DNA from: Parcubacteria group bacterium | GTDB taxonomy: Bacteria; Patescibacteriota; Minisyncoccia; Minisyncoccales; UBA10102 | Reading direction: 5' to 3' | Assembly (NCBI GenBank): GCA_016203945.1 | Contig: JACQLT010000002.1 | Coordinates: 157,189-221,188, forward strand | Length of the DNA: 64,000 nt | Part shown: one piece after another, positions 1-64,000 of the stretch | Layout: each line of letters starts with the position of its first letter | How positions within the stretch are numbered: the stretch's first letter is position 1 | Position numbers and translations under genes: made by a program | The notes under the pieces: model-generated | What the model was told of the DNA's origin: nothing | Database searches by the model: none | Seen by the model: only the letters and a program-made list of their open reading frames with translations

Positions 1-810
1 CAGGCGGCCCCGCAAGGAGTTTAGAATGGACTCTGACTGCTCCATGATCTCTTTGAGCATAAAGTGCTCATACCCGCCCTTCTGGGCTTCTTCAACAGAC
101 CACTCAAGTTCAACCGCCTCCTTTACTTTGGAAACATTGAAGAGATCGGAAACCTGGAAACCGTGCTCCGTGATGACCGCAACCTCTCCGTCTTCCAGAA
201 ACACCATTTTGTTGGAATGGGAAACGAGCGCCGCAGGGTCAGATGCCACGTATCCTCCCTCGGTGTTCGTTGCAAGCACGAGAGGGCTTGAAAGACGCGC
301 TGCTACAAGCTTTTCGGGATCTTGTTTTGCGATCACCACCAGCCCGTACGTACCGCGCACCAGCTGCAACGCTTTGCGTACCGCATCTTCAAGGTTGCCC
401 TCAAAAAAATCTTCAATGAGGTGGCTCAAAACCTCAGTGTCCGTCTGGGAGGCGAATGTATGCCCACGCTTCTCAAGTTTCTCTCGCAGGATACGATAGT
501 TTTCAATAATGCCGTTATGCACCACAAAGATATTGCCGTTACAGTCTGCGTGCGGATGCGCGTTTTCCTCGGTCACCCCTCCGTGCGTCGCCCATCTTAC
601 GTGGCCAACACCAAGCCCTCCTTGTATGCGGAAAGAGCCAAGTTTCTCTTCTAACGCCTCAAGCTTGCCCACGGCTTTTACTATCTGCGCGTCCTTACCA
701 AACACTACAACGCCAGAAGAGTCGTATCCCCTATAACTCTCTCGCCTGAGCCCTTCTATGAGAACGGGAAGGGCGTTTTCTTTTCCCACGTATCCGATAA
801 TTCCACACAT
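1..810 (-). CDS. glmS: Glutamine--fructose-6-phosphate aminotransferase, first 270 codons (rest of gene lies beyond window start)
   Basis: Absent from the ORF track because it runs off the window. The reverse complement from ATG at 810-808 reads MCGIIGYVGKENALPVLIEGLRRESYRGYDSSG. Further in (about 541-609) it reads VGHVRWATHGGVTEENAHPH. These are the N-terminal Cys nucleophile and the RWATHG/NAHPH motifs of GlmS. Confidence 0.9.
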   Translation of the reverse strand, partial: MCGIIGYVGKENALPVLIEGLRRESYRGYDSSGVVVFGKDAQIVKAVGKLEALEEKLGSFRIQGGLGVGHVRWATHGGVTEENAHPHADCNGNIFVVHNGIIENYRILREKLEKRGHTFASQTDTEVLSHLIEDFFEGNLEDAVRKALQLVRGTYGLVVIAKQDPEKLVAARLSSPLVLATNTEGGYVASDPAALVSHSNKMVFLEDGEVAVITEHGFQVSDLFNVSKVKEAVELEWSVEEAQKGGYEHFMLKEIMEQSESILNSLRGRL

Positions 811-832
811 AGAAATCTACGAATTTCGTTGA

Positions 833-3244
833 TTAAATCACAATGTTAACAAGGCGGCCTTGCACAACGACAACCTTTTTCGGTTTCTGTCCAGAGAGCC
901 ATTTTTGCACTTTCTGGCTCTCTAAGGCAACTTTTTCTGCCTCCTTTGCAGATATGTCTGGCAAAACCTGTACAATGTCTCTCACCTTACCGTTCACCTG
1001 CAGAATAAGATTTAAAACCTTTTCTTTCAGAATTTTGGGGTCGTAAGGGGGCCACTTCTGCTCGTGCACGCTTCCCTTCTTTCCCAGAATCTCCCAAAGT
1101 TCTTCTGTAATATGGGGAGCAAATGGTGCTGTGAGCACCAAGAGCGTCTCAACATCTTTTTTGGCCGGCTCCTTTGCTATCTCGTTTGAGTACTCCATGA
1201 GGGCGGCGATGGCCGTGTTGTACTTTAACTCCTCAATATCTTCCGTCACCTTCTTGATGGTGCGATGCCGCATGGCCTCAAGTCCGCTTTTTTTGTCCTG
1301 TGCTTTGTGAGCCATTGCCCAGACGCGATGAAGAAAGCGGAACACCCCCTGAATTCCCCTATCTGACCATTCTCCTCCCTCAGAAAACGGCCCCGTGAAC
1401 ATAAGGTACATCCTTACGGCGTCTGCCCCGCGGCTCTCAAAATACTCATCCGGGTTCACCACATTTCCTTTCGATTTAGACATCTTCATTCCCCCCTTGA
1501 TAAGGAGCCCGTGGGCGCGAAACTTCCTGAAGGGCTCTTCAAAATCAATGAGACCGATGTCTTTTAGGGCCATGGTGATGAACCTTGCATACAGGAGGTG
1601 GAGAACCGCATGCTCCTGGCCTCCGATGTACATGTCTACGGGGAGCCACCGCCTTGTAATCTGCTGACTCCAAGGAACTTCTAATCCTACAGATGGATAC
1701 CGCAGGAAGTACCAAGAGGAATCAAAGAACGTATCTGAAACGTCGGTCTCTCTTTTAGCTGATCCCTTACATTTTGGACATGTTGTATTCAGAAAACTCT
1801 CAACTGTTGCTAAAGGAGACTTTCCTTTTCCAGTAGGACGAAAATTCTTTACATAAGGAAGCAACACAGGGAGGTCTTCCTCTGGGACGGGAACCGTGCC
1901 GCATTTTTTGCAGTATATGATGGGAATCGGAACTCCCCAATACCTCTGGCGACTGATGAGCCAGTCGCGAAGATGATACTTGGTCGTCTTCTGTCCTCCT
2001 ACGGACTTCACAATCTCCCATTTCGCCTCTTCAGAAGGCATGCCGTCAAACCTTCCTGATCCAACTAAATACCCGGGCTCTGTGTATGCCTCCTCCAACA
2101 CGGGGCAGGTATGAGATCTTGGCTCTAAAGGGCAAATCACCATGGTGCTTTTGAGATTGTATTTCTCCGCAAACTCCCAGTCGCGTTGATCATGAGCGGG
2201 AACTGCCATAATGGCTCCGGTGCCGTAAGAGGCCAATACATAATCTGCACTGAAGATGGGGATCTCTTCTTTGGTTGCGGGATTGACTGCTTTTAGTCCC
2301 TGCAACTCAACTCCTGTTTTTTCTTTCGTAAGTTCCGTGCGCTCCAGCTCCGTCTTCTTTATCGCTGCCTCAATATATTCTCGAACCTCCTCTCCGTTTC
2401 GAATTTCGGATTTTTCGTTTTGGGCTCCGAGAAGCAAAGCGACGAGAGGGTGTTCTGGGGCCATCACCACATACGTGGCTCCGTATAAAGTATCCGGCCG
2501 CGTCGTGAATACTTCTATTTGATATTTGGATTTTGGAATTTGAAATTTTATAAGCGCTCCTTCTGACTTCCCTATCCAGTTTCTCTGGGCAAGTTTCGTG
2601 CGTTCTGACCAGTCAATCTTTTCTAAGTTCTTTAAAAGCCGACCTGCGTATTTTGTAATCCCGAAAAACCACTGCTCAAGCTCTTTTTGGATAACCTCAG
2701 AATCGCACCTTTCGCATCTTCCCTGAATGACCTGCTCGTCAGCCAGAACAGTCTTGCAGGAAGGACACCAGTCAACAGGAGCTTTCCCCCGATAGGCTAA
2801 CCCCGCCTTGTAAAGTTGAAGAAAAAGCCACTGCGTCCACTTGTAGTATTCTGGCTTTGTGGTGTCCACCTCGTGCTCCCAGGCAAACAAAGCCCCGAGC
2901 CGCTTTAACTGCTTTCTGAAGTTTCGAATGTTCTTTTCTGTCTGCTCTTTGGGATGCGTTCCCTGCTTGATGGCAAAGTTTTCAGAGTGAATACCGAAGG
3001 CATCAAACCCCATGGGTTCAAAGACGTCGTATCCCTGCATGCGCCTGAACCTTCCGTGAATGTCGGATCCCGTGAAGGCGTACACGTTCCCCACGTGCAG
3101 TCCCTCGGCCGAGGGGTAAGGGAACATCATAAGGTTGTAGTACGGCTTCTTGGCCTTTTTCAAATCAACCTTCCAGGCCTTCTTTTCAGCCCAAATCTTT
3201 CGCCACTTCTCCTCTACCTGAAAGTAGTCGTAGCGCTTTCTCAT
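833..3244 (-). CDS. leuS: Leucyl-tRNA synthetase
   Basis: 803-aa ORF. It has a class I HIGH-type motif (GLHVGNVYAFTGSD), KMSKSKGN, and CP1/Zn-type Cys pairs (CPSC...CERC). Confidence 0.95.
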   Translation of the reverse strand: MRKRYDYFQVEEKWRKIWAEKKAWKVDLKKAKKPYYNLMMFPYPSAEGLHVGNVYAFTGSDIHGRFRRMQGYDVFEPMGFDAFGIHSENFAIKQGTHPKEQTEKNIRNFRKQLKRLGALFAWEHEVDTTKPEYYKWTQWLFLQLYKAGLAYRGKAPVDWCPSCKTVLADEQVIQGRCERCDSEVIQKELEQWFFGITKYAGRLLKNLEKIDWSERTKLAQRNWIGKSEGALIKFQIPKSKYQIEVFTTRPDTLYGATYVVMAPEHPLVALLLGAQNEKSEIRNGEEVREYIEAAIKKTELERTELTKEKTGVELQGLKAVNPATKEEIPIFSADYVLASYGTGAIMAVPAHDQRDWEFAEKYNLKSTMVICPLEPRSHTCPVLEEAYTEPGYLVGSGRFDGMPSEEAKWEIVKSVGGQKTTKYHLRDWLISRQRYWGVPIPIIYCKKCGTVPVPEEDLPVLLPYVKNFRPTGKGKSPLATVESFLNTTCPKCKGSAKRETDVSDTFFDSSWYFLRYPSVGLEVPWSQQITRRWLPVDMYIGGQEHAVLHLLYARFITMALKDIGLIDFEEPFRKFRAHGLLIKGGMKMSKSKGNVVNPDEYFESRGADAVRMYLMFTGPFSEGGEWSDRGIQGVFRFLHRVWAMAHKAQDKKSGLEAMRHRTIKKVTEDIEELKYNTAIAALMEYSNEIAKEPAKKDVETLLVLTAPFAPHITEELWEILGKKGSVHEQKWPPYDPKILKEKVLNLILQVNGKVRDIVQVLPDISAKEAEKVALESQKVQKWLSGQKPKKVVVVQGRLVNIVI

Positions 3245-3251
3245 AGAGCAA

Positions 3252-3257
3252 ATTGTA
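3252..3257 (-). promoter_or_regulatory. Putative -10 box (TACAAT) 7 nt upstream of the leuS ATG
   Basis: The minus strand reads gcgTACAATttgctctATG. There is no Shine-Dalgarno sequence between the box and the start, which suggests a leaderless transcript. Confidence 0.35.
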
Positions 3258-3324
3258 CGCTTTTTCAGTGTTTTTGTCTACAAAAACAAAAACTTCTCTT
3301 TTTGTACCCTCATGCGGAGATGAC

Positions 3325-3333
3325 TGGTATAAT
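3325..3333 (+). promoter_or_regulatory. Putative extended -10 box (TGgTATAAT) 6 nt upstream of the glycosylase ATG
   Basis: The plus strand reads TGGTATAATtacagcATG, with the ATG at 3340. No SD is present. Confidence 0.45.
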
Positions 3334-3339
3334 TACAGC

Positions 3340-4176
3340 ATGCGAATACCCGAGTTCCAAAACCACATTCTGAGCTGGTACAAGCGCAATCGGCGGGATA
3401 TGCCGTGGAGGCGCACAAAAAACCCATATCGCATCCTTGTTTCTGAAGTCATGCTTCAGCAAACGCAGGTTTCTCGCGTACTTGTAAAATACCCGGAATT
3501 TTTGCGGGCGTTTCCCACACTGGAAGCACTTGCAAAAGTCCCAAAAAGAAAGCTTTTACAAATTTGGTCTGGGCTCGGATATTGGCGAAGGGCGCTCTAT
3601 CTTCAAAAAGCTTGTTCTGTCATTCTTAGGCAATATCAGGGAAAATTTCCTCGAGACCCAAAACTTCTAGAACGGCTGCCCGGGGTTGGCCATTATACGG
3701 CCCGAGCTCTCACGTGCTTTTCGTTTGGGGCTTCTGACGCTTTTTTAGATACCAATATCAGAAGAACATATATTCATTTCTTTTTTCCAAAACGCAAAAA
3801 CGTGTCAGACAAACAAATTTTACGAATCGCCAAAAAGGCCCTATACCCTATTTGGTACGACCGTACTAAACACGGTATATCTCCAAGGGAATGGCACTAT
3901 GCGCTTTTCGACTATGGGGCGCTTGTGCTGAAAGACAAAAAGATAAATAGGCAAAGCAAGCATTACACAAAGCAAAAAAAGTTCGAGGGGTCGTTTCGCT
4001 CATTCCGCACCAAGATCATGCGCTTTCTCTTAGAGCAGCCAAATCAAAAAGCCACCCTGCGCAAAATAGAAACGATGCTCAAAAAATCGGGGTCTCCTTA
4101 TTCTTCCAAAAAAATTCTGTCCTCTCTGCAAAAAGACGACCTCATAAAAAAACGAAGAAGATCTTACTCCCTCTAA
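3340..4176 (+). CDS. HhH-GPD superfamily DNA glycosylase (MutY/Nth-like N-terminal domain) without a Cys4 Fe-S loop
   Basis: Contains WYKRNRRDMPWRRTKNPYRILVSEVMLQQTQVSRV, LPGVGHYTARAL (HhH-GPD) and FLDTNIRR (catalytic Asp). There are only 2 Cys in the whole protein. I trimmed the start from the track ORF (3253) to the internal ATG at 3340, which sits behind the -10 box. Confidence 0.75.
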   Translation: MRIPEFQNHILSWYKRNRRDMPWRRTKNPYRILVSEVMLQQTQVSRVLVKYPEFLRAFPTLEALAKVPKRKLLQIWSGLGYWRRALYLQKACSVILRQYQGKFPRDPKLLERLPGVGHYTARALTCFSFGASDAFLDTNIRRTYIHFFFPKRKNVSDKQILRIAKKALYPIWYDRTKHGISPREWHYALFDYGALVLKDKKINRQSKHYTKQKKFEGSFRSFRTKIMRFLLEQPNQKATLRKIETMLKKSGSPYSSKKILSSLQKDDLIKKRRRSYSL

Positions 4177-4185
4177 TCCTTAGTT

Positions 4186-4206
4186 ATCCTTGGCTAAGCC
4201 AAGGAT
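4186..4206. terminator. Hairpin between convergent genes (ATCCTTGGC-TAA-GCCAAGGAT)
   Basis: A perfect 9-bp stem with a 3-nt loop. It lies between the glycosylase stop (4174-4176) and the TatD stop (4206-4208). Confidence 0.45.
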
Positions 4207-5081
4207 TATATGCCAAAAAGGGTTTTTGCGTTTTGGGTGGTGACGCGGGCCACCTCTTCTAAAGAAATACTTTTGATTCTCGCGATTTCTTCTGCGACAT
4301 ACTGAACGTTGAGGGGTTCATTCCGCTCTTCTTTTGCTTGTGGCGGGGCCAGATACGGAGAATCTGTTTCTAATACGATCCGCTCAAGCGGAATTGACGA
4401 TACCACCTCCTCTGGACTTGGAAGCGCTGGAACCTGCTTAAGTATGAGCCCGTTAAATCCGATGTGCAATCCTTTTTCTACGAACCGCCGCGCCTGTTCT
4501 GTGGTTCCGGTATAGCAATGGACAACGCCTCGGCCGTTCCAACCGTCAATGAGCGCAAGAAGATCCTCGTGCGCCTTCCTGCAGTGGAATATAACGGAGA
4601 GGTTCAACTCTTGCGCAAGCTTCATCTGTTCCCTTAATGCATGCCTTTGCTTTTTCCGCGCCTCTTCGCGCTTTGTCTTGTTTTTGGATTCGTAATAGTA
4701 GTCCAGCCCGACTTCTCCTATCGCAACCACCCTCTCGCTCCGGGCCAGCAGCTTGTATTTCTCATACTCAAACTCTTCTGATCGCGTCTCAAACCCCGCA
4801 AGAAACTGCGCCCGCCCAGGGCGGGCTGTTTCTAACAGAGCCGATTGAAGTTCGAGACCGTCTACATGGCGCTTCTCCCCCAGGTGAATGGGATGAATGC
4901 CGACCGCGGCATATACTCCTTCTTCATATTGCCCCGCCATTTCCACGGCCCGCTTTGAGGTAGAGTACTGGGTTCCTGGCATAACAACCCAAATATCCGA
5001 ATCTAAGGCTCGCCTGAGAACTTCTTGAGCATCACCTTTAAACGCGTTGAAGTTTACGTGGCCGTGCGTGTCTATGAGCAT
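4206..5081 (-). CDS. TatD-family metal-dependent hydrolase/DNase
   Basis: 291 aa. It starts MLIDTHGHVNF (HxH metal motif), and continues with GEVGLDYYY, VIFHCR and LETDSPYL, the typical TatD/YcfH pattern. An extra segment of about 30 aa sits after the GLDYY motif. Confidence 0.85.
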   Translation of the reverse strand: MLIDTHGHVNFNAFKGDAQEVLRRALDSDIWVVMPGTQYSTSKRAVEMAGQYEEGVYAAVGIHPIHLGEKRHVDGLELQSALLETARPGRAQFLAGFETRSEEFEYEKYKLLARSERVVAIGEVGLDYYYESKNKTKREEARKKQRHALREQMKLAQELNLSVIFHCRKAHEDLLALIDGWNGRGVVHCYTGTTEQARRFVEKGLHIGFNGLILKQVPALPSPEEVVSSIPLERIVLETDSPYLAPPQAKEERNEPLNVQYVAEEIARIKSISLEEVARVTTQNAKTLFGI

Positions 5082-5107
5082 AGGAGTATTGTAGCCGACT
5101 TTTCAAT

Positions 5108-5138
5108 AAAAAAAAGGCCTTACCGCAAGAGCAAGGCC
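5108..5138 (-). terminator. Rho-independent terminator for the small ORF 5172-5426
   Basis: The minus strand reads GGCCTTgctcttgcggtAAGGCC followed by T8. Confidence 0.55.
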
Positions 5139-5171
5139 AGTAACGGAAGAACGGTGTGATCTTAGTGGATT

Positions 5172-5426
5172 TTAGTGTATGAAGGTGTCGTAACGCTTCT
5201 TGCGGCGAGGGACTGCCGCGACTTCGAGGAAGGCGGGCTCAACCCGTTCGGCCTCCAATTGGCTCTGGACCCTGGGAATGAGCCGCTTTCTCAAGTCCTT
5301 GAGCCGGAATTCCCGACGATGGGTGCGCTCAGATCCGTTCGCGCGCCTCAGGATCTCTTCCAGCCGCGCTGCTTCTCCGCAGTAGTTGAGAAAACGAACC
5401 TGAAGATCACCGTTTCTGCTTTCCAC
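5172..5426 (-). CDS. Hypothetical 84-aa protein (self-contained unit)
   Basis: The ORF is preceded by AGGAAGGAGatagATG (strong SD) and followed by the terminator at 5108-5138. I recognise no motif. The overlapping plus-strand ORF (5175-5471) looks less protein-like. Confidence 0.4.
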   Translation of the reverse strand: MESRNGDLQVRFLNYCGEAARLEEILRRANGSERTHRREFRLKDLRKRLIPRVQSQLEAERVEPAFLEVAAVPRRKKRYDTFIH

Positions 5427-5496
5427 ATCTATCTCCTTCCTGAAGGTACTGTCTGCGCTACCGTTCTTTGAAGTATGTGAGAGGCAAGGACTGCTG

Positions 5497-6930
5497 TCAA
5501 GTTTCTTTGCGGGGAAACAGGGGTTGAGAAGTGTTTGTTTGAAGCTGCTGAAGAATTTTCTGCGAGGTCTCTGGAAGAAATGAGGCTACCAGACGCGCTA
5601 TTTCCTGAATAGCAAACAGCAGATTACCAATTCTCTTTTCTTGCCTTTCGTGTTTCTCCCAAGGACGCTCTCTCTCTATATAACGATCACAGTACCTAAT
5701 GACATTCCAGATAAAAACTAGGGCTTCATTAAATCTAAATTCTTCTATGGCCTTATCGCAAGCCCTTTTATTTTTATCAATAATTTTCTGAAAACCGGGA
5801 GTCAATGCGCTTTTAGGAATTGGGGGCTGGGCATTGAGAACTAACTTTAATACTCTCGCCACCAGATTTCCTAGTCCATTCGCCAAGTCAGCATTATACC
5901 GTTCTTGAAACTTCTCTTCGGTGAAGTCGCCGTCTTCTGCAGAAGGGATTTCGCGCAGTAAAAAGTACCTCACCGCATCGGCGCCATATTCTTCAATAAG
6001 CTGAAAAGGGTCCACTGTGTTGCCCAAGGATTTTGACATTTTCTCTCCTCCGACATTGATAAATCCGTGCACGAAAATGACACGGGGCAATGGCAAATTC
6101 AGGGCGAACAATATGCCAGGCCAAATGGTGGCGTGAAACCTCAAGATGTCCTTGCCCACCACATGGATGTCAGCTGGCCAGTATTTCTTGAATTTTTTAC
6201 CATCGGGATACTCCAGGACGGAGAGATAATTTACAAGTGCGTCCGCCCATACGTATATCGTCTGCGTATCATCTCCTGGAACGGGGATTCCCCAGGCCAG
6301 GTCTTTGCGAGGCCGAGAAAAGCTCACATCCTGCAAACCCTCTGAAATAAAGCTGAGCATTTCGCGCTTTCTTGTTTCTGGCACGATGCGGAGAATGTCT
6401 TTCTCCAGGGCTTCCCTGATTTGAGATTCGTACTTGGAAAGGCGGAAGAACCAATTGCGCTCTTTGATGTGTTCAGGTTCGGTTCCGTGAATCTTACACT
6501 TCCCGTCTGCGAGATCCTTCTGAGTAATGAACGCTTCGCAGCCCACACAATACAACCCCTCATATTCCTTTTCATATAAATCTCCTTTCTTTTGAAGCTC
6601 TTTCCAAACAACTTCCACTGAGGGCCAATGCCGCTTTTGGTCGGTGGTTCTAATAAAATCAGTGTTTGAAATATTGAGGGCACGGGCAAGTTCTTGAAAC
6701 TGCTCTGCAATACCATCCACAAATTTTTGAGGGGGCAGGTTCTGCTGCGAGGCGGCTTTTGCGATCTTTGCTCCGTGCTCATCGGTTCCCGTCAAAAAAA
6801 ACGTGTCCTCGCCTTTTCGCCTATGCCATCTTGCAATCACATCTGCCTGAACAAATTCTAAAGCATGGCCGATATGCGCCGGCGCATTTACATAGGGTAT
6901 TGCTGTTGAAATATAGAACTTCTTTTCCAT
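5497..6930 (-). CDS. metG: Methionyl-tRNA synthetase (short form, no C-terminal tRNA-binding domain)
   Basis: 477 aa. Contains PYVNAPAHIGHALE (HIGH), KMSKSLGN and the CVGCEAF...CKIHG Zn knuckle. Confidence 0.95.
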   Translation of the reverse strand: MEKKFYISTAIPYVNAPAHIGHALEFVQADVIARWHRRKGEDTFFLTGTDEHGAKIAKAASQQNLPPQKFVDGIAEQFQELARALNISNTDFIRTTDQKRHWPSVEVVWKELQKKGDLYEKEYEGLYCVGCEAFITQKDLADGKCKIHGTEPEHIKERNWFFRLSKYESQIREALEKDILRIVPETRKREMLSFISEGLQDVSFSRPRKDLAWGIPVPGDDTQTIYVWADALVNYLSVLEYPDGKKFKKYWPADIHVVGKDILRFHATIWPGILFALNLPLPRVIFVHGFINVGGEKMSKSLGNTVDPFQLIEEYGADAVRYFLLREIPSAEDGDFTEEKFQERYNADLANGLGNLVARVLKLVLNAQPPIPKSALTPGFQKIIDKNKRACDKAIEEFRFNEALVFIWNVIRYCDRYIERERPWEKHERQEKRIGNLLFAIQEIARLVASFLPETSQKILQQLQTNTSQPLFPRKET

Positions 6931-7968
6931 TCAATCGGCCGCTTCTTCTTCCGCCTTCTTCTTTCTCTCTAGGAAATCGTGGAGGAACTCGAAAAGAATG
7001 CCAGCTAAAGGAACCGCGAGAAATGCCCCTATTATGCCCCACAGCCTACCTCCGACTGCGAGAGAGACGAGAACAAGAACCGGGTGAAGCCCCACAAACC
7101 TACGGCTCAACAGGGGCGTGAGTACGTTATTCTCAATCTGCTGAATAAGGGTGAATGCTCCCACCATAAAGAGGGCGCGCAAGGGTGAATCCAGGCCGAC
7201 GATGATCGCAATGAGGAATCCTGCGATGAGAGGACCCACGATGGGAACAAAGTTTGTGATGCCGGCGATCACGGACAAGGAAACTGGGTAACGAACGTCA
7301 AAAATCAAAAGAGTGAAATATGTGAGAAGGCCAACGAACAGCGAACTGATGATGCGGGAAAGGAACCACCCCGAAACGCGCTTTTGAGATCTTCTCCAAA
7401 GGTTGAATGCAAGGGTTTCATATCGCTTCGGGAAAAGGAACGAGATAGCGCGCTCTACCGTGCGCTCTTCAAGAGAAACGAATAATGCCATGCTCAATAT
7501 GAAAATAGCGGAGATTATACCCCCGAGCACCGCAAAAAGTCCGTTCAAGACTCCCGAGGCTAGGTCTTGCGCATTCTTATTTAAAACATCGATGAGTTCT
7601 TGAACGTCGGAAAACGCCACGAGTCCGAGGTCTCTGAGCGGAGGAGAAATGCTATTGAAGTATTCGGGGAAGCGCCCTGAAAAACGTTGGAGTTCCAGGG
7701 TAAAAAATGGGGTCATGGCGTAGATCATGAGCGCGAGGAGGCCAAACGAGGCCAGATATATTCCCACGGCAGCTGCGACCCTGGGAACCTTGAACTTTAC
7801 GAAGAACTCAATGACCGGATTGAAGAGAATGGAAATGACCATTCCTAAAATCAGCCACAGCAATATATCTTTGATGAGGAAGAACACGTATAGCCCAAGC
7901 ACCGCAACGAAAATCTTCACGATGCTGCCCCAGGAGAGGTCGAGGAGACGTTCTTTACTTGGATTCAT
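6931..7968 (-). CDS. AI-2E (PerM/YhhT) family transporter
   Basis: A polytopic hydrophobic protein with the typical C-terminal AFLAVPLAGIL segment. I trimmed the start to ATG 7968, which forms an ATGA overlap with the upstream stop. Confidence 0.8.
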   Translation of the reverse strand: MNPSKERLLDLSWGSIVKIFVAVLGLYVFFLIKDILLWLILGMVISILFNPVIEFFVKFKVPRVAAAVGIYLASFGLLALMIYAMTPFFTLELQRFSGRFPEYFNSISPPLRDLGLVAFSDVQELIDVLNKNAQDLASGVLNGLFAVLGGIISAIFILSMALFVSLEERTVERAISFLFPKRYETLAFNLWRRSQKRVSGWFLSRIISSLFVGLLTYFTLLIFDVRYPVSLSVIAGITNFVPIVGPLIAGFLIAIIVGLDSPLRALFMVGAFTLIQQIENNVLTPLLSRRFVGLHPVLVLVSLAVGGRLWGIIGAFLAVPLAGILFEFLHDFLERKKKAEEEAAD

Positions 7969-9245
7969 AACGCTTTGAGAAGCTTCGTGAGTCGCTCCCG
8001 ATTCGGAGCGGGACCCACCAGCGCACAATTGAGCTTGGCTGGCTTGAATATATCTTGCGCCAGCCGCAATACATCGTCCTGCGTCACTGCGCTTATTCTA
8101 TCATACACCTGTTCCAAAGCGTACGTTTCTTTCTCCAAAAGCTCTTGCAAGCCGTAAAAGGAAGCTTTTGCGTCTGAAGATTCAAGCGAGAGCGCAAGCT
8201 TCCCCCTTAGATTATCCTTCGCTTTTTGAAATTCTTCTGCGGGTATGCGCTCTGTGGCCGTCTTCCGGTACTCTTCCAGCATCACCTTTACCGCGTCTTC
8301 AACGTTTTCTTTTTTGACTCCGGCTGCGGTCACTACAAATCCCGTATCGGGATCTGTTTCACTGTCTGTTGAGACGTAGTAGGCAAGGCCGCGCTTTTCC
8401 CGAACCTCCGTGAACATCCGAGAGCTCATCATGCCTCCCAGTACCGTGGCCAGAATCTCCTGGGCATAGCGCCGGGGATCTGAAAGCGAATATGCCCGCA
8501 CGCCCAAACGCAGGTGCACCTGGTCTGTCTTGCGGTCTTCGACCAACAGCCCTGGCTCTGTCTGTTTTTCTGCAACAGGCGCCTTATGACGAAAATCGGC
8601 CGCTGGCACTGACTTAAATTTCTCTGCGACCCGTTGTTCCGCATCTGCCGGGATTTTGCCCGCAAGGCACACGACCGTATTGGAGCCGACATACTGAGAG
8701 TTCACGTATGCAACAAGGTCTTGACGCGTAAGCCCTGTGACGCTTTCTTTTGTTCCCACGATATTCCAGCCAGCAGGCGAATCCCCGTAGAGAAGCTGGC
8801 GCCAAAGAATCTGCGCCCTGGACATAGGAGAATCGTTCCGCATATGAAGCTCTTCCATCACCACCCCTTTCTCCTTCTCTATTTCTTCTGCGGGCAGCAG
8901 AGAAGCTAAAAAAATATCGGCTACCCAATCCAGGGACAGTTCAAAGTGGCGCGCATCAACCTTGGCATAGTATCCGGTGTAATCTTCACTTGTAAATGCA
9001 TTGTACGTTCCTCCGACTCGGTCCAGAACTTCTGCAACCGCAATCGGAGTAGGTCTTTTTGCCGTACCCTTGAAGAACATGTGCTCTAAAAAGTGGGAGA
9101 TGCCGTTTTGTTCTTTTGTCTCGTTCTTAGATCCCGTTCCCACGAGCACGAGCACGGTCAGCGACTCCGAACTTTCTTGCGGGAACGTAAGAACCCGCAA
9201 TCCGTTCTGGAGATTCGTCTTCTTAAGCATAAAGTTTTTTTTCAA
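7965..9245 (-). CDS. M16-family (pitrilysin/insulinase-like) zinc peptidase
   Basis: 426 aa. Contains the inverted zinc motif HFLEHMFFKGT (HxxEH) and a downstream EL..E region. Confidence 0.85.
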   Translation of the reverse strand: MKKNFMLKKTNLQNGLRVLTFPQESSESLTVLVLVGTGSKNETKEQNGISHFLEHMFFKGTAKRPTPIAVAEVLDRVGGTYNAFTSEDYTGYYAKVDARHFELSLDWVADIFLASLLPAEEIEKEKGVVMEELHMRNDSPMSRAQILWRQLLYGDSPAGWNIVGTKESVTGLTRQDLVAYVNSQYVGSNTVVCLAGKIPADAEQRVAEKFKSVPAADFRHKAPVAEKQTEPGLLVEDRKTDQVHLRLGVRAYSLSDPRRYAQEILATVLGGMMSSRMFTEVREKRGLAYYVSTDSETDPDTGFVVTAAGVKKENVEDAVKVMLEEYRKTATERIPAEEFQKAKDNLRGKLALSLESSDAKASFYGLQELLEKETYALEQVYDRISAVTQDDVLRLAQDIFKPAKLNCALVGPAPNRERLTKLLKAL

Positions 9246-10602
9246 TCGTCTTTTCCACGTCCTTTATTTTTACCCGCTCTTGCTTCATCGTATCCCTGTC
9301 GCGAATGGTCACGTCGTCTTTCTCCAGGGTTTCAAAATCCACGGTGACGGCAAAAGGCGTGCCTATCTCGTCTTGCCTTCGGTAACGCTTTCCGATGCTT
9401 TGGGTCTCGTCGTATTCGCAAACAAATCTTTCGGATAGCTTTTGGTGCAGGGATTTTGCAACCCTGTTCAACGAATCTTTCTTGGAAAGAGGCAACACGG
9501 CGACTTTCACGGGAGCCAGCCACTTCGGGAATTTCATCACAACCCGAGTTGCGCTCTCGCCCTCTTCTGCTTGCCCTGAGCTCTTCGAACGGGCCGTGGG
9601 CGCCTGTTCTTCGTGATACGCTTCGAGCATTGCAACCAACACCGACCGGTCAACGCCCCAAGTGGGTTCAATCACATGCGGCACGAATTTGTCTTTCGGA
9701 TCCTCGGGGTTCGTATACGTAAGATCAACCTTGCTTTCATGCATATGATTCTGCAGATCAAAATCTCCTCGGTATGCCAGGCCGTACAGTTCTTCCTGCC
9801 CAAAAGGATATTCATATTCGATATCCACGGTCCGCTTTGAGTAGTGCGCGCGTTCTCCGTCCGGAATATCAACGTAATGAAGTTTCTTTTCCGAAACTCC
9901 AAGGTCCTTAAGCCACAGCTTCATCTCTTCCAGCCAATGTTCAAAATGCTCCTCCCAATCTTTCTCGCGCACAAAGTATTCAATCTCCATCTGTTCAAAT
10001 TCCCTGGTGCGGAAAATAAAGTTGCCAGGAGTAATTTCGTTGCGGAATGCCTTTCCAACCTGTGCCAAACCAAAAGGCACTCGGGGATGCATAGTATCCA
10101 TGACATTTTTGAAATCTACGAACATCGCCTGCGCGGTTTCTGGACGAAAGTACACTATGTTGGCAGCGTCTTCGGTAGAGCCGAGAAATGTTTTGAGCAT
10201 TAGATTGAATTGAACGGCATCTGTCCACTCGTTCAATCCACAATTAGGACATGGAGGTACTGTCCATGATCCGGGTCGTTCTTCTGAAATACCGCCTATT
10301 TCGTCAGGTCTAAATCGCCGATGGCACATACGACATTCCACAAGCGGATCCTGAAAGTTCTTCAAGTGGCCACTTGCCTCCCACACCTTTGGATTCATGA
10401 GCAAGGCGGCGTCAATGCCCATGATATCTGCGCGCCGATGCACGAACCGTCTCCACCATTCCTGTTTAATGTTGTTCTTCAGTTCAACGCCAAGGGGACC
10501 GTAATCCCACGTATTTGCCAGTCCTCCGTATATCTCAGAGGAAGGAAACACAAAACCGCGCCGCTTGGCGAGAGAAACAATATTCTGCATCGCGTCTTCC
10601 AT
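9223..10602 (-). CDS. glyQS: Glycyl-tRNA synthetase (alpha2 type)
   Basis: 459 aa. Contains RRGFVFPSSEIYGGLANTWDYGPLG, class II motifs (FRNEITPGNFIFRTREFEQME) and a C-terminal anticodon-binding domain. Confidence 0.95.
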   Translation of the reverse strand: MEDAMQNIVSLAKRRGFVFPSSEIYGGLANTWDYGPLGVELKNNIKQEWWRRFVHRRADIMGIDAALLMNPKVWEASGHLKNFQDPLVECRMCHRRFRPDEIGGISEERPGSWTVPPCPNCGLNEWTDAVQFNLMLKTFLGSTEDAANIVYFRPETAQAMFVDFKNVMDTMHPRVPFGLAQVGKAFRNEITPGNFIFRTREFEQMEIEYFVREKDWEEHFEHWLEEMKLWLKDLGVSEKKLHYVDIPDGERAHYSKRTVDIEYEYPFGQEELYGLAYRGDFDLQNHMHESKVDLTYTNPEDPKDKFVPHVIEPTWGVDRSVLVAMLEAYHEEQAPTARSKSSGQAEEGESATRVVMKFPKWLAPVKVAVLPLSKKDSLNRVAKSLHQKLSERFVCEYDETQSIGKRYRRQDEIGTPFAVTVDFETLEKDDVTIRDRDTMKQERVKIKDVEKTIEKKLYA

Positions 10603-10684
10603 AAACCCACTCTATCACTTATCTTTAACCGAGTTAAGTTGTGAATAACTTAGCTAAGCTAAGGATTTAAAAAGGATTTAAGGA

Positions 10685-12340
10685 TTACTGTACCTTGCCT
10701 GTTTCCTCTGACACGGACGGGTCGTCTGGAAGAGCGCTTGAAACGGCAGGGGCGGTATCTGAGACCTGACGCAAGGTGAACGCGTCCTCTCCTTCAACTC
10801 GGGCCTCGTACACGAGCTGAGGGACGGTTCCCCGCTGAGCCGCGCTTGGAATGAATTTTATCTGAAACGCCACCGAGGGAGCTTCTTCTTGAGCACCGGC
10901 TCCTGCGGCAACGTCGCCCGCACGCCACTCAACTTCCCGAGTTTCCGAATTGTAGGAAAGCTGCGAAGACTTGGGCATCTGCTTTCCCGTGGGTTTCACC
11001 TCCAAAGGCATACTAGCTCGCACGACAATATTTCTCGCATCGTTGTACCTGTTGGCGACGCTCCATACGACCGTGTACGTGGTGGGTATGCCGACTTGAG
11101 GAGGAATGGGACCCGTGTTGCCGAACACCTCATCTTGATAAAGCACCTTCTGCTCCAGATCCAGTTGGGTGTTCACCTTCACGTCAAACCGGTTCTTTGC
11201 ATTCTGAACAAGCACCGTGTTGCGAACAAAGAAATTCTCTTCCCGCGAACTTACCCTGGTCCACTCGTCTTTCACGTCTATCCAGAACTCAACCCTACCC
11301 TCGTCTCCCGGCCCAAGATATTTCAGTTGAGGAACGCTATCCCATAGTATGGAGGTATCTCCCTGACCCACTCGTCCCTGGGAAGCGTTGAGGGTGGCAA
11401 AATCAAGCGCCCGCCCCTCAAGAGTGGAAACAAGCGAGAGATTCTGGAGAGACTGGTCCGACAGGTTGCGGAATGAAATCTCGTAGTGCAGCGTGTCTCC
11501 CGGAGAAGCCACGTAATCAGAAGACCCGTTCACCTTTTGAGTGACGAGCACCTGAGGAGTCGCAACCTCAACGGCCCGCGTTGATTCGTTGAGCACGAGG
11601 AATGTCCCTTCTTTCCAGCTTCCGATGGTTGCCTTGAAGGTTTTTACCTCTCCCAACGATCCCTGAAGGTTGCCCTTCAAAGAGATTTTTCCTCCCTGAT
11701 CTTTATTCAACAGACCGATGTTCCATTCGCGAGATCCGATGGAAGCCGGAAGTGTTGAGACAATCTCGAATCCTTCGGGGTATTCAACTTTCAGAAGGAG
11801 GTCCTGCAGAGGATAGTCCGAGGACGAGTCGTAGGTAAGAAAAAAGTCAAACTCCTTGAGGTTCTCGGCCGATGCGGGGAGATCCCATTCCAGGCGCACG
11901 GGACTTGAGGAAAGCAAGGTGACGCTGCTTGTTTGCGCCTCGTACTTTGCAGAAATGTTTTTAGGACGATATGTCAGCTGTGCCTTGGCTTCTTTCCGTT
12001 CTCCCTGGCGCCCGAAGAGCCGCCCCTTGAATTCAATGATTTGTTCTTGGCCCGGATAGATATCCCCGAGCTCTTTGGTTTGGCGCCTCTGGCTTCCTTC
12101 AGCAGCTATGGATCCTATCGGAAAATCAAATACCAGGATGAGCTGCTCAAGTGAAAAATCGCTGTTGTTCTTGTATTTCACGGCGTATGTAATCTCCTCT
12201 CCTGCCCCGGCTGTCGCGGGAGCTAAAATCTCCAACTTCATGTATTCGCGGGAATACGCATTCCTCTGCCAATACCAAGCAAGCACTATGCCCATAAGGA
12301 GAGCTGTTATACCGAGCATGATGAGCGTTTTCTTTGACAT
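10685..12340 (-). CDS. Membrane-anchored surface protein with repeated Ig-like (DUF11/CARDB-like) modules
   Basis: It has an N-terminal TM segment (KKTLIMLGITALLMGIVLAWYW). This is followed by 4-5 segments with the pattern GxxhxYxhxhxNxSxxxhxxhxh. I trimmed the start to ATG 12340. Confidence 0.55.
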   Translation of the reverse strand: MSKKTLIMLGITALLMGIVLAWYWQRNAYSREYMKLEILAPATAGAGEEITYAVKYKNNSDFSLEQLILVFDFPIGSIAAEGSQRRQTKELGDIYPGQEQIIEFKGRLFGRQGERKEAKAQLTYRPKNISAKYEAQTSSVTLLSSSPVRLEWDLPASAENLKEFDFFLTYDSSSDYPLQDLLLKVEYPEGFEIVSTLPASIGSREWNIGLLNKDQGGKISLKGNLQGSLGEVKTFKATIGSWKEGTFLVLNESTRAVEVATPQVLVTQKVNGSSDYVASPGDTLHYEISFRNLSDQSLQNLSLVSTLEGRALDFATLNASQGRVGQGDTSILWDSVPQLKYLGPGDEGRVEFWIDVKDEWTRVSSREENFFVRNTVLVQNAKNRFDVKVNTQLDLEQKVLYQDEVFGNTGPIPPQVGIPTTYTVVWSVANRYNDARNIVVRASMPLEVKPTGKQMPKSSQLSYNSETREVEWRAGDVAAGAGAQEEAPSVAFQIKFIPSAAQRGTVPQLVYEARVEGEDAFTLRQVSDTAPAVSSALPDDPSVSEETGKVQ

Positions 12341-12347
12341 ACTTTTA

Positions 12348-12974
12348 TTACGAAACGAGGACAATGGCGCGTTCAAGGTATGCGCGCGAAATCCGGGAAA
12401 GCTCTCCTTGTTCTCTTGTGTCTAATTTCAGTGTTTCGATGCTGCCAAGGGATTCTGTGAGCAAAGACATAACGAAAGGAAGGGCCGCTGGAGATTCTTT
12501 CTTGAGCTCTTCTGGCGCCGGAGCATATCCGCAGCGCGAAAGAAGGTTCCAAAGGAAGTGATAGTAGGCGAGGGAAGATATGAACGAACGTTCTTCTGAT
12601 GTGTTGAGGATACCCAGCACTTCCAGCAGATGCTTCCAAAGAACCGCATCCCGTTCTTTCTCTTCGCAAAAGCGCTGGCACAAGGCAGCTGCGGCCAGGG
12701 CGCTTCTCATGCTTTTTGCATTGGCACGGAGGCCCTCGTGCCGGTTCTGAAGCACGGCATCCACCACTCTCCATATTCTTCCCTGTATAAACTCAATGTG
12801 AGAGAACGAAAGGGGCTGAAGTGCTGCGCGGAGCTTAGATGCTGGCTTTCTGGCTCCTTTGGCGAGCAGGCGCATTTTGCCGAAGCGCTCTGTGAAACAC
12901 ACACACCACAGGTCGTATTCTCCCTTGGCTTCTGTGCCCAAAATGATGGCGCGTGTATCGTATCTACTGCTCAT
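12348..12974 (-). CDS. recO: DNA repair protein RecO
   Basis: Shows the OB-fold N-terminal pattern (DTRAIILGTEAKGEYDLWCVCFTERFGKMRLLAKGARK). The start at 12974 forms an ATGA overlap with the ileS stop. Confidence 0.8.
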   Translation of the reverse strand: MSSRYDTRAIILGTEAKGEYDLWCVCFTERFGKMRLLAKGARKPASKLRAALQPLSFSHIEFIQGRIWRVVDAVLQNRHEGLRANAKSMRSALAAAALCQRFCEEKERDAVLWKHLLEVLGILNTSEERSFISSLAYYHFLWNLLSRCGYAPAPEELKKESPAALPFVMSLLTESLGSIETLKLDTREQGELSRISRAYLERAIVLVS

Positions 12975-15900
12975 GGTCGTATCCCTATCCACAACTTCTT
13001 GCCTGCCTTGCCGTCAGGCAGGTCTCCCAGAACAAGTTCCTTTGCGACCGCGGTTTTGGTTCGACCCTCACGCATCTCCGATACCCCGGCACCTCTCTTG
13101 ACGGCAGCTTCGTGGGTACGCAGGAGATCTGCCGCGTCCCCTTCATATGCAAGCAATATCTTCTCTGCGGGCGTAAGGTGCGCCTCTTTGCGCATCTCCT
13201 GGATCCTGCGGATGATATCCCGCACCATACCCTCTTCTTTCAGTTCTGGAGTAATGGTGAAATCAAACTCCAAATCTTCTTTCATTGAGGGTGAGTATAT
13301 GACGTTTTTTATGTTCACCTCTTCTTTCAGCACATTAAGGATCTCCGGGGAATAGTCGGCCGACTTTCCTCGTATTTTCAATAGCGCTAAGGGTTGACGC
13401 ACCCTAACGCCGGCTTGCGCCCTCAAGGCCAATATCTTTGCCACGAGCTCGCGGAGTGAAGCCATCTGGACCTCCAGCTTGGAATCTCGGAGGGTTTTTT
13501 GAGGTTTTGGCCAAGAAGCCAGGTGCACGCTTTCTTTCTGTCCCAAGCGCTCAAACATTGCTTCGCTCAGAAAAGGAATAAAAGAAGCTGCCGCACGGCT
13601 CACTTGCTCCAGCACGAACCCGAGTACCAGGGAAGCTTCCTTTCGCTGCCGCCCTGAGGCCGCAATCTGAAACCTCGTCCTTGACCTGCGGATGTACCAC
13701 TGGGAGAGATCTTCTCCAACAAAGCGCTCCAGGGCACGGGTAGCTCCCGTGACGTCATACGCATCCATGGATGTCTCCATGTCAGCTATGAGAGAAGCCA
13801 GGCGAGAAAGAATCCATCGGTCCAACACATTCTTTGCTTTCGGAGCCTCTGAAGCACAGTTCTTAGCTCCGTAGGTTTCATAGAATACGAGAGAGTTCCA
13901 TAGGGGAAGCAGGAACTTCCTGATTGATCCTTCAATACCCTTCTTGTTGAATAACTTGGAATCCCCGGGCTGGTTCAGCGTAAAAAAGTACCATCTGACG
14001 GCGTCTGCTCCGTATGCGTTCACGATCTCCCAAGGGTTTACGATATTTCCCTTGGACTTTGACATCTTCTCACCCTTCTCGTCCAAGACATGGCCGAGGA
14101 CGATGGCATTTTTGTAGGGAGCTTTAAATCCCAGCAACGTGGACACGACGAGCAGGGTGTAGAACCAACCCCGCGTCTGATCAATGCCTTCCACGATATA
14201 ATCTGCCGGGAATTCTTTCGGCGGTTTCGAATTTCGGATTTCGAATTTCGGATTTTGCGCAAAGGGCATGGCCCCGGAATCAAACCATACGTCCACCACA
14301 TCCTTCACCCTTCTCATCGTTCCTTTCTTGCCCACCCGCCTCGGAAGCATTGCGGGCAGGCATGTGGTGCAAAAGAACCAGGCGTCGTCCACGAACGGAC
14401 GATGCAAGTTTACTTCCATGCGCTCATCTAAAGGAAGACGAGTAAATCGCACAAGGCGCGTTTCTGCAACCCGCAACCCCTCGTTTCTGCGCCATGCGAT
14501 GATCTCCTCGCGAGTAAGGCCCCTCATAGCGGCTTCCAACATAGAAAGCGGAAGCTCATGGCTAATGAGAAGAATGCGTTTCCCTTGATATCTATTCTCA
14601 AGCTCAAGAATAAAATTATATATGCGTTTCTGCACATCGTGCCAGTTCTCTCCCCCGGGCATAGGGTCTTCAAACCTTCTCAGATAGTGCTCTTCTGGGG
14701 TTTCTTTCGGCCTTGCCCATACTTTTCCAATTTTAGTTACATGTTTTCCGTTCAATTCACCTACATTTACCTCACGGAGCGCTTGCACTGTTTGGGGATT
14801 CACGCCAATTACTTTGCCGATAATATCTGCTGTTTGCTTGGTGCGAAGAAGATCTGAAGTGAAAATAAAATCAATTTTTTGTTTCTTCAGTTGTTTTGCT
14901 TGTTTCTCAACCTGAGCCCTCCCCTTTGGAGTAAGCGGCAAGGGTTTTTTCTCTGGCCAGCAAGACATAACATCAGAAAGCTGGCGCTCCGAATGGCCGT
15001 GACGCATAAGAAAGTATGTATTGGAAGAGAAGTTCTGAGAAGCCAATTCTCCAACAGAACCAATTATTTTGCGAGCTCCGCATGAACCGCATTCCCATAT
15101 AGGAAGTGGAGTTCCCCAATATCTCTCCCTGGAAAATGCCCAGTCTTTTACCTCGGAAAGCCATTCCCCGAACCTTCCTTTTTTAATGTGCGGAGGAATC
15201 CAATTGATATCCTGATTATTCTTGAGTAGCTGAGCTTTAACTTTACGCGTTGCCACAAACCAGCTTTCCTTTGCGTAGTACAGCAGCGGGGTAGAACATC
15301 GCCAGCAAAACGGATATTCATGCTCATAGTCTTCAGTTCTAAATAGGTTACCGTTCTTTTCTAAAATTTCCAGAATTAAATCTTCAGTTTTTTTATCTTT
15401 TACATACATGCCCTCCAACTCCTGTCCCACGTAAACAAACTTGCCCTGTTCATCAACGGTATGAAATTTAGGCAAACCGATTTTAGTTCCAAGATTATAG
15501 TCATCCTCTCCATACATGACCGCAGTGTGAACTACTCCCGTGCCATCTTCCGTAGAAACAAAGTCGGCTGCGTATACCTTGTAGGCTTTGCTGTCTTTGG
15601 CAAACGCTTCGATGGCAAATAGAGGTTCGTACTCTGATCCTATTAAATCGTCTCTGAAAACCGTCTGATAGCGCTTTAAGTTTGAGGAGTCAAAATCGGA
15701 AAAAATCTTAGAAGCAAGGTTTTCTGCCAAAATATAATGCTCACCGTTCTCAGACCATCTTACATATTGAATACCTTTATCGGCTGCTATCGCTAAAGCG
15801 ATATTGCCCGGAAGCGTCCACGGAGTAGTAGTCCATGCCAAAATGTAGTCTCCGGCATATACGCTGCCACCAGTACCATGATGTGATTTCACTTTAAATT

Positions 15901-16543
15901 TCACATATATCGATCGATCGGTAATGGTCTTATATCCCTGGGCAAGCTCGTGCGAAGAAAGCGCGGTTCCGCACCTACTGCAATACGGCACTACCTTAAA
16001 GTCTTTGTACAGTAGTTTTCTCTTGGAAAACTCCTTGATAATGCCCCAGAGCGTCTCAATATATTCCCTGGTATAGGTGATGTAGGGATCCTTGGTGTCT
16101 AGCCAGAATCCCACGCGCTCAGTCAGATCTTCCCACTCTTTCTTGAATTCCCATACCGACTGCTTGCATGCTGCGTTGAACTTCGCGATGCCGTATCGTT
16201 CAATGTCTTTCTTGGACTTCAGGCCCAGTTTTTTCTCAATCTGCAACTCCACGGGTAAGCCGTGCGTATCCCAGCCCGCCTTGCGGGGGACAAAAAATCC
16301 CTGCATGGTTTTGTAGCGGCACACGACGTCTTTGAACACGCGCGTGAGCACATGGTGAATGCCAGGCCCCGCGTTTGCCGTCGGAGGCCCCTCGTAAAAG
16401 ACAAACGGGCGCTTTCTCTTGCGTTTTGCCAGGGATTGTTCAAAGGTATTTTCCTTCTTCCATCTCTTCAATATGCGCTCTTCTGACTGAGGAAAATTCA
16501 CGTCCATATCTCCCAATCTACCATCGTTTGAGCGTATTTTCAA
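12971..16543 (-). CDS. ileS: Isoleucyl-tRNA synthetase with an inserted histidine-phosphatase-like domain
   Basis: 1190 aa. Contains PPTANAGPGIHHVLTRVFKD (HIGH), an editing-domain WTTTPWTLPGN, KMSKSKGN and a DVWFDSG block. An internal block of about 200 aa is foreign to IleRS (next feature). The start could instead be M13 (16507). Confidence 0.95.
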   Translation of the reverse strand: MKIRSNDGRLGDMDVNFPQSEERILKRWKKENTFEQSLAKRKRKRPFVFYEGPPTANAGPGIHHVLTRVFKDVVCRYKTMQGFFVPRKAGWDTHGLPVELQIEKKLGLKSKKDIERYGIAKFNAACKQSVWEFKKEWEDLTERVGFWLDTKDPYITYTREYIETLWGIIKEFSKRKLLYKDFKVVPYCSRCGTALSSHELAQGYKTITDRSIYVKFKVKSHHGTGGSVYAGDYILAWTTTPWTLPGNIALAIAADKGIQYVRWSENGEHYILAENLASKIFSDFDSSNLKRYQTVFRDDLIGSEYEPLFAIEAFAKDSKAYKVYAADFVSTEDGTGVVHTAVMYGEDDYNLGTKIGLPKFHTVDEQGKFVYVGQELEGMYVKDKKTEDLILEILEKNGNLFRTEDYEHEYPFCWRCSTPLLYYAKESWFVATRKVKAQLLKNNQDINWIPPHIKKGRFGEWLSEVKDWAFSRERYWGTPLPIWECGSCGARKIIGSVGELASQNFSSNTYFLMRHGHSERQLSDVMSCWPEKKPLPLTPKGRAQVEKQAKQLKKQKIDFIFTSDLLRTKQTADIIGKVIGVNPQTVQALREVNVGELNGKHVTKIGKVWARPKETPEEHYLRRFEDPMPGGENWHDVQKRIYNFILELENRYQGKRILLISHELPLSMLEAAMRGLTREEIIAWRRNEGLRVAETRLVRFTRLPLDERMEVNLHRPFVDDAWFFCTTCLPAMLPRRVGKKGTMRRVKDVVDVWFDSGAMPFAQNPKFEIRNSKPPKEFPADYIVEGIDQTRGWFYTLLVVSTLLGFKAPYKNAIVLGHVLDEKGEKMSKSKGNIVNPWEIVNAYGADAVRWYFFTLNQPGDSKLFNKKGIEGSIRKFLLPLWNSLVFYETYGAKNCASEAPKAKNVLDRWILSRLASLIADMETSMDAYDVTGATRALERFVGEDLSQWYIRRSRTRFQIAASGRQRKEASLVLGFVLEQVSRAAASFIPFLSEAMFERLGQKESVHLASWPKPQKTLRDSKLEVQMASLRELVAKILALRAQAGVRVRQPLALLKIRGKSADYSPEILNVLKEEVNIKNVIYSPSMKEDLEFDFTITPELKEEGMVRDIIRRIQEMRKEAHLTPAEKILLAYEGDAADLLRTHEAAVKRGAGVSEMREGRTKTAVAKELVLGDLPDGKAGKKLWIGIRP
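14429..15022 (-). other. In-frame histidine phosphatase (phosphoglycerate-mutase-like) domain inside ileS (aa ~508-705)
   Basis: Reads NTYFLMRHGHSERQ, SDLLRTKQTA, EVNVGELNG and RILLISHELPL. This is the RHG His, downstream Arg, Glu and second His signature. It is flanked by the IleRS segments PIWECGSCG...GELASQ and NLHRPFVDD. Confidence 0.75.
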
Positions 16544-18331
16544 TTACATGCGCTCTGGGGTCTTGATGCCCAAAAGATGAAGGGAGTTCTGAATACTCTG
16601 GGCTGTAGCCGCGGTGAGTAAGAGACGAAGGTTCTTTTGCTCTTCTGTTTCTGCTTTGAGCACCGGATGCGTATTGTAGAAAAAGTTGTACTTCTGGGCA
16701 AGATTAAGCGCGGAGTTCACGACGGCGTTGGGAGCTAACTTTTCTACGGCTTCTTGCACGATCTCAGGAAACTTTTGGATGTGTCGCAATATATCCATTT
16801 CTTCTTTTGAGAAATTTGTATAGGTAGTTTTTGATTTTGGACTTTGGATCTTGGATTTTCTTAAGATGCTCTTGCACCTGGCGTAGGTGTATTGCAGGTA
16901 CGGACCGCTGTCTCCGTCCAGGCTCAGAGATTTTTCAACGTCAAAAATGATATCCTTACCCAAATTCCCCTTCAAGAACGAATACTTGATGGCCCCAAGG
17001 GCTATGCTTTCTTCGGCGCCTTCCTTCTCTTGTTCTGGAATCTTGCTGCCCTGCGAGTTCACGAGCTGAGAAACCCTGTCTTTCACTCCCTCAATCAGCC
17101 CTTCTGCCGTCATGACGTTTCCCGTACGGCTCGACATCTTGCCTTCGGGCAAGCGAACCATCCCGTGAGCCACGTGCCGGGTCTTTTGAGCTAAGTCGGG
17201 AGAGGTCTGCTCCAACACCTTCAGCAGAACCCTAAAGTAATCTATGACCTCGCTTCCGGTGACGATAACGGAGAGATCATATTTGAAATCCTTGTATTTG
17301 ATGGGAGCCAGACCAAGCTCTTTTGCTTCATAGGTGGGGAGGCCTTGCGCTGACACGAATACCCGCGTGTGCAATCCGTATTTCTCTCCGGGGAATACGA
17401 CCGCTCCCTGGCTCTTCTTAAAGATTCCTTTCTTCAATCCCTTCTCTATGATGCCGAGGCCAACTTTTCCCACCTTGCTCTCAAAGTAGTAGGCCGAAAA
17501 CTTGGTCCCCAACCTCTGATATATGGTTTCAAAATATTCAAGGCTCCACTTCTTTCCTTTTTCATACATCTCTCGCACGGAAGCGTCTTGCGCAAAGATT
17601 TTTACGTTCAGGGCGTCGATTTCCTGCCTTGCTTCCTGGTCTTTGCCATATGCGATGCTTCCTGCTGCATACGACTGGCCCAAAAACTTCGCCCGTTCTT
17701 GCAGTGTTCTGTTCTCCATCTCTTGCAAAGAGATTCCCTGCTGCTGCATGCCCCATATGGCCTTTGCCACGTGCAGCCCTGCGTCTCCCTGGTAATTCAC
17801 GCGCCGCACCTCTGCCCCTTGGGCTTCAAAAAGACGAGAGAGCGACTCTCCCACGATGTTGCTGTAGAGGTGGCCGATATGAAATTCTTTGAAAGGATTG
17901 GGGTCGGTGAACTCCACCATCACCTTTTTCCCTTTCCAGCCAGAATTTTTTCCATATGCTTCTTTCTTTTTTAATACTTCCCTGAGCTCATTGAACAGAT
18001 ATTTTTTGCTCAAGAAGAAATTGATGAATCCGGGGCCGGCAACCTCAACCTTTTCAATTGAACTCTTTTTATCAATCTTGGAGTTCATGGCGGACACCAT
18101 AAACTCTGCAACTTCACGGGGACTGCGCGAGAGCTTCTGCCCGAGCGCGAAAGCGATATTTGTGGAGTAGTCTCCGTGCTCTGCCAGCTGCGGCCGCTCA
18201 AAAACAACCGCTTCAACGCTTTGTCTAAGATTTTTTACCGCTTCCAGCACCAGCCTTTCCAGATCTCTTGTGATCATGTTTATTTCAATATTATCCCATT
18301 TACCCATATAATGAAACTGTATATGAACCAT
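16544..18331 (-). CDS. argS: Arginyl-tRNA synthetase
   Basis: Contains NPFKEFHIGHLYSNIVGESLSR (HIGH) and a C-terminal DALR-type anticodon-binding region. The likely true start is M19 (ATG at 18277, MITRDLERLV). Confidence 0.95.
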   Translation of the reverse strand: MVHIQFHYMGKWDNIEINMITRDLERLVLEAVKNLRQSVEAVVFERPQLAEHGDYSTNIAFALGQKLSRSPREVAEFMVSAMNSKIDKKSSIEKVEVAGPGFINFFLSKKYLFNELREVLKKKEAYGKNSGWKGKKVMVEFTDPNPFKEFHIGHLYSNIVGESLSRLFEAQGAEVRRVNYQGDAGLHVAKAIWGMQQQGISLQEMENRTLQERAKFLGQSYAAGSIAYGKDQEARQEIDALNVKIFAQDASVREMYEKGKKWSLEYFETIYQRLGTKFSAYYFESKVGKVGLGIIEKGLKKGIFKKSQGAVVFPGEKYGLHTRVFVSAQGLPTYEAKELGLAPIKYKDFKYDLSVIVTGSEVIDYFRVLLKVLEQTSPDLAQKTRHVAHGMVRLPEGKMSSRTGNVMTAEGLIEGVKDRVSQLVNSQGSKIPEQEKEGAEESIALGAIKYSFLKGNLGKDIIFDVEKSLSLDGDSGPYLQYTYARCKSILRKSKIQSPKSKTTYTNFSKEEMDILRHIQKFPEIVQEAVEKLAPNAVVNSALNLAQKYNFFYNTHPVLKAETEEQKNLRLLLTAATAQSIQNSLHLLGIKTPERM

Positions 18332-18380
18332 CCCTCACTGCATTCGGGAGAACCATATAGTTCTCGCTAACGCTCAAACT

Positions 18381-18824
18381 ATGAGCATACTGGCAGAAAA
18401 CAAGAGAGCCGCACACGACTACGACATGAAAGAACGCTTCCACGCGGGCATTGTCTTGAACGGGCAAGAGGTAAAATCAATCAAGCTGGGGCGGGCGCAG
18501 CTGGCCGGTTCCTTTGTCTTATACCAAAGAGGAGAGCTTTTTTGGGTGGGAGCTGCCATACCCCCCTACCAGCCGGCTAACGCTCCCGCCGGATTCAAGG
18601 AAGAACGGCCGCGCAAGCTGTTGCTGCAAAAACAAGAGATTTCCCGCCTGATCGGGAGCAGCCAGAACCAAGGGTTGACTTTTCTCCCAATTCGCCTGTA
18701 TACTGTGAAAGGCAAGATCAAGATGGAATTTGCCCTCGCCAAGAAACGCAAGAAGGGCGATAAGCGACAGATCATCAAAAAACGGGAAGCAGAACGGGAA
18801 ATGCGAAGAAATCTTTCTTCTTGA
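18381..18824 (+). CDS. smpB: SsrA-binding protein SmpB
   Basis: 147 aa. Contains NKRAAHDYDMKERFHAGIVLNGQEVKSI and a basic C-terminal tail. Confidence 0.95.
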   Translation: MSILAENKRAAHDYDMKERFHAGIVLNGQEVKSIKLGRAQLAGSFVLYQRGELFWVGAAIPPYQPANAPAGFKEERPRKLLLQKQEISRLIGSSQNQGLTFLPIRLYTVKGKIKMEFALAKKRKKGDKRQIIKKREAEREMRRNLSS

Positions 18825-18831
18825 GCCATAT

Positions 18832-19190
18832 GGGGGTGCGTGCTTTGACAGAGGAGAAAGGAACCGCTTGCAAGCCGAGCTTCCGGGATAAGCTCGTAAA
18901 TTCATTCCCGGGGCATACAACTGCCAACGTATTTCAGCCCCAACGGGCGTACGCTTTCGCGTAATTTCGAAGGCCATCTGTCTCTTGATTCTCAATAGAG
19001 AAAACAGGTGTCAACCATTGAGATAGGCTAGACGCTCACGGATTCCAGGGCAGATAGCCGAAACCTTCAAGGAATCCTCAAAAGAAGGGTTTTGCCCAAT
19101 TTCCACCTTCTTCATAGTCGCCAATTGGGATACGCTTGAAGACGGCTGTTCCAAACTTTTCTGGACGGGAGCTCATCCTCCCCACCTCCA
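18832..19190 (+). ncRNA. ssrA: tmRNA (SsrA), 359 nt, no encoded CCA
   Basis: It lies immediately downstream of smpB. The 5' GGGGGUG pairs with the 3' CACCUCC, giving a G3:U wobble (alanine identity) and discriminator A. A UUUGACA D-analog is present. The tag frame GCC AAC GUA ... GCU UUC GCG UAA (18923-18964) encodes ANVFQPQRAYAFA*. The T-arm GGGAG-CUCAUC-CUCCC has an atypical 6-nt loop. Confidence 0.8.
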
Positions 19191-19211
19191 CACTTCGACT
19201 CGTTTCAATAA

Positions 19212-19730
19212 TTGTTCAACTACTTGCAAAAGCGAATATTCATAAACAATCAAATACGGAGCCCTCAGGTCAGAGTCATTGACCAGAAGGGAAAACAGGT
19301 CGGGGTCGTCACCCTGCAAGAAGCCCTGGGGCTTGCAAGGGCCAGCGGATTAGACCTTATCCAGGTAACCGAGCGCGTGGATCCCCCGGTATGCAGGATT
19401 GGGGAATACGGAAAATATCTCTACCAGCTGGAAAAGAAGGCGCGGGAAGGAAGGAAGCACGAGGGCGGAGACATGAAAGAGGTACGGCTTACCTTCAACA
19501 TCTCGAAGAATGACCTGGAGACGCGCGTGAGGCAGGCGGAGAAATTCCTTGCCAAGGGAGACCGGGTGAGGGTCGTACTCCCCCTACGAGGAAGGCAAAA
19601 GGCCCTGGAGGGTTTTGCGAGAGAGAAGATGGGACTCTTCCTTGCCAGCGTCAAAGAGCATTCCCAGGCAAAGGTAGAGCGGGAAGTCAAGCGGGAACCC
19701 CGCGGGCTCTCAATGATTATTGGGAAATAA
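19212..19730 (+). CDS. infC: Translation initiation factor IF-3
   Basis: Contains INNQIRSPQVRVIDQKGKQVGVVTLQEALGLARASGLDLIQV. There is no in-frame ATG near the N-terminus. The start is probably non-AUG (TTG 19212/19224 or ATA 19236), as is usual for infC. Confidence 0.9.
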   Translation: MFNYLQKRIFINNQIRSPQVRVIDQKGKQVGVVTLQEALGLARASGLDLIQVTERVDPPVCRIGEYGKYLYQLEKKAREGRKHEGGDMKEVRLTFNISKNDLETRVRQAEKFLAKGDRVRVVLPLRGRQKALEGFAREKMGLFLASVKEHSQAKVEREVKREPRGLSMIIGK

Positions 19731-19736
19731 AATAAT

Positions 19737-19928
19737 ATGCCGGGAAAAACAAGAAAGTCCATAACAAAACGGTTCAAGATTACCAAGAACGGAAAAATGC
19801 TCCGGCGTCTTGTGGGTCAAGACCATTACCGCCAGAAAAAAACCGGCAAGCGGAGACGCCATGGACGCAGATGGATTCCGCTTTCTGTATCTGAAACAAA
19901 GAAATTTAAAAAATTGTTTTCGTATTAA
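19737..19928 (+). CDS. rpmI: Ribosomal protein L35
   Basis: 63 aa. Reads MPGKTRKSITKRFKITKNGKMLRR and sits in the infC-rpmI-rplT order. Confidence 0.95.
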   Translation: MPGKTRKSITKRFKITKNGKMLRRLVGQDHYRQKKTGKRRRHGRRWIPLSVSETKKFKKLFSY

Positions 19929-19933
19929 CATAT

Positions 19934-20278
19934 ATGGCGCGCGTCAAACGAGGAACAGCGGCAAAGAAACGCAGAAAGCGCTTCCTGCAGCACACCAAGG
20001 GCTTCAAGTGGGGCAGAAAATCAAAATACCGTCTTGCGAAAGACGCGCTTCGTCACGCCTGGACATATGCCTATAGGGATAGGAAGGCAAACAAGCGCAC
20101 CATGCGAGCCCTATGGCAAATTCAGGTGAATGCGGCTACCCGCGCAGAGGGCGTCACCTACAGCAAATTCATGGGACAGCTGAAAAAGAAAAATGTCGCC
20201 CTGGACCGCAAGGTTTTGGCCCAGCTCGCAGAACAGAAGCCGGAGGCTTTTGCCGCCATCGTCAACTTAATTAAGTAG
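19934..20278 (+). CDS. rplT: Ribosomal protein L20
   Basis: 114 aa. Reads MARVKRGTAAKKRRKRFLQHTKGFKWGRKSKYRLAKDAL. Confidence 0.95.
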   Translation: MARVKRGTAAKKRRKRFLQHTKGFKWGRKSKYRLAKDALRHAWTYAYRDRKANKRTMRALWQIQVNAATRAEGVTYSKFMGQLKKKNVALDRKVLAQLAEQKPEAFAAIVNLIK

Positions 20279-20291
20279 GTGGAACTAAGCT

Positions 20292-20573
20292 CTAGTAAAG
20301 AACGCCCTCTCTTTTTAGAAGGAGTTTTTTCTTTTCTGCGCCTCCTCGATACCCTCCAGAAGTTCCATCAGAGCGCACGACGCGGTGACATGGAACCTTA
20401 GGATCCGTATTCCTATTGAGCGCGTTACCAACGGCGCGCGATGCCATGGGCCGGCCGCTTCTCCGCGCCACCTCTTGGTACGTGAGTACCTGCCCCCTGG
20501 GAATGGTTTTGACGACTTCGTAGACCTTCTTTTGAAAGGAAGTGATGGGCCTTTGTAATGATATGTTTTGCAT
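20292..20573 (-). CDS. Methylated-DNA--protein-cysteine methyltransferase, DNA-binding/active-site domain only
   Basis: Contains FQKKVYEVVKTIPRGQVLTYQEVA, RAVGNALNRN and the active-site motif VPCHRVV. I took the start at the internal ATG 20573. The track ORF begins at 20606. Confidence 0.8.
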   Translation of the reverse strand: MQNISLQRPITSFQKKVYEVVKTIPRGQVLTYQEVARRSGRPMASRAVGNALNRNTDPKVPCHRVVRSDGTSGGYRGGAEKKKLLLKREGVLY

Positions 20574-20961
20574 TCTGAAACTTAAGATACGACATAGCTT
20601 CAGCATAGGGAAGCCAGACGCACCCCGAATGCTCGAAAGAAATACGCACCTCTTGCTGACTCGTCTGCGCGAGATAGAATACGACGGTCTTGAATATGTT
20701 CTTCCCCTGCACTCGGAACGAATAGGTGATGAGCTCTCTGAATCCGGGGAGCAGCTTGATGCCGCGCAGACCAGTCTCTTCCTGCACTTCCCGATGCACG
20801 GTGTCTTTTTCTTTTTCTCCTGGTTCCACGTGCCCTTTCGGCAGATCCCAATACGATCTGCTGCTTTTCTTGCTCATGGAGGGATAGTGGAGCAATAAAT
20901 ACTTTGGCTGTCCCTGCTCAAGCCGGAATACGACCGCTCCCGCTGATTGTTCCTTTTGCAT
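20425..20961 (-). CDS. NUDIX hydrolase (Ap4A-hydrolase-like) with an out-of-frame 3' tail overlapping the next gene
   Basis: Contains the Nudix box GHVEPGEKEKDTVHREVQEETGL. The fold appears to end near KAHHFL. The last ~40 codons are Arg/Gly-rich and overlap the Ogt-like gene in another frame. Confidence 0.75.
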   Translation of the reverse strand: MQKEQSAGAVVFRLEQGQPKYLLLHYPSMSKKSSRSYWDLPKGHVEPGEKEKDTVHREVQEETGLRGIKLLPGFRELITYSFRVQGKNIFKTVVFYLAQTSQQEVRISFEHSGCVWLPYAEAMSYLKFQNAKHIITKAHHFLSKEGLRSRQNHSQGAGTHVPRGGAEKRPAHGIARRW

Positions 20962-20964
20962 CTT

Positions 20965-22686
20965 TCAATTCTTCAACTTTTTTAGGAACTTTGCAAGGGG
21001 CAGGGTATTCGCAACATCGCTTGCCTTAGCCCATCCCCTGCGCGCCTGGGCTATGCCATATCTCAACACGGAAAAATGCTCTTTCCGATGCGCGTCAGAG
21101 TCAATGACAAGAGCGGTTCCTGCCTCAACCGCCTTGCGAATATCAGAATCTTTGAGATCCAAGCGCTCTGGATACGCGTTAACCTCCAGCAGGGTTCTTG
21201 TTCTCTTTGCCGCTTTAATGACTGCATCCATGTCCACCTCGTAAGGTTCGCGCTTCTGAATTATTCTGCCCGTTGGGTGAAAGAGGATGTCAACGTGTGG
21301 ATTCTCCATGGCTCGTATGATGCGCGCGGTCATCTCTTTTTTGGGAAGCTTAAATAAAGAATGTACTGATGCTCCGACAACATCCAGCTTTGCAAGCGCC
21401 GTGTCTGCGATATCCAATGTTCCGTCTTTGCGGATATTCACCTCAGCCCCCTTGAGCACGGTGATACCAGAAGCTCTTTTATTCACGCGGTCAATTTCTG
21501 CCATTTGTTTCAGTAGTTTCTTTTCATCGGAGCCGCCGGTCATGGCAAGATCTCTTGTGTGATCGGTAATCGCAATATATGAAAGGCCCTGGCGTTTCGC
21601 TTCCTTTGCCATCTCTTCAATGGAATGCTCTCCGTCGGTCCAGTTGGTCTGTACCTGAAGATCCCCTTGAAGGGAATCGTACGAAATAATTTTGGGGGAT
21701 TTGCCTTTCAGGACCTCCTCAATCTCTCCGGTATCTTCCCTTAGTTCGGGTTCAATATATGAAAGCCCGAGCGCCCCGTAGACATCTTCTTCGGTTCTAC
21801 ACGCGACTCGTTTCCCACTCCTGAAGGAAAATACGCCATATTCCGAAACCTTGAATCCCTTTTTGATCGCAAGCGTACGCAGTTTTACGTTGTGTTCCTT
21901 GGAACCCGTAAAATATTGCAGACCCGCTCCGAACGTTTCTTCAGGAAGCACCCTGAGATCGATATCGAACCCATATTCGGTGCGTACGGAAACCTTTGTG
22001 GGGCCCTTGCCCCATATCTTTTTATATTTGACTTCTGCGAGAAAAAAATCGATGAGTTTCTGGGGTTTTTTTGAGGTAGCCAAGATATCTATGTCTCCAA
22101 CGGTCTCGCGCATTCTTCTAAAAGAGCCTGCAGGAACCACCTCTTTGGCAAATGAGCTGTTTTGCAAAAGTTGTGTATACTCTTGCACATACGGAAATAT
22201 ATTGCCGAGCAGCCATCTGCCAGAAGAGCGCCTCACGAGCGCGATGCCCTGGAGAATGTTTTGTTCGGTTTTTGCCCCGAATCGAGGAAGCTTGCGTATC
22301 TTGCCCGCAAGAGCAGCTTTTTCGAGGTCTTTTAAATTTTTTATTTTCAGGCGCTTATAAAGCTCCGCAACTGCCTTTGGGCCAACACCCTCTACGGAAG
22401 TAAGCTCGTCTAAATCTACGGGCATGCGCTTTTGCTCTTTTTCATAATTCCGTACCTTCCCGGTCCTAAGATATTCTTCAATGTGTCCCGCTATTCCCTT
22501 GCCGACCCCAGGAATCTTTTCCAAGCCAGCTGTGCCTTGGCGCTTATAGATATCCTGCACGTCCTCTGCTAAAGATTCCAAGGCAAAGGCTGCGCGCTCA
22601 TACGCCTGCGGCTTGAACGGAACATCGCGCATCGCAAGATACAGAGCCAAATGAGAAAACATCTTGGCGAGTTCCCTGTTTCTCAT
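20965..22686 (-). CDS. polX: Family X DNA polymerase with C-terminal PHP domain (PolX)
   Basis: 573 aa. It has N-terminal HhH motifs (IPGVGKGIAGHIEEY; VEGVGPKAV), a Pol-beta nucleotidyltransferase motif (GSFRRMRETVGDIDIL) and PHP motifs (ITDHT...HS...FHPTG...DSDAH). Confidence 0.9.
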   Translation of the reverse strand: MRNRELAKMFSHLALYLAMRDVPFKPQAYERAAFALESLAEDVQDIYKRQGTAGLEKIPGVGKGIAGHIEEYLRTGKVRNYEKEQKRMPVDLDELTSVEGVGPKAVAELYKRLKIKNLKDLEKAALAGKIRKLPRFGAKTEQNILQGIALVRRSSGRWLLGNIFPYVQEYTQLLQNSSFAKEVVPAGSFRRMRETVGDIDILATSKKPQKLIDFFLAEVKYKKIWGKGPTKVSVRTEYGFDIDLRVLPEETFGAGLQYFTGSKEHNVKLRTLAIKKGFKVSEYGVFSFRSGKRVACRTEEDVYGALGLSYIEPELREDTGEIEEVLKGKSPKIISYDSLQGDLQVQTNWTDGEHSIEEMAKEAKRQGLSYIAITDHTRDLAMTGGSDEKKLLKQMAEIDRVNKRASGITVLKGAEVNIRKDGTLDIADTALAKLDVVGASVHSLFKLPKKEMTARIIRAMENPHVDILFHPTGRIIQKREPYEVDMDAVIKAAKRTRTLLEVNAYPERLDLKDSDIRKAVEAGTALVIDSDAHRKEHFSVLRYGIAQARRGWAKASDVANTLPLAKFLKKLKN

Positions 22687-22733
22687 GCATATATCGTATC
22701 ACAAAAAAGGGAGCCGCTTCCCCTCCGCCATGG

Positions 22734-23312
22734 TTAGGCTAAAGAAAGCGGCTCCTGAACGGCCTCCTCTCTCAACACGGGAGGCAGCTCTTCTACGGTA
22801 TTGACATACCGCAGGATATCCCTGAACTTCGCTGAGTACTCGGGGGGCAGACTGCCGCCCCGCACGAGCTCTCGCACCACAACGAGCCTCCTGAGATGAC
22901 CGCGATGGAACTCTTCGTCCCACTTCACGTATCCAAGCTCGGTGAAGGTGCCCGCGCTTAGCCCCACGCAGACGCAGACGTCTACCTCGGAGACGACCGC
23001 GTAGTTCGTGTGGAACCAATCTGGTCGTTCCTGCACATCATCTGCCGTATTTCTGTAGGGCTGCACCTGCTCATTGGGCCAGGGATCTTGATCCGAAGGA
23101 AAGAGGACTACGTGACGCCTACCGCCGGCTGCCTTGTATGCCTCTGCCACGGCGGCAAGCATGCCGCCGTCTGGGTTTACCCAGAGTTCGTGGCCTGCCT
23201 TCGCGATTTCCTCTCCGACTCGAGCTGCCTTGCTGATCACGTCCTCTTTCTTCATGCCAAGGAACATGCTCAGCATCGTGAGGTCCGTCGGCCCGATGAT
23301 ACCTACTCTCAT
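22734..23312 (-). CDS. SLOG/LOG-like (TIGR00725-type) Rossmann-fold protein
   Basis: It begins MRVGIIGP and contains NPDGGMLAAVAEAYKAAGG and VGLSAGTFTELGYV. These resemble the LOG-family GGGxGxM and PGGxGTxxE motifs. The assignment is by motif resemblance only. Confidence 0.45.
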   Translation of the reverse strand: MRVGIIGPTDLTMLSMFLGMKKEDVISKAARVGEEIAKAGHELWVNPDGGMLAAVAEAYKAAGGRRHVVLFPSDQDPWPNEQVQPYRNTADDVQERPDWFHTNYAVVSEVDVCVCVGLSAGTFTELGYVKWDEEFHRGHLRRLVVVRELVRGGSLPPEYSAKFRDILRYVNTVEELPPVLREEAVQEPLSLA

Positions 23313-23388
23313 TTTTTCACCTCCTTTCTATGTGGTGTTGAGAGCAAACTCAGCGGAATCTGTATTGTAAAAGAACCATGATGATTCG

Positions 23389-24030
23389 CTATTTCTTCTT
23401 TCTTGATTTCGATTGACTCAACTCCGCTTTCGAGATTTTCTCGAGGAGCTCTATGAGATTCGGATCGTACACAACCTCATCTGCATGCTCCCACCAGGGG
23501 AGCGTAGGGAAGTTCTTATCCCTTTCCCAGCACTCAAAAGCTTCTAATAAATTCTCCATCCTGTCAAGTTGAAACACGAACTTCGCTTCCGGGCTTTCTA
23601 CTTTCTGATATTCAAGCCAGACCGCCATTATATCTTTCCTGACATCCTGCGGAAGCTCGCCTGTCAGTTTTTGGAGGGCGCGTTTCTCCTTTTGAAATTT
23701 TTCTTTGTATCGCTTCTTTTTTTCTGCGAGAGAAAGACGACGCCACCGCCACGCAAGCTTAAAACGGTTCTTCCCGTTTTTGGGGAGAAGACCATCGTAG
23801 GGCGTAATATCTCCGGTGTAGACCTTGCACAGATCGTGTACCAGGGCCAGCTTGAATGCTTTGGCGATGTTGAGCTTCCGCCTCTTCCCGAATATCCATA
23901 TCATGAGAGCCAGGCGGAACACATGATCGGTTGCGCTGTCGGCTTCCTTGAACCCGTAGTACAGAACTCCTTGGCGCTGTATGTGTTTGAGCTCTCCTGC
24001 CTTCTGGAGAAATTGAAGGTCGTGCTTCAT
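23389..24030 (-). CDS. HD-domain phosphohydrolase (YfbR-like 5'-nucleotidase family)
   Basis: Contains SATDHVFRLALM ... LALVHDLCKVYTGDITPYD (the H...HD...D metal motif). Confidence 0.75.
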   Translation of the reverse strand: MKHDLQFLQKAGELKHIQRQGVLYYGFKEADSATDHVFRLALMIWIFGKRRKLNIAKAFKLALVHDLCKVYTGDITPYDGLLPKNGKNRFKLAWRWRRLSLAEKKKRYKEKFQKEKRALQKLTGELPQDVRKDIMAVWLEYQKVESPEAKFVFQLDRMENLLEAFECWERDKNFPTLPWWEHADEVVYDPNLIELLEKISKAELSQSKSRKKK

Positions 24031-24039
24031 TACGCTGTA

Positions 24040-24516
24040 TTATGAACGATACCGAATTTTCTGAATGGTAAAGGTGGTTTCCGTGGGAGAGGAAACCAAA
24101 ACCCTCTCTCCGACCATGTGACCGAGCAGGGCTTTCCCCACGGGAGATTCGTTAGAAATTCTCCCGAGAGAGGGGTTTGCTTCCAGAGTTCCGACTATCT
24201 CAAACTCATCGATATCCTTTTCGTCCACCAAAATGGTGACCTTGGCGCCCAAAGATACCAGTTTGCACCCCGCGGCTCGTGGCGGAACAATGAGTTTTGC
24301 GTTCCTGAGAATGGCTTCGTGTTCACTCAGGCGCACTTCGAGAAGCGAAAGGTCTTCCTGGAATGCGAGGTACTCTGGATTGATTTCTTCTGAATGCAGT
24401 ACACTCGGCACCTCGCCCCTGGTCTTTGCCTTCTTGAATTCTACGAGAAGCTTGTACTCTTTCTTTATGCGCTCCAGCCCTTCTTTTGTGAGATAGTATG
24501 TTGTTTCTGTGGTCAT
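24040..24516 (-). CDS. greA: Transcription elongation factor GreA
   Basis: From the internal ATG at 24516 it reads MTTETTYYLTKEGLERIKKEYKLLVE... (coiled coil). The C-terminal domain reads ISNESPVGKALLGHMVGERVLV. The track's N-terminal extension looks spurious. Confidence 0.9.
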   Translation of the reverse strand: MTTETTYYLTKEGLERIKKEYKLLVEFKKAKTRGEVPSVLHSEEINPEYLAFQEDLSLLEVRLSEHEAILRNAKLIVPPRAAGCKLVSLGAKVTILVDEKDIDEFEIVGTLEANPSLGRISNESPVGKALLGHMVGERVLVSSPTETTFTIQKIRYRS

Positions 24517-24741
24517 GGTGTTAAAAAATCTGGCGTGGGGACCAGATGTATTGATACTCGATGGATTCTTGAGAGAACTATTATTGAGAGTCAATAAATC
24601 TGGCTGTATGTGTAAACAAGACAACTTTCGTGGAAATGGGGAACATGATAAATAATTTGCAGTTCATATGCTTGGGAAATCAACGTAGCAAGAGCAAGAG
24701 ATGCTGTCAAGGGGCATGATTACCTACCATAAACCCCACAC

Positions 24742-26001
24742 CTAAAACAACTGCTTTTGAGGAGTTGATGCTTCTGCCTGCTGCCGCACAATTGATATTT
24801 TTCCGTACTCCCCGTCGTATCCCGGCTCAATGCTGACCTTGCCTTCGCGCACCTGTATGATGGCCTGAGCTATTTCCGGAAACGTGGCTGCCTGAAGTTC
24901 CCGTGCTTTGGCATCAAGAAGCACGGCGAATTCGTTTCCGAATGCCAAAATGAGCTTTTCGTACTCTGCCCTGCACTGCTTGGCAACGACTCCCATGTGC
25001 AGCGCCTCTGCGATGATTTCCTGCAAAGGGATGAGGGACTTAAACGGGATGGCTCCCTTGGGCTTGCCCCCCGTAGATTTATCGAAGGGGGGTCTGTCGG
25101 CTAACTCTTCCACCCGGTTGAGCACGCCTATGGTAAGCTCTCTGCCGCACGCGGGGCAGATGTTGTTCCTCTTGCGCGACTCTGCAGGAGCAAGGCTAAC
25201 CGAGCAAAGCCGGTGGCCGTCGTAATGGTACTTCCCCTCTTCGGGAAAGAATTCAATGGTGGAGAGAAACTTCTTGAGGTCTTTGGTCACGATCGCGTCG
25301 CGTATCCCCCTATAGCTAAGTTCGACTTCAAATATATTTGCCTCTCTCCCCATCTTAGCCAAGCTGTGGCAGTCTGAATTGCTGATAAGGGCTATTTTGT
25401 CTAACACGGACAGGCGCCAATTCATCGCAGGATCGCTAGAAAGCCCCGTTTCAATCGCGTGAATATGTTTTGCGTACTCGTCAAAGCATTCTTCAAGCGA
25501 ATCAAACCCTGACTTTGATCCGAATACGGAAAACCACGGGGTCCAGGCATGCGCGGGAACAACCAGTGCCTCTGGAGACGCTGCCAGCGCTATCTTCAGT
25601 ACCTCAGTCGCGTCAATGCCAAGGATTGGACGACCGTCTGACTTGAGGTTCCCCCGGACACCGAGACGCGCATTGATGTATTCTACTGCCTGGAGCGAAG
25701 GAACGAGAAGAAGAAGGTGAATTCTCCTCACCTTTCCTTTCTTTGAGTATATGCAGCTGATTTCAGAAGAGAACACGAACCTCGTTTCTAAGTCCGATCC
25801 CCGCAACTTATACAACCCTTCCTCGGCTGGCTCTAACTTCTCCTGGAGCTCCTTTAACCACGCGGGGTGCGTGAAGTCGCCCGTGCCGAGAACTTTGATG
25901 CCTTTCTTCTTAGCCCAGATACCAAGATTTTCCGGCACCATGTCTTGAGAGGTGGCTCTCGCGTATTTTGAGTGGATGTGAAAATCGCCGATAAACTTCA
26001 T
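24742..26001 (-). CDS. Endonuclease Q-like PHP-domain nuclease
   Basis: 419 aa. Contains GDFHIHSKYARATS, LGTGDFTHP, VRRIHLLL, DGRP, PAHAWTPW, GLSSD, SNSDCHS, GREANIFE, GKYHYDGH, a CPACGRELTIGVLNRVEELADRP Zn ribbon, and a C-terminal GYDGEYGKISI. This matches the archaeal/Bacillus EndoQ layout as I recall it. Confidence 0.75.
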   Translation of the reverse strand: MKFIGDFHIHSKYARATSQDMVPENLGIWAKKKGIKVLGTGDFTHPAWLKELQEKLEPAEEGLYKLRGSDLETRFVFSSEISCIYSKKGKVRRIHLLLLVPSLQAVEYINARLGVRGNLKSDGRPILGIDATEVLKIALAASPEALVVPAHAWTPWFSVFGSKSGFDSLEECFDEYAKHIHAIETGLSSDPAMNWRLSVLDKIALISNSDCHSLAKMGREANIFEVELSYRGIRDAIVTKDLKKFLSTIEFFPEEGKYHYDGHRLCSVSLAPAESRKRNNICPACGRELTIGVLNRVEELADRPPFDKSTGGKPKGAIPFKSLIPLQEIIAEALHMGVVAKQCRAEYEKLILAFGNEFAVLLDAKARELQAATFPEIAQAIIQVREGKVSIEPGYDGEYGKISIVRQQAEASTPQKQLF

Positions 26002-26744
26002 ACGGCACGACGCTTTGGATAGTTGATGATCTTTCGCAAGTGAATCCTGTTAGTCCATTCCCAGAGTTCTTTGGCCGCAAAAAAGGCCCGCAGGTCCTGT
26101 TCGTATTCCGAGAGTTCCAGGAATTCAAAATCTGCCTTTGGTTGCCCCCACTGGTGATTGCATATATCCAAGCCACCGTCCAGAAATGAGGAATATCCTC
26201 TCCGTCTGCGCCTAGCTTCGCATCCTTCGCATTCCTCATACTGATCAATGCGCAATATCCATCTGGCTTCGTATTCGTGGCCGGACGCATTGGCGCTCAC
26301 CAGGGCGTTGAAGTAAGCGGCTGTCTGAAGAAAGTATTCTCCAACAAGCTGCTTTCCGGTCTTTATCTCAATGAGGCCCTTCCGGTCTCCTACTTGCGCC
26401 ACCATGTCCACGGTACCGGCATACGCAAGCTCTTTGTCGTGGACGCGGCGCTCCACGTCGTGCTCGGGATCCAAAAGTTTCACTTCGTACTCTTGCTGCC
26501 AGATCATCAGAGACTCTGCGATAGGGATGAGCCGAGGGTCCTGTTCGGCATCCGTGGACCCCCGCATCATGCCTCCTACGAATTCGTGCACGTCCGTGCC
26601 CCATTCAAGGCGCTCTCGGATTCCTCTCCTACCCCTCATGGCAAACGGGAACTTAGATATTATGGAGGTGATCGCCGTCACTCGCGGCAACCACATGCCT
26701 TCAATCTCGTATCCGAACTTCTGCTTGAATAGATCTATCCCCAT
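25998..26744 (-). CDS. PD-(D/E)xK nuclease (Cas4/lambda-exonuclease-like)
   Basis: Contains YAGTVDMVAQ...GLIEIKTGK (the D...ExK motif) followed by LQTAAY (QxxxY). A C-terminal Cys cluster reads CEGCE...C. Its stop overlaps the EndoQ-like start by 4 nt. Confidence 0.6.
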   Translation of the reverse strand: MGIDLFKQKFGYEIEGMWLPRVTAITSIISKFPFAMRGRRGIRERLEWGTDVHEFVGGMMRGSTDAEQDPRLIPIAESLMIWQQEYEVKLLDPEHDVERRVHDKELAYAGTVDMVAQVGDRKGLIEIKTGKQLVGEYFLQTAAYFNALVSANASGHEYEARWILRIDQYEECEGCEARRRRRGYSSFLDGGLDICNHQWGQPKADFEFLELSEYEQDLRAFFAAKELWEWTNRIHLRKIINYPKRRAV

Positions 26745-27031
26745 CAGGGTTTCTTGAGAACTATTTTCGCAAGGTTTTCAAGAACGTCGCCTCCCGCGTA
26801 TCCCGTAACGAGCATGAGGGCGGGAGTGAAGCTTGAGAGTTCCGTTGCGGCAACCCCAAGCTCTTGCAAGCTGAATGCCGCAGCCAACCCGGCAAGACCT
26901 GATATGCCCACCGTAGAAAGAAAATATTCCCAGCTGAACTTCACGTCTTTATACGAGGCGCGGTGTTTGACGTATCCGACCAACCCTCGCAGCACTCCCC
27001 CTGCCAATCCCCAAAGCAAAAATAGTTCCAT
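26744..27031 (-). CDS. Small hydrophobic membrane protein (95 aa)
   Basis: It has three hydrophobic segments. It overlaps the nuclease gene start by 1 nt, so it is probably in the same operon. Confidence 0.45.
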   Translation of the reverse strand: MELFLLWGLAGGVLRGLVGYVKHRASYKDVKFSWEYFLSTVGISGLAGLAAAFSLQELGVAATELSSFTPALMLVTGYAGGDVLENLAKIVLKKP

Positions 27032-27059
27032 ATGATATATTAAACGTTAGTGAAATATA

Positions 27060-27851
27060 TCATATAACGATCCCGAGCGCTTCTTTTATTCCCCATCCGA
27101 TACCAAACGCTACCGCGGATGCCAACCCCCCCACCAGCAGAATTTCAATTCCTCCTTTTATGGCGTTACCGCCGGTCACAAAGGTACGGCTCGCGCCGAC
27201 CACAAAGAAAGCGGAGAGGGACAAGACGGAAGCTGTCAAAAATCGAGAAGGCACGCCTCCGAAGATATAGGGAATGAGCGGAAGGGCTCCTGCGACAACG
27301 AATGCCCCGAAGGTAGCTGCGCCGTGTGCCAACGGAGAACCGGGGGGAGCCTCCTGGAGCTGCAACTCTTCTTTCATCATGAGATCAATCCACTTTGTCT
27401 TGTCGCTGACAATAGATGCGCAGGCCTGCTCAATAAGGTTGCCTGGGATTCCCCAGTTGCGCAGAATAGTGCGGATCTCCTCTCGTTCTATTTCCGGGAA
27501 ATGCTCCACCTCCCACTCTTCCCGCTTTCTCTGCATTGCGATAAAGGCCCGCTGGCTCCGCAGAGAAAGGAAGTTGGAGGCTGCCATGGAAAATCCGTCT
27601 GCCAGGAGGTTCGCGACCCCGAGAATGATGACGATGCCAGGAGCGAGGGCGGCTCCCGCAGCTCCCGCAACCACGGCAAACGTGGTGACGATGCCGTCGT
27701 TTGCTCCGTATACAAAGTCGCCGATATACGTTCCCTGATGAAGCCGATGCCAGGTTTCTTCCGCTTTCCGATATTGCCTGTTCTCCACGAGCCCGATGTA
27801 CCGCTTCTTTTTTGCTTCTTCCGCTTCCAGAAGCTCTGGTATATTTGTCAT
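27060..27851 (-). CDS. VIT1/CCC1-family iron/manganese transporter
   Basis: From ATG 27851 it reads ...[26 protein letters not shown], followed by C-terminal TM helices. The track's N-terminal extension (to 27995) overlaps the upstream gene, so I trimmed it. Confidence 0.8.
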
Positions 27852-27853
27852 GG

Positions 27854-28222
27854 TTAAGAACGCCTCTTTTTGACGACGCTTTTCCAGTCGTCGTAATCTA
27901 TAATGCCCTGCACGACAATGCCTCCAAGAAACCCGTATATGGCAGAAGGCACGCCGAATGCCGTCCTGCTGAGCACGAATACAAAGGCGAGGCATCCGAG
28001 AAACACGAGCCAGTGGTGAACGTGGATACGATATGATCGCACGTCAAAAATAAAAGGGTTGCGGATGCGTCCCTGCTGATTGGATTTCTTCCCTGCGACA
28101 AAGCCCGCGATCAAGTACCCCATAAACATGCTCAACCCCGCCTCAAGAGAAATGAGGAGGGGGGTGAGCCAGAATACGACTTTTGGCAATGCGGGCAAGC
28201 CCTTTTTTATCGCTTTCTTCAT
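27854..28222 (-). CDS. Hypothetical membrane protein (122 aa)
   Basis: It has three or four hydrophobic segments and no recognised motif. Confidence 0.45.
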
Positions 28223-28277
28223 AGATACCTGTGCCCCAGCATACTCTCAACTCCCCTGTTTTACAATGCGTCAAACT

Positions 28278-28559
28278 TTAAAAACCGGACTCTCGGATAT
28301 AAAAATCTTCAAATTCCCCCCGATGCCTCTCCTCTTGAACTTTCACGTTTTTTACCTTGGCAAAAAACGGGCCTTTCTTTGCCCATGTTAAAAATTCTTG
28401 AGTGTTCTTCTCTTCTCCCTCGCAGAGCATCTCCACCCGACCGTCAATAAGGTTGCGCGCCCATCCGGTGACGCCCAGCTTCCTGGCTTTTGCCTGGGCA
28501 GATCTACGATACCACACGCCCTGAACTCTTCCTGACGCAAAAATGCGCAACCTGGTCAT
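28278..28559 (-). CDS. acyP: Acylphosphatase
   Basis: From ATG 28559 it reads MTRLRIFASGRVQGVWYRRSAQAKARKLGVTGWARNLIDGRVE, which includes the VxGxVQGVxFR motif. Confidence 0.85.
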   Translation of the reverse strand: MTRLRIFASGRVQGVWYRRSAQAKARKLGVTGWARNLIDGRVEMLCEGEEKNTQEFLTWAKKGPFFAKVKNVKVQEERHRGEFEDFYIRESGF

Positions 28560-28756
28560 AACAAGCTTTGCTTGATATATCGCATCGCTATGCGCTATTG
28601 AAGCCCAAACGCGGAAAGTACAAATGCGCCAAGGGAAACATGGTACCCCCACAGAGGAAGCGCCTTCTCAAAAAGCGCCCAAAAGCCCAACGCAACTACC
28701 CCTGCTACGAAGAAACGCGACTGCAATTCGTCTGACATATAGAAAACTATAGAGAA

Positions 28757-29896
28757 TTAAAAAGAAAACGCAAGAGCTGCCGCGCCTCCCAAGACAAGGA
28801 CAAGAACGATCCCTGCAGGAACCCATCGGGGCAAGCGCACCTCGTATTCCGGCTTCAGTTGTCCCTTCTTTCTCGCCCGAAAGAACAGCGCTACGATTAC
28901 CAGCCCTTCGGTTATCCCAACGATGATACCGACAGCGCTCAATACGGAAATGAACTCTCGAAATCCCAGCAGATACAAAAAGAGCGGAGCGAGAGAGGCA
29001 ATGCCTATAGAAAGGATGTTTGGCACGCGCCAGTCGCGCACGAGAGAGTTCTTCAGATAGCTCCCTATGATTAGGAATGAATCCCCGATTGACACGAGTC
29101 CGAAGGCGGCCCCTAGGGCAATGACGCCTGTCCCAAGGAATGGTGCCAGCCCCGCCAATGCTTCGGGGGAAGTATGCTGTCCTGCAACGCCGACTACGGA
29201 AAGAGAAAACAGGAGATATAGCCCGATGGCGGCTGCGGAAGCCGCCACAATAAGATTATTAAACCTTAGCTTATCGCGCTTTTTGTAAAATAGCTCGACT
29301 ATTTCAGGGATCGCGTTCCATCCGATGAGAGAAAACAAAATGACTCCGAAGGCAATGAACGGATTCGCTCCGGGGGATAGGGGGAGGTTCGCAAACGAAA
29401 TATGTGGGGCCGCAATGAGAAATATCAAAGCCATTACGAAGAAGAGTGCCGTGGTTGTGATAAACTCCACGCGAGCGATAAGCCGAATCCCGAATCCTAT
29501 GAGAAGCGAAAAAGGGAGCCAAAAAAGAATGTGGTGCCACGGGGAGGGAATGGAAACAAGTGGAGATAGCAGGATCTCAAGAAAATCTCCTCCTATAATT
29601 AAAAACGCAAGGAGCGCGCCGACTGTTCCCGCAATCGTGGAGAACGTGACGAGCGCCTTTGCCCAGGGACCAAGATACAGGTCAGCGTATCCAATGAGCC
29701 GATGCTTGCCCGGAGTCCGCAGGCACACCTCCCAAAAAAAGAGGTGAAGGTACGTGACGCAAATTCCCAGGAGCAAGAAATAAAAGAGGCTGAGAAGAAG
29801 CCCGCTCTGAACAATCGCGTACGGAAGCCCGAACATTCCAGCTCCCACAATAGTTCCAAGAAGCGTTGCCAACCCAAGCACGGAAGAGTTGTTCAT
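28757..29896 (-). CDS. Amino-acid transporter (Aa_trans / Trp-Tyr permease-like)
   Basis: 379 aa with about 11 hydrophobic helices. The N-terminus reads LGTIVGAGMFGLPYAIVQSG. Confidence 0.65.
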   Translation of the reverse strand: MNNSSVLGLATLLGTIVGAGMFGLPYAIVQSGLLLSLFYFLLLGICVTYLHLFFWEVCLRTPGKHRLIGYADLYLGPWAKALVTFSTIAGTVGALLAFLIIGGDFLEILLSPLVSIPSPWHHILFWLPFSLLIGFGIRLIARVEFITTTALFFVMALIFLIAAPHISFANLPLSPGANPFIAFGVILFSLIGWNAIPEIVELFYKKRDKLRFNNLIVAASAAAIGLYLLFSLSVVGVAGQHTSPEALAGLAPFLGTGVIALGAAFGLVSIGDSFLIIGSYLKNSLVRDWRVPNILSIGIASLAPLFLYLLGFREFISVLSAVGIIVGITEGLVIVALFFRARKKGQLKPEYEVRLPRWVPAGIVLVLVLGGAAALAFSF

Positions 29897-29925
29897 TTAA
29901 GTTTAGTATACCTGGTTTTACTCCC

Positions 29926-29956
29926 AAAAAAAAACGGAGCGCAAGCAAGGCGCTCC
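29926..29956 (-). terminator. Rho-independent terminator after the recombinase gene
   Basis: The minus strand reads GGAGCGCcttgcttGCGCTCC followed by a run of 9 T. Confidence 0.6.
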
Positions 29957-29980
29957 TTGGGAAATCTATTTAAACAATGC

Positions 29981-30871
29981 TTAGATGACGTGTGTTGGCG
30001 CGCGGGTGTAGGCCTGCGTCGTGGAGATGCTGGCGTGGCCCAGCAACTCTTGCACGCTGGTTAGCGACGCGCCTCCAGCCAGTTTGTGCTTGGCGAAGGA
30101 GTGGCGCAGGGTGTACGCCGTGACGGCGCCCTGGATATTGGCCAGGCGGGCATAGTCCTTGAGAATAAGCCAGAAGCCCTGGCGCGTTAGCCGCTCGCCG
30201 CGGCAGTTGATGAAGAGCGCCCGCGACCGGCGCAAGCGGGTCAAGTCGGGCCGCGCCTCCACCAGGTAGGCGTGCAGCGCGGCCACGGCCTGCTCGCGGA
30301 TGGGGAGCAGGCGCTCCTTGCCCTGGCAGTGCACCCACGCCCGGTTATTGTGCAACTTAATGGAGTCCAGGTCGAGCGCCACCAGTTCGCTCACGCGCAT
30401 GCCGGTGCCGTAGAGTAACTCCAGCATGGCCTTGTCGCGCCGGGCCTTGGGCGTGAGGGCACAGGGCTGTTCCAGTAGTTCTCTCACCTCGGCTACTCTC
30501 AGCGCCTTGGGCAACAACTTACCCACGCGCGGGGACGATAACGCCTTGGCGGGATCGCTCGCCACGACTCCTTTGGCTGTGAGAAACCTGAAGAAGCTTT
30601 TCATCACCGTCACTTTGCGCGCTACGGTGGCGTTGGCATAGTCCTTGCCCTGCATAGTAGAGATGTAGGCCTGCAGGGTCTCGCGGTTGACGTCCTGCCA
30701 GCAGGACGTCTCCGCTCCGCGGTAGTCATTGCGGAACTTCTGGAGCTGGGTTAGATCGCTGCGGTAGGCAAAGATAGTGTTGGGGGCCACTCTCCTTTCC
30801 CTAAGCATGAACCCCAGAAACTGCTCTATCGTCGCGTCGCCAAATTCCAACTCTGCATTGGGCACGTCCAT
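29981..30871 (-). CDS. Tyrosine site-specific recombinase (XerC/XerD-like integrase)
   Basis: Contains an N-terminal SAM-like domain (TIFAYRSDLTQL), then ELLYGTGMRVSELVALD (catalytic R), HSFAKHKL and LLGHASISTTQAYT (HxxR...H...Y). The start at 30871 is preceded by GGGAGGAGA. G+C was about 65-68% in the two 60-nt samples I counted, against 47-53% in flanking genes. Confidence 0.9.
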   Translation of the reverse strand: MDVPNAELEFGDATIEQFLGFMLRERRVAPNTIFAYRSDLTQLQKFRNDYRGAETSCWQDVNRETLQAYISTMQGKDYANATVARKVTVMKSFFRFLTAKGVVASDPAKALSSPRVGKLLPKALRVAEVRELLEQPCALTPKARRDKAMLELLYGTGMRVSELVALDLDSIKLHNNRAWVHCQGKERLLPIREQAVAALHAYLVEARPDLTRLRRSRALFINCRGERLTRQGFWLILKDYARLANIQGAVTAYTLRHSFAKHKLAGGASLTSVQELLGHASISTTQAYTRAPTHVI

Positions 30872-30940
30872 TCTCCTCCCTTGTGTTAGGTGCTGGCACT
30901 CAACAGGAATGCCCAACCATATCAAAGAGTCCGAAGGGTG

Positions 30941-31258
30941 TCAATAAAAACCTGTTTTGAACACGCGATATCCTTCGCGCACCTGTTTTGTCACCTTCAC
31001 CCCAACCTCCTGCCGCTTTTTAACGGCTACGATCTTCTTGTGGTCTTTCTCTATGGAACCGAGCGTCTGAGAGAACGATTTTCCTCCTCCTTCAAACCGA
31101 ACTCTATCGCCCTTCTTTACCGGAACAGAAAACTTTACTACCGCAACTTTGATCTTGTCGTAGTAATGAATAACTTTGCCCACGAGCTTGTCTTTCTGCT
31201 TCTTTTGACTAGCTCTTTTTACAGCAACCTTCTTTTTTGCCTTTTTCTTTGTCTCCAT
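30941..31258 (-). CDS. Small EF-Tu-domain-2-like beta-barrel protein with a Lys-rich N-terminal tail
   Basis: Reads GKVIHYYDKIKVAVVKFSVPVKKGDRVRFEGGGKSFSQTLGSIEKDHKKIVAVKKRQEVGVKV...REGYRVF. This resembles the short 'translation elongation factor-like' proteins. Confidence 0.5.
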   Translation of the reverse strand: METKKKAKKKVAVKRASQKKQKDKLVGKVIHYYDKIKVAVVKFSVPVKKGDRVRFEGGGKSFSQTLGSIEKDHKKIVAVKKRQEVGVKVTKQVREGYRVFKTGFY

Positions 31259-31297
31259 ATGGTTCTAGTATGGGGCGAACTTTCAATATGTGATATG

Positions 31298-31369
31298 TGT
31301 CCCCATCCAGACTCGAACTGGAATTTCAGCCTTCGGAGGGCTGCGCTCTATCCATTGAGCTATAAGGAC
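31298..31369 (-). tRNA. tRNA-Arg (anticodon CCG)
   Basis: The minus strand reads GTCCTTA TA GCTC AATGGATA GAGC G CAGCC CTCCGAA GGCTG AAAT TCCAG TTCGAGT CTGGA TGGGGAC A. This is a clean 72-nt cloverleaf with no encoded CCA. Confidence 0.9.
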
Positions 31370-31371
31370 AT

Positions 31372-32316
31372 TTATTTATTTCGCGAAACTCGAAACAAAC
31401 CGCCGGCCTGGACGATTTCAGCGCCCTGTTTTGCAATCTCGTCTAAGATGAGGTTCATGCCGATGGAATCAGAAGACATATGGCCTGCCACCACCACGTT
31501 TACATGAGCGGCTTCCGCTTCTTTTTTGTGGTCTTCTGAAATGTGCATGCCAACGACGGTGCCGATGCCTGCCTGCGCCATACGCTCATAGATCTTTGGG
31601 GGGCCCTCTGTCCCTCCGGTCATATCCACGAGAACCTTGCCGCACCTGTTTTCCGGGCTTCCCGTAAAGATGCGGGGAGCGACTCCGAGCCGCTCTGCCT
31701 GCTGGTATTCTCCAATGCCAGAAAGAATCTCCATGAGATCTTCCACGCGCTCAGGGTTTCCTTTTGTAATCGCGTCACGCACAAACGAAGCAGAAATATT
31801 GTCGGCTGCGGTATGAATACACATGAGGTTGATTCCCAAAAGCTTTGCCGCGTCTACCGTTCTCCAGTGATTCCTTGGATTGATGCCTCGCGCAACCTCA
31901 GAAGTCCTCTCTTTCATCATGCCCTCTCCCACGTTGATGGGAACGCCGTACTGATGAAAAATATCTGCCTGCAATTCCATGACTTCGTGCATGTCTGCCA
32001 AAGCTCTTCCCATGGGGTGGTGGGAAATGACCAAATCAATATCTCCCAATTCCTTTGCGAGCAGGATCTCTCCCACTTCAATATCAATGCCGCACATCAC
32101 TTTCTTGATTTCTCGGTCGTCCGCAACATGAAGAACCCTGGTGTCCGAATACGGGTTCGTGAGGGATTCTGCGTCAAACTCCGCTTTCTCGTGGCCGGAA
32201 AGCTTTTCGTACTTCTGCTTCCTGCGCTCTAAAAGCTTGGCAACGTATTCGTTGCTGCGGAAATCAGCGTCAATCCCCATCTGGACGGCCTTCTTGTAGA
32301 TGTCCGATATCTTCAT
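31372..32316 (-). CDS. NIF3-family dinuclear metal-centre protein
   Basis: 314 aa. Contains DLVISHHP, CIHTAADN and VVAGHMSSD, which resemble NIF3/YbgI motifs. Confidence 0.7.
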   Translation of the reverse strand: MKISDIYKKAVQMGIDADFRSNEYVAKLLERRKQKYEKLSGHEKAEFDAESLTNPYSDTRVLHVADDREIKKVMCGIDIEVGEILLAKELGDIDLVISHHPMGRALADMHEVMELQADIFHQYGVPINVGEGMMKERTSEVARGINPRNHWRTVDAAKLLGINLMCIHTAADNISASFVRDAITKGNPERVEDLMEILSGIGEYQQAERLGVAPRIFTGSPENRCGKVLVDMTGGTEGPPKIYERMAQAGIGTVVGMHISEDHKKEAEAAHVNVVVAGHMSSDSIGMNLILDEIAKQGAEIVQAGGLFRVSRNK

Positions 32317-32326
32317 GTTGCTCTTT

Positions 32327-33697
32327 TTACCCTATGTGACCTGTTTTGTCCAGCTCTTCTTTTACAACTTCTCTGTCGTCCCATGGAGTTTTCTTCCCTT
32401 TGGCCCAGGCAATGGAGTCTTCGGAGCCCTTGCCGGTGATGACTATTGTGTCGCCGACCTCTGCTCGTTGAAGAGCTGCTGCTATCGCCTCTCTCCTGTC
32501 CGGAATTTTTAATACCGCGGATTTATGCGGATACTGCTGACTGATATATTCTGCTCCTGCGATGACTTCATCAATGATTTTTTGAGGGTCCTCGTCGTAC
32601 GGGTCTTCGTTGGTGACAATGACGACGTCGCAATAAGTTCCGGCCAGCTTGCCGAGAATGGGGCGCTTCCATGCGTCTCTTCCCCCTCCCGCGGCTCCCA
32701 GTACGCAGATGAGTTTTCCATTGGAGGTTTTTGCTTGCAGGCGCTGCCGCAGCGTTTTGTATACTTTTTCTAAGGCGTCTGGCGTAAACGCGTAGTCAAC
32801 GATTACTTCAACGGGCTCTGTTGCAACCTGCTCCATCCTTCCTGGCACCTTCTCAATGCTCTCTAATGCCTTTTTGCATGTCTGCATGTTTACGCCCTGC
32901 GACAGCGCCGTGCAGATTGCCGCCAGCGCGTTTGAAACATTGAATGTTCCCAAAAGATTGAGGTGGAATTCTGTATCTCCAACAGAAAACCGCACCCCAC
33001 TTGCCTGCCGCTCAGGTAGGCCTCTCTCGTCTGCAGAAAGCGTTGCCTCCACAATCCGGAGAACTTCTTCTCCTGCCTGCCTCGCCGAGTCAAGGCGGGC
33101 AATGGATGTGCGAGAGCGCAATCCTGGAATCCTGTATCCAAAAATAGTCTGTGCGCTGAACTGCAGAAAATATTCCGCGTGTTCGTCATCAAGATTTATC
33201 ACGTGCACCTCTTTGGCCGCTTGGAATAATCTTCCCTTGGCTTCGCGGTATTTCTCAAATGATCCGTGGCGCTCGATATGCTCCGGGCTCAAATTGGTGA
33301 ATACCGCGGTGTGAAAATTAATGAACCTATGGCGGTGCTGTAAAATGCCCTCGGAAGTTATTTCCAGCACGGCGTGCGTGCAGCCCTGTTTCACGGCCTG
33401 GCACAAGAATCGCTGCAGGAAGAAGCGCCCGGGCATGGTCATCTTTAGGGTGTTGCGCTGGTCTTTGCCCGCAACACGAAATCGCACAGAAGAAAGGGAG
33501 GCGGTTTTCTTCCCTTCCTGTTCTAGGATGCGAGAAATCATTTCTACGGTTGTTGACTTTCCGTTGGTGCCCGTCACCCCGATCACCACGAGCTTTCTTG
33601 AGGGGAATCCGTATATGAGAGCTGCGACAAGGGCGAGGCAGAAATGATACCAATCTATCAAAAATTTCGGCGCTAATCTTCTTGCGAGATTCAGCAT
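32327..33697 (-). CDS. Mur ligase family protein (MurE-like)
   Basis: Contains the GVTGTNGKSTT P-loop and the Mur ligase middle and C-terminal patterns (DYAFTPDAL, ITGKGSE). Confidence 0.8.
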   Translation of the reverse strand: MLNLARRLAPKFLIDWYHFCLALVAALIYGFPSRKLVVIGVTGTNGKSTTVEMISRILEQEGKKTASLSSVRFRVAGKDQRNTLKMTMPGRFFLQRFLCQAVKQGCTHAVLEITSEGILQHRHRFINFHTAVFTNLSPEHIERHGSFEKYREAKGRLFQAAKEVHVINLDDEHAEYFLQFSAQTIFGYRIPGLRSRTSIARLDSARQAGEEVLRIVEATLSADERGLPERQASGVRFSVGDTEFHLNLLGTFNVSNALAAICTALSQGVNMQTCKKALESIEKVPGRMEQVATEPVEVIVDYAFTPDALEKVYKTLRQRLQAKTSNGKLICVLGAAGGGRDAWKRPILGKLAGTYCDVVIVTNEDPYDEDPQKIIDEVIAGAEYISQQYPHKSAVLKIPDRREAIAAALQRAEVGDTIVITGKGSEDSIAWAKGKKTPWDDREVVKEELDKTGHIG

Positions 33698-33704
33698 AGG
33701 GCTT

Positions 33705-34268
33705 TTAGCTGCGCATCAGCTTCAGGGCTTTTTTCACACGCTCTTCCAGAGGACGAGAAGCATCTTCTGAAGAAAGCTGGGAAACGGCTTGCCGCGCCCG
33801 CTGCCTTGGAAATCCCAGGGCAACCAATGCGTCTATCATTTCTTTGTCTTCTTCCTGCTTTCCCAGAGTTTTGAGTTTCCCCGTCAGCTCCAGAATTATT
33901 TTCTGAATCTTTTTTTGTCCCAATCCGTGCACGCCCTTAAAATACGAGGCGTCTTCCTTTGAAATTGCTTCGTTCAGTCGCTCCCTGCTTCCCAAAGAAG
34001 TGATGGCAAGGGCTGCCTTGGGCCCGATGCCAGAAATGTCCGTGAGTTGCTCAAATAGCTCAAGGTTTGCCGGGGATTCCACGCCGTACAACTCCAGGGT
34101 TTCGTCCTTTCTGAGATAGAGGTAGCAATAGAACTCGGCCACCGAGCCCACACCCACCCGGGAGAGGAGCGCTCCTCCTAGGAATATTTTGTACCCTACC
34201 CCGCCTGCCTCTGATATGATATAGTCAGAACCCTTGGCAATAATCGTGCCCTTGAGATAGGAAATCAT
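33705..34268 (-). CDS. ruvA: Holliday junction helicase subunit RuvA
   Basis: Contains MISYLKGTIIAKGSDYIISEAGGVGYKIF and HhH motifs (ISGIGPKAA; VHGLGQKK). Confidence 0.9.
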   Translation of the reverse strand: MISYLKGTIIAKGSDYIISEAGGVGYKIFLGGALLSRVGVGSVAEFYCYLYLRKDETLELYGVESPANLELFEQLTDISGIGPKAALAITSLGSRERLNEAISKEDASYFKGVHGLGQKKIQKIILELTGKLKTLGKQEEDKEMIDALVALGFPRQRARQAVSQLSSEDASRPLEERVKKALKLMRS

Positions 34269-34282
34269 GGCTTTATTCTATC

Positions 34283-36364
34283 ATGGAATTCCGCCTTGTA
34301 TCCAGCTACAAACCGACCGGAGATCAACCCGAGGCAATCCGTCAGCTCACAAAAAATCTTAAGATTGGGGCAAAACACCAGACGCTTTTGGGCGTGACAG
34401 GGTCTGGCAAGACATTCACTATGTCCAACGTCATCGCCCAGACCCAGCGCCCCACACTCGTCATCTCCCCCAACAAGACCCTGGCTGCCCAGCTCTACCA
34501 GGAGTTCAAAGAGTTCTTCCCCAACAGCGGGGTCCACTATTTCGTTTCCTATTACGACTACTATCAGCCAGAGGCCTACATTCCGCAAACAGACACCTAT
34601 ATTGAAAAAGACGCGAAAATAAATGAGGTGCTTGACCGCTTGCGCCACGAGGCCGTTCAAGACGTGCTCTCGCGCAGAGACGTTATAGTGGTAGCTTCCA
34701 TATCCTGCATCTATAGCATCGGGTCTCCTGAAGAATACCGGAGGGTCTCTCTTGGGCTGAAAGAGGGCCAGAAGATGACCCGCAAGGAACTTCTTTCAGC
34801 CCTGACTTCTCTCCAGTACCAGCGCAGCGACGCGGACTTAAAACCTGGAACGTTCCGGGTCAGGGGAGAAATCATTGACTTGTATTTGGTGACCGGCAAA
34901 GAAATCCTGAGGTTTGAAATGGCGGGGTCAACGATAGGGAAAATAACGAAAAGCTACGCGGATCATGAAGAGCCGGGCACGGCTCTTTCTTCCTGCACCG
35001 TGTATCCCGGAAAATTCTGGGTTGCAGAAGAGGAACGCCTCAAGGTTGCCATGGCGAACATTCGCCTTGAACTCCAGGAACGGCTTCAAGAACTCAAAAA
35101 ACAGGGAAAACTCCTGGAAGCGGAGCGCCTGGAACAGCGCACAAACTATGATCTTGAGATGATAGCTGAATCCGGATACTGCCACGGCATTGAAAACTAT
35201 TCTCGCCATCTTGAGTTCCGAAAGCAAGGAGACCCTCCGTTCACGCTTCTGGACTATTTCCCTGCCTCGCCAGCTCGCCTCGCTGAAGCTCCGGCGAAGC
35301 GGGCAGGCGGGCCCAAGGACCTCCTCGTATTCCTTGACGAAAGCCATCTTACTCTTCCCCAGCTGCAGGCGATGTCCGCGCAGGACCGCATGCGCAAAGA
35401 ATCTCTCGTGGAGCACGGATTCAGGCTGCCTTCTGCGATAGACAACCGGCCGCTGAGAAAAGAAGAGTTTTTTGCCAGGGCCCCTCAGGTAACATACGTG
35501 TCCGCGACTCCAGGGGCGTTTGAGAAACAGATGTCCGGCCCATTTGTGGCAGAACAGCTTATCCGCCCCACCCTGCTCTTAGAACCCGTCGTAGAAATAA
35601 GGACGACGAAGAACCAGCTCTCAGACCTTCTTAAGGAAATCCAGGGGCTCGCGCAGAAGAAACAGCGCACGCTCGTGGTCACGCTTACCAAACGCCTCGC
35701 AGAAGACATCGCAGACCATCTTGCAAAAGCAGGAGTCAGTGTGCAGTGGATGCACTCTGAAGTAAAGACGCTGGATCGTCCTCACATCCTAGAAAGCTTC
35801 AGGAGAGGAACATACGACGTACTCGTTGGCATCAACCTTCTGCGCGAGGGCTTGGATCTTCCCGAGGTCGCGCTTGTCGCGATTTTGGACGCCGACAAGG
35901 AGGGATTTCTGCGCAACGAAACAACGCTCATCCAGACCATGGGAAGGGCGGCCCGGCACCAAGAGGGCAGAGCCATTTTGTATGCCGACACGATTACGGG
36001 TTCCATGCAACGGGCACTCAAAGAAATCTCCAGGAGGAGAAAAATTCAGGAGGAGTACAACAAAGAGCATGGAGGGGTGCCACAGGCAATCGTGAAAGAA
36101 ATCCGAAAGTGGGAACTCGGGACAAAAGAAAAAGCAACTCTGGCTGAGTTCGCGGCGGTCCAGGACGTTCAGGTCCTGCAACAAGAGATGAGGACGGCCG
36201 CCTCAAGCCTGGATTTTGAACGGGCTGCCGAAATTCGGGACTTGATAAAAAAAGTGAAGGGTGATACAAATACGGGGTATGGCAAATACAACATCGGCCC
36301 AGAAGGCGTTGCGGCAAAGCGTCAAAAGGAGAAAGATAAACCTGGCAAAAAAAGCCGGGGTTAA
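34283..36364 (+). CDS. uvrB: Excinuclease ABC subunit B
   Basis: Contains GVTGSGKTFT, YYDYYQPEAY, helicase motifs and a C-terminal UVR motif (FERAAEIRDLI). The last ~29 codons overlap the rpsT start out of frame. Confidence 0.95.
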   Translation: MEFRLVSSYKPTGDQPEAIRQLTKNLKIGAKHQTLLGVTGSGKTFTMSNVIAQTQRPTLVISPNKTLAAQLYQEFKEFFPNSGVHYFVSYYDYYQPEAYIPQTDTYIEKDAKINEVLDRLRHEAVQDVLSRRDVIVVASISCIYSIGSPEEYRRVSLGLKEGQKMTRKELLSALTSLQYQRSDADLKPGTFRVRGEIIDLYLVTGKEILRFEMAGSTIGKITKSYADHEEPGTALSSCTVYPGKFWVAEEERLKVAMANIRLELQERLQELKKQGKLLEAERLEQRTNYDLEMIAESGYCHGIENYSRHLEFRKQGDPPFTLLDYFPASPARLAEAPAKRAGGPKDLLVFLDESHLTLPQLQAMSAQDRMRKESLVEHGFRLPSAIDNRPLRKEEFFARAPQVTYVSATPGAFEKQMSGPFVAEQLIRPTLLLEPVVEIRTTKNQLSDLLKEIQGLAQKKQRTLVVTLTKRLAEDIADHLAKAGVSVQWMHSEVKTLDRPHILESFRRGTYDVLVGINLLREGLDLPEVALVAILDADKEGFLRNETTLIQTMGRAARHQEGRAILYADTITGSMQRALKEISRRRKIQEEYNKEHGGVPQAIVKEIRKWELGTKEKATLAEFAAVQDVQVLQQEMRTAASSLDFERAAEIRDLIKKVKGDTNTGYGKYNIGPEGVAAKRQKEKDKPGKKSRG

Positions 36365-36542
36365 AAGACTCAGAAAAGAATTGGAAGCTCTACTTCAAAA
36401 AAAAGAAATTCAGCAGGCCGAAGCTCTTCTCCAACAGGCCTACAAGTCGATTGATAAGGCGGCAAAAACCGGAGTACTTAAAAAGAATACTGCTGCGAGA
36501 AAAAAGTCTCGTCTGGCCCGCCTCCTGAAAACACGTTCGTAA
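36279..36542 (+). CDS. rpsT: Ribosomal protein S20
   Basis: From ATG 36279 it reads MANTTSAQKALRQSVKRRKINLAKK... Confidence 0.9.
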   Translation: MANTTSAQKALRQSVKRRKINLAKKAGVKRLRKELEALLQKKEIQQAEALLQQAYKSIDKAAKTGVLKKNTAARKKSRLARLLKTRS

Positions 36543-37413
36543 GAAGGGTATCCAGGGCGGCTTCGGGTTCCATCTGGCCCGTCTTCATTGCGAAATCCGC
36601 TTGGAGTAAGAGCCCATGCATGTTCTTTAACTCTTCTGAAGAAAAGTTTGCGGCGTCTCTGGCTTTCCACCCCGAACCCTGTTCTTTCGCCTCTAAAAGG
36701 CTCCGAACCTGGAAGTGAAGCATGGAGAGAAGGTACACGGGCGACTCCCCCTTTGCAATGTGTCTGTGAAGAAGGCTGAACGCCTTCGTTTTGTTTTTTG
36801 CCGCAATCGAATTCAGCATAACGAAGATGTCTCCTACGAGAGCTGCTTCCGGAATAATCATAGCCACATCTTGCTTCTCTACGGTCTGGCCCTGCTTGAA
36901 TGCGGCAAGCTTTGCCAATTCCTGGGACAGGCGCCAGAGATCATGTCCGGCTTCTTGCATCAAGAGAGTCCTCGCGTCTTTTGCAATCTCAACTCCGAGC
37001 GCCTTCCCCTCCCTCACAATCCACCGATCAAGTGCTGCAGCATCCAGTTCCTTATATTCGTGCACGGTTGCAACCTTCTGCAACGCTTTTAGCAAAGAAT
37101 CTGATGCAAGGATTTTCCCCCGCTCAAGCAGCACAAGAATGAGGGAGGGGTTCTTGGCTAACGACTCGACCGAATTCGCAATGTGTTCCTTAAACTCCTT
37201 GATGCCGAATACATCCTCTAGGACGAGAAGTTTCTTCTCCTGGAAAAGCGAGTGGCTCTGCAGCTCATTTCTCAGCTCTTCTAAACTGATTTGTTCCACT
37301 CCCAACCTTTTTGCGCTAAACCCGGTCTTCCCGGAGGCTCCGTACGCTTCCCAGATCTCCCACAGCTTCTTTCGCGCCAAGTATTCTTCTTTCCCGTAGA
37401 GAAGGATAATCAT
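36478..37413 (-). CDS. holA: DNA polymerase III delta subunit
   Basis: 311 aa. It begins MIILLYGKEEYL and has the length and helical C-terminal pattern typical of HolA. There is a 65-nt convergent overlap with rpsT. Confidence 0.75.
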   Translation of the reverse strand: MIILLYGKEEYLARKKLWEIWEAYGASGKTGFSAKRLGVEQISLEELRNELQSHSLFQEKKLLVLEDVFGIKEFKEHIANSVESLAKNPSLILVLLERGKILASDSLLKALQKVATVHEYKELDAAALDRWIVREGKALGVEIAKDARTLLMQEAGHDLWRLSQELAKLAAFKQGQTVEKQDVAMIIPEAALVGDIFVMLNSIAAKNKTKAFSLLHRHIAKGESPVYLLSMLHFQVRSLLEAKEQGSGWKARDAANFSSEELKNMHGLLLQADFAMKTGQMEPEAALDTLLTNVFSGGGPDETFFSQQYSF

Positions 37414-37417
37414 AGTA

Positions 37418-39631
37418 TTACAGCTCCGCCCAACTGGTCGCCTGCGAAACCCTTACCAGCAGCGGCGGATCAAACGATACCACCTCTTCCATCGCCTTCT
37501 TGATGGGAAGCATATAATTCTGCGCTTTTGTGTCCGGGCATTCCAGAAGCAGTTCGTCGTGCACCTGGAGCAGCATACGGCATTCTGAATTGGAGTTCAA
37601 TACGAGCTCTTGAACCCGCACCATCGCCATTTTCATGATGTCGGCTGCCGTACCTTGCGCCGGCATGTTTATTGCCATGCGTTCAGCAGCCGCCCTTATT
37701 TGAGGGGTCGGGGAATTCACGTCGGGCAAAAATCGCTTTCTCCCAAACATGGTTTCCACGTATCCATGCTTTCTCGCAAACTCTTTGGTCTCTTCCATAT
37801 ACCTCAAGATGCCGGGGAATCTGAGGAAGTACTGGTCAATGAAATCTTGGGCCTCTTGCAACGGAATGCCAGAAGACCTCGCAAATCCCCGAGCTCCCAT
37901 GCCGTACAGCACTCCGAAGTTCAGGGCCTTTGCCCGAAAGCGCATCTCTTGAGAAACATCTCCGGGAGCGATGCCGAACACTTCGGCTGCCGTCATGGCG
38001 TGAATATCAAGGCCTTTCTCAAAAAACGTTTTCATTTTCTCTTCCTTTGCGAGGGCTGCTGCAATGCGAAGCTCCATTTGGGAGTAGTCAAAAGAAAGGA
38101 GGATATGATTTTTTTCTGCAATGAATCCTTTGCGGATTTTCTTTCCCCAGACGCCCTGCAAAGGAATATTTTGAAGATTTGGATTGGAGGAAGACAGACG
38201 GCCAGTCGCGGCCCCAAACTGATCGAAGCTGGTATGGATGCGGTCGTTCGCATCGGCTTTCTCCAGGAGCGGTAAGACATACGTGCTCAGGAGCTTCTTG
38301 AGTTCCCGGTATGCGACCACATGCGAGACGATCGGATGGAGATTATAGATTTTCTCCAGCTCGTCTGACGCCGTTGAAAACACGCCTCCCGGAGTTTTCT
38401 TCAACCCATTGGATGGGAGCCCCAGGGTTTGGAACAGCGCAACGGAGAGCTGTGCGGGGGAGTTCAGATTGAACTGCTGGCCGGCCATTGCGTATACTTC
38501 CTTCTCTATGCCTCGCATCTTCTCATCCATTTCTTGAGCGAGCTTCGTAAAGTACTTACGGTCTATCTTCATGCCCGCCTTCTCTATAGCTCCTAAGATT
38601 GGGATGAGTTTGCGCTCTAGTTCGGCTAACGCAGGAGGAAGCACTCCGCTCTCTTCTAATTGCTTAATTCTTGTTTCCAGGGTGGCTGAAGCATCTTCTT
38701 GCACCAAAAGAATCGGGGGTGCGGCGCCCTTATCCGCGATGAGCATAGGGAGCTTGTCCACGAGCGAAAAGAATTCCAGCTCTTTGAGCTTTTCCGCAGC
38801 TGCTCCCCTGTCGTATCCCTTCCACGCGCAATCCTTGAGCTGAAACTCCATGGGAACGTTCTGGTCTATGGTTCCCAGGTCTTTACTGATAAACGCGTCT
38901 TCTTTGGAGGCCAAGAGCGTTGTCCTGAGCCTTGGAGAAATATTTTCTGTTTCTTTTTTTTCTATCTTTTTATAGATGTTTTCTAGAGATCCAAATTGAG
39001 AAAGAAGTGTGATCGCTGTTTTTTCTCCCACTCCGCGAACCCCTGGAATATTATCTGAAGGGTCTCCGTGCAATCCTTTGTAATCCGGAAGTTGAGAGGG
39101 GAGGAGACCCGAAAACCGTTCTTGCACGGCCTTCTTATTAAACAACGCTACGTCTTGCAATCCTCTGCGGGCGGCAAACACCTTTACTTGATCGTTCACC
39201 AGCTGGAGCGCGTCCATGTCCCCTGAGGCAATGATGATTCCCAGTTTTGGGTACGCCTGAGCTCTCTGCGCCTTCTTTGCGATTGTGCCGATGAGATCGT
39301 CCGCCTCAAATCCCTGCTTCTCATACACGGGAATGCCCAGCACGGCGAGCAGTTCTTTTACGCGCGGCATTTGGGCGTAGAGCTCATCCGGGGCTTTTAC
39401 GCGTTTTGCCTTGTATCCCGCATACGCTCTGTGGCGTTTTGTGGGGCCCGGCATATCAAAAGTTGCCGCAATATATTCCGGATGGAATTCTTTGATTGCC
39501 TTGAAGAGCACAAGAAGAAATCCGTACGCGGCGTTGGTAAGCTCGCCTGTTCTTGTGCGAAACGGCGGCAACGCATGAAATGCCCGGTGGATAAGGGAGT
39601 TCGCGTCAATGATAAGAAGGCGTTGTTTCAT
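37418..39631 (-). CDS. polA: DNA polymerase I (5' nuclease plus polymerase, short/absent 3'-5' exo region)
   Basis: 737 aa. Contains LLIIDANSLIHRAFHALP, GVRGVGEKTA, the motif A region LLSFDYSQMELRI, RFRAKALNFGVLYG and QVHDELLLE. Confidence 0.95.
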   Translation of the reverse strand: MKQRLLIIDANSLIHRAFHALPPFRTRTGELTNAAYGFLLVLFKAIKEFHPEYIAATFDMPGPTKRHRAYAGYKAKRVKAPDELYAQMPRVKELLAVLGIPVYEKQGFEADDLIGTIAKKAQRAQAYPKLGIIIASGDMDALQLVNDQVKVFAARRGLQDVALFNKKAVQERFSGLLPSQLPDYKGLHGDPSDNIPGVRGVGEKTAITLLSQFGSLENIYKKIEKKETENISPRLRTTLLASKEDAFISKDLGTIDQNVPMEFQLKDCAWKGYDRGAAAEKLKELEFFSLVDKLPMLIADKGAAPPILLVQEDASATLETRIKQLEESGVLPPALAELERKLIPILGAIEKAGMKIDRKYFTKLAQEMDEKMRGIEKEVYAMAGQQFNLNSPAQLSVALFQTLGLPSNGLKKTPGGVFSTASDELEKIYNLHPIVSHVVAYRELKKLLSTYVLPLLEKADANDRIHTSFDQFGAATGRLSSSNPNLQNIPLQGVWGKKIRKGFIAEKNHILLSFDYSQMELRIAAALAKEEKMKTFFEKGLDIHAMTAAEVFGIAPGDVSQEMRFRAKALNFGVLYGMGARGFARSSGIPLQEAQDFIDQYFLRFPGILRYMEETKEFARKHGYVETMFGRKRFLPDVNSPTPQIRAAAERMAINMPAQGTAADIMKMAMVRVQELVLNSNSECRMLLQVHDELLLECPDTKAQNYMLPIKKAMEEVVSFDPPLLVRVSQATSWAEL

Positions 39632-40071
39632 ATGCGTCTCTTTTTCTCTTTCTCTTTAAGAGCGATGGTCCTGGCGTTTTTCTTGGCTGCGTAAGAAAAG
39701 CGCAGAACAATGGCGTCTTTGGGAAGAAGCCGGGCTATGTGCCCTGGCCATTCAAGCACTACGATATTACTTGGGTCTTTCACGATATCCTTCCACCCGA
39801 CAGAGAGCAAATCCGCGGGTTTACGAATCCTATAGCAGTCTATATGAAAGAACGATCTGAAATGAGATTGCTTGGGGATGACCGAGCGCCTGGATATGAT
39901 AAATGTGGGGCTTAATATCCGCTCTCGTATCCCCAGGCCCTGGGCAAAGCCCTGGACAAAGGTGGTTTTTCCGGCTCCGAGCTCTCCTTGTAGCGCAAGA
40001 ACAAGCGCACGGCCTGCCTGCCGGCCAGGTAGGCGCGAGGCGGGAGACCCAAACACTGCTTTCGCAAACAT
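39628..40071 (-). CDS. tsaE: tRNA t6A biosynthesis ATPase TsaE
   Basis: From ATG 40071 it contains LQGELGAGKTTFVQGFAQGLGI and HIDCYR. I trimmed the track's N-terminal extension. Confidence 0.85.
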   Translation of the reverse strand: MFAKAVFGSPASRLPGRQAGRALVLALQGELGAGKTTFVQGFAQGLGIRERILSPTFIISRRSVIPKQSHFRSFFHIDCYRIRKPADLLSVGWKDIVKDPSNIVVLEWPGHIARLLPKDAIVLRFSYAAKKNARTIALKEKEKKRRI

Positions 40072-40146
40072 TGTTCCGAGTTTTCGAGTCTTTGCAGCTG
40101 ATGATGTCGTTGACTTTGCCACAAGGTGTGATAGCGTTAGCGATAT

Positions 40147-40350
40147 ATGGCGGACCAAAAAGGAAAAACGTTCTCTATTATCCTCCGGGGACTGGCCCCT
40201 CACGTCTCGCAGGTCTCGTACGAACGGAATGCCGATGATTTGTCTCTCTATCTTGGGCTGAAAGAGGGGGATCTGAAGCCGGAGCACCTGGTCATCAAAC
40301 GGGGGGGTTCTGACCTCACCATCATTCTAACGAAGCCCGAGGCAAAATGA
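40147..40350 (+). CDS. Hypothetical 67-aa protein translationally coupled to the secretion ATPase
   Basis: Its stop overlaps the downstream ATG (ATGA at 40347-40350). It has no motif and no clear SD. Confidence 0.3.
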   Translation: MADQKGKTFSIILRGLAPHVSQVSYERNADDLSLYLGLKEGDLKPEHLVIKRGGSDLTIILTKPEAK

Positions 40351-41660
40351 AAATAGGGGCGGGAGAAGAGCGACAACGTCTAACTGGGGAAGTTCGCGTG
40401 GAACCCGCATTCCTCGCAGAGCTTGAAGAAAAATTGAAGGGTGGGGAGTCCGTTCTGGACGTTCTTAATGAAGCATTTGGAAAGGGGACGAGCGAGGTGG
40501 TGCGCGTGCTTCTGGGGACCGCCCTCACGCAGCAGGCCTCCGATATCCACATTGAACCTGGGAAAGAACATGCCCAGGTTCGTTTTCGCATGGACGGCCT
40601 GCTTCACGATATGGCCGTCGTCTCCCCTGCCCAGTACCAAGGAATTCTTTCTCGCATCAAACTGCTCTCCGCCCTCAAGCTCAACATCACAGACCGCGCG
40701 CAAGACGGCAGGTTCACCGTCGCTGCAGAACAGCTCATGGAAATCAGGGTGTCCAGCCTGCCCTCAGAATACGGGGAATCCCTGGTGCTGCGCGTGCTCA
40801 ACCCGAAAAATATCCTTTCTTTGGAGGAGCTGGGGCTCAGAAAAGATCTTCTTGAGATATTCCGCAAAGAGATCGCGAAGCCCAACGGCATGATCATCGT
40901 CACGGGTCCCACGGGAGCCGGCAAAACCACGACGCTGTACGCGTTTCTGCGGGAAATCAACGACCCCGAAATTAAGATCATCACCATTGAGGACCCTATT
41001 GAATACCATCTGGAAGGGATTTCCCAAACCCAGGTGCATCCTGAAAAAGGGTATATGTTCGCCTCGGGGCTCCGGGCAATTGTGCGCCAAGATCCAGACG
41101 CTATCTTGGTGGGAGAAATCCGGGACGCGGAAACCGCAGACATCGCCCTGCAGGCCTCGCTCACCGGACACCTGGTGCTCACCACGCTTCATACGAATGA
41201 CGCCGCAGGGACGATTACGAGATTGATAAGCTTGGGGGCAAAACCCGTGAACATAGCTCCGGCCCTGAACCTCGCCGTGGCTCAGCGGCTTGTGCGAAGA
41301 GTATGCAAGGGGTGCGCTTCGTTCAAAGAAATGACAAAAGAAGAGCTCGCTCAGGTCCGACAAGAGCTTGAGCATCTTCCTGCTGGAATGAAACCCAAGA
41401 TTGGGAGTACAATTAAAATAGCCCGGGCAAAGGGCTGTAAAGAGTGCGGCAAGAGCGGCTACCTGGGGAGGGTGGGGCTGTTTGAAGCAATCGTCATGGA
41501 TGACGAATTGCGGGAGCTCGTGCTGACATCTCCCTCCATCGCTCAACTGAAAAAGAGGGCGATTGAAAAGGGTATGATCACGTTGCGCCAAGACGGGATC
41601 CTGCTCGTACTCCAGGGCGTCACGACCATGGAAGAAATAGAGCGGGTGACCGCAGAATGA
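40347..41660 (+). CDS. GspE/PilB-family secretion/type IV pilus assembly ATPase
   Basis: Contains ASDIHIEP, Walker A GPTGAGKTTT, EDPIEY, the Asp/His boxes (VGEIRD; GHLVLTTLHTND) and a CxxC...CxxC Zn motif. Confidence 0.9.
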   Translation: MKIGAGEERQRLTGEVRVEPAFLAELEEKLKGGESVLDVLNEAFGKGTSEVVRVLLGTALTQQASDIHIEPGKEHAQVRFRMDGLLHDMAVVSPAQYQGILSRIKLLSALKLNITDRAQDGRFTVAAEQLMEIRVSSLPSEYGESLVLRVLNPKNILSLEELGLRKDLLEIFRKEIAKPNGMIIVTGPTGAGKTTTLYAFLREINDPEIKIITIEDPIEYHLEGISQTQVHPEKGYMFASGLRAIVRQDPDAILVGEIRDAETADIALQASLTGHLVLTTLHTNDAAGTITRLISLGAKPVNIAPALNLAVAQRLVRRVCKGCASFKEMTKEELAQVRQELEHLPAGMKPKIGSTIKIARAKGCKECGKSGYLGRVGLFEAIVMDDELRELVLTSPSIAQLKKRAIEKGMITLRQDGILLVLQGVTTMEEIERVTAE

Positions 41661-41664
41661 GAGG

Positions 41665-41795
41665 AAGTTTGTTGGGCTGGGGACCCATTTGGTTGTCGGA
41701 ACACAAATTTAGGATTATTCCGGGGAATGGCTCAGCATGACCCGTGCCACCCGCCAAAATAAGAGATAACCCCAGGTCCCCAGCTCAGCAAACTT
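41665..41795 (+). ncRNA. Candidate structured RNA (131 nt) closed by a 21-bp helix
   Basis: AAGTTTGTTGGGCTGGGGACC (41665-41685) pairs with GGTCCCCAGCTCAGCAAACTT (41775-41795). There are 19 Watson-Crick pairs plus 2 G-U pairs. The G-U pairs only work if the plus strand is the transcript. The interior can form at least one further hairpin (ATTTGGTTGT-CGGA-ACACAAAT). The class is unknown. Confidence 0.35.
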
Positions 41796-41822
41796 TCTTG
41801 ACCTTTCAAGTAATTATTATAC

Positions 41823-41828
41823 TATAAT
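41823..41828 (+). promoter_or_regulatory. Putative -10 box (TATAAT) 5 nt upstream of the ruvB ATG, with TTGACC at 41798-41803
   Basis: Reads TTGACC-N19-TATAAT-aaaaa-ATG. No SD is present. Confidence 0.4.
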
Positions 41829-41833
41829 AAAAA

Positions 41834-42793
41834 ATGATTGTCAAGGACCCTCCTCAACTCCGCCCTGCGACGTTCGCAGAGTACATAGGCCAAGAAAAAC
41901 TCAAGAACCAGCTCCGGGTCATCCTGGAAGCCGCGAAAAAGCGCGGAGAGCCCTTAGAGCACTTGCTGTTTTACGGCAACTCAGGACTTGGCAAGACCAC
42001 GCTCGCCCATGTGGTCGGAAACGACATAGGAGCTGCCCTGCACGCAGCAGCCGGCCCTTCGCTTGAGCGCACAGGAGACATTGCCTCTCTTCTTACCTCT
42101 CTTGAAGAAGGAGATATCCTCTTTCTGGACGAGTGCCACCGCGTGCCAAAGCCCGTACTGGAAATGCTCTACTCTGCCATGGAAGACTTCAAGCTCCATC
42201 TGGTGATCGGCAAGGGGCCCATGGCGCGCACCATGGAACTAGACATTCCCCGGTTCACGCTCATCGGAGCCACCACGCGCATGGCGCAGCTTCCGAGTCC
42301 GTTCCGAAACCGCTTTGGAGCAATATTCCATTTTTCCTTCTATACGCCAGACGATATGGAGCACATCGTAAAGCGCTCTGCATCCATTCTGGGCATGGAG
42401 TTGGGCAGCGAAGCTGTTCGCATGGTTGCCGCTTCCTCGCGCCTCACGCCGCGCGTTGCAAATCGCCTCTTGCGCCGCATACGGGACTTCGCAAGCATTG
42501 AGGAGGCGAAGATTACGGCGGATCTCGTAAAAAAAGCGCTTGAGTTTTTGGAAATTGACGAATGGGGATTGGAGCGGACCGACAGGCGCATCTTGGAGGT
42601 GCTCGTGCAGAAGTTCAAAGGAGGTCCTGTCGGGATTCAAGCCTTAGCTTCCGCTCTCTCTGAGGAAGAGGAGACCATTCTGGACGTATACGAACCCTTC
42701 CTCATGCGCCTCGGATTCATTGAACGAACTCCGAAGGGCAGAATGGCTACTCCCCTCGTATACAAACATCTACAACTTCCATTATTGGGATGA
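41834..42793 (+). CDS. ruvB: Holliday junction helicase RuvB
   Basis: Contains Walker A GNSGLGKTTLA, Walker B LFLDECHR, and sensor and winged-helix regions. Confidence 0.95.
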   Translation: MIVKDPPQLRPATFAEYIGQEKLKNQLRVILEAAKKRGEPLEHLLFYGNSGLGKTTLAHVVGNDIGAALHAAAGPSLERTGDIASLLTSLEEGDILFLDECHRVPKPVLEMLYSAMEDFKLHLVIGKGPMARTMELDIPRFTLIGATTRMAQLPSPFRNRFGAIFHFSFYTPDDMEHIVKRSASILGMELGSEAVRMVAASSRLTPRVANRLLRRIRDFASIEEAKITADLVKKALEFLEIDEWGLERTDRRILEVLVQKFKGGPVGIQALASALSEEEETILDVYEPFLMRLGFIERTPKGRMATPLVYKHLQLPLLG

Positions 42794-43332
42794 GCGGACA
42801 CAGCCACGCAAAAAAAGTAAAGCACCAGAAGGAAGCTACCGCAGCTGAGCGCAGCAAGATTTTTTCAAAACTCTCAAACGAGATTACTGTTGCCGCGCGC
42901 TCCGGAGGCAAAGACCCTGTAAGCAATCCCCGACTCAGAACCGCCATTGAGAAGGCGAGGGACGTGAATATGCCTTCAGACAATGTCGAGAGGGCTGTGC
43001 GCCGGGGCACCGGAGAAGAAACGGGGCAGGTATTAGAAGAGCTTCTTTTGGAAGCGCTCGGCCCCAACAACACCGCCATTCTCATTGAGGTCATCACCGA
43101 CAACCGGAACAGAACGCTTGGAGAGATGCGCCGCATCCTCCAGGAGCATCAAGGAAAGCTCGTTAGCGAAGGAAATGTCAGGTGGATGTTTGAGCGGCAG
43201 GGAGGCGAATGGGTCCCGAAGAGCGATGTTGTCGTGGCGGCGGACGAACCAACAACCCAGCTCTTAGACAAGCTCTTTGATGCGCTGGAGGAGAACGACT
43301 CTGTCCAGGAAATCTATTCAACCCTGCCTTGA
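42790..43332 (+). CDS. YebC/PmpR-family protein (short, 180 aa)
   Basis: Reads [57 protein letters not shown]. It lies between ruvB and ruvC. Confidence 0.85.
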   Translation: [180 protein letters not shown]

Positions 43333-43808
43333 ATATGCGCATCCTGGGGATTGATCCTGGAACCGCCATCACGGGATACGGAGTAATAGAGAAGAAGGGG
43401 CGTGGAGGCATTCACATAGCCCACGGCTGCATCACCACAAACAAAGACGCCACAAAAGAAAGGCGCCTTCTTCTTCTTGAACGAGGAATGGCGGTGCTCT
43501 TCAAGCAATACAAGCCAGATGTTGTCGCGGTTGAATCCCTGTATTTCTTCAAGAATCTCAAGACGGCCCTCCCTGTTTCGGAAGCCAGGGGCGTCATCCT
43601 CCTCACCGTAGCGAAGCACAAGGTTCCCTTGTACGAGTTCACGCCTCCGCAAGTGAAGATGTCGGTGACGGGCTACGGAAGGGCGGAAAAGAAACAGATG
43701 CAAAAAATGGTGCAACTGCACCTGAAACTTGAGTCCCTCCCAAAGCCGGACGACGCAGCCGACGCCTTAGCGGTTGCTCTCGCCTGCTCATCTTTTATGC
43801 GCTCATAG
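43329..43808 (+). CDS. ruvC: Crossover junction endodeoxyribonuclease RuvC
   Basis: Contains MRILGIDPGTAITGYGVIE and the C-terminal motif PDDAADALAVAL. Confidence 0.9.
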   Translation: MNMRILGIDPGTAITGYGVIEKKGRGGIHIAHGCITTNKDATKERRLLLLERGMAVLFKQYKPDVVAVESLYFFKNLKTALPVSEARGVILLTVAKHKVPLYEFTPPQVKMSVTGYGRAEKKQMQKMVQLHLKLESLPKPDDAADALAVALACSSFMRS

Positions 43809-43885
43809 ACATCCCGCCTCCGCTCCGTCCGCCATGCCCACGGTCTACCCGAACTTCGCTTCGGCGGGACGTCTCCTTGCTCTCG

Positions 43886-45025
43886 TTAGGCTATTCTCGC
43901 AAAACGCCTACCAACGCGAATTATCCCTCCCTCCAGAATATTTTTTTGGGGATTTGATACGGTCTCCCATTCGGATGCACCTGGCTTCTTGTACTGCACC
44001 CCTTTTTGCCCCACCAGCCTCCATGCCTGACTTTTGCTTGAGGCGATCTTAGTTTCTATCAGAATAGAAACGATGTCTTTGGGCAAATCAATGTGAAACT
44101 CGGGGATTTCGCTTGGCATCTCTTTTTTTCTAAATACCCGCTCAAACTCTTCTTCTGCTTCTTTCGCTTTCTTTTCGCCGTGATACATGCGCACGATTTC
44201 TCTGGCGAGCTGTGCTTTGAGGTCGCGTGGAGCCACGGCCGTCGGAGAAACGTCCGTACAAAGCTTGAAATACTGCGGGATAAGGTTGTCGTTCAAGCTC
44301 ATGAGTTTCCCGTACATGTCTTCCGGAACATCGAGAAGGTTCACGGTATTTCCATAGCTCTTACTCATCTTTCTTCCATCTAAACCGGGGAGTATGGGCA
44401 CCATAACAACAAACTTTTCTTTCTTTTTCATGGATTCCAAGAGCCGACGGCCAACCAGCATGTTAAAGGTTTGATCTGTGCCCCCAAGCTCTGCGTCCAC
44501 ATCCATTGCCACGGAATCATACCCCTGAAGGAGCGGGTACAAAAATTCGTGCAACCATATCTCCCGCCCTTCTTTGATCCTTTCTTGAAACATATCCCTC
44601 TCAAGAAGACGGGAAACGGTAAGGCGCGAAGCTATCTTTAATGTCTCGTCCAACTTCAGCTTTCCCAGCCACGCCCCGTTTTCTTTGTACACGGTTTTAG
44701 AATTGTTCAAAATAAGCCCTGCTTGTTTCTTGTAGGTCGCCATATTGGCGGCAATCTCTTTTGGCCCTAAGGGCTGGCGCATCTTGTCTCGTCCTGAAGG
44801 ATCTCCGATTCGCGCGGTGAACGTCCCAAACAACAGCACCACCTCGTGCCCGAGGTCCTGAAACTGGCGCAGCTTGCGCAACGCTACCGCGTGTCCCAAA
44901 TGCAAATTTGGAGACGTGGGGTCTACTCCCAAATATATCCGTATCTTGCGTTTTTGTATTAGGGCCTCAAGCCCCTCTTTGTTTGGAAGGACCTGGGCGA
45001 CTCCTCGATCCAATAGTTTCTCCAT
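43886..45025 (-). CDS. tyrS: Tyrosyl-tRNA synthetase
   Basis: Contains GVDPTSPNLHLGHAV (HIGH), KMSKSYGN and a C-terminal S4-like domain. Confidence 0.95.
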   Translation of the reverse strand: MEKLLDRGVAQVLPNKEGLEALIQKRKIRIYLGVDPTSPNLHLGHAVALRKLRQFQDLGHEVVLLFGTFTARIGDPSGRDKMRQPLGPKEIAANMATYKKQAGLILNNSKTVYKENGAWLGKLKLDETLKIASRLTVSRLLERDMFQERIKEGREIWLHEFLYPLLQGYDSVAMDVDAELGGTDQTFNMLVGRRLLESMKKKEKFVVMVPILPGLDGRKMSKSYGNTVNLLDVPEDMYGKLMSLNDNLIPQYFKLCTDVSPTAVAPRDLKAQLAREIVRMYHGEKKAKEAEEEFERVFRKKEMPSEIPEFHIDLPKDIVSILIETKIASSKSQAWRLVGQKGVQYKKPGASEWETVSNPQKNILEGGIIRVGRRFARIA

Positions 45026-45063
45026 TATTGATTCACTCTACCATAAATGATATCTTTTGGGGT

Positions 45064-46971
45064 ATGCGCAAGAGAAAGCTTCTCGGGTTGCGACCCACCG
45101 CGCTTTTACAGTGGCTGCTCGCAATATTCTTTATCCTCTTTATCCTCGCTTCAGCCGTCTTTTTATATTATGCCAAAGACCTTCCTAGGCCGGAAAATTT
45201 TTCCGAGCTCTCGTTTGCAGAGCCGACTCGCATCTACGACAGGACTGGAGAACATCTTCTGTACGAACTATATGGCAAAGAGAAGCGCAAGACCGTAGCG
45301 TTGCAAGAGATCCCCGACTCCTTGAAACAAGCGATCGTCGCCACGGAGGACTCTTATTTCTATTCCCATTGGGGGCTGGACTGGCGCGGATTGGCGCGCG
45401 CCGTGTTTGCAAATATTCGACTTCTTTCTCCCTCGCAGGGCGGCAGCACGCTTACCCAGCAGCTTGTACGCACGGCCTTTTTGTCTCGTACAAAAACAAT
45501 TGACCGGAAAATCAAAGAGCTCGTGCTTACTTTAGAGGTGGAGCGCAGGTATTCAAAAGATCAAATCCTTGAGCTTTATCTTAATCAGGTACCCTTGGGT
45601 TCTAACGCATACGGAGTGGCAGAGGCCGCAAACGCCTACTTCGCAAAAGAAGTCGGCACGCTTACGCTTGAAGAATCTGCTGTTTTAGCTGCCATGATTA
45701 AGGCCCCAAGCTACTATTCGCCCTTTGGCTTACATCAAGAAGAGCTGTCTGGAAGAAAAGATTATGTGTTGGGCCGCATGGTGGATCGCAGATACATTTC
45801 TCAAGAGCAAGCTGACGAGGCAGAAAGTAGGCGCGTCCAGTTCGCGGATTCCGTACAGGGCATCGAGGCCCCTCACTTCTCGCTCATGGTCACCGATGAA
45901 CTCGTAACCCGGTACGGGGAGGATTTCGTGCGGGAGAACGGGCTTCGGGTCGTCACCACGCTTGATTGGGATCTTCAAAAGGCGGCCGAGGAAGCCGTGA
46001 ATAAGTTTGCGGAGCAGAACATTGCGTACGGCGCGCACAACGCGGCGCTCACGGCGATTGATCCGCGCACGGGGGAGATATTGGCCATGGTGGGCTCACG
46101 CAACTGGTTTGGGGACTCAGAGCCCGCGAATTGCACATCGGGGTCCTCGTGCACCTTTGACCCGAAGCTGAATGTTGCAACGGCGCTTCCGGGCCGCCAG
46201 CCGGGATCCTCATTCAAGCCCTTCGTATACGCAGAGGCGTTCTTGAAGGGCGCCACTGACCAAACCGTCGTCGTTGACGAACCTACCAACTTTGGAATTT
46301 GGGGGGATGAGGAATACGCGCCCCAAAACTATGACGGAAAATTCCGCGGACCAGTCACGCTGAGATCCGCGCTCGCCCAATCATTAAACGTGCCCTCGGT
46401 AAAAGTATTGGCTGACATCGCAGGGCTCCAAGACAGCATTGAGCTCGCAAAGCGCATGGGCATCACAACGCTCACCAGAGAGCCCTCGTTCTACGGCCTG
46501 GCGCTCGTGCTGGGGGGCGGGGAAGCCCGACTCCTTGATATGGTTTCTGCCTACGGCGTTTTTGCCAACGCAGGGAAACGCGTCCCTCCGTTCGCCGTCT
46601 CGCGCGTTGAGGATTCCGGGGGGTCTGTGCTGGAAGAGCGCCAGAACCTATCGCAAAGCATACTGCCTGTCGAAGTTGCGCAAACAATCACAGATATACT
46701 TTCTGACAACCTGGCGAGAACTTCCATATTCGGAGCCCGCTCTCCGCTCTACTTTGCAAATACCAGGGTCGCCGTAAAAACAGGGACGACCCAAAACTAC
46801 AAAGACGGGTGGATCATCGGATACACCCCAGACATCGTTGCCGGGGTGTGGGTTGGCAACAATAACGGAGAAGAGATGGGGCAGGAGCCGGGCTCCGTGG
46901 TCGCCGGCCCCATGTGGCATCAATTCATGGAGTATGCAATATCCGCAAGAAGGAGCGCCTCGGGAAATTAG
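45064..46971 (+). CDS. Class A penicillin-binding protein (glycosyltransferase plus transpeptidase)
   Basis: From ATG 45064 there is an N-terminal TM segment. It has the GT51 motifs EDSYFYSHWG and GGSTLTQQ, and the TPase motifs SSFKP (SxxK) and KTGTT. Confidence 0.9.
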   Translation: MRKRKLLGLRPTALLQWLLAIFFILFILASAVFLYYAKDLPRPENFSELSFAEPTRIYDRTGEHLLYELYGKEKRKTVALQEIPDSLKQAIVATEDSYFYSHWGLDWRGLARAVFANIRLLSPSQGGSTLTQQLVRTAFLSRTKTIDRKIKELVLTLEVERRYSKDQILELYLNQVPLGSNAYGVAEAANAYFAKEVGTLTLEESAVLAAMIKAPSYYSPFGLHQEELSGRKDYVLGRMVDRRYISQEQADEAESRRVQFADSVQGIEAPHFSLMVTDELVTRYGEDFVRENGLRVVTTLDWDLQKAAEEAVNKFAEQNIAYGAHNAALTAIDPRTGEILAMVGSRNWFGDSEPANCTSGSSCTFDPKLNVATALPGRQPGSSFKPFVYAEAFLKGATDQTVVVDEPTNFGIWGDEEYAPQNYDGKFRGPVTLRSALAQSLNVPSVKVLADIAGLQDSIELAKRMGITTLTREPSFYGLALVLGGGEARLLDMVSAYGVFANAGKRVPPFAVSRVEDSGGSVLEERQNLSQSILPVEVAQTITDILSDNLARTSIFGARSPLYFANTRVAVKTGTTQNYKDGWIIGYTPDIVAGVWVGNNNGEEMGQEPGSVVAGPMWHQFMEYAISARRSASGN

Positions 46972-48092
46972 GTCTTGAGAGGCATCACCACATACAGGCA
47001 GTCCTCTTCTTTTACGCCCTTCAACAGGGCGGGGCCGTCTTCCCCGCTCAGCGAGAACTCCACGACGTCGTCTCTAATGGATGCTAAGCCGTCGCTCAAG
47101 AACCTCCAACTGAAGGACGTTTCCTGGGGGGTCCCCTCTACCGCGGCAGCCATGAAAGAAATGTTCTCTCCGAGGTCCGGGCTCTGACTGCGGAACTCAA
47201 CCCCTTTCTTTTTGGGGTCAATGACAAGCCGTACTTCGTTTATCCTGTTCGCAAACACGCTGGCCGCCTTGAGGTGGTTGAGAAACTCTGCGCGCTTGGC
47301 GCGGACGCTCACCTGAAACGTTTTTGGAATGATTTCTTGGTAATTCGGATATTCCCCGTCGATGAGCCTTGAGATCAGATGGATCTGGGGCTGGGAAGCG
47401 TCTTCTGGCGAAACGTGTTCAAATTCCACTTGAGTGGGGGACTTCGTGATTCGTATGGCCCCACTCTTTCCTCCGAATATTGCTGTGATCTCGCGAGCCG
47501 CTCTCTGGGGAAGGATAAACGAGGCGTCACTCCCCTTCTTCTGAAGATTGATGACGCATTCTCCCAGCCGGAAGCTGTCTGTGGCAGCCGTCCGACACTC
47601 TTTTTGAGAGAAGCTGAACAACACTCCTGAAATTTCGGGCCTTGTGGTGCCAAAAGACGCGATCCCGGAAACCCTGTTCAGCGCCTCGCAGAGTTGAGCG
47701 GCGCCGATTTCAATCTCTTCTGTCTTGTTTTGAATACTTGGAATGACCGGGAATTCTTCTCCTGGAAGCATCCGCAGTGTCGCCTTATTGTTTTCTCCCT
47801 CTACCACCAGCCCTTTTTCTTTGGCCTCAAGGGTCGCCTGCTCGCCAGGAAGAGTGCTGATGAGTTGGGATAGGATTTTTGCTGGCACCACAGCCTGCCA
47901 TTCCCCCGTGTTTTTTGAAAGTATCTGATACATAATTGCGAACTCCAGGTTGGTGGCAGAAATCTCGAGAATATTTTTTGTTCCGCGTAATAATATATTT
48001 CCTAAAATTGGCAATGACGCAGATTTTCCAGAAATACGTTCTCCGGTTTGTAACCCTTGCCGCAAGTTTTCTTTCAACACGACAGACTTCAT
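46968..48092 (-). CDS. dnaN: DNA polymerase III beta sliding clamp
   Basis: 374 aa with a three-domain pattern. Contains LPILGNILL, and it sits directly downstream of dnaA. Confidence 0.9.
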   Translation of the reverse strand: MKSVVLKENLRQGLQTGERISGKSASLPILGNILLRGTKNILEISATNLEFAIMYQILSKNTGEWQAVVPAKILSQLISTLPGEQATLEAKEKGLVVEGENNKATLRMLPGEEFPVIPSIQNKTEEIEIGAAQLCEALNRVSGIASFGTTRPEISGVLFSFSQKECRTAATDSFRLGECVINLQKKGSDASFILPQRAAREITAIFGGKSGAIRITKSPTQVEFEHVSPEDASQPQIHLISRLIDGEYPNYQEIIPKTFQVSVRAKRAEFLNHLKAASVFANRINEVRLVIDPKKKGVEFRSQSPDLGENISFMAAAVEGTPQETSFSWRFLSDGLASIRDDVVEFSLSGEDGPALLKGVKEEDCLYVVMPLKT

Positions 48093-48214
48093 AATAAATA
48101 TTCTTATTTTTTAATACTACTTATTATATATTAGCGCTGTGGGAAAAATACGTTTGTGTGTTATTTGTGCTCGTGTGGGCTCGTGGAAATCGTGTGGACG
48201 AACAAGGGAAAACA
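48093..48214. other. Candidate oriC segment (AT-rich unwinding element plus clustered DnaA-box-like motifs) in the dnaA-dnaN spacer
   Basis: 48093-48134 is roughly 90% A+T. Four same-orientation TGTGG(A/G)-type motifs follow: TGTGGGAAA at 48138, TGTGGGC at 48174, CGTGGAAAT at 48182 and TGTGGACG at 48193. Each matches TGTGGATAA at 6-7 of 9 positions. Confidence 0.45.
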
Positions 48215-49609
48215 TTAGTTCCCATAAATACGCTGTCTTATCAACGACATTTCATCAACCAAAAACTCAGAGGCAAGGAGCTCTTGGGCGACCCTTTGGC
48301 ACGCATACATTGCGGTGGTGTGATCCTTCCCGCCGAAGCGCTCGCCAATGAAAGGATACGAACTTTTCAGTTCTTCCCTGAGAAGATACATGGCGATTTG
48401 TCTGGGCTTCACCACTTCTTTCTTTCTGGAGGCGGTTATGAGTTCTTTCTCTTTGATGTCGTAGAACTCGGCGACCGCGCGGATGATTTTCTGGGGATTT
48501 GCCTGCCTTCCGTGGTTTTGGATAACAGTGCGGAGAAGGGTCCTCGCCTCAGTAAAGGAGGGCTCTTCCCCGTTGAGCCGTTGGAACGCCAAAATCCTGT
48601 TAAGCGCCCCTTCCAGCTCCCTCACATTTCTTTGGATATGGGAAGCGATATATCCCAGCGTCTCTTCTGACGGAGAAACTCCGAGCTCCTGAGCCTTGGT
48701 TTTCAATATAGCCAGGCGCGTCTCAAAGTCGGGGACTCCGACGTCAGCTATCATTCCGCCCTCAAAGCGCGAACGCAGGCGTTCTTCAAGGGCGGGGATG
48801 GCCTTTGGTGGACGATCCGAAGAAAAGATAATTTGTTTACCCCGCTCATAGAGCGTGTTGAAGGTATGGAATAATTCTTCCTGGGTTTTTTCTTTGCCCG
48901 CGAAAAACTGGACGTCGTCCATAACCAAGACGTCAATTTCTCGGTAGAGAGACCGTAGCTGCTCCATGGTCTTGTTGCGGATGGCTGCTACCACAGAGGA
49001 GGTGAAGCGCTCTGAAGACACATACCGTATCTTCTTGTCGGGCATCTCAGAGGAGATGGCGTTGCCCACCGCCTGCAGAAGATGGGTTTTCCCCAGCCCC
49101 ACGCCTCCGTATACAAAGAGCGGGTTATAGACCTGGCCAGGATTCTTGATGATGGCCATGGACGCCGCGTGCGCGAGCTCGTTGAAGGGCCCCACGACGA
49201 AATTATCCAGGGAGTATCGGGGATTGAGGTTCGTTGATTTGCTTATCCTAAAGTCCGCAAGCGTAAGCTGCGCCTCGCCAGCCGCCTGTTCGCTCCGGCC
49301 GTTCGCCCCTTGGTCTGAGCGGCTCGAGGACGCAGAGGACCTCTCTACCTCGTAGCGGATTTCCCGGACGCCCTTGGTAAGATCGTGTATGGCGTGGGAC
49401 ACAAGGCGATTATATTTGTTCTGCAGCCACTCTCGCGAGAACCCGTTTGGCACGGAAACAACAATCTCCCCGTCTTTTTGAGAGACAATAGAGGTGTTCT
49501 TGAACCAGGTCGCAAAGTTCGCCCTGGAGATCTGAAGCTGAATACTGGCAAGGGCGGCCTGCCAGAGCTCCTCATTGGTCATACGTGGATTATATGTAAG
49601 TAGGGGCAC
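48215..49609 (-). CDS. dnaA: Chromosomal replication initiator DnaA
   Basis: Contains the FxxFVVGPFNELAHAA pattern, Walker A GGVGLGKTHLL, Walker B LVMDDVQF, and the domain IV sequence RKKEVVKPRQIAMYL. The start could be M10 (49582). Confidence 0.95.
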   Translation of the reverse strand: MPLLTYNPRMTNEELWQAALASIQLQISRANFATWFKNTSIVSQKDGEIVVSVPNGFSREWLQNKYNRLVSHAIHDLTKGVREIRYEVERSSASSSRSDQGANGRSEQAAGEAQLTLADFRISKSTNLNPRYSLDNFVVGPFNELAHAASMAIIKNPGQVYNPLFVYGGVGLGKTHLLQAVGNAISSEMPDKKIRYVSSERFTSSVVAAIRNKTMEQLRSLYREIDVLVMDDVQFFAGKEKTQEELFHTFNTLYERGKQIIFSSDRPPKAIPALEERLRSRFEGGMIADVGVPDFETRLAILKTKAQELGVSPSEETLGYIASHIQRNVRELEGALNRILAFQRLNGEEPSFTEARTLLRTVIQNHGRQANPQKIIRAVAEFYDIKEKELITASRKKEVVKPRQIAMYLLREELKSSYPFIGERFGGKDHTTAMYACQRVAQELLASEFLVDEMSLIRQRIYGN

Positions 49610-49666
49610 GCAGTCAAAACAAGCTCAATCTACGACCCCCTGTGTACAGCTTGTGCAAAACATGGG

Positions 49667-49694
49667 GACAAAAGCAAAGACTTTTGCTTTTGTC
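49667..49694. repeat. Perfect 12-bp inverted repeat with a 4-nt loop in the dnaA-rpmH spacer
   Basis: GACAAAAGCAAA-gact-TTTGCTTTTGTC. Two more GC-rich palindromes lie nearby: CATCCGCC-ttg-GGCGGATG (49713-49731) and CCGCC-ata-GGCGG (49757-49769). Confidence 0.6.
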
Positions 49695-49821
49695 GGGAGC
49701 ATATCTATTAATCATCCGCCTTGGGCGGATGTATGGGTAGGAAATGCTCCCAGGGTCCGCCATAGGCGGGTACCTTATGTGGCTTGTAAAAACATCCGTT
49801 CGCATATATACTGTAAGCTAT

Positions 49822-49956
49822 ATGAGTTTCACCTACAAACCAAAAAGAAAGAAGAGAATGCGCACCCACGGATTCCTGAAACGAAAAAAAGATTCCGGGG
49901 GGAAAAACGTTCTGCGCAATAGGCGAAGGAAAGGAAGAAAGCGGCTAACGGTGTAA
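49822..49956 (+). CDS. rpmH: Ribosomal protein L34
   Basis: From ATG 49822 it reads [44 protein letters not shown]. Confidence 0.9.
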
Positions 49957-49963
49957 CTCCCCC

Positions 49964-50302
49964 ATGTTTCCCAAACCAAACCGACTTACCAAGAGCAGAG
50001 AGATCCGGGAGGTACTGCGAAAAGGAGGGGGGGTGAAGCGAAGCACCCTTCTTCTGAAAGCGGGAGCTCCGGTATCGCCTCCGAAGTTCGCAGTCGTGGT
50101 GGGTCGCAAGGTTTCCAAACGCTCGACGGTGAGGAACAAGATTAGGCGACGGATTCGGGAAGCTCTCCGCCGCGAGCTGGGAACGACAAAAAGAGGGAGC
50201 TATGTAGTACTGGCCCTGCCGGGGTCCGCGAACCTCGGGTTCCAGGACATATGCAACGCTCTCAGGCAAGCCCTTCAACAGATACGCAATTCTCATGATT
50301 AA
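49964..50302 (+). CDS. rnpA: RNase P protein component
   Basis: 112 aa. Contains RLTKSREIREVLRKG and KVSKRSTVRNKIRRRIREA (the RNR motif). It sits in the rpmH-rnpA-yidC order. Confidence 0.85.
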   Translation: MFPKPNRLTKSREIREVLRKGGGVKRSTLLLKAGAPVSPPKFAVVVGRKVSKRSTVRNKIRRRIREALRRELGTTKRGSYVVLALPGSANLGFQDICNALRQALQQIRNSHD

Positions 50303-51029
50303 TTTGATTGTTTCTCTGTATAATCTTTTTATCTATCAGCCGCTTTTGAACGGCCTGGTATTGTTGTATGAGCTTCTTCCGTGGCAAGACCTGGGGATAG
50401 CCGTCATCGCGCTCACGCTTCTCGTGCGCATCATTTTGTTCCCTCTTAATAGCCAGGCCTTTCAGGCCCAAAAGCGGCTTCAACTCTTGCAGCCCAAACT
50501 CCAGGAGCTGCAGAAAAGACTGCAGCATAACAAGGAAAAACAAGTTGCAGAAACCCTTGCTCTCTATAAAACAGAAGGGATCAGTCCTTTTGCGGGGCTT
50601 CTCCCTCTTCTCATCCAGATTCCCCTTCTCGTCGCGCTCTACCATCTCTTTTTTGCGTTCGGTGCAAAAGATGGGCTTCAGGCGTCTCAACTTCAGCTTC
50701 TCTACTCTTTTGTCTCTCCGCCGGGAGATGTCAACCCCATGTTTTTGGGGGTAGTGAATCTCAGTACTGGCTGGGTGGCTTCAGCCGCGCTCGCCGTTGT
50801 GGCAGGAGCCCTTCAATTCGTGCAGACGCGCCAAGCCCTTCCCAAGAAACCCTCGGCAAAAGAGGCCGCCTCTCCTTTCATGAAAGCGTTTCAGCGGCAG
50901 GCAACATACCTGTTCCCGCTGGTCACCGTATTCATTTTATTCCGGCTTCCGGCCGCCATTGGTCTCTACTGGGCGACGACTACGCTGTTCTCCATTTGGC
51001 AGCAGGGAAGAATATTGAAAAAATCATGA
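50295..51029 (+). CDS. yidC: Membrane protein insertase YidC (short Gram-positive-like form)
   Basis: 244 aa. Contains the LLVRIILFPL, LQPKLQELQKR, NPFAG-like and LYWATTTLFSIWQQ motifs. Confidence 0.9.
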   Translation: MINLIVSLYNLFIYQPLLNGLVLLYELLPWQDLGIAVIALTLLVRIILFPLNSQAFQAQKRLQLLQPKLQELQKRLQHNKEKQVAETLALYKTEGISPFAGLLPLLIQIPLLVALYHLFFAFGAKDGLQASQLQLLYSFVSPPGDVNPMFLGVVNLSTGWVASAALAVVAGALQFVQTRQALPKKPSAKEAASPFMKAFQRQATYLFPLVTVFILFRLPAAIGLYWATTTLFSIWQQGRILKKS

Positions 51030-51493
51030 GCGCTGAACCAACAATTGAAATAGCAAAGCTGCTCGTCAAAGAGCTGTTCTCGCGCCTGGGGATCAAAGAA
51101 GCTCCGGCCGTGAGCATGCCAGACGGGCAGACCCTGCAGGTGACCCTGACAATAGAAGACCCCAAGACCCTTATTGGAGAACGCGGCCAGACGCTGTTTG
51201 AAATCCAGCATCTTCTGCGCGCTATGCTCAGAAAAAAACTTCAGCAAGACCCCCCCCGCGTATTCCTGGATATCAACGACTACCGCAAGAGCAAGGAAGA
51301 ATATCTTCGGGACGCAGCCCGGCTGGCGGCCGACGAAGCGGTGCTGCTCAGTAAGCCCCGCGAGCTCGAGGCAATGTCGGCGGCTGACCGCAGGATCGTG
51401 CACATGGAATTAGCCCAGCGCTCAGACGTTGCCTCCGAGAGCATAGGAGAAGGAGAAGAGAGAAGGGTGGTGATAAAGCCGAGGGCATCCTAA
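51026..51493 (+). CDS. jag: Jag/SpoIIIJ-associated KH plus R3H RNA-binding protein
   Basis: Contains a KH motif (LIGERGQTL) and an R3H motif (MSAADRRIVHMEL...ESIGEGEERRVVI). An ATGA overlap links it to the yidC stop. Confidence 0.85.
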   Translation: MSAEPTIEIAKLLVKELFSRLGIKEAPAVSMPDGQTLQVTLTIEDPKTLIGERGQTLFEIQHLLRAMLRKKLQQDPPRVFLDINDYRKSKEEYLRDAARLAADEAVLLSKPRELEAMSAADRRIVHMELAQRSDVASESIGEGEERRVVIKPRAS

Positions 51494-53283
51494 CCCCGGT
51501 CTTCTGCGGCGCGCTTCGCAGTTTCCCGCGCCAGGAGTTCTTTGGGAGACGTGGTGACAATCTCGTGTTCCGTTGGAGAGGCCACCACCTTAATGGCCAC
51601 GTGTTTTTGTCCCGCAAAAAAGATTCCTTCCCCCAGCCCGGTCTCCAAGAGCAGCTGCTTTTCCGCTTCGGTAAGATTGAATGCTTTTTGTACAACATCA
51701 ATGGTTGCAGGGCTTTGCTTGAGTAGAAGCTGCAAAGATGAGTTCGTGATAATCGGCCTGCCATAATCGGATCGCATAAAGTCACCAACATCTTGGGTGA
51801 TGGTGGTCACGCCCAGGTAGTACTTCCTGGAGCGTTTCGCGATACCGTACAGAAAAGATGCTCCGTCTTCTGACTGCATAATCCACCAGGCCTCGTCCAC
51901 CACGAGAATTCTTTTTTTAAGCACAGACCTCACTACGCTCCAGATGTAGCGCATGATGATGTACATTGCGAGGGGCCGCAAACCCTCTTCCATGTTGCGG
52001 ATACCGAAAGAGACCAGGTTGGTGGTAAGAGAAATATTAGAATGCTGGTTGAAGAAGTTGGCGTAGGTTCCCTTGGTGAACTTTTGGAGTCTGCGCACCA
52101 GAGACTCCGCGCCCTCCATGGTAAGGAGCACTTCTTCTAAATCCTGCATTAAGGGGATGTTCGCCTGCCAGTTCTTGGGGTCTGAAGTTACCGTAATGTC
52201 TTTTGCGGCATAGGTTTCCGTAACGGCTCTGTCCATAATAGAATCTTCTTCGGGAGTGAGCCCGCCCAGCATGAGGCGCATGAGGCCTACGAGGTTGATG
52301 ACGTTGGATCGCAGGACGTCGTCTGGCCGCTCATCTTCTCTTGGGAGCGGCAAGTCAAAGGGATTGATGTGGTTTTCAGATCCCAGAGAAATATCAAAGA
52401 ATGATCCTCCAGCGGCTTCGCAAAGCGGCTTGTATTCATTTTCAGGGTCTAACACGACGACGTCTACGCCCGTCATGAGCGACCTGAGAATCTCCAATTT
52501 TACTGCGTAGGATTTTCCAGAGCCCGACTTTGCGAATATGACCTCGTTGGCGTTTTCCAAAGAGAACCGGTCAAAAAGAATAAGAGAATTGTTGTGCCGG
52601 TTGATTCCATAGAGAATACCCTCGTTGGAGCTCAAGTCGAAAGACAGGAACGGAAAGAGCGAAGACAGGGGGCCGGTATTCATTGTGGTATGGGATTGGA
52701 GAAGGTCTTTCCCGTACGGGAGGCTGGAATTGAACCCCTCTTTCTGGCGATAGAGCGCCGGCTTCATATAGATGAGGCGCGACTCAAAAATGGAACGCAG
52801 TTCCGTCTTAATCCTCAACAACTCCTCTTGTGTTTCCCCGTATATGTTCAGGTATACGCCAACCTTGAACATCCTTTCCTGGGCCGTTTGCAGAGCATCC
52901 CGCAGGTTCTCAAGATCTGCGAATGCGGTTTCAAGAGAAGGATCTCGCACAAGGCCTCTTTCGGATTTCTCCATAAGCTCTGACTCAACCTCGGTAACTT
53001 TTCTGCGCAGCCGTTTGAGCACCAAGCCAGTGTCCACCGGATGGGCGAATAAGGCAACATCCATCGGAACCCCCATGTTAATGACCGGAGCTAACCAAGC
53101 TGAAGTGAGATACCGAGGGTAGGAGAAGATGAACATGGAAGTCGCCAGGCGTCCTGCCATGTCCAAATACTCGGAATCCACTTTCACCGTGGCCGGAGCT
53201 ATGATATCTTTTGCGGTTAGGGTGTCCCTCTCAAAGAGCTTTTCGGAGACCGCCCCTGTTTTTTTTCCGAATAATGAAGCCAT
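51490..53283 (-). CDS. VirB4/TraC/PrgJ-like type IV secretion ATPase (middle plus ATPase part)
   Basis: 597 aa. Contains IIAPATVKVDSEYLDMAGRLATSMFIFSYPRYL, Walker A FAKSGSGKSY, Walker B ILVVDEAWW and TTITQD. Confidence 0.85.
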   Translation of the reverse strand: MASLFGKKTGAVSEKLFERDTLTAKDIIAPATVKVDSEYLDMAGRLATSMFIFSYPRYLTSAWLAPVINMGVPMDVALFAHPVDTGLVLKRLRRKVTEVESELMEKSERGLVRDPSLETAFADLENLRDALQTAQERMFKVGVYLNIYGETQEELLRIKTELRSIFESRLIYMKPALYRQKEGFNSSLPYGKDLLQSHTTMNTGPLSSLFPFLSFDLSSNEGILYGINRHNNSLILFDRFSLENANEVIFAKSGSGKSYAVKLEILRSLMTGVDVVVLDPENEYKPLCEAAGGSFFDISLGSENHINPFDLPLPREDERPDDVLRSNVINLVGLMRLMLGGLTPEEDSIMDRAVTETYAAKDITVTSDPKNWQANIPLMQDLEEVLLTMEGAESLVRRLQKFTKGTYANFFNQHSNISLTTNLVSFGIRNMEEGLRPLAMYIIMRYIWSVVRSVLKKRILVVDEAWWIMQSEDGASFLYGIAKRSRKYYLGVTTITQDVGDFMRSDYGRPIITNSSLQLLLKQSPATIDVVQKAFNLTEAEKQLLLETGLGEGIFFAGQKHVAIKVVASPTEHEIVTTSPKELLARETAKRAAEDRG

Positions 53284-53288
53284 GTGCG

Positions 53289-53921
53289 TTACCGGATGAT
53301 TTCCGGAGGAATCTCAGGATAGTAGCCGACTTCTGCTTCTTTTGGGTGATGCCACCCCCAAAACAATTCTATAAGTTCTTCTGAGTTCAAAGGAGCCACT
53401 TTTAGGCCCATGCGTCTCAATCCGAGCGCCACGAATTCCATGCGCTGCCAGAGCTGCGTCTTCATGCGCTGCAAGTCGTCATCGGAAAGCCCCCCCACAA
53501 TCCTCGGCATGCGCTTCCGGTCGTCAAGCGGCAGGGTTTCTACGAGAGAAAACGGCACGACTACAAAGAAATTCTTGGTCATAATGGCAGACCCCGCAAT
53601 GAGGCGCTCCACGAACGCATGGTAGTCCTTGGTGAGCCCCTTCAGCAGTTCATTCTTCTGATTTACCTCCAGCTCCTTGAGCTGGTCTAAGTAGCCGGTA
53701 AGGTTAAGCCTGCGGGATTGGACGACGATCTGCATCGAAAAATCCAGCGAGTTCAAGAGGGACTGGAACTGGGCAATAGTCGCATCCTGTTCTTCGCCCG
53801 ACTTCAGGGCGAAATTCTGTGAAGAAACAAGCATGACGCCGCGCACGGTGCGGTCTTTGAGCACCGCCATTCCCTCTCGGATCTCGTCTAGCTCAAGGAA
53901 TTCTTGTGTCGTGGCAGCCAT
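53289..53921 (-). CDS. VirB4 N-terminal-domain-like protein (separate ORF)
   Basis: 210 aa. FLELDEIREGMAVLKDRTVRGVMLVSSQNFALKSGEEQDATIAQFQSLLNSLDFSMQIVV resembles the N-terminus of Gram-positive-type VirB4 proteins. 210 + 597 aa is about the length of a full VirB4. Confidence 0.5.
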   Translation of the reverse strand: MAATTQEFLELDEIREGMAVLKDRTVRGVMLVSSQNFALKSGEEQDATIAQFQSLLNSLDFSMQIVVQSRRLNLTGYLDQLKELEVNQKNELLKGLTKDYHAFVERLIAGSAIMTKNFFVVVPFSLVETLPLDDRKRMPRIVGGLSDDDLQRMKTQLWQRMEFVALGLRRMGLKVAPLNSEELIELFWGWHHPKEAEVGYYPEIPPEIIR

Positions 53922-53924
53922 TGT

Positions 53925-54326
53925 TTAAGATTCAATTTTTGTTGAGAGTTTGCTAATCTTACTTTCTTTAGAAAGCGTAATCTGGGTTGTGCGGGGTTCG
54001 GGCGCAGCTTCCGGGGCAGCAGCGCGAGCTGGCGCGCTGGCGAATACGCGCTTCTTTTTCCAGTAGTAGATCTTGCCCCCCATCTGGAAACTCAAGAAAT
54101 CTATGAATACAGCCGGAAGCGATTTCCCCCCAATCTGCACAAAGGCGGTGAGAAATCCAAATGCCGCAAGGCCGAGGCTTGCTACCGCAAAGACAAGCAG
54201 AGGCGCAAAGAAGTACAGAATAAAGGCGGCTCCGCCCGCGACCGCAAGAAAAGCGAATTGGCGGAAGGTGAGTGGCCCCACCACCAGCGCCTCTCGTTCA
54301 ATAAATTGGGGAACTTGGAACTGCAT
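53925..54326 (-). CDS. PrgI/VirB3-like small membrane protein
   Basis: From ATG 54326 it reads MQFQVPQFIEREALVVGPLTFRQFAFLAVAGGAAFILYF, followed by a second TM segment. This resembles PrgI-family N-termini. Confidence 0.6.
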   Translation of the reverse strand: MQFQVPQFIEREALVVGPLTFRQFAFLAVAGGAAFILYFFAPLLVFAVASLGLAAFGFLTAFVQIGGKSLPAVFIDFLSFQMGGKIYYWKKKRVFASAPARAAAPEAAPEPRTTQITLSKESKISKLSTKIES

Positions 54327-54339
54327 GATGTTTTTTACA

Positions 54340-54771
54340 TTATCTCGGAGCGCAGGGGATGCTGAAGATCCCGCCCCCAAGCCCGGTCCACTCCTGCACG
54401 CCAATGGCAACAAAGAACAGGTTAATGACGAGCCACGAGGCATAGACAATGAGCAGCCCGAACATAACGCTTTTCAAAATGTCCCTGCCGCGCTGTATGT
54501 TTGCGGGACTTCCCTGCGAGAACAGAAAATACGCTCCCCCGACAACCACCATGAGGACAGCCACGGCAGGCACGAAGGTGAATAAGATGAAGTCCAGAAT
54601 GCGATCGACAAGGAGAAAGATGTGGCAAAATTGGCAGCCCTCTGTTTTTGCGTCGTATATGCCGTCTCCATCTATATCGTATCCGCAAGGCACCAGCCCC
54701 TGGGCAAGGGCAAAAGGAGCTGCGGAGAGCAGCAGGAGAAAGACGGCGACGAAAAGACATGCTCTTTTCAT
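54340..54771 (-). CDS. T4SS pilin-like protein (VirB2/TrbC analogue of the CPR type)
   Basis: It has a signal peptide ending ALAQG, then LVPCG...CQFC and two TM helices with GG...SQGSPANIQRGRDIL between them. This matches the 'T4SS pilin' family pattern as I recall it. Confidence 0.65.
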   Translation of the reverse strand: MKRACLFVAVFLLLLSAAPFALAQGLVPCGYDIDGDGIYDAKTEGCQFCHIFLLVDRILDFILFTFVPAVAVLMVVVGGAYFLFSQGSPANIQRGRDILKSVMFGLLIVYASWLVINLFFVAIGVQEWTGLGGGIFSIPCAPR

Positions 54772-54774
54772 TTT

Positions 54775-55224
54775 TTATTCAAACGATTCCCGATACGTAT
54801 CTTCTTTCTTTGGAGTGGCAGGAGATGGCGCTTCTTGCGCGAAAGCCGCAGCTGCGGGCGCCGCCTTCTTTACCTGGGGAGCAGCCGAGTTAGCTGCCTC
54901 TGTTATGTTATGAAGCTGGCGCAAGCTTTCTTTCACAGGAAAGAAGACGAACCTGGTGATATCTCTTGCGATATTCGCAGCCGCGTCTTTTTTAAGCCCC
55001 ACTTCTTTTTCCAGGGTTTTTTGGAAGTCCTCTGGAAGTAAAATGCCCATGAGCACTTGTCCCGTAAGCTCCGCAACCCTATTCCCCCGCTCGTCAGTCA
55101 CGCCCTGCGACAGGCGTGCGTTATAAATCGCATCCGCGGTTTCCACGGAAAAGATCGCCTCTTGCAGCTCATCGGGAAGCTTTTCAAATATCTGATTAAA
55201 CTGTTCTTGAGTATACTGTGGCAT
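54775..55224 (-). CDS. Hypothetical soluble protein (149 aa) heading the pilin-VirB3-VirB4 unit
   Basis: A clean ORF with no TM segment and an Ala/Pro-rich C-terminus. I recognise no motif. Confidence 0.45.
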   Translation of the reverse strand: MPQYTQEQFNQIFEKLPDELQEAIFSVETADAIYNARLSQGVTDERGNRVAELTGQVLMGILLPEDFQKTLEKEVGLKKDAAANIARDITRFVFFPVKESLRQLHNITEAANSAAPQVKKAAPAAAAFAQEAPSPATPKKEDTYRESFE

Positions 55225-55230
55225 AGATAT

Positions 55231-55239
55231 AGTTTATCA
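55231..55239 (-). promoter_or_regulatory. Putative extended -10 (TGaTAAACT) 6 nt upstream of ATG 55224
   Basis: The minus strand reads TGATAAACTatatctATG. No SD is present. Confidence 0.35.
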
Positions 55240-55284
55240 CCGCGAAAGAATACCACAAGCCTGCCTGCCGCAGGCAGGCGCCAC

Positions 55285-55313
55285 TTGACACAGCCACTTT
55301 TTTGTTGTAGTAT
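55285..55313 (+). promoter_or_regulatory. Sigma-70-like promoter (TTGACA-N17-TAGTAT) for the SPFH cassette
   Basis: TTGACA is at 55285-55290, followed by a 17-nt spacer and TAGTAT at 55308-55313. A GC-rich palindrome GCCTGCCtgccgcaGGCAGGC (55259-55279) precedes it. A ~60-nt leader with AAAGGAGG follows. Confidence 0.45.
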
Positions 55314-55373
55314 TGCTCCAGAAAAACTGAACCTTAAGAACAAAAAGAAAGCAGGCCAGAAAGGAGGTCGCGC

Positions 55374-55592
55374 ATGCCTAAGCTTTCAATGGAGCAGGTC
55401 GTTTGGATCGAGCTCATCGCAATCTGGGCCGTGATCGGCCTCCTGGTGGGCATCATGCTTTGGGAGCGGCTAAGGGAGTTTATTCGGAAGATGTTCCGCT
55501 CCCCAATATCTTCAGCAACGCTCCGGGGCAAGAGGAAAACGTTGCGGGGCCGCCCCGCATACGAAGGGAAATCGAAATCGGTACCCCAATAA
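55374..55592 (+). CDS. Small single-TM protein (72 aa) preceding the SPFH gene
   Basis: It has a strong SD (AAAGGAGGtcgcgcATG), one hydrophobic helix (VVWIELIAIWAVIGLLVGIMLW) and a basic tail. Its position is analogous to NfeD-type partners of SPFH genes, but it is much shorter. Confidence 0.5.
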   Translation: MPKLSMEQVVWIELIAIWAVIGLLVGIMLWERLREFIRKMFRSPISSATLRGKRKTLRGRPAYEGKSKSVPQ

Positions 55593-55610
55593 AAGAAAGG
55601 AAGGTGTAGT

Positions 55611-56684
55611 ATGCAGTGGGCGGTGCTTGCAGGCGCTACGCCAGTTGTTCTGGGAATCGCATGTTTCCTGCTCGTGTGGTTCGTGCTCGCTCCCCGGAAT
55701 CTGTTCTTCACGTTCGTTTCTGAGGGCACAGCAAAGATCGTCGTGAAGGCAGACCAATTTTCCAGGTGCCTCATCCAGTGGAAGGGGTATACCCTGGATG
55801 AAAACGGGAATGTGGTGTCGGGCAAAGACGGCTTCCACCCGTTTGGAGGCCTGCGGTTCGTAGGCATCTGGCCGATTTGGGACATCTTCGTTTACCTTCT
55901 GCGCTGGAATGACGTTCACAGGGCAGAAGAGCGAAACGGGAGGATAGAAGAAGTCAGGTTCCACGCCAAGTGGCTGGACTATATCCTTCTTCGCCCGGAC
56001 GTCTACTGGACAAAGCTCACGGGAGCAGAGACCACACCAGGGACAGCGGAAACGCCAGAGGCCCAAGAGCGCATCCCACTGGACGTGGAGTTTAACATCA
56101 CCATGCAGGTGATAAATCCGTACAAGGTAATGTTCGTAGCTCCCCCAAACTGGGTGGAAAATGTCCTCGTGCGGCTTGACGCGGTCCTTCGAGGATTTGT
56201 CGCCACCCACACCCTCGACGAGCTACTTGCTATGAGGGGAGGCGGCGGCGAACAAGCTGAAATAGTGACCTGGAACGAACTCGGTGCACATCCGTTCATC
56301 CAAGAAACCCTCGGGGAATGGGGCATTTCCATTCCTGAAAACGGGATTCAGATGAAGAACATCGGGATCCCGGCCGACATCCAGCAGGCCGCTCAAGCAA
56401 GGCGCACGGAGCAGTTAAGGGCCGAAGGCGAGCGGCAGAGGGTGCAGATCGGCGCCTCAGCAGAGGCGCAGAGAATCCACACGACCTATGGCGCCGTAGA
56501 ACAACACGCCTCAGGCATGCTTATTCGGACTCTTGAGGCTGTCGAGAAGAGCCCATTGCCGGCAGCCTTGGCTGTCCAGGTCATCCCAGGTCTTTCAGAT
56601 GTCCTTCGGGGCGTGCTCGAAAGGCCTGCAGCCGCAGTTGCTGCCGCTCCGGCAACAGATCAGGATCAGCCTGCTGCTCAGTAG
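55611..56684 (+). CDS. SPFH/band-7 (stomatin-prohibitin-flotillin-HflKC) domain membrane protein
   Basis: It has an N-terminal TM segment, then VSEGTAKIVVK...IPLDVEFNITMQVINPYKVMF...LDAVLRGFVATHTLDELL...GISIPENGIQMKNIGIPADIQQAAQARRTEQLRAEGERQ. This is the typical SPFH core plus a coiled coil, with an insertion. Confidence 0.6.
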   Translation: MQWAVLAGATPVVLGIACFLLVWFVLAPRNLFFTFVSEGTAKIVVKADQFSRCLIQWKGYTLDENGNVVSGKDGFHPFGGLRFVGIWPIWDIFVYLLRWNDVHRAEERNGRIEEVRFHAKWLDYILLRPDVYWTKLTGAETTPGTAETPEAQERIPLDVEFNITMQVINPYKVMFVAPPNWVENVLVRLDAVLRGFVATHTLDELLAMRGGGGEQAEIVTWNELGAHPFIQETLGEWGISIPENGIQMKNIGIPADIQQAAQARRTEQLRAEGERQRVQIGASAEAQRIHTTYGAVEQHASGMLIRTLEAVEKSPLPAALAVQVIPGLSDVLRGVLERPAAAVAAAPATDQDQPAAQ

Positions 56685-56698
56685 CAGCGGCAAAGCAC

Positions 56699-56729
56699 AA
56701 AGGGGGTTTGCGAAAGCAGCCCCCTTTTT
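56699..56729 (+). terminator. Rho-independent terminator after the SPFH gene
   Basis: AAAGGGGGtttgcgaaagcagCCCCCTTT followed by TTATTATT. Confidence 0.55.
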
Positions 56730-56733
56730 ATTA

Positions 56734-59145
56734 TTACGCCAGAGAGCCAGGCCTTCCCCGAGGAAGTTTTTCTTGTCCGCCCTCTTTAGAAGATCCTGTT
56801 GCTCCTGGTCTTCCCCGAGGAGTCCGTTCCGGGCCGCCTTCTCCCGGAGGTGGCGGAGTTGTTGAAGGGGGCGTTGCAGAAGCTCCGCTGGCTCGGGAAC
56901 GAGCGAGCTTCTCTTGCGTGCGCGTTTGGTCTTCTTCTAGTTCTCGAATTTTTTGCAAGCTTTCCGGGGAAAGGTCTACGGCTCCTCCTGGCCGACGCCC
57001 CCTTTCTTGTACAAGTTCTTTTTGTATGTCGTCGAGACGGCGCTCTAATCCCCGAATGTCTGCGGAACCAGGAACCCGATATCGTTCAATAATTTTTTCA
57101 GCGTCGTCTTGTGTGAGCCCTTTTCCTGTTTCAGGGTCTATATATGTAAAACCAAGATTGTGGGCGCCGGTACTCGAAACCCACTTCAACACATCTGGTG
57201 CGTTTTTCCCTAGCCAATCTTTATCAAGACTGCATATGTGATTAGTGATTGCTGTTCGTTCTGCTTGTTCTCGCCTGCGAACCATTGGGCCGATAAATTC
57301 CGCTCCGCGCTCTATGAGCATCGAGTTAATAAATGCCGCGCCCGCTGGAGTGCTGGGATCATAGTTGCTCGGCGCATTCTCGTCGCCTTTTAAGTCTTCG
57401 GGCGTCATGCGGGCGGGAATCTTTGCTTTCATCCTCTCAAAATATTCTGCGTCAGAGCCCTTTCTTGAGAGAGCCCCCTCCGTGAACTTTACGCGCCCGG
57501 CATCGTCTTTTGCAAACTTGCCTTCAGCATCTCTTTCTAGGTCGTCGCTTCCGACATTGAAGCCCCATTTCGCTGGGTTAGTCATGATTTGTCCATAGAA
57601 TGCCTTGAAAAGCGGACGCTCGCCATGGGGACCTATCCTGTCTCTCCCCAGTTTTATCAATTCTCCGATCTTTGCTTCTTTTCCTACCAACACCCCGTTT
57701 TTTTCAGGATCAAAAGCATCTTCAATATCATCTGCGTCTCCGCGGTTCCTTACTCCGGTCAGCAATCCCAAAATACGATTTTTATTTGGGACGGGCTTTA
57801 AGAGCTCGGCATTAACAGTAGCGAACACGTCTCGGGAGTCTCCCATCTTAGCGGTTTCTTTTACCGCCCTATCAAACGCAGCATAATCCCTAAAGTTAAC
57901 CTGCTTGGAAAGTTCTCGCGCCCCGGCCTCTGTGACCCCCCAGCCTTTTCGCAAAGCCATTCCCGCAATAGTTGCCGGAATTCCGACTGCCCTGCCGGCC
58001 CCCCGTTTTTCAGCTCCCCATTGCTGCAATCCGCTTGCGAGCGATGTCATTTTTGTTGCAACTCCCGTAGCTTTGTTCCCGTACCTTCTCCAAAAAGCAG
58101 TACCCGCGGTTGCCCCGCCCCACTTGAGACCTTTCATGGCAAACGCCTTTGTGGCGGTGGCACCCATGGCGCCGCTTGTCTGCAAGGCGACAAAAAATCC
58201 CACCAAGAGCATGGCGAGCGCAATGCTGTAGGGTACGGTATCGTTGAGTATGCCGGCGACAAAGCCGTAAACCCCACCGCCCGAGGGCACTGACGCAGCA
58301 ATCTCCCCCCGCGCCGCGAGGCTAATGATATGATCTCCCAGCCACAAGAAGAATGCGGCGAATATTCCAATGATAGACCATTGGAAGAATTGGTTCCACC
58401 ACCAATTGAACAAGCCCCGCGTTCGCGGAAGGATAAAAGCAGCGAACGCGATGGGGGAAAGAATAACCAAAATCCAAATAGCAATCCTCCTCACTATAAA
58501 GAGCGCGGCAAAAAGCATGAAAATAATGGCGGCGAAAACCTGAAAAGCCATGACGGCGAGCAATTGAAATATAAGAGAGATGTCGAAGATATTGCTATTG
58601 CCCGAAACAATATTGGTAAGATTTGTTAGAAGGTTCGTAACCAATCCGATGCCCGCCAATCCTTCCAGGAAAAAATTCATAAAGATGTTGGCGGTATCAA
58701 CAATGAATCCGGTAATGACCGGGGTGAAGTTGATAAGAAGGGCTACTCCAATAAGCCGAGGCAGGGTTTTCTTTGCCTCGTATTGCCCAAGGCGCAGGGC
58801 GGTTGCCAGCCCAATAATGATTAAAAAGAACACGATAAGCATGTTCGCAAAATCGCGAACAACAGTCCACCCGGTCTCAACAATGGGACCCGTGGTATAC
58901 GGAACCCGAATAAAAGAAGGATCAGTCGCAAGGCCAAGAATGATTCCTGCTATGGTGGCAGCGGCGGTTGTAAGGAAAAGCCCCGCAAGTAAAAATTGAC
59001 CGATAACCAAAACCGCAATCGCATTTGCAATGCCGCCTAAAAATCCACCAAATTGCGCCTGCGCAACGTTTGGAGAAAGGGCGATTCCCATCGAGGCAAA
59101 AAGAACAATCGCCAGCACTCCGCGTTTCCAGGCAAAAAATCTCAT
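56734..59145 (-). CDS. VirB6/TrbL-like polytopic membrane protein with a large C-terminal soluble domain
   Basis: It has a signal/TM start (MRFFAWKRGVLAIVLFASMGIALSPNVAQAQ). Many hydrophobic helices fill the first ~400 aa, including a WWWNQFFQW segment. A hydrophilic region of about 400 aa follows, ending in a Pro/Gly/Arg tail with PRGRPG twice. Confidence 0.6.
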   Translation of the reverse strand: MRFFAWKRGVLAIVLFASMGIALSPNVAQAQFGGFLGGIANAIAVLVIGQFLLAGLFLTTAAATIAGIILGLATDPSFIRVPYTTGPIVETGWTVVRDFANMLIVFFLIIIGLATALRLGQYEAKKTLPRLIGVALLINFTPVITGFIVDTANIFMNFFLEGLAGIGLVTNLLTNLTNIVSGNSNIFDISLIFQLLAVMAFQVFAAIIFMLFAALFIVRRIAIWILVILSPIAFAAFILPRTRGLFNWWWNQFFQWSIIGIFAAFFLWLGDHIISLAARGEIAASVPSGGGVYGFVAGILNDTVPYSIALAMLLVGFFVALQTSGAMGATATKAFAMKGLKWGGATAGTAFWRRYGNKATGVATKMTSLASGLQQWGAEKRGAGRAVGIPATIAGMALRKGWGVTEAGARELSKQVNFRDYAAFDRAVKETAKMGDSRDVFATVNAELLKPVPNKNRILGLLTGVRNRGDADDIEDAFDPEKNGVLVGKEAKIGELIKLGRDRIGPHGERPLFKAFYGQIMTNPAKWGFNVGSDDLERDAEGKFAKDDAGRVKFTEGALSRKGSDAEYFERMKAKIPARMTPEDLKGDENAPSNYDPSTPAGAAFINSMLIERGAEFIGPMVRRREQAERTAITNHICSLDKDWLGKNAPDVLKWVSSTGAHNLGFTYIDPETGKGLTQDDAEKIIERYRVPGSADIRGLERRLDDIQKELVQERGRRPGGAVDLSPESLQKIRELEEDQTRTQEKLARSRASGASATPPSTTPPPPGEGGPERTPRGRPGATGSSKEGGQEKLPRGRPGSLA

Positions 59146-59151
59146 TACATT

Positions 59152-59160
59152 ATTGTACCA
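59152..59160 (-). promoter_or_regulatory. Putative extended -10 (TGgTACAAT) 6 nt upstream of ATG 59145
   Basis: The minus strand reads TGGTACAATaatgtaATG. No SD is present. Confidence 0.4.
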
Positions 59161-59317
59161 CCGCCAAAAGCCTGCGCAACAAGACGCCCCGCTCAATCAG
59201 GCGCAGAGGGGGTCGGGTTGACAAGTCCAGGGGAAAATTAGATACTATATCCAGACATCCGCCACAGTGGTGGATTTGACATCTCAATAGCACACAAGTT
59301 CCAGAAGGAGGAACACG

Positions 59318-59995
59318 ATGGACAGAAGGCATACGGTGGGAAAGGGGGTCAGCCAACAGCCGACGCTGACCATCCCTACGCCATCCAAGAGATTGATCAT
59401 CGGGATCGGGCTCGCAATCATCCTGATCGCGGCGATGGCGCTAATTGCGGTGACCATCGCGCTCACCACATCGTCGCCCGCAACCGACACAGCAGCCGTG
59501 GCCAACGTTCAGGAGCCGGCCGTTGCCAACACCGACCAGCAGGTCTCGCCAAATGGCGTTCAGGCACAGACGAGCGAGCCGACCGGCGACTTCACCCGTC
59601 CGGCAGACGCCGTCCGCATCGGCGAGTTCCTGATCACGGTGAACTCGGTGAGTACGCCGTCGGGCATCAACCCGCCGGAAGCCCACCTGAAGTACGTGGT
59701 CATCGAGCTCTCAGTGCAGAACGTCGGCACAAGCTCGAGTACGATTCGTGACATCGACGACTTCACGCTGTTTGATAGCGATGGGGTCAGGGCTAGCGCG
59801 CTGGTTGGAGGCGATGCGGAATCTGACGCCCTAGGAGAGCTTGGCAAGCGACTCCGTGGAGAATATCCGCGGGTTGAGCCTGGGCAGACCCTTGGCAGAG
59901 TCATGGTATTCAAGATCCTGAAGGATACCAAGCCCGCGCGTCTCGAGTTCTCGAGTCTCGACACCGGAGCCAGCGGCACTATTCCGCTCAAGTAG
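59318..59995 (+). CDS. Membrane-anchored DUF4352-like (Ig-fold) protein
   Basis: It has a strong SD (GAAGGAGGaacacgATG), one TM segment (LIIGIGLAIILIAAMALIAVTIAL) and a low-complexity linker. Then comes FLITVNSV...KYVVIELSVQNVGTSSSTI..DDFTLFDSDGV...VEPGQTLGRVMVF. Two TTGACA boxes lie upstream (about 59219 and 59276). Confidence 0.55.
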   Translation: MDRRHTVGKGVSQQPTLTIPTPSKRLIIGIGLAIILIAAMALIAVTIALTTSSPATDTAAVANVQEPAVANTDQQVSPNGVQAQTSEPTGDFTRPADAVRIGEFLITVNSVSTPSGINPPEAHLKYVVIELSVQNVGTSSSTIRDIDDFTLFDSDGVRASALVGGDAESDALGELGKRLRGEYPRVEPGQTLGRVMVFKILKDTKPARLEFSSLDTGASGTIPLK

Positions 59996-60016
59996 TCTGC
60001 CCAGGGCGGATACATA

Positions 60017-60050
60017 AGGGCGTTCTCACATGAACGCCCTCCTTTTTATT
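60017..60050 (+). terminator. Rho-independent terminator after the DUF4352-like gene
   Basis: AGGGCGTTCtcacatGAACGCCCT followed by CCTTTTTATTT. Confidence 0.55.
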
Positions 60051-60062
60051 TCAGTTTTTTGG

Positions 60063-61694
60063 TTAGCGCGCTTTGATTGGAATTACCAAGAGGTATCTTG
60101 CCTCGTTGTCTCCGATATGATTATTTTTTAGGCGAATATCGTCCCCTTCAAACACCTCTGCTCTTCCGTCTTCCCTAAAGAGCACTGCGACATAGTCGCC
60201 ATTAACCCTAATAGAAGAAGCGCGAGTCTTGCTTAGTACCCTATCGCAGCTCACCGTACTTTGATTGTCTCCGGATCCGATTGTTGTACCAAAATTTACG
60301 GAACCATTCACCCAGAGCGGTTTGCCCGATCTAAGAGCGCCAGTCGCGTCGGTCTGCGCGTTAATGGGGCCGCAGTGTTTTTGATCAGCCTCATTTCTGT
60401 CGCTCTTTGGCTGTTCGTTGAAGTCATAGTTTCCAAAGAGGGTGACGCCGTCTCCTGAAGGAGAATTGACAGGTATCGTATTGGTTATCGTTTGGTTAGA
60501 AACGATTTCATATGGCAAGTATTGATTAAATACCTTTACGGAAGATACTTCGTTTGCCACAAATCCTTGGCAGTAGGGCTCTTGCGTCTGACTGCAGGAC
60601 TCGGCGATTGGGATGCATTCGGCGCGTTGAGCAGGAATTTGGTTGAGATCTTTCCCGCCCAAGAACACAGCGCCGTCTCCTTCAAACCTCTCTTTTTCAA
60701 ACAGTACCACCCCCACCTTGTTTGTTATGGCGCTTATGAATTTGTCTGACTCGGGAGTGCCTTCTGGAAAGGGGCCAAAAAGAGGCAATCTGGTAATTGA
60801 AGGAATGATCTTGAGTGATTTTGCTCGGTTGTCAAAATCTCCGAGAGTCGCCGTGTTTCCCACATATGCCTGCACCTCGTCACCTGAACATTCTGCCCCG
60901 GCAAAAAGGTATACTCCGGGAGTTTTCCAGGTAAGCTGAACAGAGCCAATCTTTTGTTCCCCGCCAAGCGAAACACATGCGGCTCCGGCATTGTCAGTTT
61001 CTAAAGAAGCGGGGATCTCACCGCCCTGCTGCCGGACGCGGTCTGCAGAGCTGAATACTTTAATTCCCCGGCGATCCTTTTCTTTGTAAATAACAATGTC
61101 GAGTTCCGTGCTTGAGTTAAGAAACCTAATTGATCCAGCTTTGGGAAAATTTATGCTCACGCCAGGAATTTCGTTGGTGAGATCAGAGAGAGTGTTTTTT
61201 ACCCGCAGAAAATCCACTCCTTCTCGCAGTCCTTTTGTGCTTCCGCAATTGTCTCCCGCAAACAAGATAACTCCCTGTTTTGAAAAATTAGCATCTTTAT
61301 CTATCTTAAGAATAACAAGCTGTGGGTTAATGGTAGTAAGCAAAAGCCATGAGCCAAGAAGTAGTACCAGCCCAAGAAGAGAGGCTTTGATCTGCTCCCT
61401 TGCGTCTGAAAGCGCCCCCGGATTTCCGGCAGAAGAGACATATCTGAATCCTCCATAGACAAAAGAAACAAACGCGGCGAGTCCGGCAACCGCAATGCCA
61501 AGGTTGAACATGTACTTGATAAAGTTGGGAAGACTTCGCACCTCGTTGGGGGGCTGGGCTCCTCCCGGCACCTGCGGGTATTCGAGTTCCAGCTGCTGGG
61601 CAAACGCGACAGGCAAAACCAAAGAGAACACAAACGCAATCAACACGGCTGCTACGAGAATGGTAAATACAAGGCGTACTCGTTTTTGCTTCAT
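60063..61694 (-). CDS. Pilin-like N-terminal domain fused to beta-gamma-crystallin-like repeats (candidate pilus adhesin)
   Basis: The first ~135 aa are signal/TM, then LPNFIKYMFNLGIAVAGLAAFVSFVYGGFRYVSSAGNPGALSDAREQIKASLLGLVLLLGSWLLLTTINPQL (compare the pilin at 54340-54771). About 400 aa follow with repeated segments such as VVLFEKERFEGDGAVF...SSVKV, VYLFAGAECSGDEV...KSLKI and VTLFGNYDFNE...SSIRV. Confidence 0.55.
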   Translation of the reverse strand: MKQKRVRLVFTILVAAVLIAFVFSLVLPVAFAQQLELEYPQVPGGAQPPNEVRSLPNFIKYMFNLGIAVAGLAAFVSFVYGGFRYVSSAGNPGALSDAREQIKASLLGLVLLLGSWLLLTTINPQLVILKIDKDANFSKQGVILFAGDNCGSTKGLREGVDFLRVKNTLSDLTNEIPGVSINFPKAGSIRFLNSSTELDIVIYKEKDRRGIKVFSSADRVRQQGGEIPASLETDNAGAACVSLGGEQKIGSVQLTWKTPGVYLFAGAECSGDEVQAYVGNTATLGDFDNRAKSLKIIPSITRLPLFGPFPEGTPESDKFISAITNKVGVVLFEKERFEGDGAVFLGGKDLNQIPAQRAECIPIAESCSQTQEPYCQGFVANEVSSVKVFNQYLPYEIVSNQTITNTIPVNSPSGDGVTLFGNYDFNEQPKSDRNEADQKHCGPINAQTDATGALRSGKPLWVNGSVNFGTTIGSGDNQSTVSCDRVLSKTRASSIRVNGDYVAVLFREDGRAEVFEGDDIRLKNNHIGDNEARYLLVIPIKAR

Positions 61695-61704
61695 GATGAT
61701 GCGA

Positions 61705-62535
61705 TTACCTTATAGTACAGCAGAAGAAGTTATTGTTAAAGCACTGCTCCTGTTTCTCGGACAAAACCTTCTCGAACCGTGCTTCCTGGCAGGAAATGAG
61801 AATATCCACGTCTTGTTCGGATTCTCCTGTGTCGTAGAAGTTTGCCGGAGTCACGCAGGCCTCTAGGCCCTGCCTTGCCTCTTTGAGGTTGAGAAGAATG
61901 TGTTCCCGCCAGGGTTGTTTCTGGCATTTTTGTTGGCAGCCAAAGGGGCCGTAATCTACAGCACATTGCTGGCTGCCGCAGTACTCTGCCGTCACAAAAG
62001 GAGAGGGTATTTTTTCTCCAAAAGGCGCTGCAATCATTCCGTTTGCTTGCACGGTGCTCTCGTGCGCAGCTATAATCTTTGCAACCTGGTCTTGAATTTC
62101 GGATGTTGGGCAGGGGCTTCCTGCGCACGCTGACGCTCGGCATGCGTATATGGGAGTCGACGTGCCCTGACACTTCCCCTTCTCATCAGTCTTCCCGTCG
62201 CACTTACTCCCGACAACTTCAGGAGTACAAGAAGAGCGACACGCGTTTACATTGCATCTGTCTGGAAGCTCAAGAAGCTTGTCTACGGCGGTTTTCTGTC
62301 GAAGATAGTTAGTTCTCATAGAATGAAGCGCATTTCCAACCTGTCGCACAAGATCTCCTGATTGCACCACGACTTCCCCAACGGGGATCTCTTTTTCTTG
62401 GCAGACGAGTTCATCCGAGAATTCTTGCGCAAGCGCTTCAGCAAGAGGCGAGGCCCGGAAAACGCCGTTGCCAAACAGAAAATATGCAAGTATTGCAAAG
62501 GAGATAGCGAAGAAAATAAGAAAAGATTGTTTCAT
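61705..62535 (-). CDS. Cysteine-rich secreted/anchored protein (276 aa, 18 Cys by my count)
   Basis: It has an N-terminal hydrophobic segment and then many spaced Cys residues (CNVNACRSSC, KCDGKTDEKGKC, ACRASACAGSPC, FFCC at the C-terminus). I recognise no family. Confidence 0.45.
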   Translation of the reverse strand: MKQSFLIFFAISFAILAYFLFGNGVFRASPLAEALAQEFSDELVCQEKEIPVGEVVVQSGDLVRQVGNALHSMRTNYLRQKTAVDKLLELPDRCNVNACRSSCTPEVVGSKCDGKTDEKGKCQGTSTPIYACRASACAGSPCPTSEIQDQVAKIIAAHESTVQANGMIAAPFGEKIPSPFVTAEYCGSQQCAVDYGPFGCQQKCQKQPWREHILLNLKEARQGLEACVTPANFYDTGESEQDVDILISCQEARFEKVLSEKQEQCFNNNFFCCTIR

Positions 62536-62547
62536 TGCGTTTTTATT

Positions 62548-63039
62548 TTATTGTATCACGCAGCCGGGCGGAAGCGGATCAAACTCTCCGCCAACCTGTT
62601 TGAAATAATTGAAGGCTTCGCCGCCTACGTAAAATACAACAGGCAGACCACATATATCTTTAGAAGAAAACCCTTGCTCTTGAAACCACTGCATGACTTC
62701 TTGTTTTATCTGTTCTGTTTCTATGCCCCGAATTTCCACATAAAAAATATCAGGACTTGGCAGATAAGAGATTCTGTAAGAAGTTGTTTCGTAAAGAGTC
62801 GCCGGCTCCCCGCGTATTGTTTGGAGCATGGCAGACCGCAGCGACCTTCCTTCGTTGCTTAGTTTTCCTCGTAGTTCTGCAATACGCTCTACGGTTCTGG
62901 GTGTGTTCCTGAAGACGGGGCGAACAACAGGGCTTTGTTTTGAGTATATTGAGTAAAAAAAGATCAAAAGGAACAATAGCCCGAGCGCCAAAGCGGTTTT
63001 CAAAAGAAGAATTTTTCTGAAACCTGAAAAATTAAACAT
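62548..63039 (-). CDS. Single-TM protein with a ~130-aa extracytoplasmic domain
   Basis: It has an N-terminal TM segment (ILLLKTALALGLLFLLIFFYSIY). The topology and size are VirB8-like, but there is no sequence motif to support that. Confidence 0.4.
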   Translation of the reverse strand: MFNFSGFRKILLLKTALALGLLFLLIFFYSIYSKQSPVVRPVFRNTPRTVERIAELRGKLSNEGRSLRSAMLQTIRGEPATLYETTSYRISYLPSPDIFYVEIRGIETEQIKQEVMQWFQEQGFSSKDICGLPVVFYVGGEAFNYFKQVGGEFDPLPPGCVIQ

Positions 63040-63041
63040 AG

Positions 63042-64000
63042 TTATTCAATCCATCCCGCGCAAACCGGAACATGTTCCGTCTGTCCCCCCCCGAGCTCAC
63101 AGGGATTACACGTCCAACGATTCCCGTATTGAGGATCAAGCACTTGCCAGTATTCCCATCCAGAGCAGACGTTTCCGTGGAGATCTTGTAGTCCTCTCAC
63201 TCCTTTGAATTGCAATACCGGGTTTAATGTTTGTTCTGACCAAAGGGGTTCTGCTACCTGGTATCCATTTGGGTAACTGCCGGGCGGCGTATCTGGATCA
63301 GCGTCCACTCCTCCGCCAAGATCGAACTGATAAAATCCCGTTGCTGGCGGATGGGGAGAGCAGAAGTTTTGAGCTCCGGGGTTCCAGCCGCTTTCTGGCC
63401 CTATGACGTCGAGAAAAAAGATATTTGCCTCTTCTTCTGACAAACGGCTGCGTAGCTGTCCGTGGACCTCATCTTGAATTGTTTCCAAGGGAGCCCCTTC
63501 GGGATTAAACGAAGTGCCGCTTGCATAGTTTGGGGGAATAACGCTGCAAATACCATCTCCTCCTCCGCCGAACCCTTCTCCGGGAGGCCCAATAATGCGC
63601 CGATACGCGTCTTCTATAATGGTTTTATTCTGCTCTTCATCCACGTAAAACGTAAAAGGATCATTCCCCCGCGCCTCGACTGTTTTCCCAACAGCGATAA
63701 AGGGATTTATTTGGACGTTTTTGTACCCAGAATTTAACAATACCTGCTTGATTTCAAGAAAATTGTCATAGTTGACAGGGTCTGGAATTTCTTGGAGAAA
63801 TTCGTTCGCGTAGAGAAGCCGCGAGCCGTCCCGGATAAATTCGGTAAACGAACGATCTGGTTTTGACATAAAATCCGAAAACTCTTCCATTGCGTCGGCA
63901 AGTTCCAGCTTCTTCTTCTCGATTGTCCCCTGATCACATATCTGTCCTGTGCACTGAGTTGCCGGGGAACAAGATTGAGAACCGGAACATCCTCCACTGG
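63042..64000 (-). CDS. SLT-like (lytic transglycosylase, VirB1-like) protein, partial; frame stays open to the window end
   Basis: VIGPESGWNPGAQNFCSPHPPATGFYQF resembles the SLT motif ES-x-[FW]NP-x-A...A-x-G-[LF]-x-Q. I hand-translated upstream of the track's ATG (63890). The same frame has no stop to position 64000 and reads ...CSGSQSCSPATQCTGQICDQGT..., so the true start may be outside the window. Confidence 0.5.
   Translation of the reverse strand, partial: SGGCSGSQSCSPATQCTGQICDQGTIEKKKLELADAMEEFSDFMSKPDRSFTEFIRDGSRLLYANEFLQEIPDPVNYDNFLEIKQVLLNSGYKNVQINPFIAVGKTVEARGNDPFTFYVDEEQNKTIIEDAYRRIIGPPGEGFGGGGDGICSVIPPNYASGTSFNPEGAPLETIQDEVHGQLRSRLSEEEANIFFLDVIGPESGWNPGAQNFCSPHPPATGFYQFDLGGGVDADPDTPPGSYPNGYQVAEPLWSEQTLNPVLQFKGVRGLQDLHGNVCSGWEYWQVLDPQYGNRWTCNPCELGGGQTEHVPVCAGWIE

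Follow-up and report, generated by a model that had tools for sequence, protein, structure and literature searches.

A stomatin-type SPFH gene with its own expression signals is an old, vertically inherited resident of the Parcubacteria T4SS locus

Introduction

SPFH cages enclose membrane proteases, as in HflK/C-FtsH. HflK and HflC are encoded by paired genes and have their SPFH domain at the outer side of the membrane; the SPFH domains of QmcA and stomatin are cytoplasmic. In S. aureus, the flotillin FloA supports the T7SS. The T4SS and T6SS of Agrobacterium are found in detergent-resistant membranes, and the T4SS works there without SPFH proteins (PMC8656257). The idea common to these flotillin microdomains and to the locus described here is that an SPFH scaffold would organise a membrane patch for a secretion machine. 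The SPFH genes of FloA and Agrobacterium are unlinked and general-purpose, whereas the gene described here lies inside a T4SS cluster.

To our knowledge, no T4SS other than that of Patescibacteria has been shown to be required for growth of the organism that carries it, and S. epibionticum (Saccharimonadia), in which this T4SS is essential, is the only Patescibacterium that has been studied genetically. The sole SPFH gene of this organism (SEML1_0609) lies far from the T4SS, with none in the T4SS locus itself. The published Patescibacteria T4SS set is MPF-FATA-like and consists of VirB4, TrsD, PrgI/VirB3, VirB2-like pilins, and VirB6, with the relaxase absent, and the Paceibacteria locus adjoins dnaA, dnaN, rnpA, rpmH, and ksgA (Quinonero-Coronel et al. 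2025, PMC12102498; Wang et al. 2023, PMC10633639). An SPFH/Band_7 gene in this locus is mentioned neither in these two papers nor in the 2025 T4SS nomenclature review. Here, we analyze such a gene in a 64,000-nt stretch of a Parcubacteria/Paceibacteria MAG (the window), in which a T4SS-like locus adjoins dnaA/dnaN.

Results

The gene order of the window (dnaN, dnaA, yidC, jag, then VirB4) matches that of loci L004 and L009 and agrees with the published Paceibacteria arrangement, from which the component names of the T4SS block were also taken (PMC12102498). The genes flanking the SPFH unit are exactly the published Patescibacteria T4SS set (Table 1). The VirB6-like protein scores 939 bits against its family HMM, and its homologues in L002, L005, and L010 match Pfam TrbL_3. 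On the other side, the 149-aa protein is 78.5% identical to its L001 homologue, and its gene has a TAAACT box 6 nt upstream of the ATG in a leaderless-like arrangement. An Rfam scan of the window returned one tmRNA and one tRNA, with no known RNA family in the leader of the SPFH unit.

Table 1 Coordinates of the SPFH unit and the flanking T4SS genes in the window.
Feature	Position	Strand	Remarks
VirB4	51490-53283	-	Carries TraG P-loop domain
TrsD/TraC-like protein	53289-53921	-	
PrgI/VirB3	about 53925-54338	-	
VirB2-like pilin (T4SS_pilin)	54340-54771	-	
T4SS block, VirB4 to VirB2-like pilin	51490-54771	-	Profile matches
149-aa soluble protein	54775-55224	-	First gene of divergent T4SS operon; without known family
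Perfect 10+10 palindrome GCCTGCCTGC-c-GCAGGCAGGC	55259-55279		GC-rich; between two divergent promoters
Sigma-70-type promoter TTGACA-N17-TAGTAT	55285-55313	+	10/12 match
A-rich 5' leader, ~60 nt	55320-55373	+	Contains CCTTAAGAAC (55332-55341) and SD AAAGGAGG
Strong SD AAAGGAGG	55360-55367	+	6 nt upstream of ATG of 72-aa ORF
72-aa single-TM protein, basic tail	55374-55592	+	Conserved in one subclade only
SD-like site AAAGGAAGG of SPFH ORF	55596-55604	+	
Stomatin-type SPFH protein, 357 aa	55611-56684	+	Pfam Band_7
Intrinsic terminator, hairpin (56699-56727) and T-run	56699-56735		Common to SPFH and VirB6-like genes
VirB6/TrbL_3-family polytopic membrane protein, 820 aa	56734-59196	-	Convergent with SPFH gene

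A first-pass annotation had described the unit as a cassette with its own promoter, leader, SD, 72-aa TM ORF, SPFH ORF, and terminator, and each of these elements is present where it was placed. The promoter ties for the top sigma-70-like match within 50-64 kb and is kept in the alignment with L001 and L057. Among 31 related loci, about two-thirds have an exact TTGACA ahead of the SPFH gene in a promoter match scoring 10/12 or better, and 11 reach a full 12/12. The window leader, whose transcript is predicted to begin near 55320, is unstructured (folding z +1.1). A leader motif, YTT[AGT]A[AC]AA (YTTDAMAA), is present in 30 of the 56 SPFH leaders, where 2.3 would be expected, for a motif defined post hoc. 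The SPFH gene is preceded by an SD of 5 nt or longer in 87% of related loci; for the PrgI and pilin-like genes, the figure is 4-5%. The reported contrast with neighboring genes is genuine in the window as well: any SD-like word precedes just seven of 52 ORFs, and strong AAGGAGG-type sites occur at four genes only. A TAnnnT box ending 4-13 nt before the ATG was found at 11 of 36 genes as compared to 8% at random positions, an excess that fits leaderless starts.

At the other end of the unit, the terminator hairpin has a dG of -22.6 kcal/mol (z -3.7), and none of 200 shuffles fold as well. It also folds on the minus strand (dG -17.1, z -2.2) and is shared with the convergent VirB6-like gene; it is therefore bidirectional. 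An equivalent hairpin follows the SPFH stop codon in most related loci. The GC-rich palindrome at the left border is likewise real and perfect, but it does not belong to the conserved unit. It is a 17-nt window-specific insertion missing in L001, the closest relative with coverage of this region, which rules out a conserved operator. A similar palindrome lies at 13002-13022, giving three matches as compared to 0.07 expected.

In 31 independent loci of Patescibacteria found via SPFH (the window plus 30), from genomes of 30-53% GC, the SPFH gene has one and the same position. This slot is bounded by the pilin/PrgI/TrsD/VirB4 block on one side and the VirB6-like gene on the other, and the SPFH gene runs opposite to the T4SS genes in every locus with this arrangement. 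Slot and orientation were the same in all nine of the first loci and in 23 of 45 GTDB species loci. In four loci (L020, L024, L025, and L032), the SPFH and VirB6-like genes remain together though the VirB4 block is not adjacent. Unrelated flanking genes (rpmH, rnpA, yidC, jag, and ksgA) are as syntenic as the SPFH slot.

Occupancy was estimated from 46 loci picked by VirB4 alone. The slot holds an SPFH gene of this type in 19 loci and a very divergent SPFH gene in about five; six slots carry unrelated cargo, 11 are empty, and five are unresolved. The position is kept across the 31 loci, but the gene is not clade-wide (19-24 of 46). SPFH-type genes, including the extremely diverged ones, are nonetheless the commonest occupants (24 of 46). 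Presence and absence are interleaved along the VirB4 tree and patchy among close VirB4 relatives. The six cargo-bearing slots match the SPFH unit in promoter, SD, and GC excess. Two occupants, in L059 and L081, were rejected as remote kin of this SPFH family (hhalign probabilities of 5% and 0.1%); the L081 occupant is a LysM-M23 peptidase, and that of L059 is tied to SPFH solely by BLAST clustering with L133. The non-SPFH cargo was likewise rejected as PspA/ESCRT-III-type scaffolds, with no significant Pfam or PDB sequence match. The genes of a sister SPFH clade, which share this leader design, are found elsewhere, near gyrA. Each of 45 scanned assemblies, surveyed as ~20-kb contig pieces, yielded a single SPFH locus, which was T4SS-embedded or gyrA-linked and never both.

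The unit had also been described as higher in GC than its surroundings. Over its full length, the cassette has 56.4% GC against 51.1 +/- 2.5% in windows of the same size (z 2.1, 97.8th percentile), with a tetranucleotide deviation of z 2.2 and a codon-usage distance ranking fourth among 31 long genes. The cassette does lie above the window mean, but the contrast had been overstated: the flanking T4SS genes, given earlier as 43-48%, have 48-53% GC over full genes, and the differences in sliding GC, tetranucleotides, and codon usage are modest at this scale (z about 2). The SPFH gene itself has 57.4% GC (z +1.6), and two other window genes are more extreme (61.7% and 61.1%). In 29 of 31 loci, GC3 is higher in the SPFH gene than in the T4SS genes next to it (+8.7 points, p 6.5e-8). 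In the window, GC3 of the SPFH gene is 0.648, close to IF3 (0.659) and L20 (0.652), as compared to an average of 0.576 over genes. The same GC3 excess accompanies unrelated cargo in this slot. It characterises the SPFH gene or its slot across the clade and is probably no foreign signature.

The 357-aa ORF passes the Pfam Band_7 threshold (PF01145, 30.2 bits, cut-off 23.6). The protein has a TM helix (2-26), the SPFH domain, a coiled-coil helix (255-297), a conserved C-terminal motif, and a disordered tail. Its AF2 monomer model (pLDDT 85.6) gave full-length Foldseek matches to the known cage-forming SPFH structures, namely HflK/C, stomatin, QmcA, prohibitin, erlin, and flotillin (probability 1.0, ~335 columns), with HflK/HflC among the best (7vhq_E 3e-9; also 9cz2). 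The PDB profile matches of the family are led by P. horikoshii stomatin (3bk6, 4.8e-22), with QmcA (8z5g) at 7e-11 and HflK at 1.7e-6. By sequence profile, it matches best the prokaryotic stomatins/slipins (P. horikoshii PH1511, E. coli QmcA), and its architecture is theirs as well: an N-terminal anchor, then the SPFH domain, the long coiled-coil helix, and a C-terminus that is conserved. Family members have one to three TM segments, and the positive-inside rule predicts a cytoplasmic SPFH domain in the 1-TM, 2-TM, and 3-TM variants alike, the same side as in QmcA and stomatin; most of the protein is predicted to be cytoplasmic. Several features set it apart from stomatin: an extra beta-rich N-terminal segment with the family-specific motif HPFGGLRFYGxWP, a score barely above the Band_7 threshold, and a gene embedded antisense in a T4SS cluster. 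Unlike the stomatin-NfeD operon, in which a neighboring NfeD gene of the short OB-fold or long protease form is co-transcribed, the window unit has no NfeD gene by Pfam or NCBIfam, nor was one found in the downstream ORFs of the sister SPFH clade.

The SPFH unit is monocistronic in most related loci. The 72-aa protein of the window is 51-56% identical to its L001 and L057 homologues, has an invariant C-terminal motif, KTLRGRPA(Y/F)EG, and gave no match in Pfam, NCBIfam, PADLOC, or PHROG. Both ORFs of the unit share one frame in the window, and the smaller was considered as a detached first TM of the SPFH protein; this was rejected because L001 has the small ORF plus a 2-TM SPFH protein in different frames. 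A defence or phage origin was also rejected, with the SPFH, 72-aa, and 149-aa proteins all without a PADLOC or PHROG match.

Divergence of the SPFH protein follows that of the T4SS. Mantel correlations with VirB4 are r 0.59 (p 5e-4, 18 loci) and r 0.35 (p 2e-4, 35 loci), and with the TrsD-like protein r 0.56; co-divergence extends to the VirB6-like protein. The nearest SPFH neighbor is also the nearest VirB4 neighbor in 14 of 35 loci. Apart from two on long branches, the T4SS-embedded SPFH proteins group together as a single clade in an NJ tree. Identity between the window and L001 is 62% for SPFH and 61% for the VirB6-like protein, and mean p-distances are 0.65 (SPFH), 0.30 (VirB4), and 0.74 (VirB6-like). 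Every SPFH relative found belongs to Patescibacteria. We found no direct repeats at the cassette borders, no mobility genes (integrase, transposase) in 50-64 kb, and no tblastn match among 72,556 plasmids and 50,697 phages.

Discussion

The unit is a real, self-contained stomatin-type membrane-scaffold gene, and the first-pass description of a membrane-scaffold module with its own expression signals holds for promoter, SD, terminator, and SPFH fold. It is also an old, vertically inherited resident of the Parcubacteria T4SS locus and no recent foreign insertion. Our best overall explanation, to which we assign a probability of roughly 45%, is that this resident unit encodes a ring or cage scaffold that possibly organises the T4SS platform. 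The unit fills a slot on the opposite strand that is conserved in the chromosomal Paceibacteria T4SS locus near the origin, with transcription starting at its own near-consensus sigma-70 promoter and stopping at the terminator common with the VirB6-like gene. Translation would proceed via the strong SD on an open leader, in a genome where most genes are SD-less or leaderless-looking. Judging from promoter, SD, and GC3, the unit is probably strongly expressed. By homology, we infer that the SPFH protein would, like other SPFH proteins, assemble into a large homo-oligomeric ring or cage of many subunits at the inner face of the membrane. Such a cage would confine the T4SS membrane platform, composed of the VirB6-like, VirB3, and VirB4 products of the flanking genes, or lend it stability. 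Cage copies far in excess of T4SS subunits would explain both the separate strong expression unit and its expression-type codon bias, seen as raised GC3.

The unit had been read as a possible laterally acquired cassette, or an unrelated insertion, splitting the T4SS locus. Arguments for this reading are the opposite strand, the separate expression signals, composition near the high end of the window values, scattered occurrence in loci with closely related VirB4 proteins, and a window-specific palindrome at the left border. Against it, one site and orientation recur in 31 loci across genomes of very different GC, the protein co-diverges with VirB4, TrsD-like, and VirB6-like proteins, and the GC3 excess follows the slot whatever its cargo. 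Border repeats, nearby integrases or transposases, and plasmid or phage kin were searched for and none were found, and all relatives found are Patescibacteria. Lateral acquisition is therefore unsupported, and we regard a recent insertion as very improbable. Somewhat less remote, though still improbable, is an HflK/C-like regulator, in which the SPFH assembly would steer FtsH-type proteolysis or turnover of T4SS membrane subunits rather than act as a structural scaffold. HflK and HflC are among the top structural matches, with full-length likeness to our model (7vhq, 9cz2), and known SPFH cages enclose membrane proteases; however, there is one gene and no K/C pair, the profile lies nearer stomatin than HflK, the predicted cytoplasmic topology is opposite to that of HflK/C, and the unit contains neither a protease nor an NfeD gene.

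The most serious alternative keeps the same gene and the same descent and assigns the protein a general role in membrane homeostasis, with no T4SS-specific function. We consider such a T4SS-independent housekeeping role almost as likely as the T4SS scaffold. The gene would then happen to sit in a slot of the T4SS locus that is strongly expressed and close to the origin, and would be kept there by the stable gene order of these small genomes. Gene order across the whole region is strongly conserved, housekeeping genes included, which makes adjacency weak evidence of function. The SPFH gene is encoded inside the T4SS cluster and is not present wherever VirB4 is; empty slots and slots with unrelated cargo favor the general role, as do the leader architecture shared by the embedded and gyrA-linked clades, the essential T4SS of S. 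epibionticum with its SPFH gene elsewhere, and the SPFH-independent T4SS of Agrobacterium. No scanned assembly yielded both SPFH types, so the embedded copy may be the genome's single general-purpose SPFH. On the other side, the T4SS-embedded genes are a clade of their own, SPFH types are the commonest slot occupants, and the protein evolves fast, with a p-distance nearer that of the VirB6-like protein than that of a housekeeping protein. Recruitment of the SPFH protein to the secretion apparatus, also suggested in the first-pass annotation, is plausible. A stricter version of the T4SS scaffold, in which a dedicated ring or cage, strongly expressed on its own, is an accessory structural T4SS part and its conserved antisense slot for high expression retains promoter, 5' hairpin, YTTDAMAA motif, and SD through cargo swaps, seems to us doubtful.

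The composition and function of Patescibacteria T4SS are poorly understood, and this SPFH protein is a concrete candidate accessory factor, encoded mid-locus in roughly half of Paceibacteria, on which published locus descriptions are silent. If the cage proves to be dedicated to the T4SS, this would be the first case of an SPFH scaffold genetically linked to the secretion system that it serves, and a T4SS link of any kind would offer a genetic handle on SPFH microdomains serving secretion machines. If it is not T4SS-linked, the unit stands as a warning for SD-poor, leaderless-prone CPR genomes that the combination of a strong promoter with an SD and elevated GC3 would mark an expression class and not foreign DNA.

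Anatomy of the SPFH unit

The plus-strand unit at 55259-56729 contains every element that the first-pass annotation had claimed for it, and the HMM search bore out the assignment of its longer ORF to Band_7/SPFH. Minus-strand, T4SS-like genes lie on both sides. An 18-nt gap separates the 72-aa ORF from the SPFH ORF, which has an SD-like site of its own, and the terminator hairpin, which folds on the opposite strand too, directly borders the convergent 820-aa gene at its stop codon. The palindrome beside the promoter resembles a second GC-rich one in the window (CCTGCC...GGCAGG, three matches in the window vs 0.07 expected by chance); it is missing from the closest relative, and these palindromes may be a small repeated element.

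Features of the SPFH unit, its flanks and other loci in the window
Feature	Position	Strand	Remarks
Perfect palindrome	55259-55279		beside SPFH promoter
Similar palindrome	13002-13022		
Sigma-70-like promoter, TTGACA-N17-TAGTAT	55285-55313	+	one of the two top matches in 50-64 kb
5' leader			A-rich, without structure
Leader motif, CCTTAAGAAC	55332-55341		
SD, AAAGGAGG	6 nt upstream of ATG at 55374	+	
72-aa ORF	55374-55592	+	single TM
SPFH ORF	55611-56684	+	357 aa; above Pfam Band_7 threshold
Terminator	56699-56735		strong hairpin and T-run; dG -22.6, z -3.7
Left flank		-	VirB4, TrsD/TraC-like protein, PrgI/VirB3, VirB2-like pilin
Right flank		-	VirB6/TrbL_3-family protein; 543-aa protein with pilin domain
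DUF4352-unit promoter, TTGACA-N17-GATACT	59218-59246	+	
DUF4352-unit SD, GAAGGAGG		+	
DUF4352 protein	59318-59995	+	225 aa; N-terminal TM; GC 61.1%, GC3 74.8%
DUF4352-unit hairpin	60017-60040		best terminator-like hairpin in region
Tyrosine recombinase	29981-30925	-	Phage_integrase and SAM-like domains
tRNA-Arg(CCG)	31297-31369	-	adjoins tyrosine recombinase
tmRNA	18832-19193	+	Rfam RF00023, 91.7 bits
TAnnnT-box genes (examples)	833-3244; 4206-5081; 41834-42793; 54775-55224		

The 72-aa ORF is a subclade-specific addition. Its homologues were found only in two related loci, L001 and L057, where the tail KTLRGRPA(Y/F)EG is invariant, and the promoter and leader are kept in these two and in the window; in L057 a second promoter and an additional ORF stand between the small ORF and the SPFH gene. 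A second opposite-strand unit of the same design, encoding a DUF4352 protein, occupies 59218-60040 (+) of the T4SS locus, and a DUF4352-like gene lies nearby in L001 too.

The SPFH family (620 clusters at 50% identity, E 1e-30 or better) has 19 invariant columns, a family-specific motif, HPFGGLRFYGxWP, and a conserved C-terminal LIRTLEAxEKSPLAASLxVQAIPGL. In an AF2 model (pLDDT 85.6) a TM helix is followed by a beta-rich SPFH domain, then by a helix of 43 residues and a disordered tail. Structural alignments to all cage-forming SPFH structures span the entire model; by profile the closest proteins are archaeal stomatin, human stomatin and QmcA. In the 1-, 2- and 3-TM variants alike, the charge distribution around the TMs predicts a cytoplasmic SPFH domain. 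A search for an NfeD partner of the SPFH gene found none.

Conserved position and slot content

A Parcubacteria-group MAG encodes a protein identical to the window's SPFH protein. Relatives of the SPFH gene were all found in Patescibacteria, and the unit recurs at the same site and on the same strand in related genomes. In eight homologues (33-61% identity) the gene lies on the opposite strand throughout, flanked on one side by a small pilin-like gene with PrgI, TrsD-like and VirB4, and on the other by a VirB6-like gene of 715-820 aa. Scanning the species genomes of GTDB turned up 45 SPFH loci, Patescibacteria without exception, and HMMs built for the neighbour genes recovered the same arrangement in 23. 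Some loci carry a pilin-like gene between SPFH and the VirB6-like gene, and in one subclade dnaA, dnaN and SPFH are followed by VirB6-like in convergent orientation, a VirB4 block being absent from the surrounding 8 kb. The remaining 22 (21-30% identity) form a separate SPFH clade whose own conserved neighbours are a membrane-protein ORF in the same direction, a gene for a solute-binding protein, and gyrA; T4SS genes are absent there, and no assembly in the scan had both types.

In the window PBP1a, dnaN, dnaA, yidC and jag immediately precede VirB4, an order shared with related loci L004 and L009, and the locus fits the origin-proximal Paceibacteria T4SS of Quinonero-Coronel et al. 2025 (PMC12102498). 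An SPFH gene in the T4SS locus is mentioned neither there nor in the S. epibionticum Tn-seq study (PMC10633639) or a 2025 T4SS review (PMC12857230), and a literature search on SPFH/stomatin in Patescibacteria/CPR returned nothing relevant.

A survey unbiased as to SPFH took 80 metagenome loci chosen by VirB4, 46 of which had sufficient upstream flank to judge. The slot holds an SPFH gene of the window's type in 19, a very divergent SPFH gene on the same strand in about five (three clear Pfam Band_7 matches, one weak, one via BLAST clustering; hhalign 92.6% for that of L090), and in six an unrelated cargo, a charged or coiled-coil protein whose gene shares the promoter, SD, GC excess and terminator; 11 junctions are empty (<=460 nt) and five contents were not assigned to a class. 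Across L059-L138 the antisense slot, where the VirB6-like gene meets the pilin/PrgI genes, retains the consensus promoter, leader, strong SD, GC above the average of the locus and terminator regardless of cargo. One unrelated cargo protein has a treble-clef zinc finger. The VirB4 of the Parcubacteria locus L005 (4282-8073, -; 1263 aa) carries an intein inside its ATPase (Intein_splicing and LAGLIDADG homing-endonuclease domains).

Descent of the unit

Embedded SPFH proteins form a single NJ clade, two long branches excepted. Their pairwise distances correlate with those of VirB4 (r 0.59, p 5e-4, 18 loci; r 0.35, p 2e-4, 35 loci) and of TrsD-like (r 0.56); the VirB6-like distances are saturated, and the correlation with them is weaker (r 0.35). 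The nearest neighbour is the same for SPFH and VirB4 in 14 of 35 loci. Identities to L001 are 78% for the 149-aa protein, 62% for SPFH and 61% for VirB6-like. No repeats were found at the cassette borders, no mobility genes near it and no plasmid or phage relatives of it. Together with the single clade and the co-divergence, these results do not support the lateral acquisition that had been proposed for the cassette.

On the VirB4 tree, presence and absence are interleaved, and the window's SPFH type is missing from the three loci nearest to it by VirB4. This pattern, combined with SPFH-VirB4 co-divergence, fits a long-standing resident gene that has repeatedly been lost, been replaced or undergone runaway divergence. 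A leader hairpin common to L007 (window's type) and L128 (divergent type) suggests divergence in place.

Composition and expression signals

The cassette is indeed richer in GC, as first claimed, although by less than was stated once its full length is computed: 56.4% vs 51.1 +/- 2.5% in same-size windows (z 2.1, 97.8th percentile), with a tetranucleotide deviation of z 2.2 and a codon-usage distance ranking 4 of 31 long genes. The flanking T4SS genes have 48-53% GC. Two window genes are more extreme, the DUF4352 gene and the tyrosine recombinase (61.7%), the latter being the strongest compositional outlier in the window (GC3 81%, z 3.4; highest codon-usage distance); it may be XerC/D-like or mark the boundary of an integrated element. 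Over 31 loci (30-53% GC), SPFH stands above adjacent T4SS genes by 3.9 GC points (higher in 27 of 31) and by 8.7 GC3 points (higher in 29 of 31, p 6.5e-8). The excess persists with unrelated genes in the slot (e.g. 0.66 vs 0.50, 0.53 vs 0.35) and is a property of the slot. SPFH GC3 in the window matches the values for IF3 and L20, and the GC3 excess probably reflects expression-linked codon bias. The tmRNA gene lies directly upstream of IF3 and L20.

That the cassette uses expression signals different from its neighbours was upheld. Only 7 of 52 window ORFs have an SD-like word of any kind, and a strong AAGGAGG-type SD occurs at four genes (the small ORF, SPFH, DUF4352 and a SLOG-family gene). 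A TAnnnT box ends 4-13 nt upstream of ATG in 11 of 36 window genes vs 8% at random positions, among them the divergent 149-aa gene and the leaders of two T4SS operons. Many genes window-wide have such a -10-like box ending 5-8 nt upstream of ATG and no SD, which suggests that leaderless translation is widespread in this genome.

Across embedded loci, about two-thirds have an exact TTGACA within a promoter match of at least 10/12 upstream of SPFH, and in 11 the match is 12/12. SPFH is preceded by an SD of 5 nt or longer in 87% of loci, PrgI and the pilin-like gene in 4-5%, and a hairpin and T-run follow the SPFH stop codon in most loci. Leaders often open with a stem-loop (first 45 nt, mean z -2.0, p 1.6e-9), and YTT[AGT]A[AC]AA occurs ~30 nt upstream of the start in 30 of 56 vs 2.3 expected, an enrichment that is optimistic because the regex was set post hoc, after data inspection. 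The order 5' stem-loop, motif, A-rich stretch and SD is common to the embedded and gyrA-linked clades; the window's leader has the motif and lacks the hairpin. This architecture had no Rfam match, and may serve to stabilise the mRNA or as a site of regulation.

Possible roles in the T4SS

The anatomy, conservation, descent and fold of the SPFH unit are established; from these data we infer an oligomeric cage, high expression and any T4SS role. Published evidence linking SPFH proteins to secretion systems is mixed: the Agrobacterium T4SS resides in SPFH-marked membranes, yet SPFH proteins are dispensable for it (PMC8656257). Nearly as likely as a T4SS role is a general housekeeping function whose location is merely historical, in line with the rigid gene order over the entire region, the many loci in which the slot is empty or re-used, and S. 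epibionticum, whose T4SS is essential and whose SPFH gene lies elsewhere. Nonetheless, we favour the reading in which an abundant, cytoplasm-facing SPFH ring would organise the T4SS membrane patch. Such a ring would account for the gene's having, within the cluster, a strong expression unit of its own.
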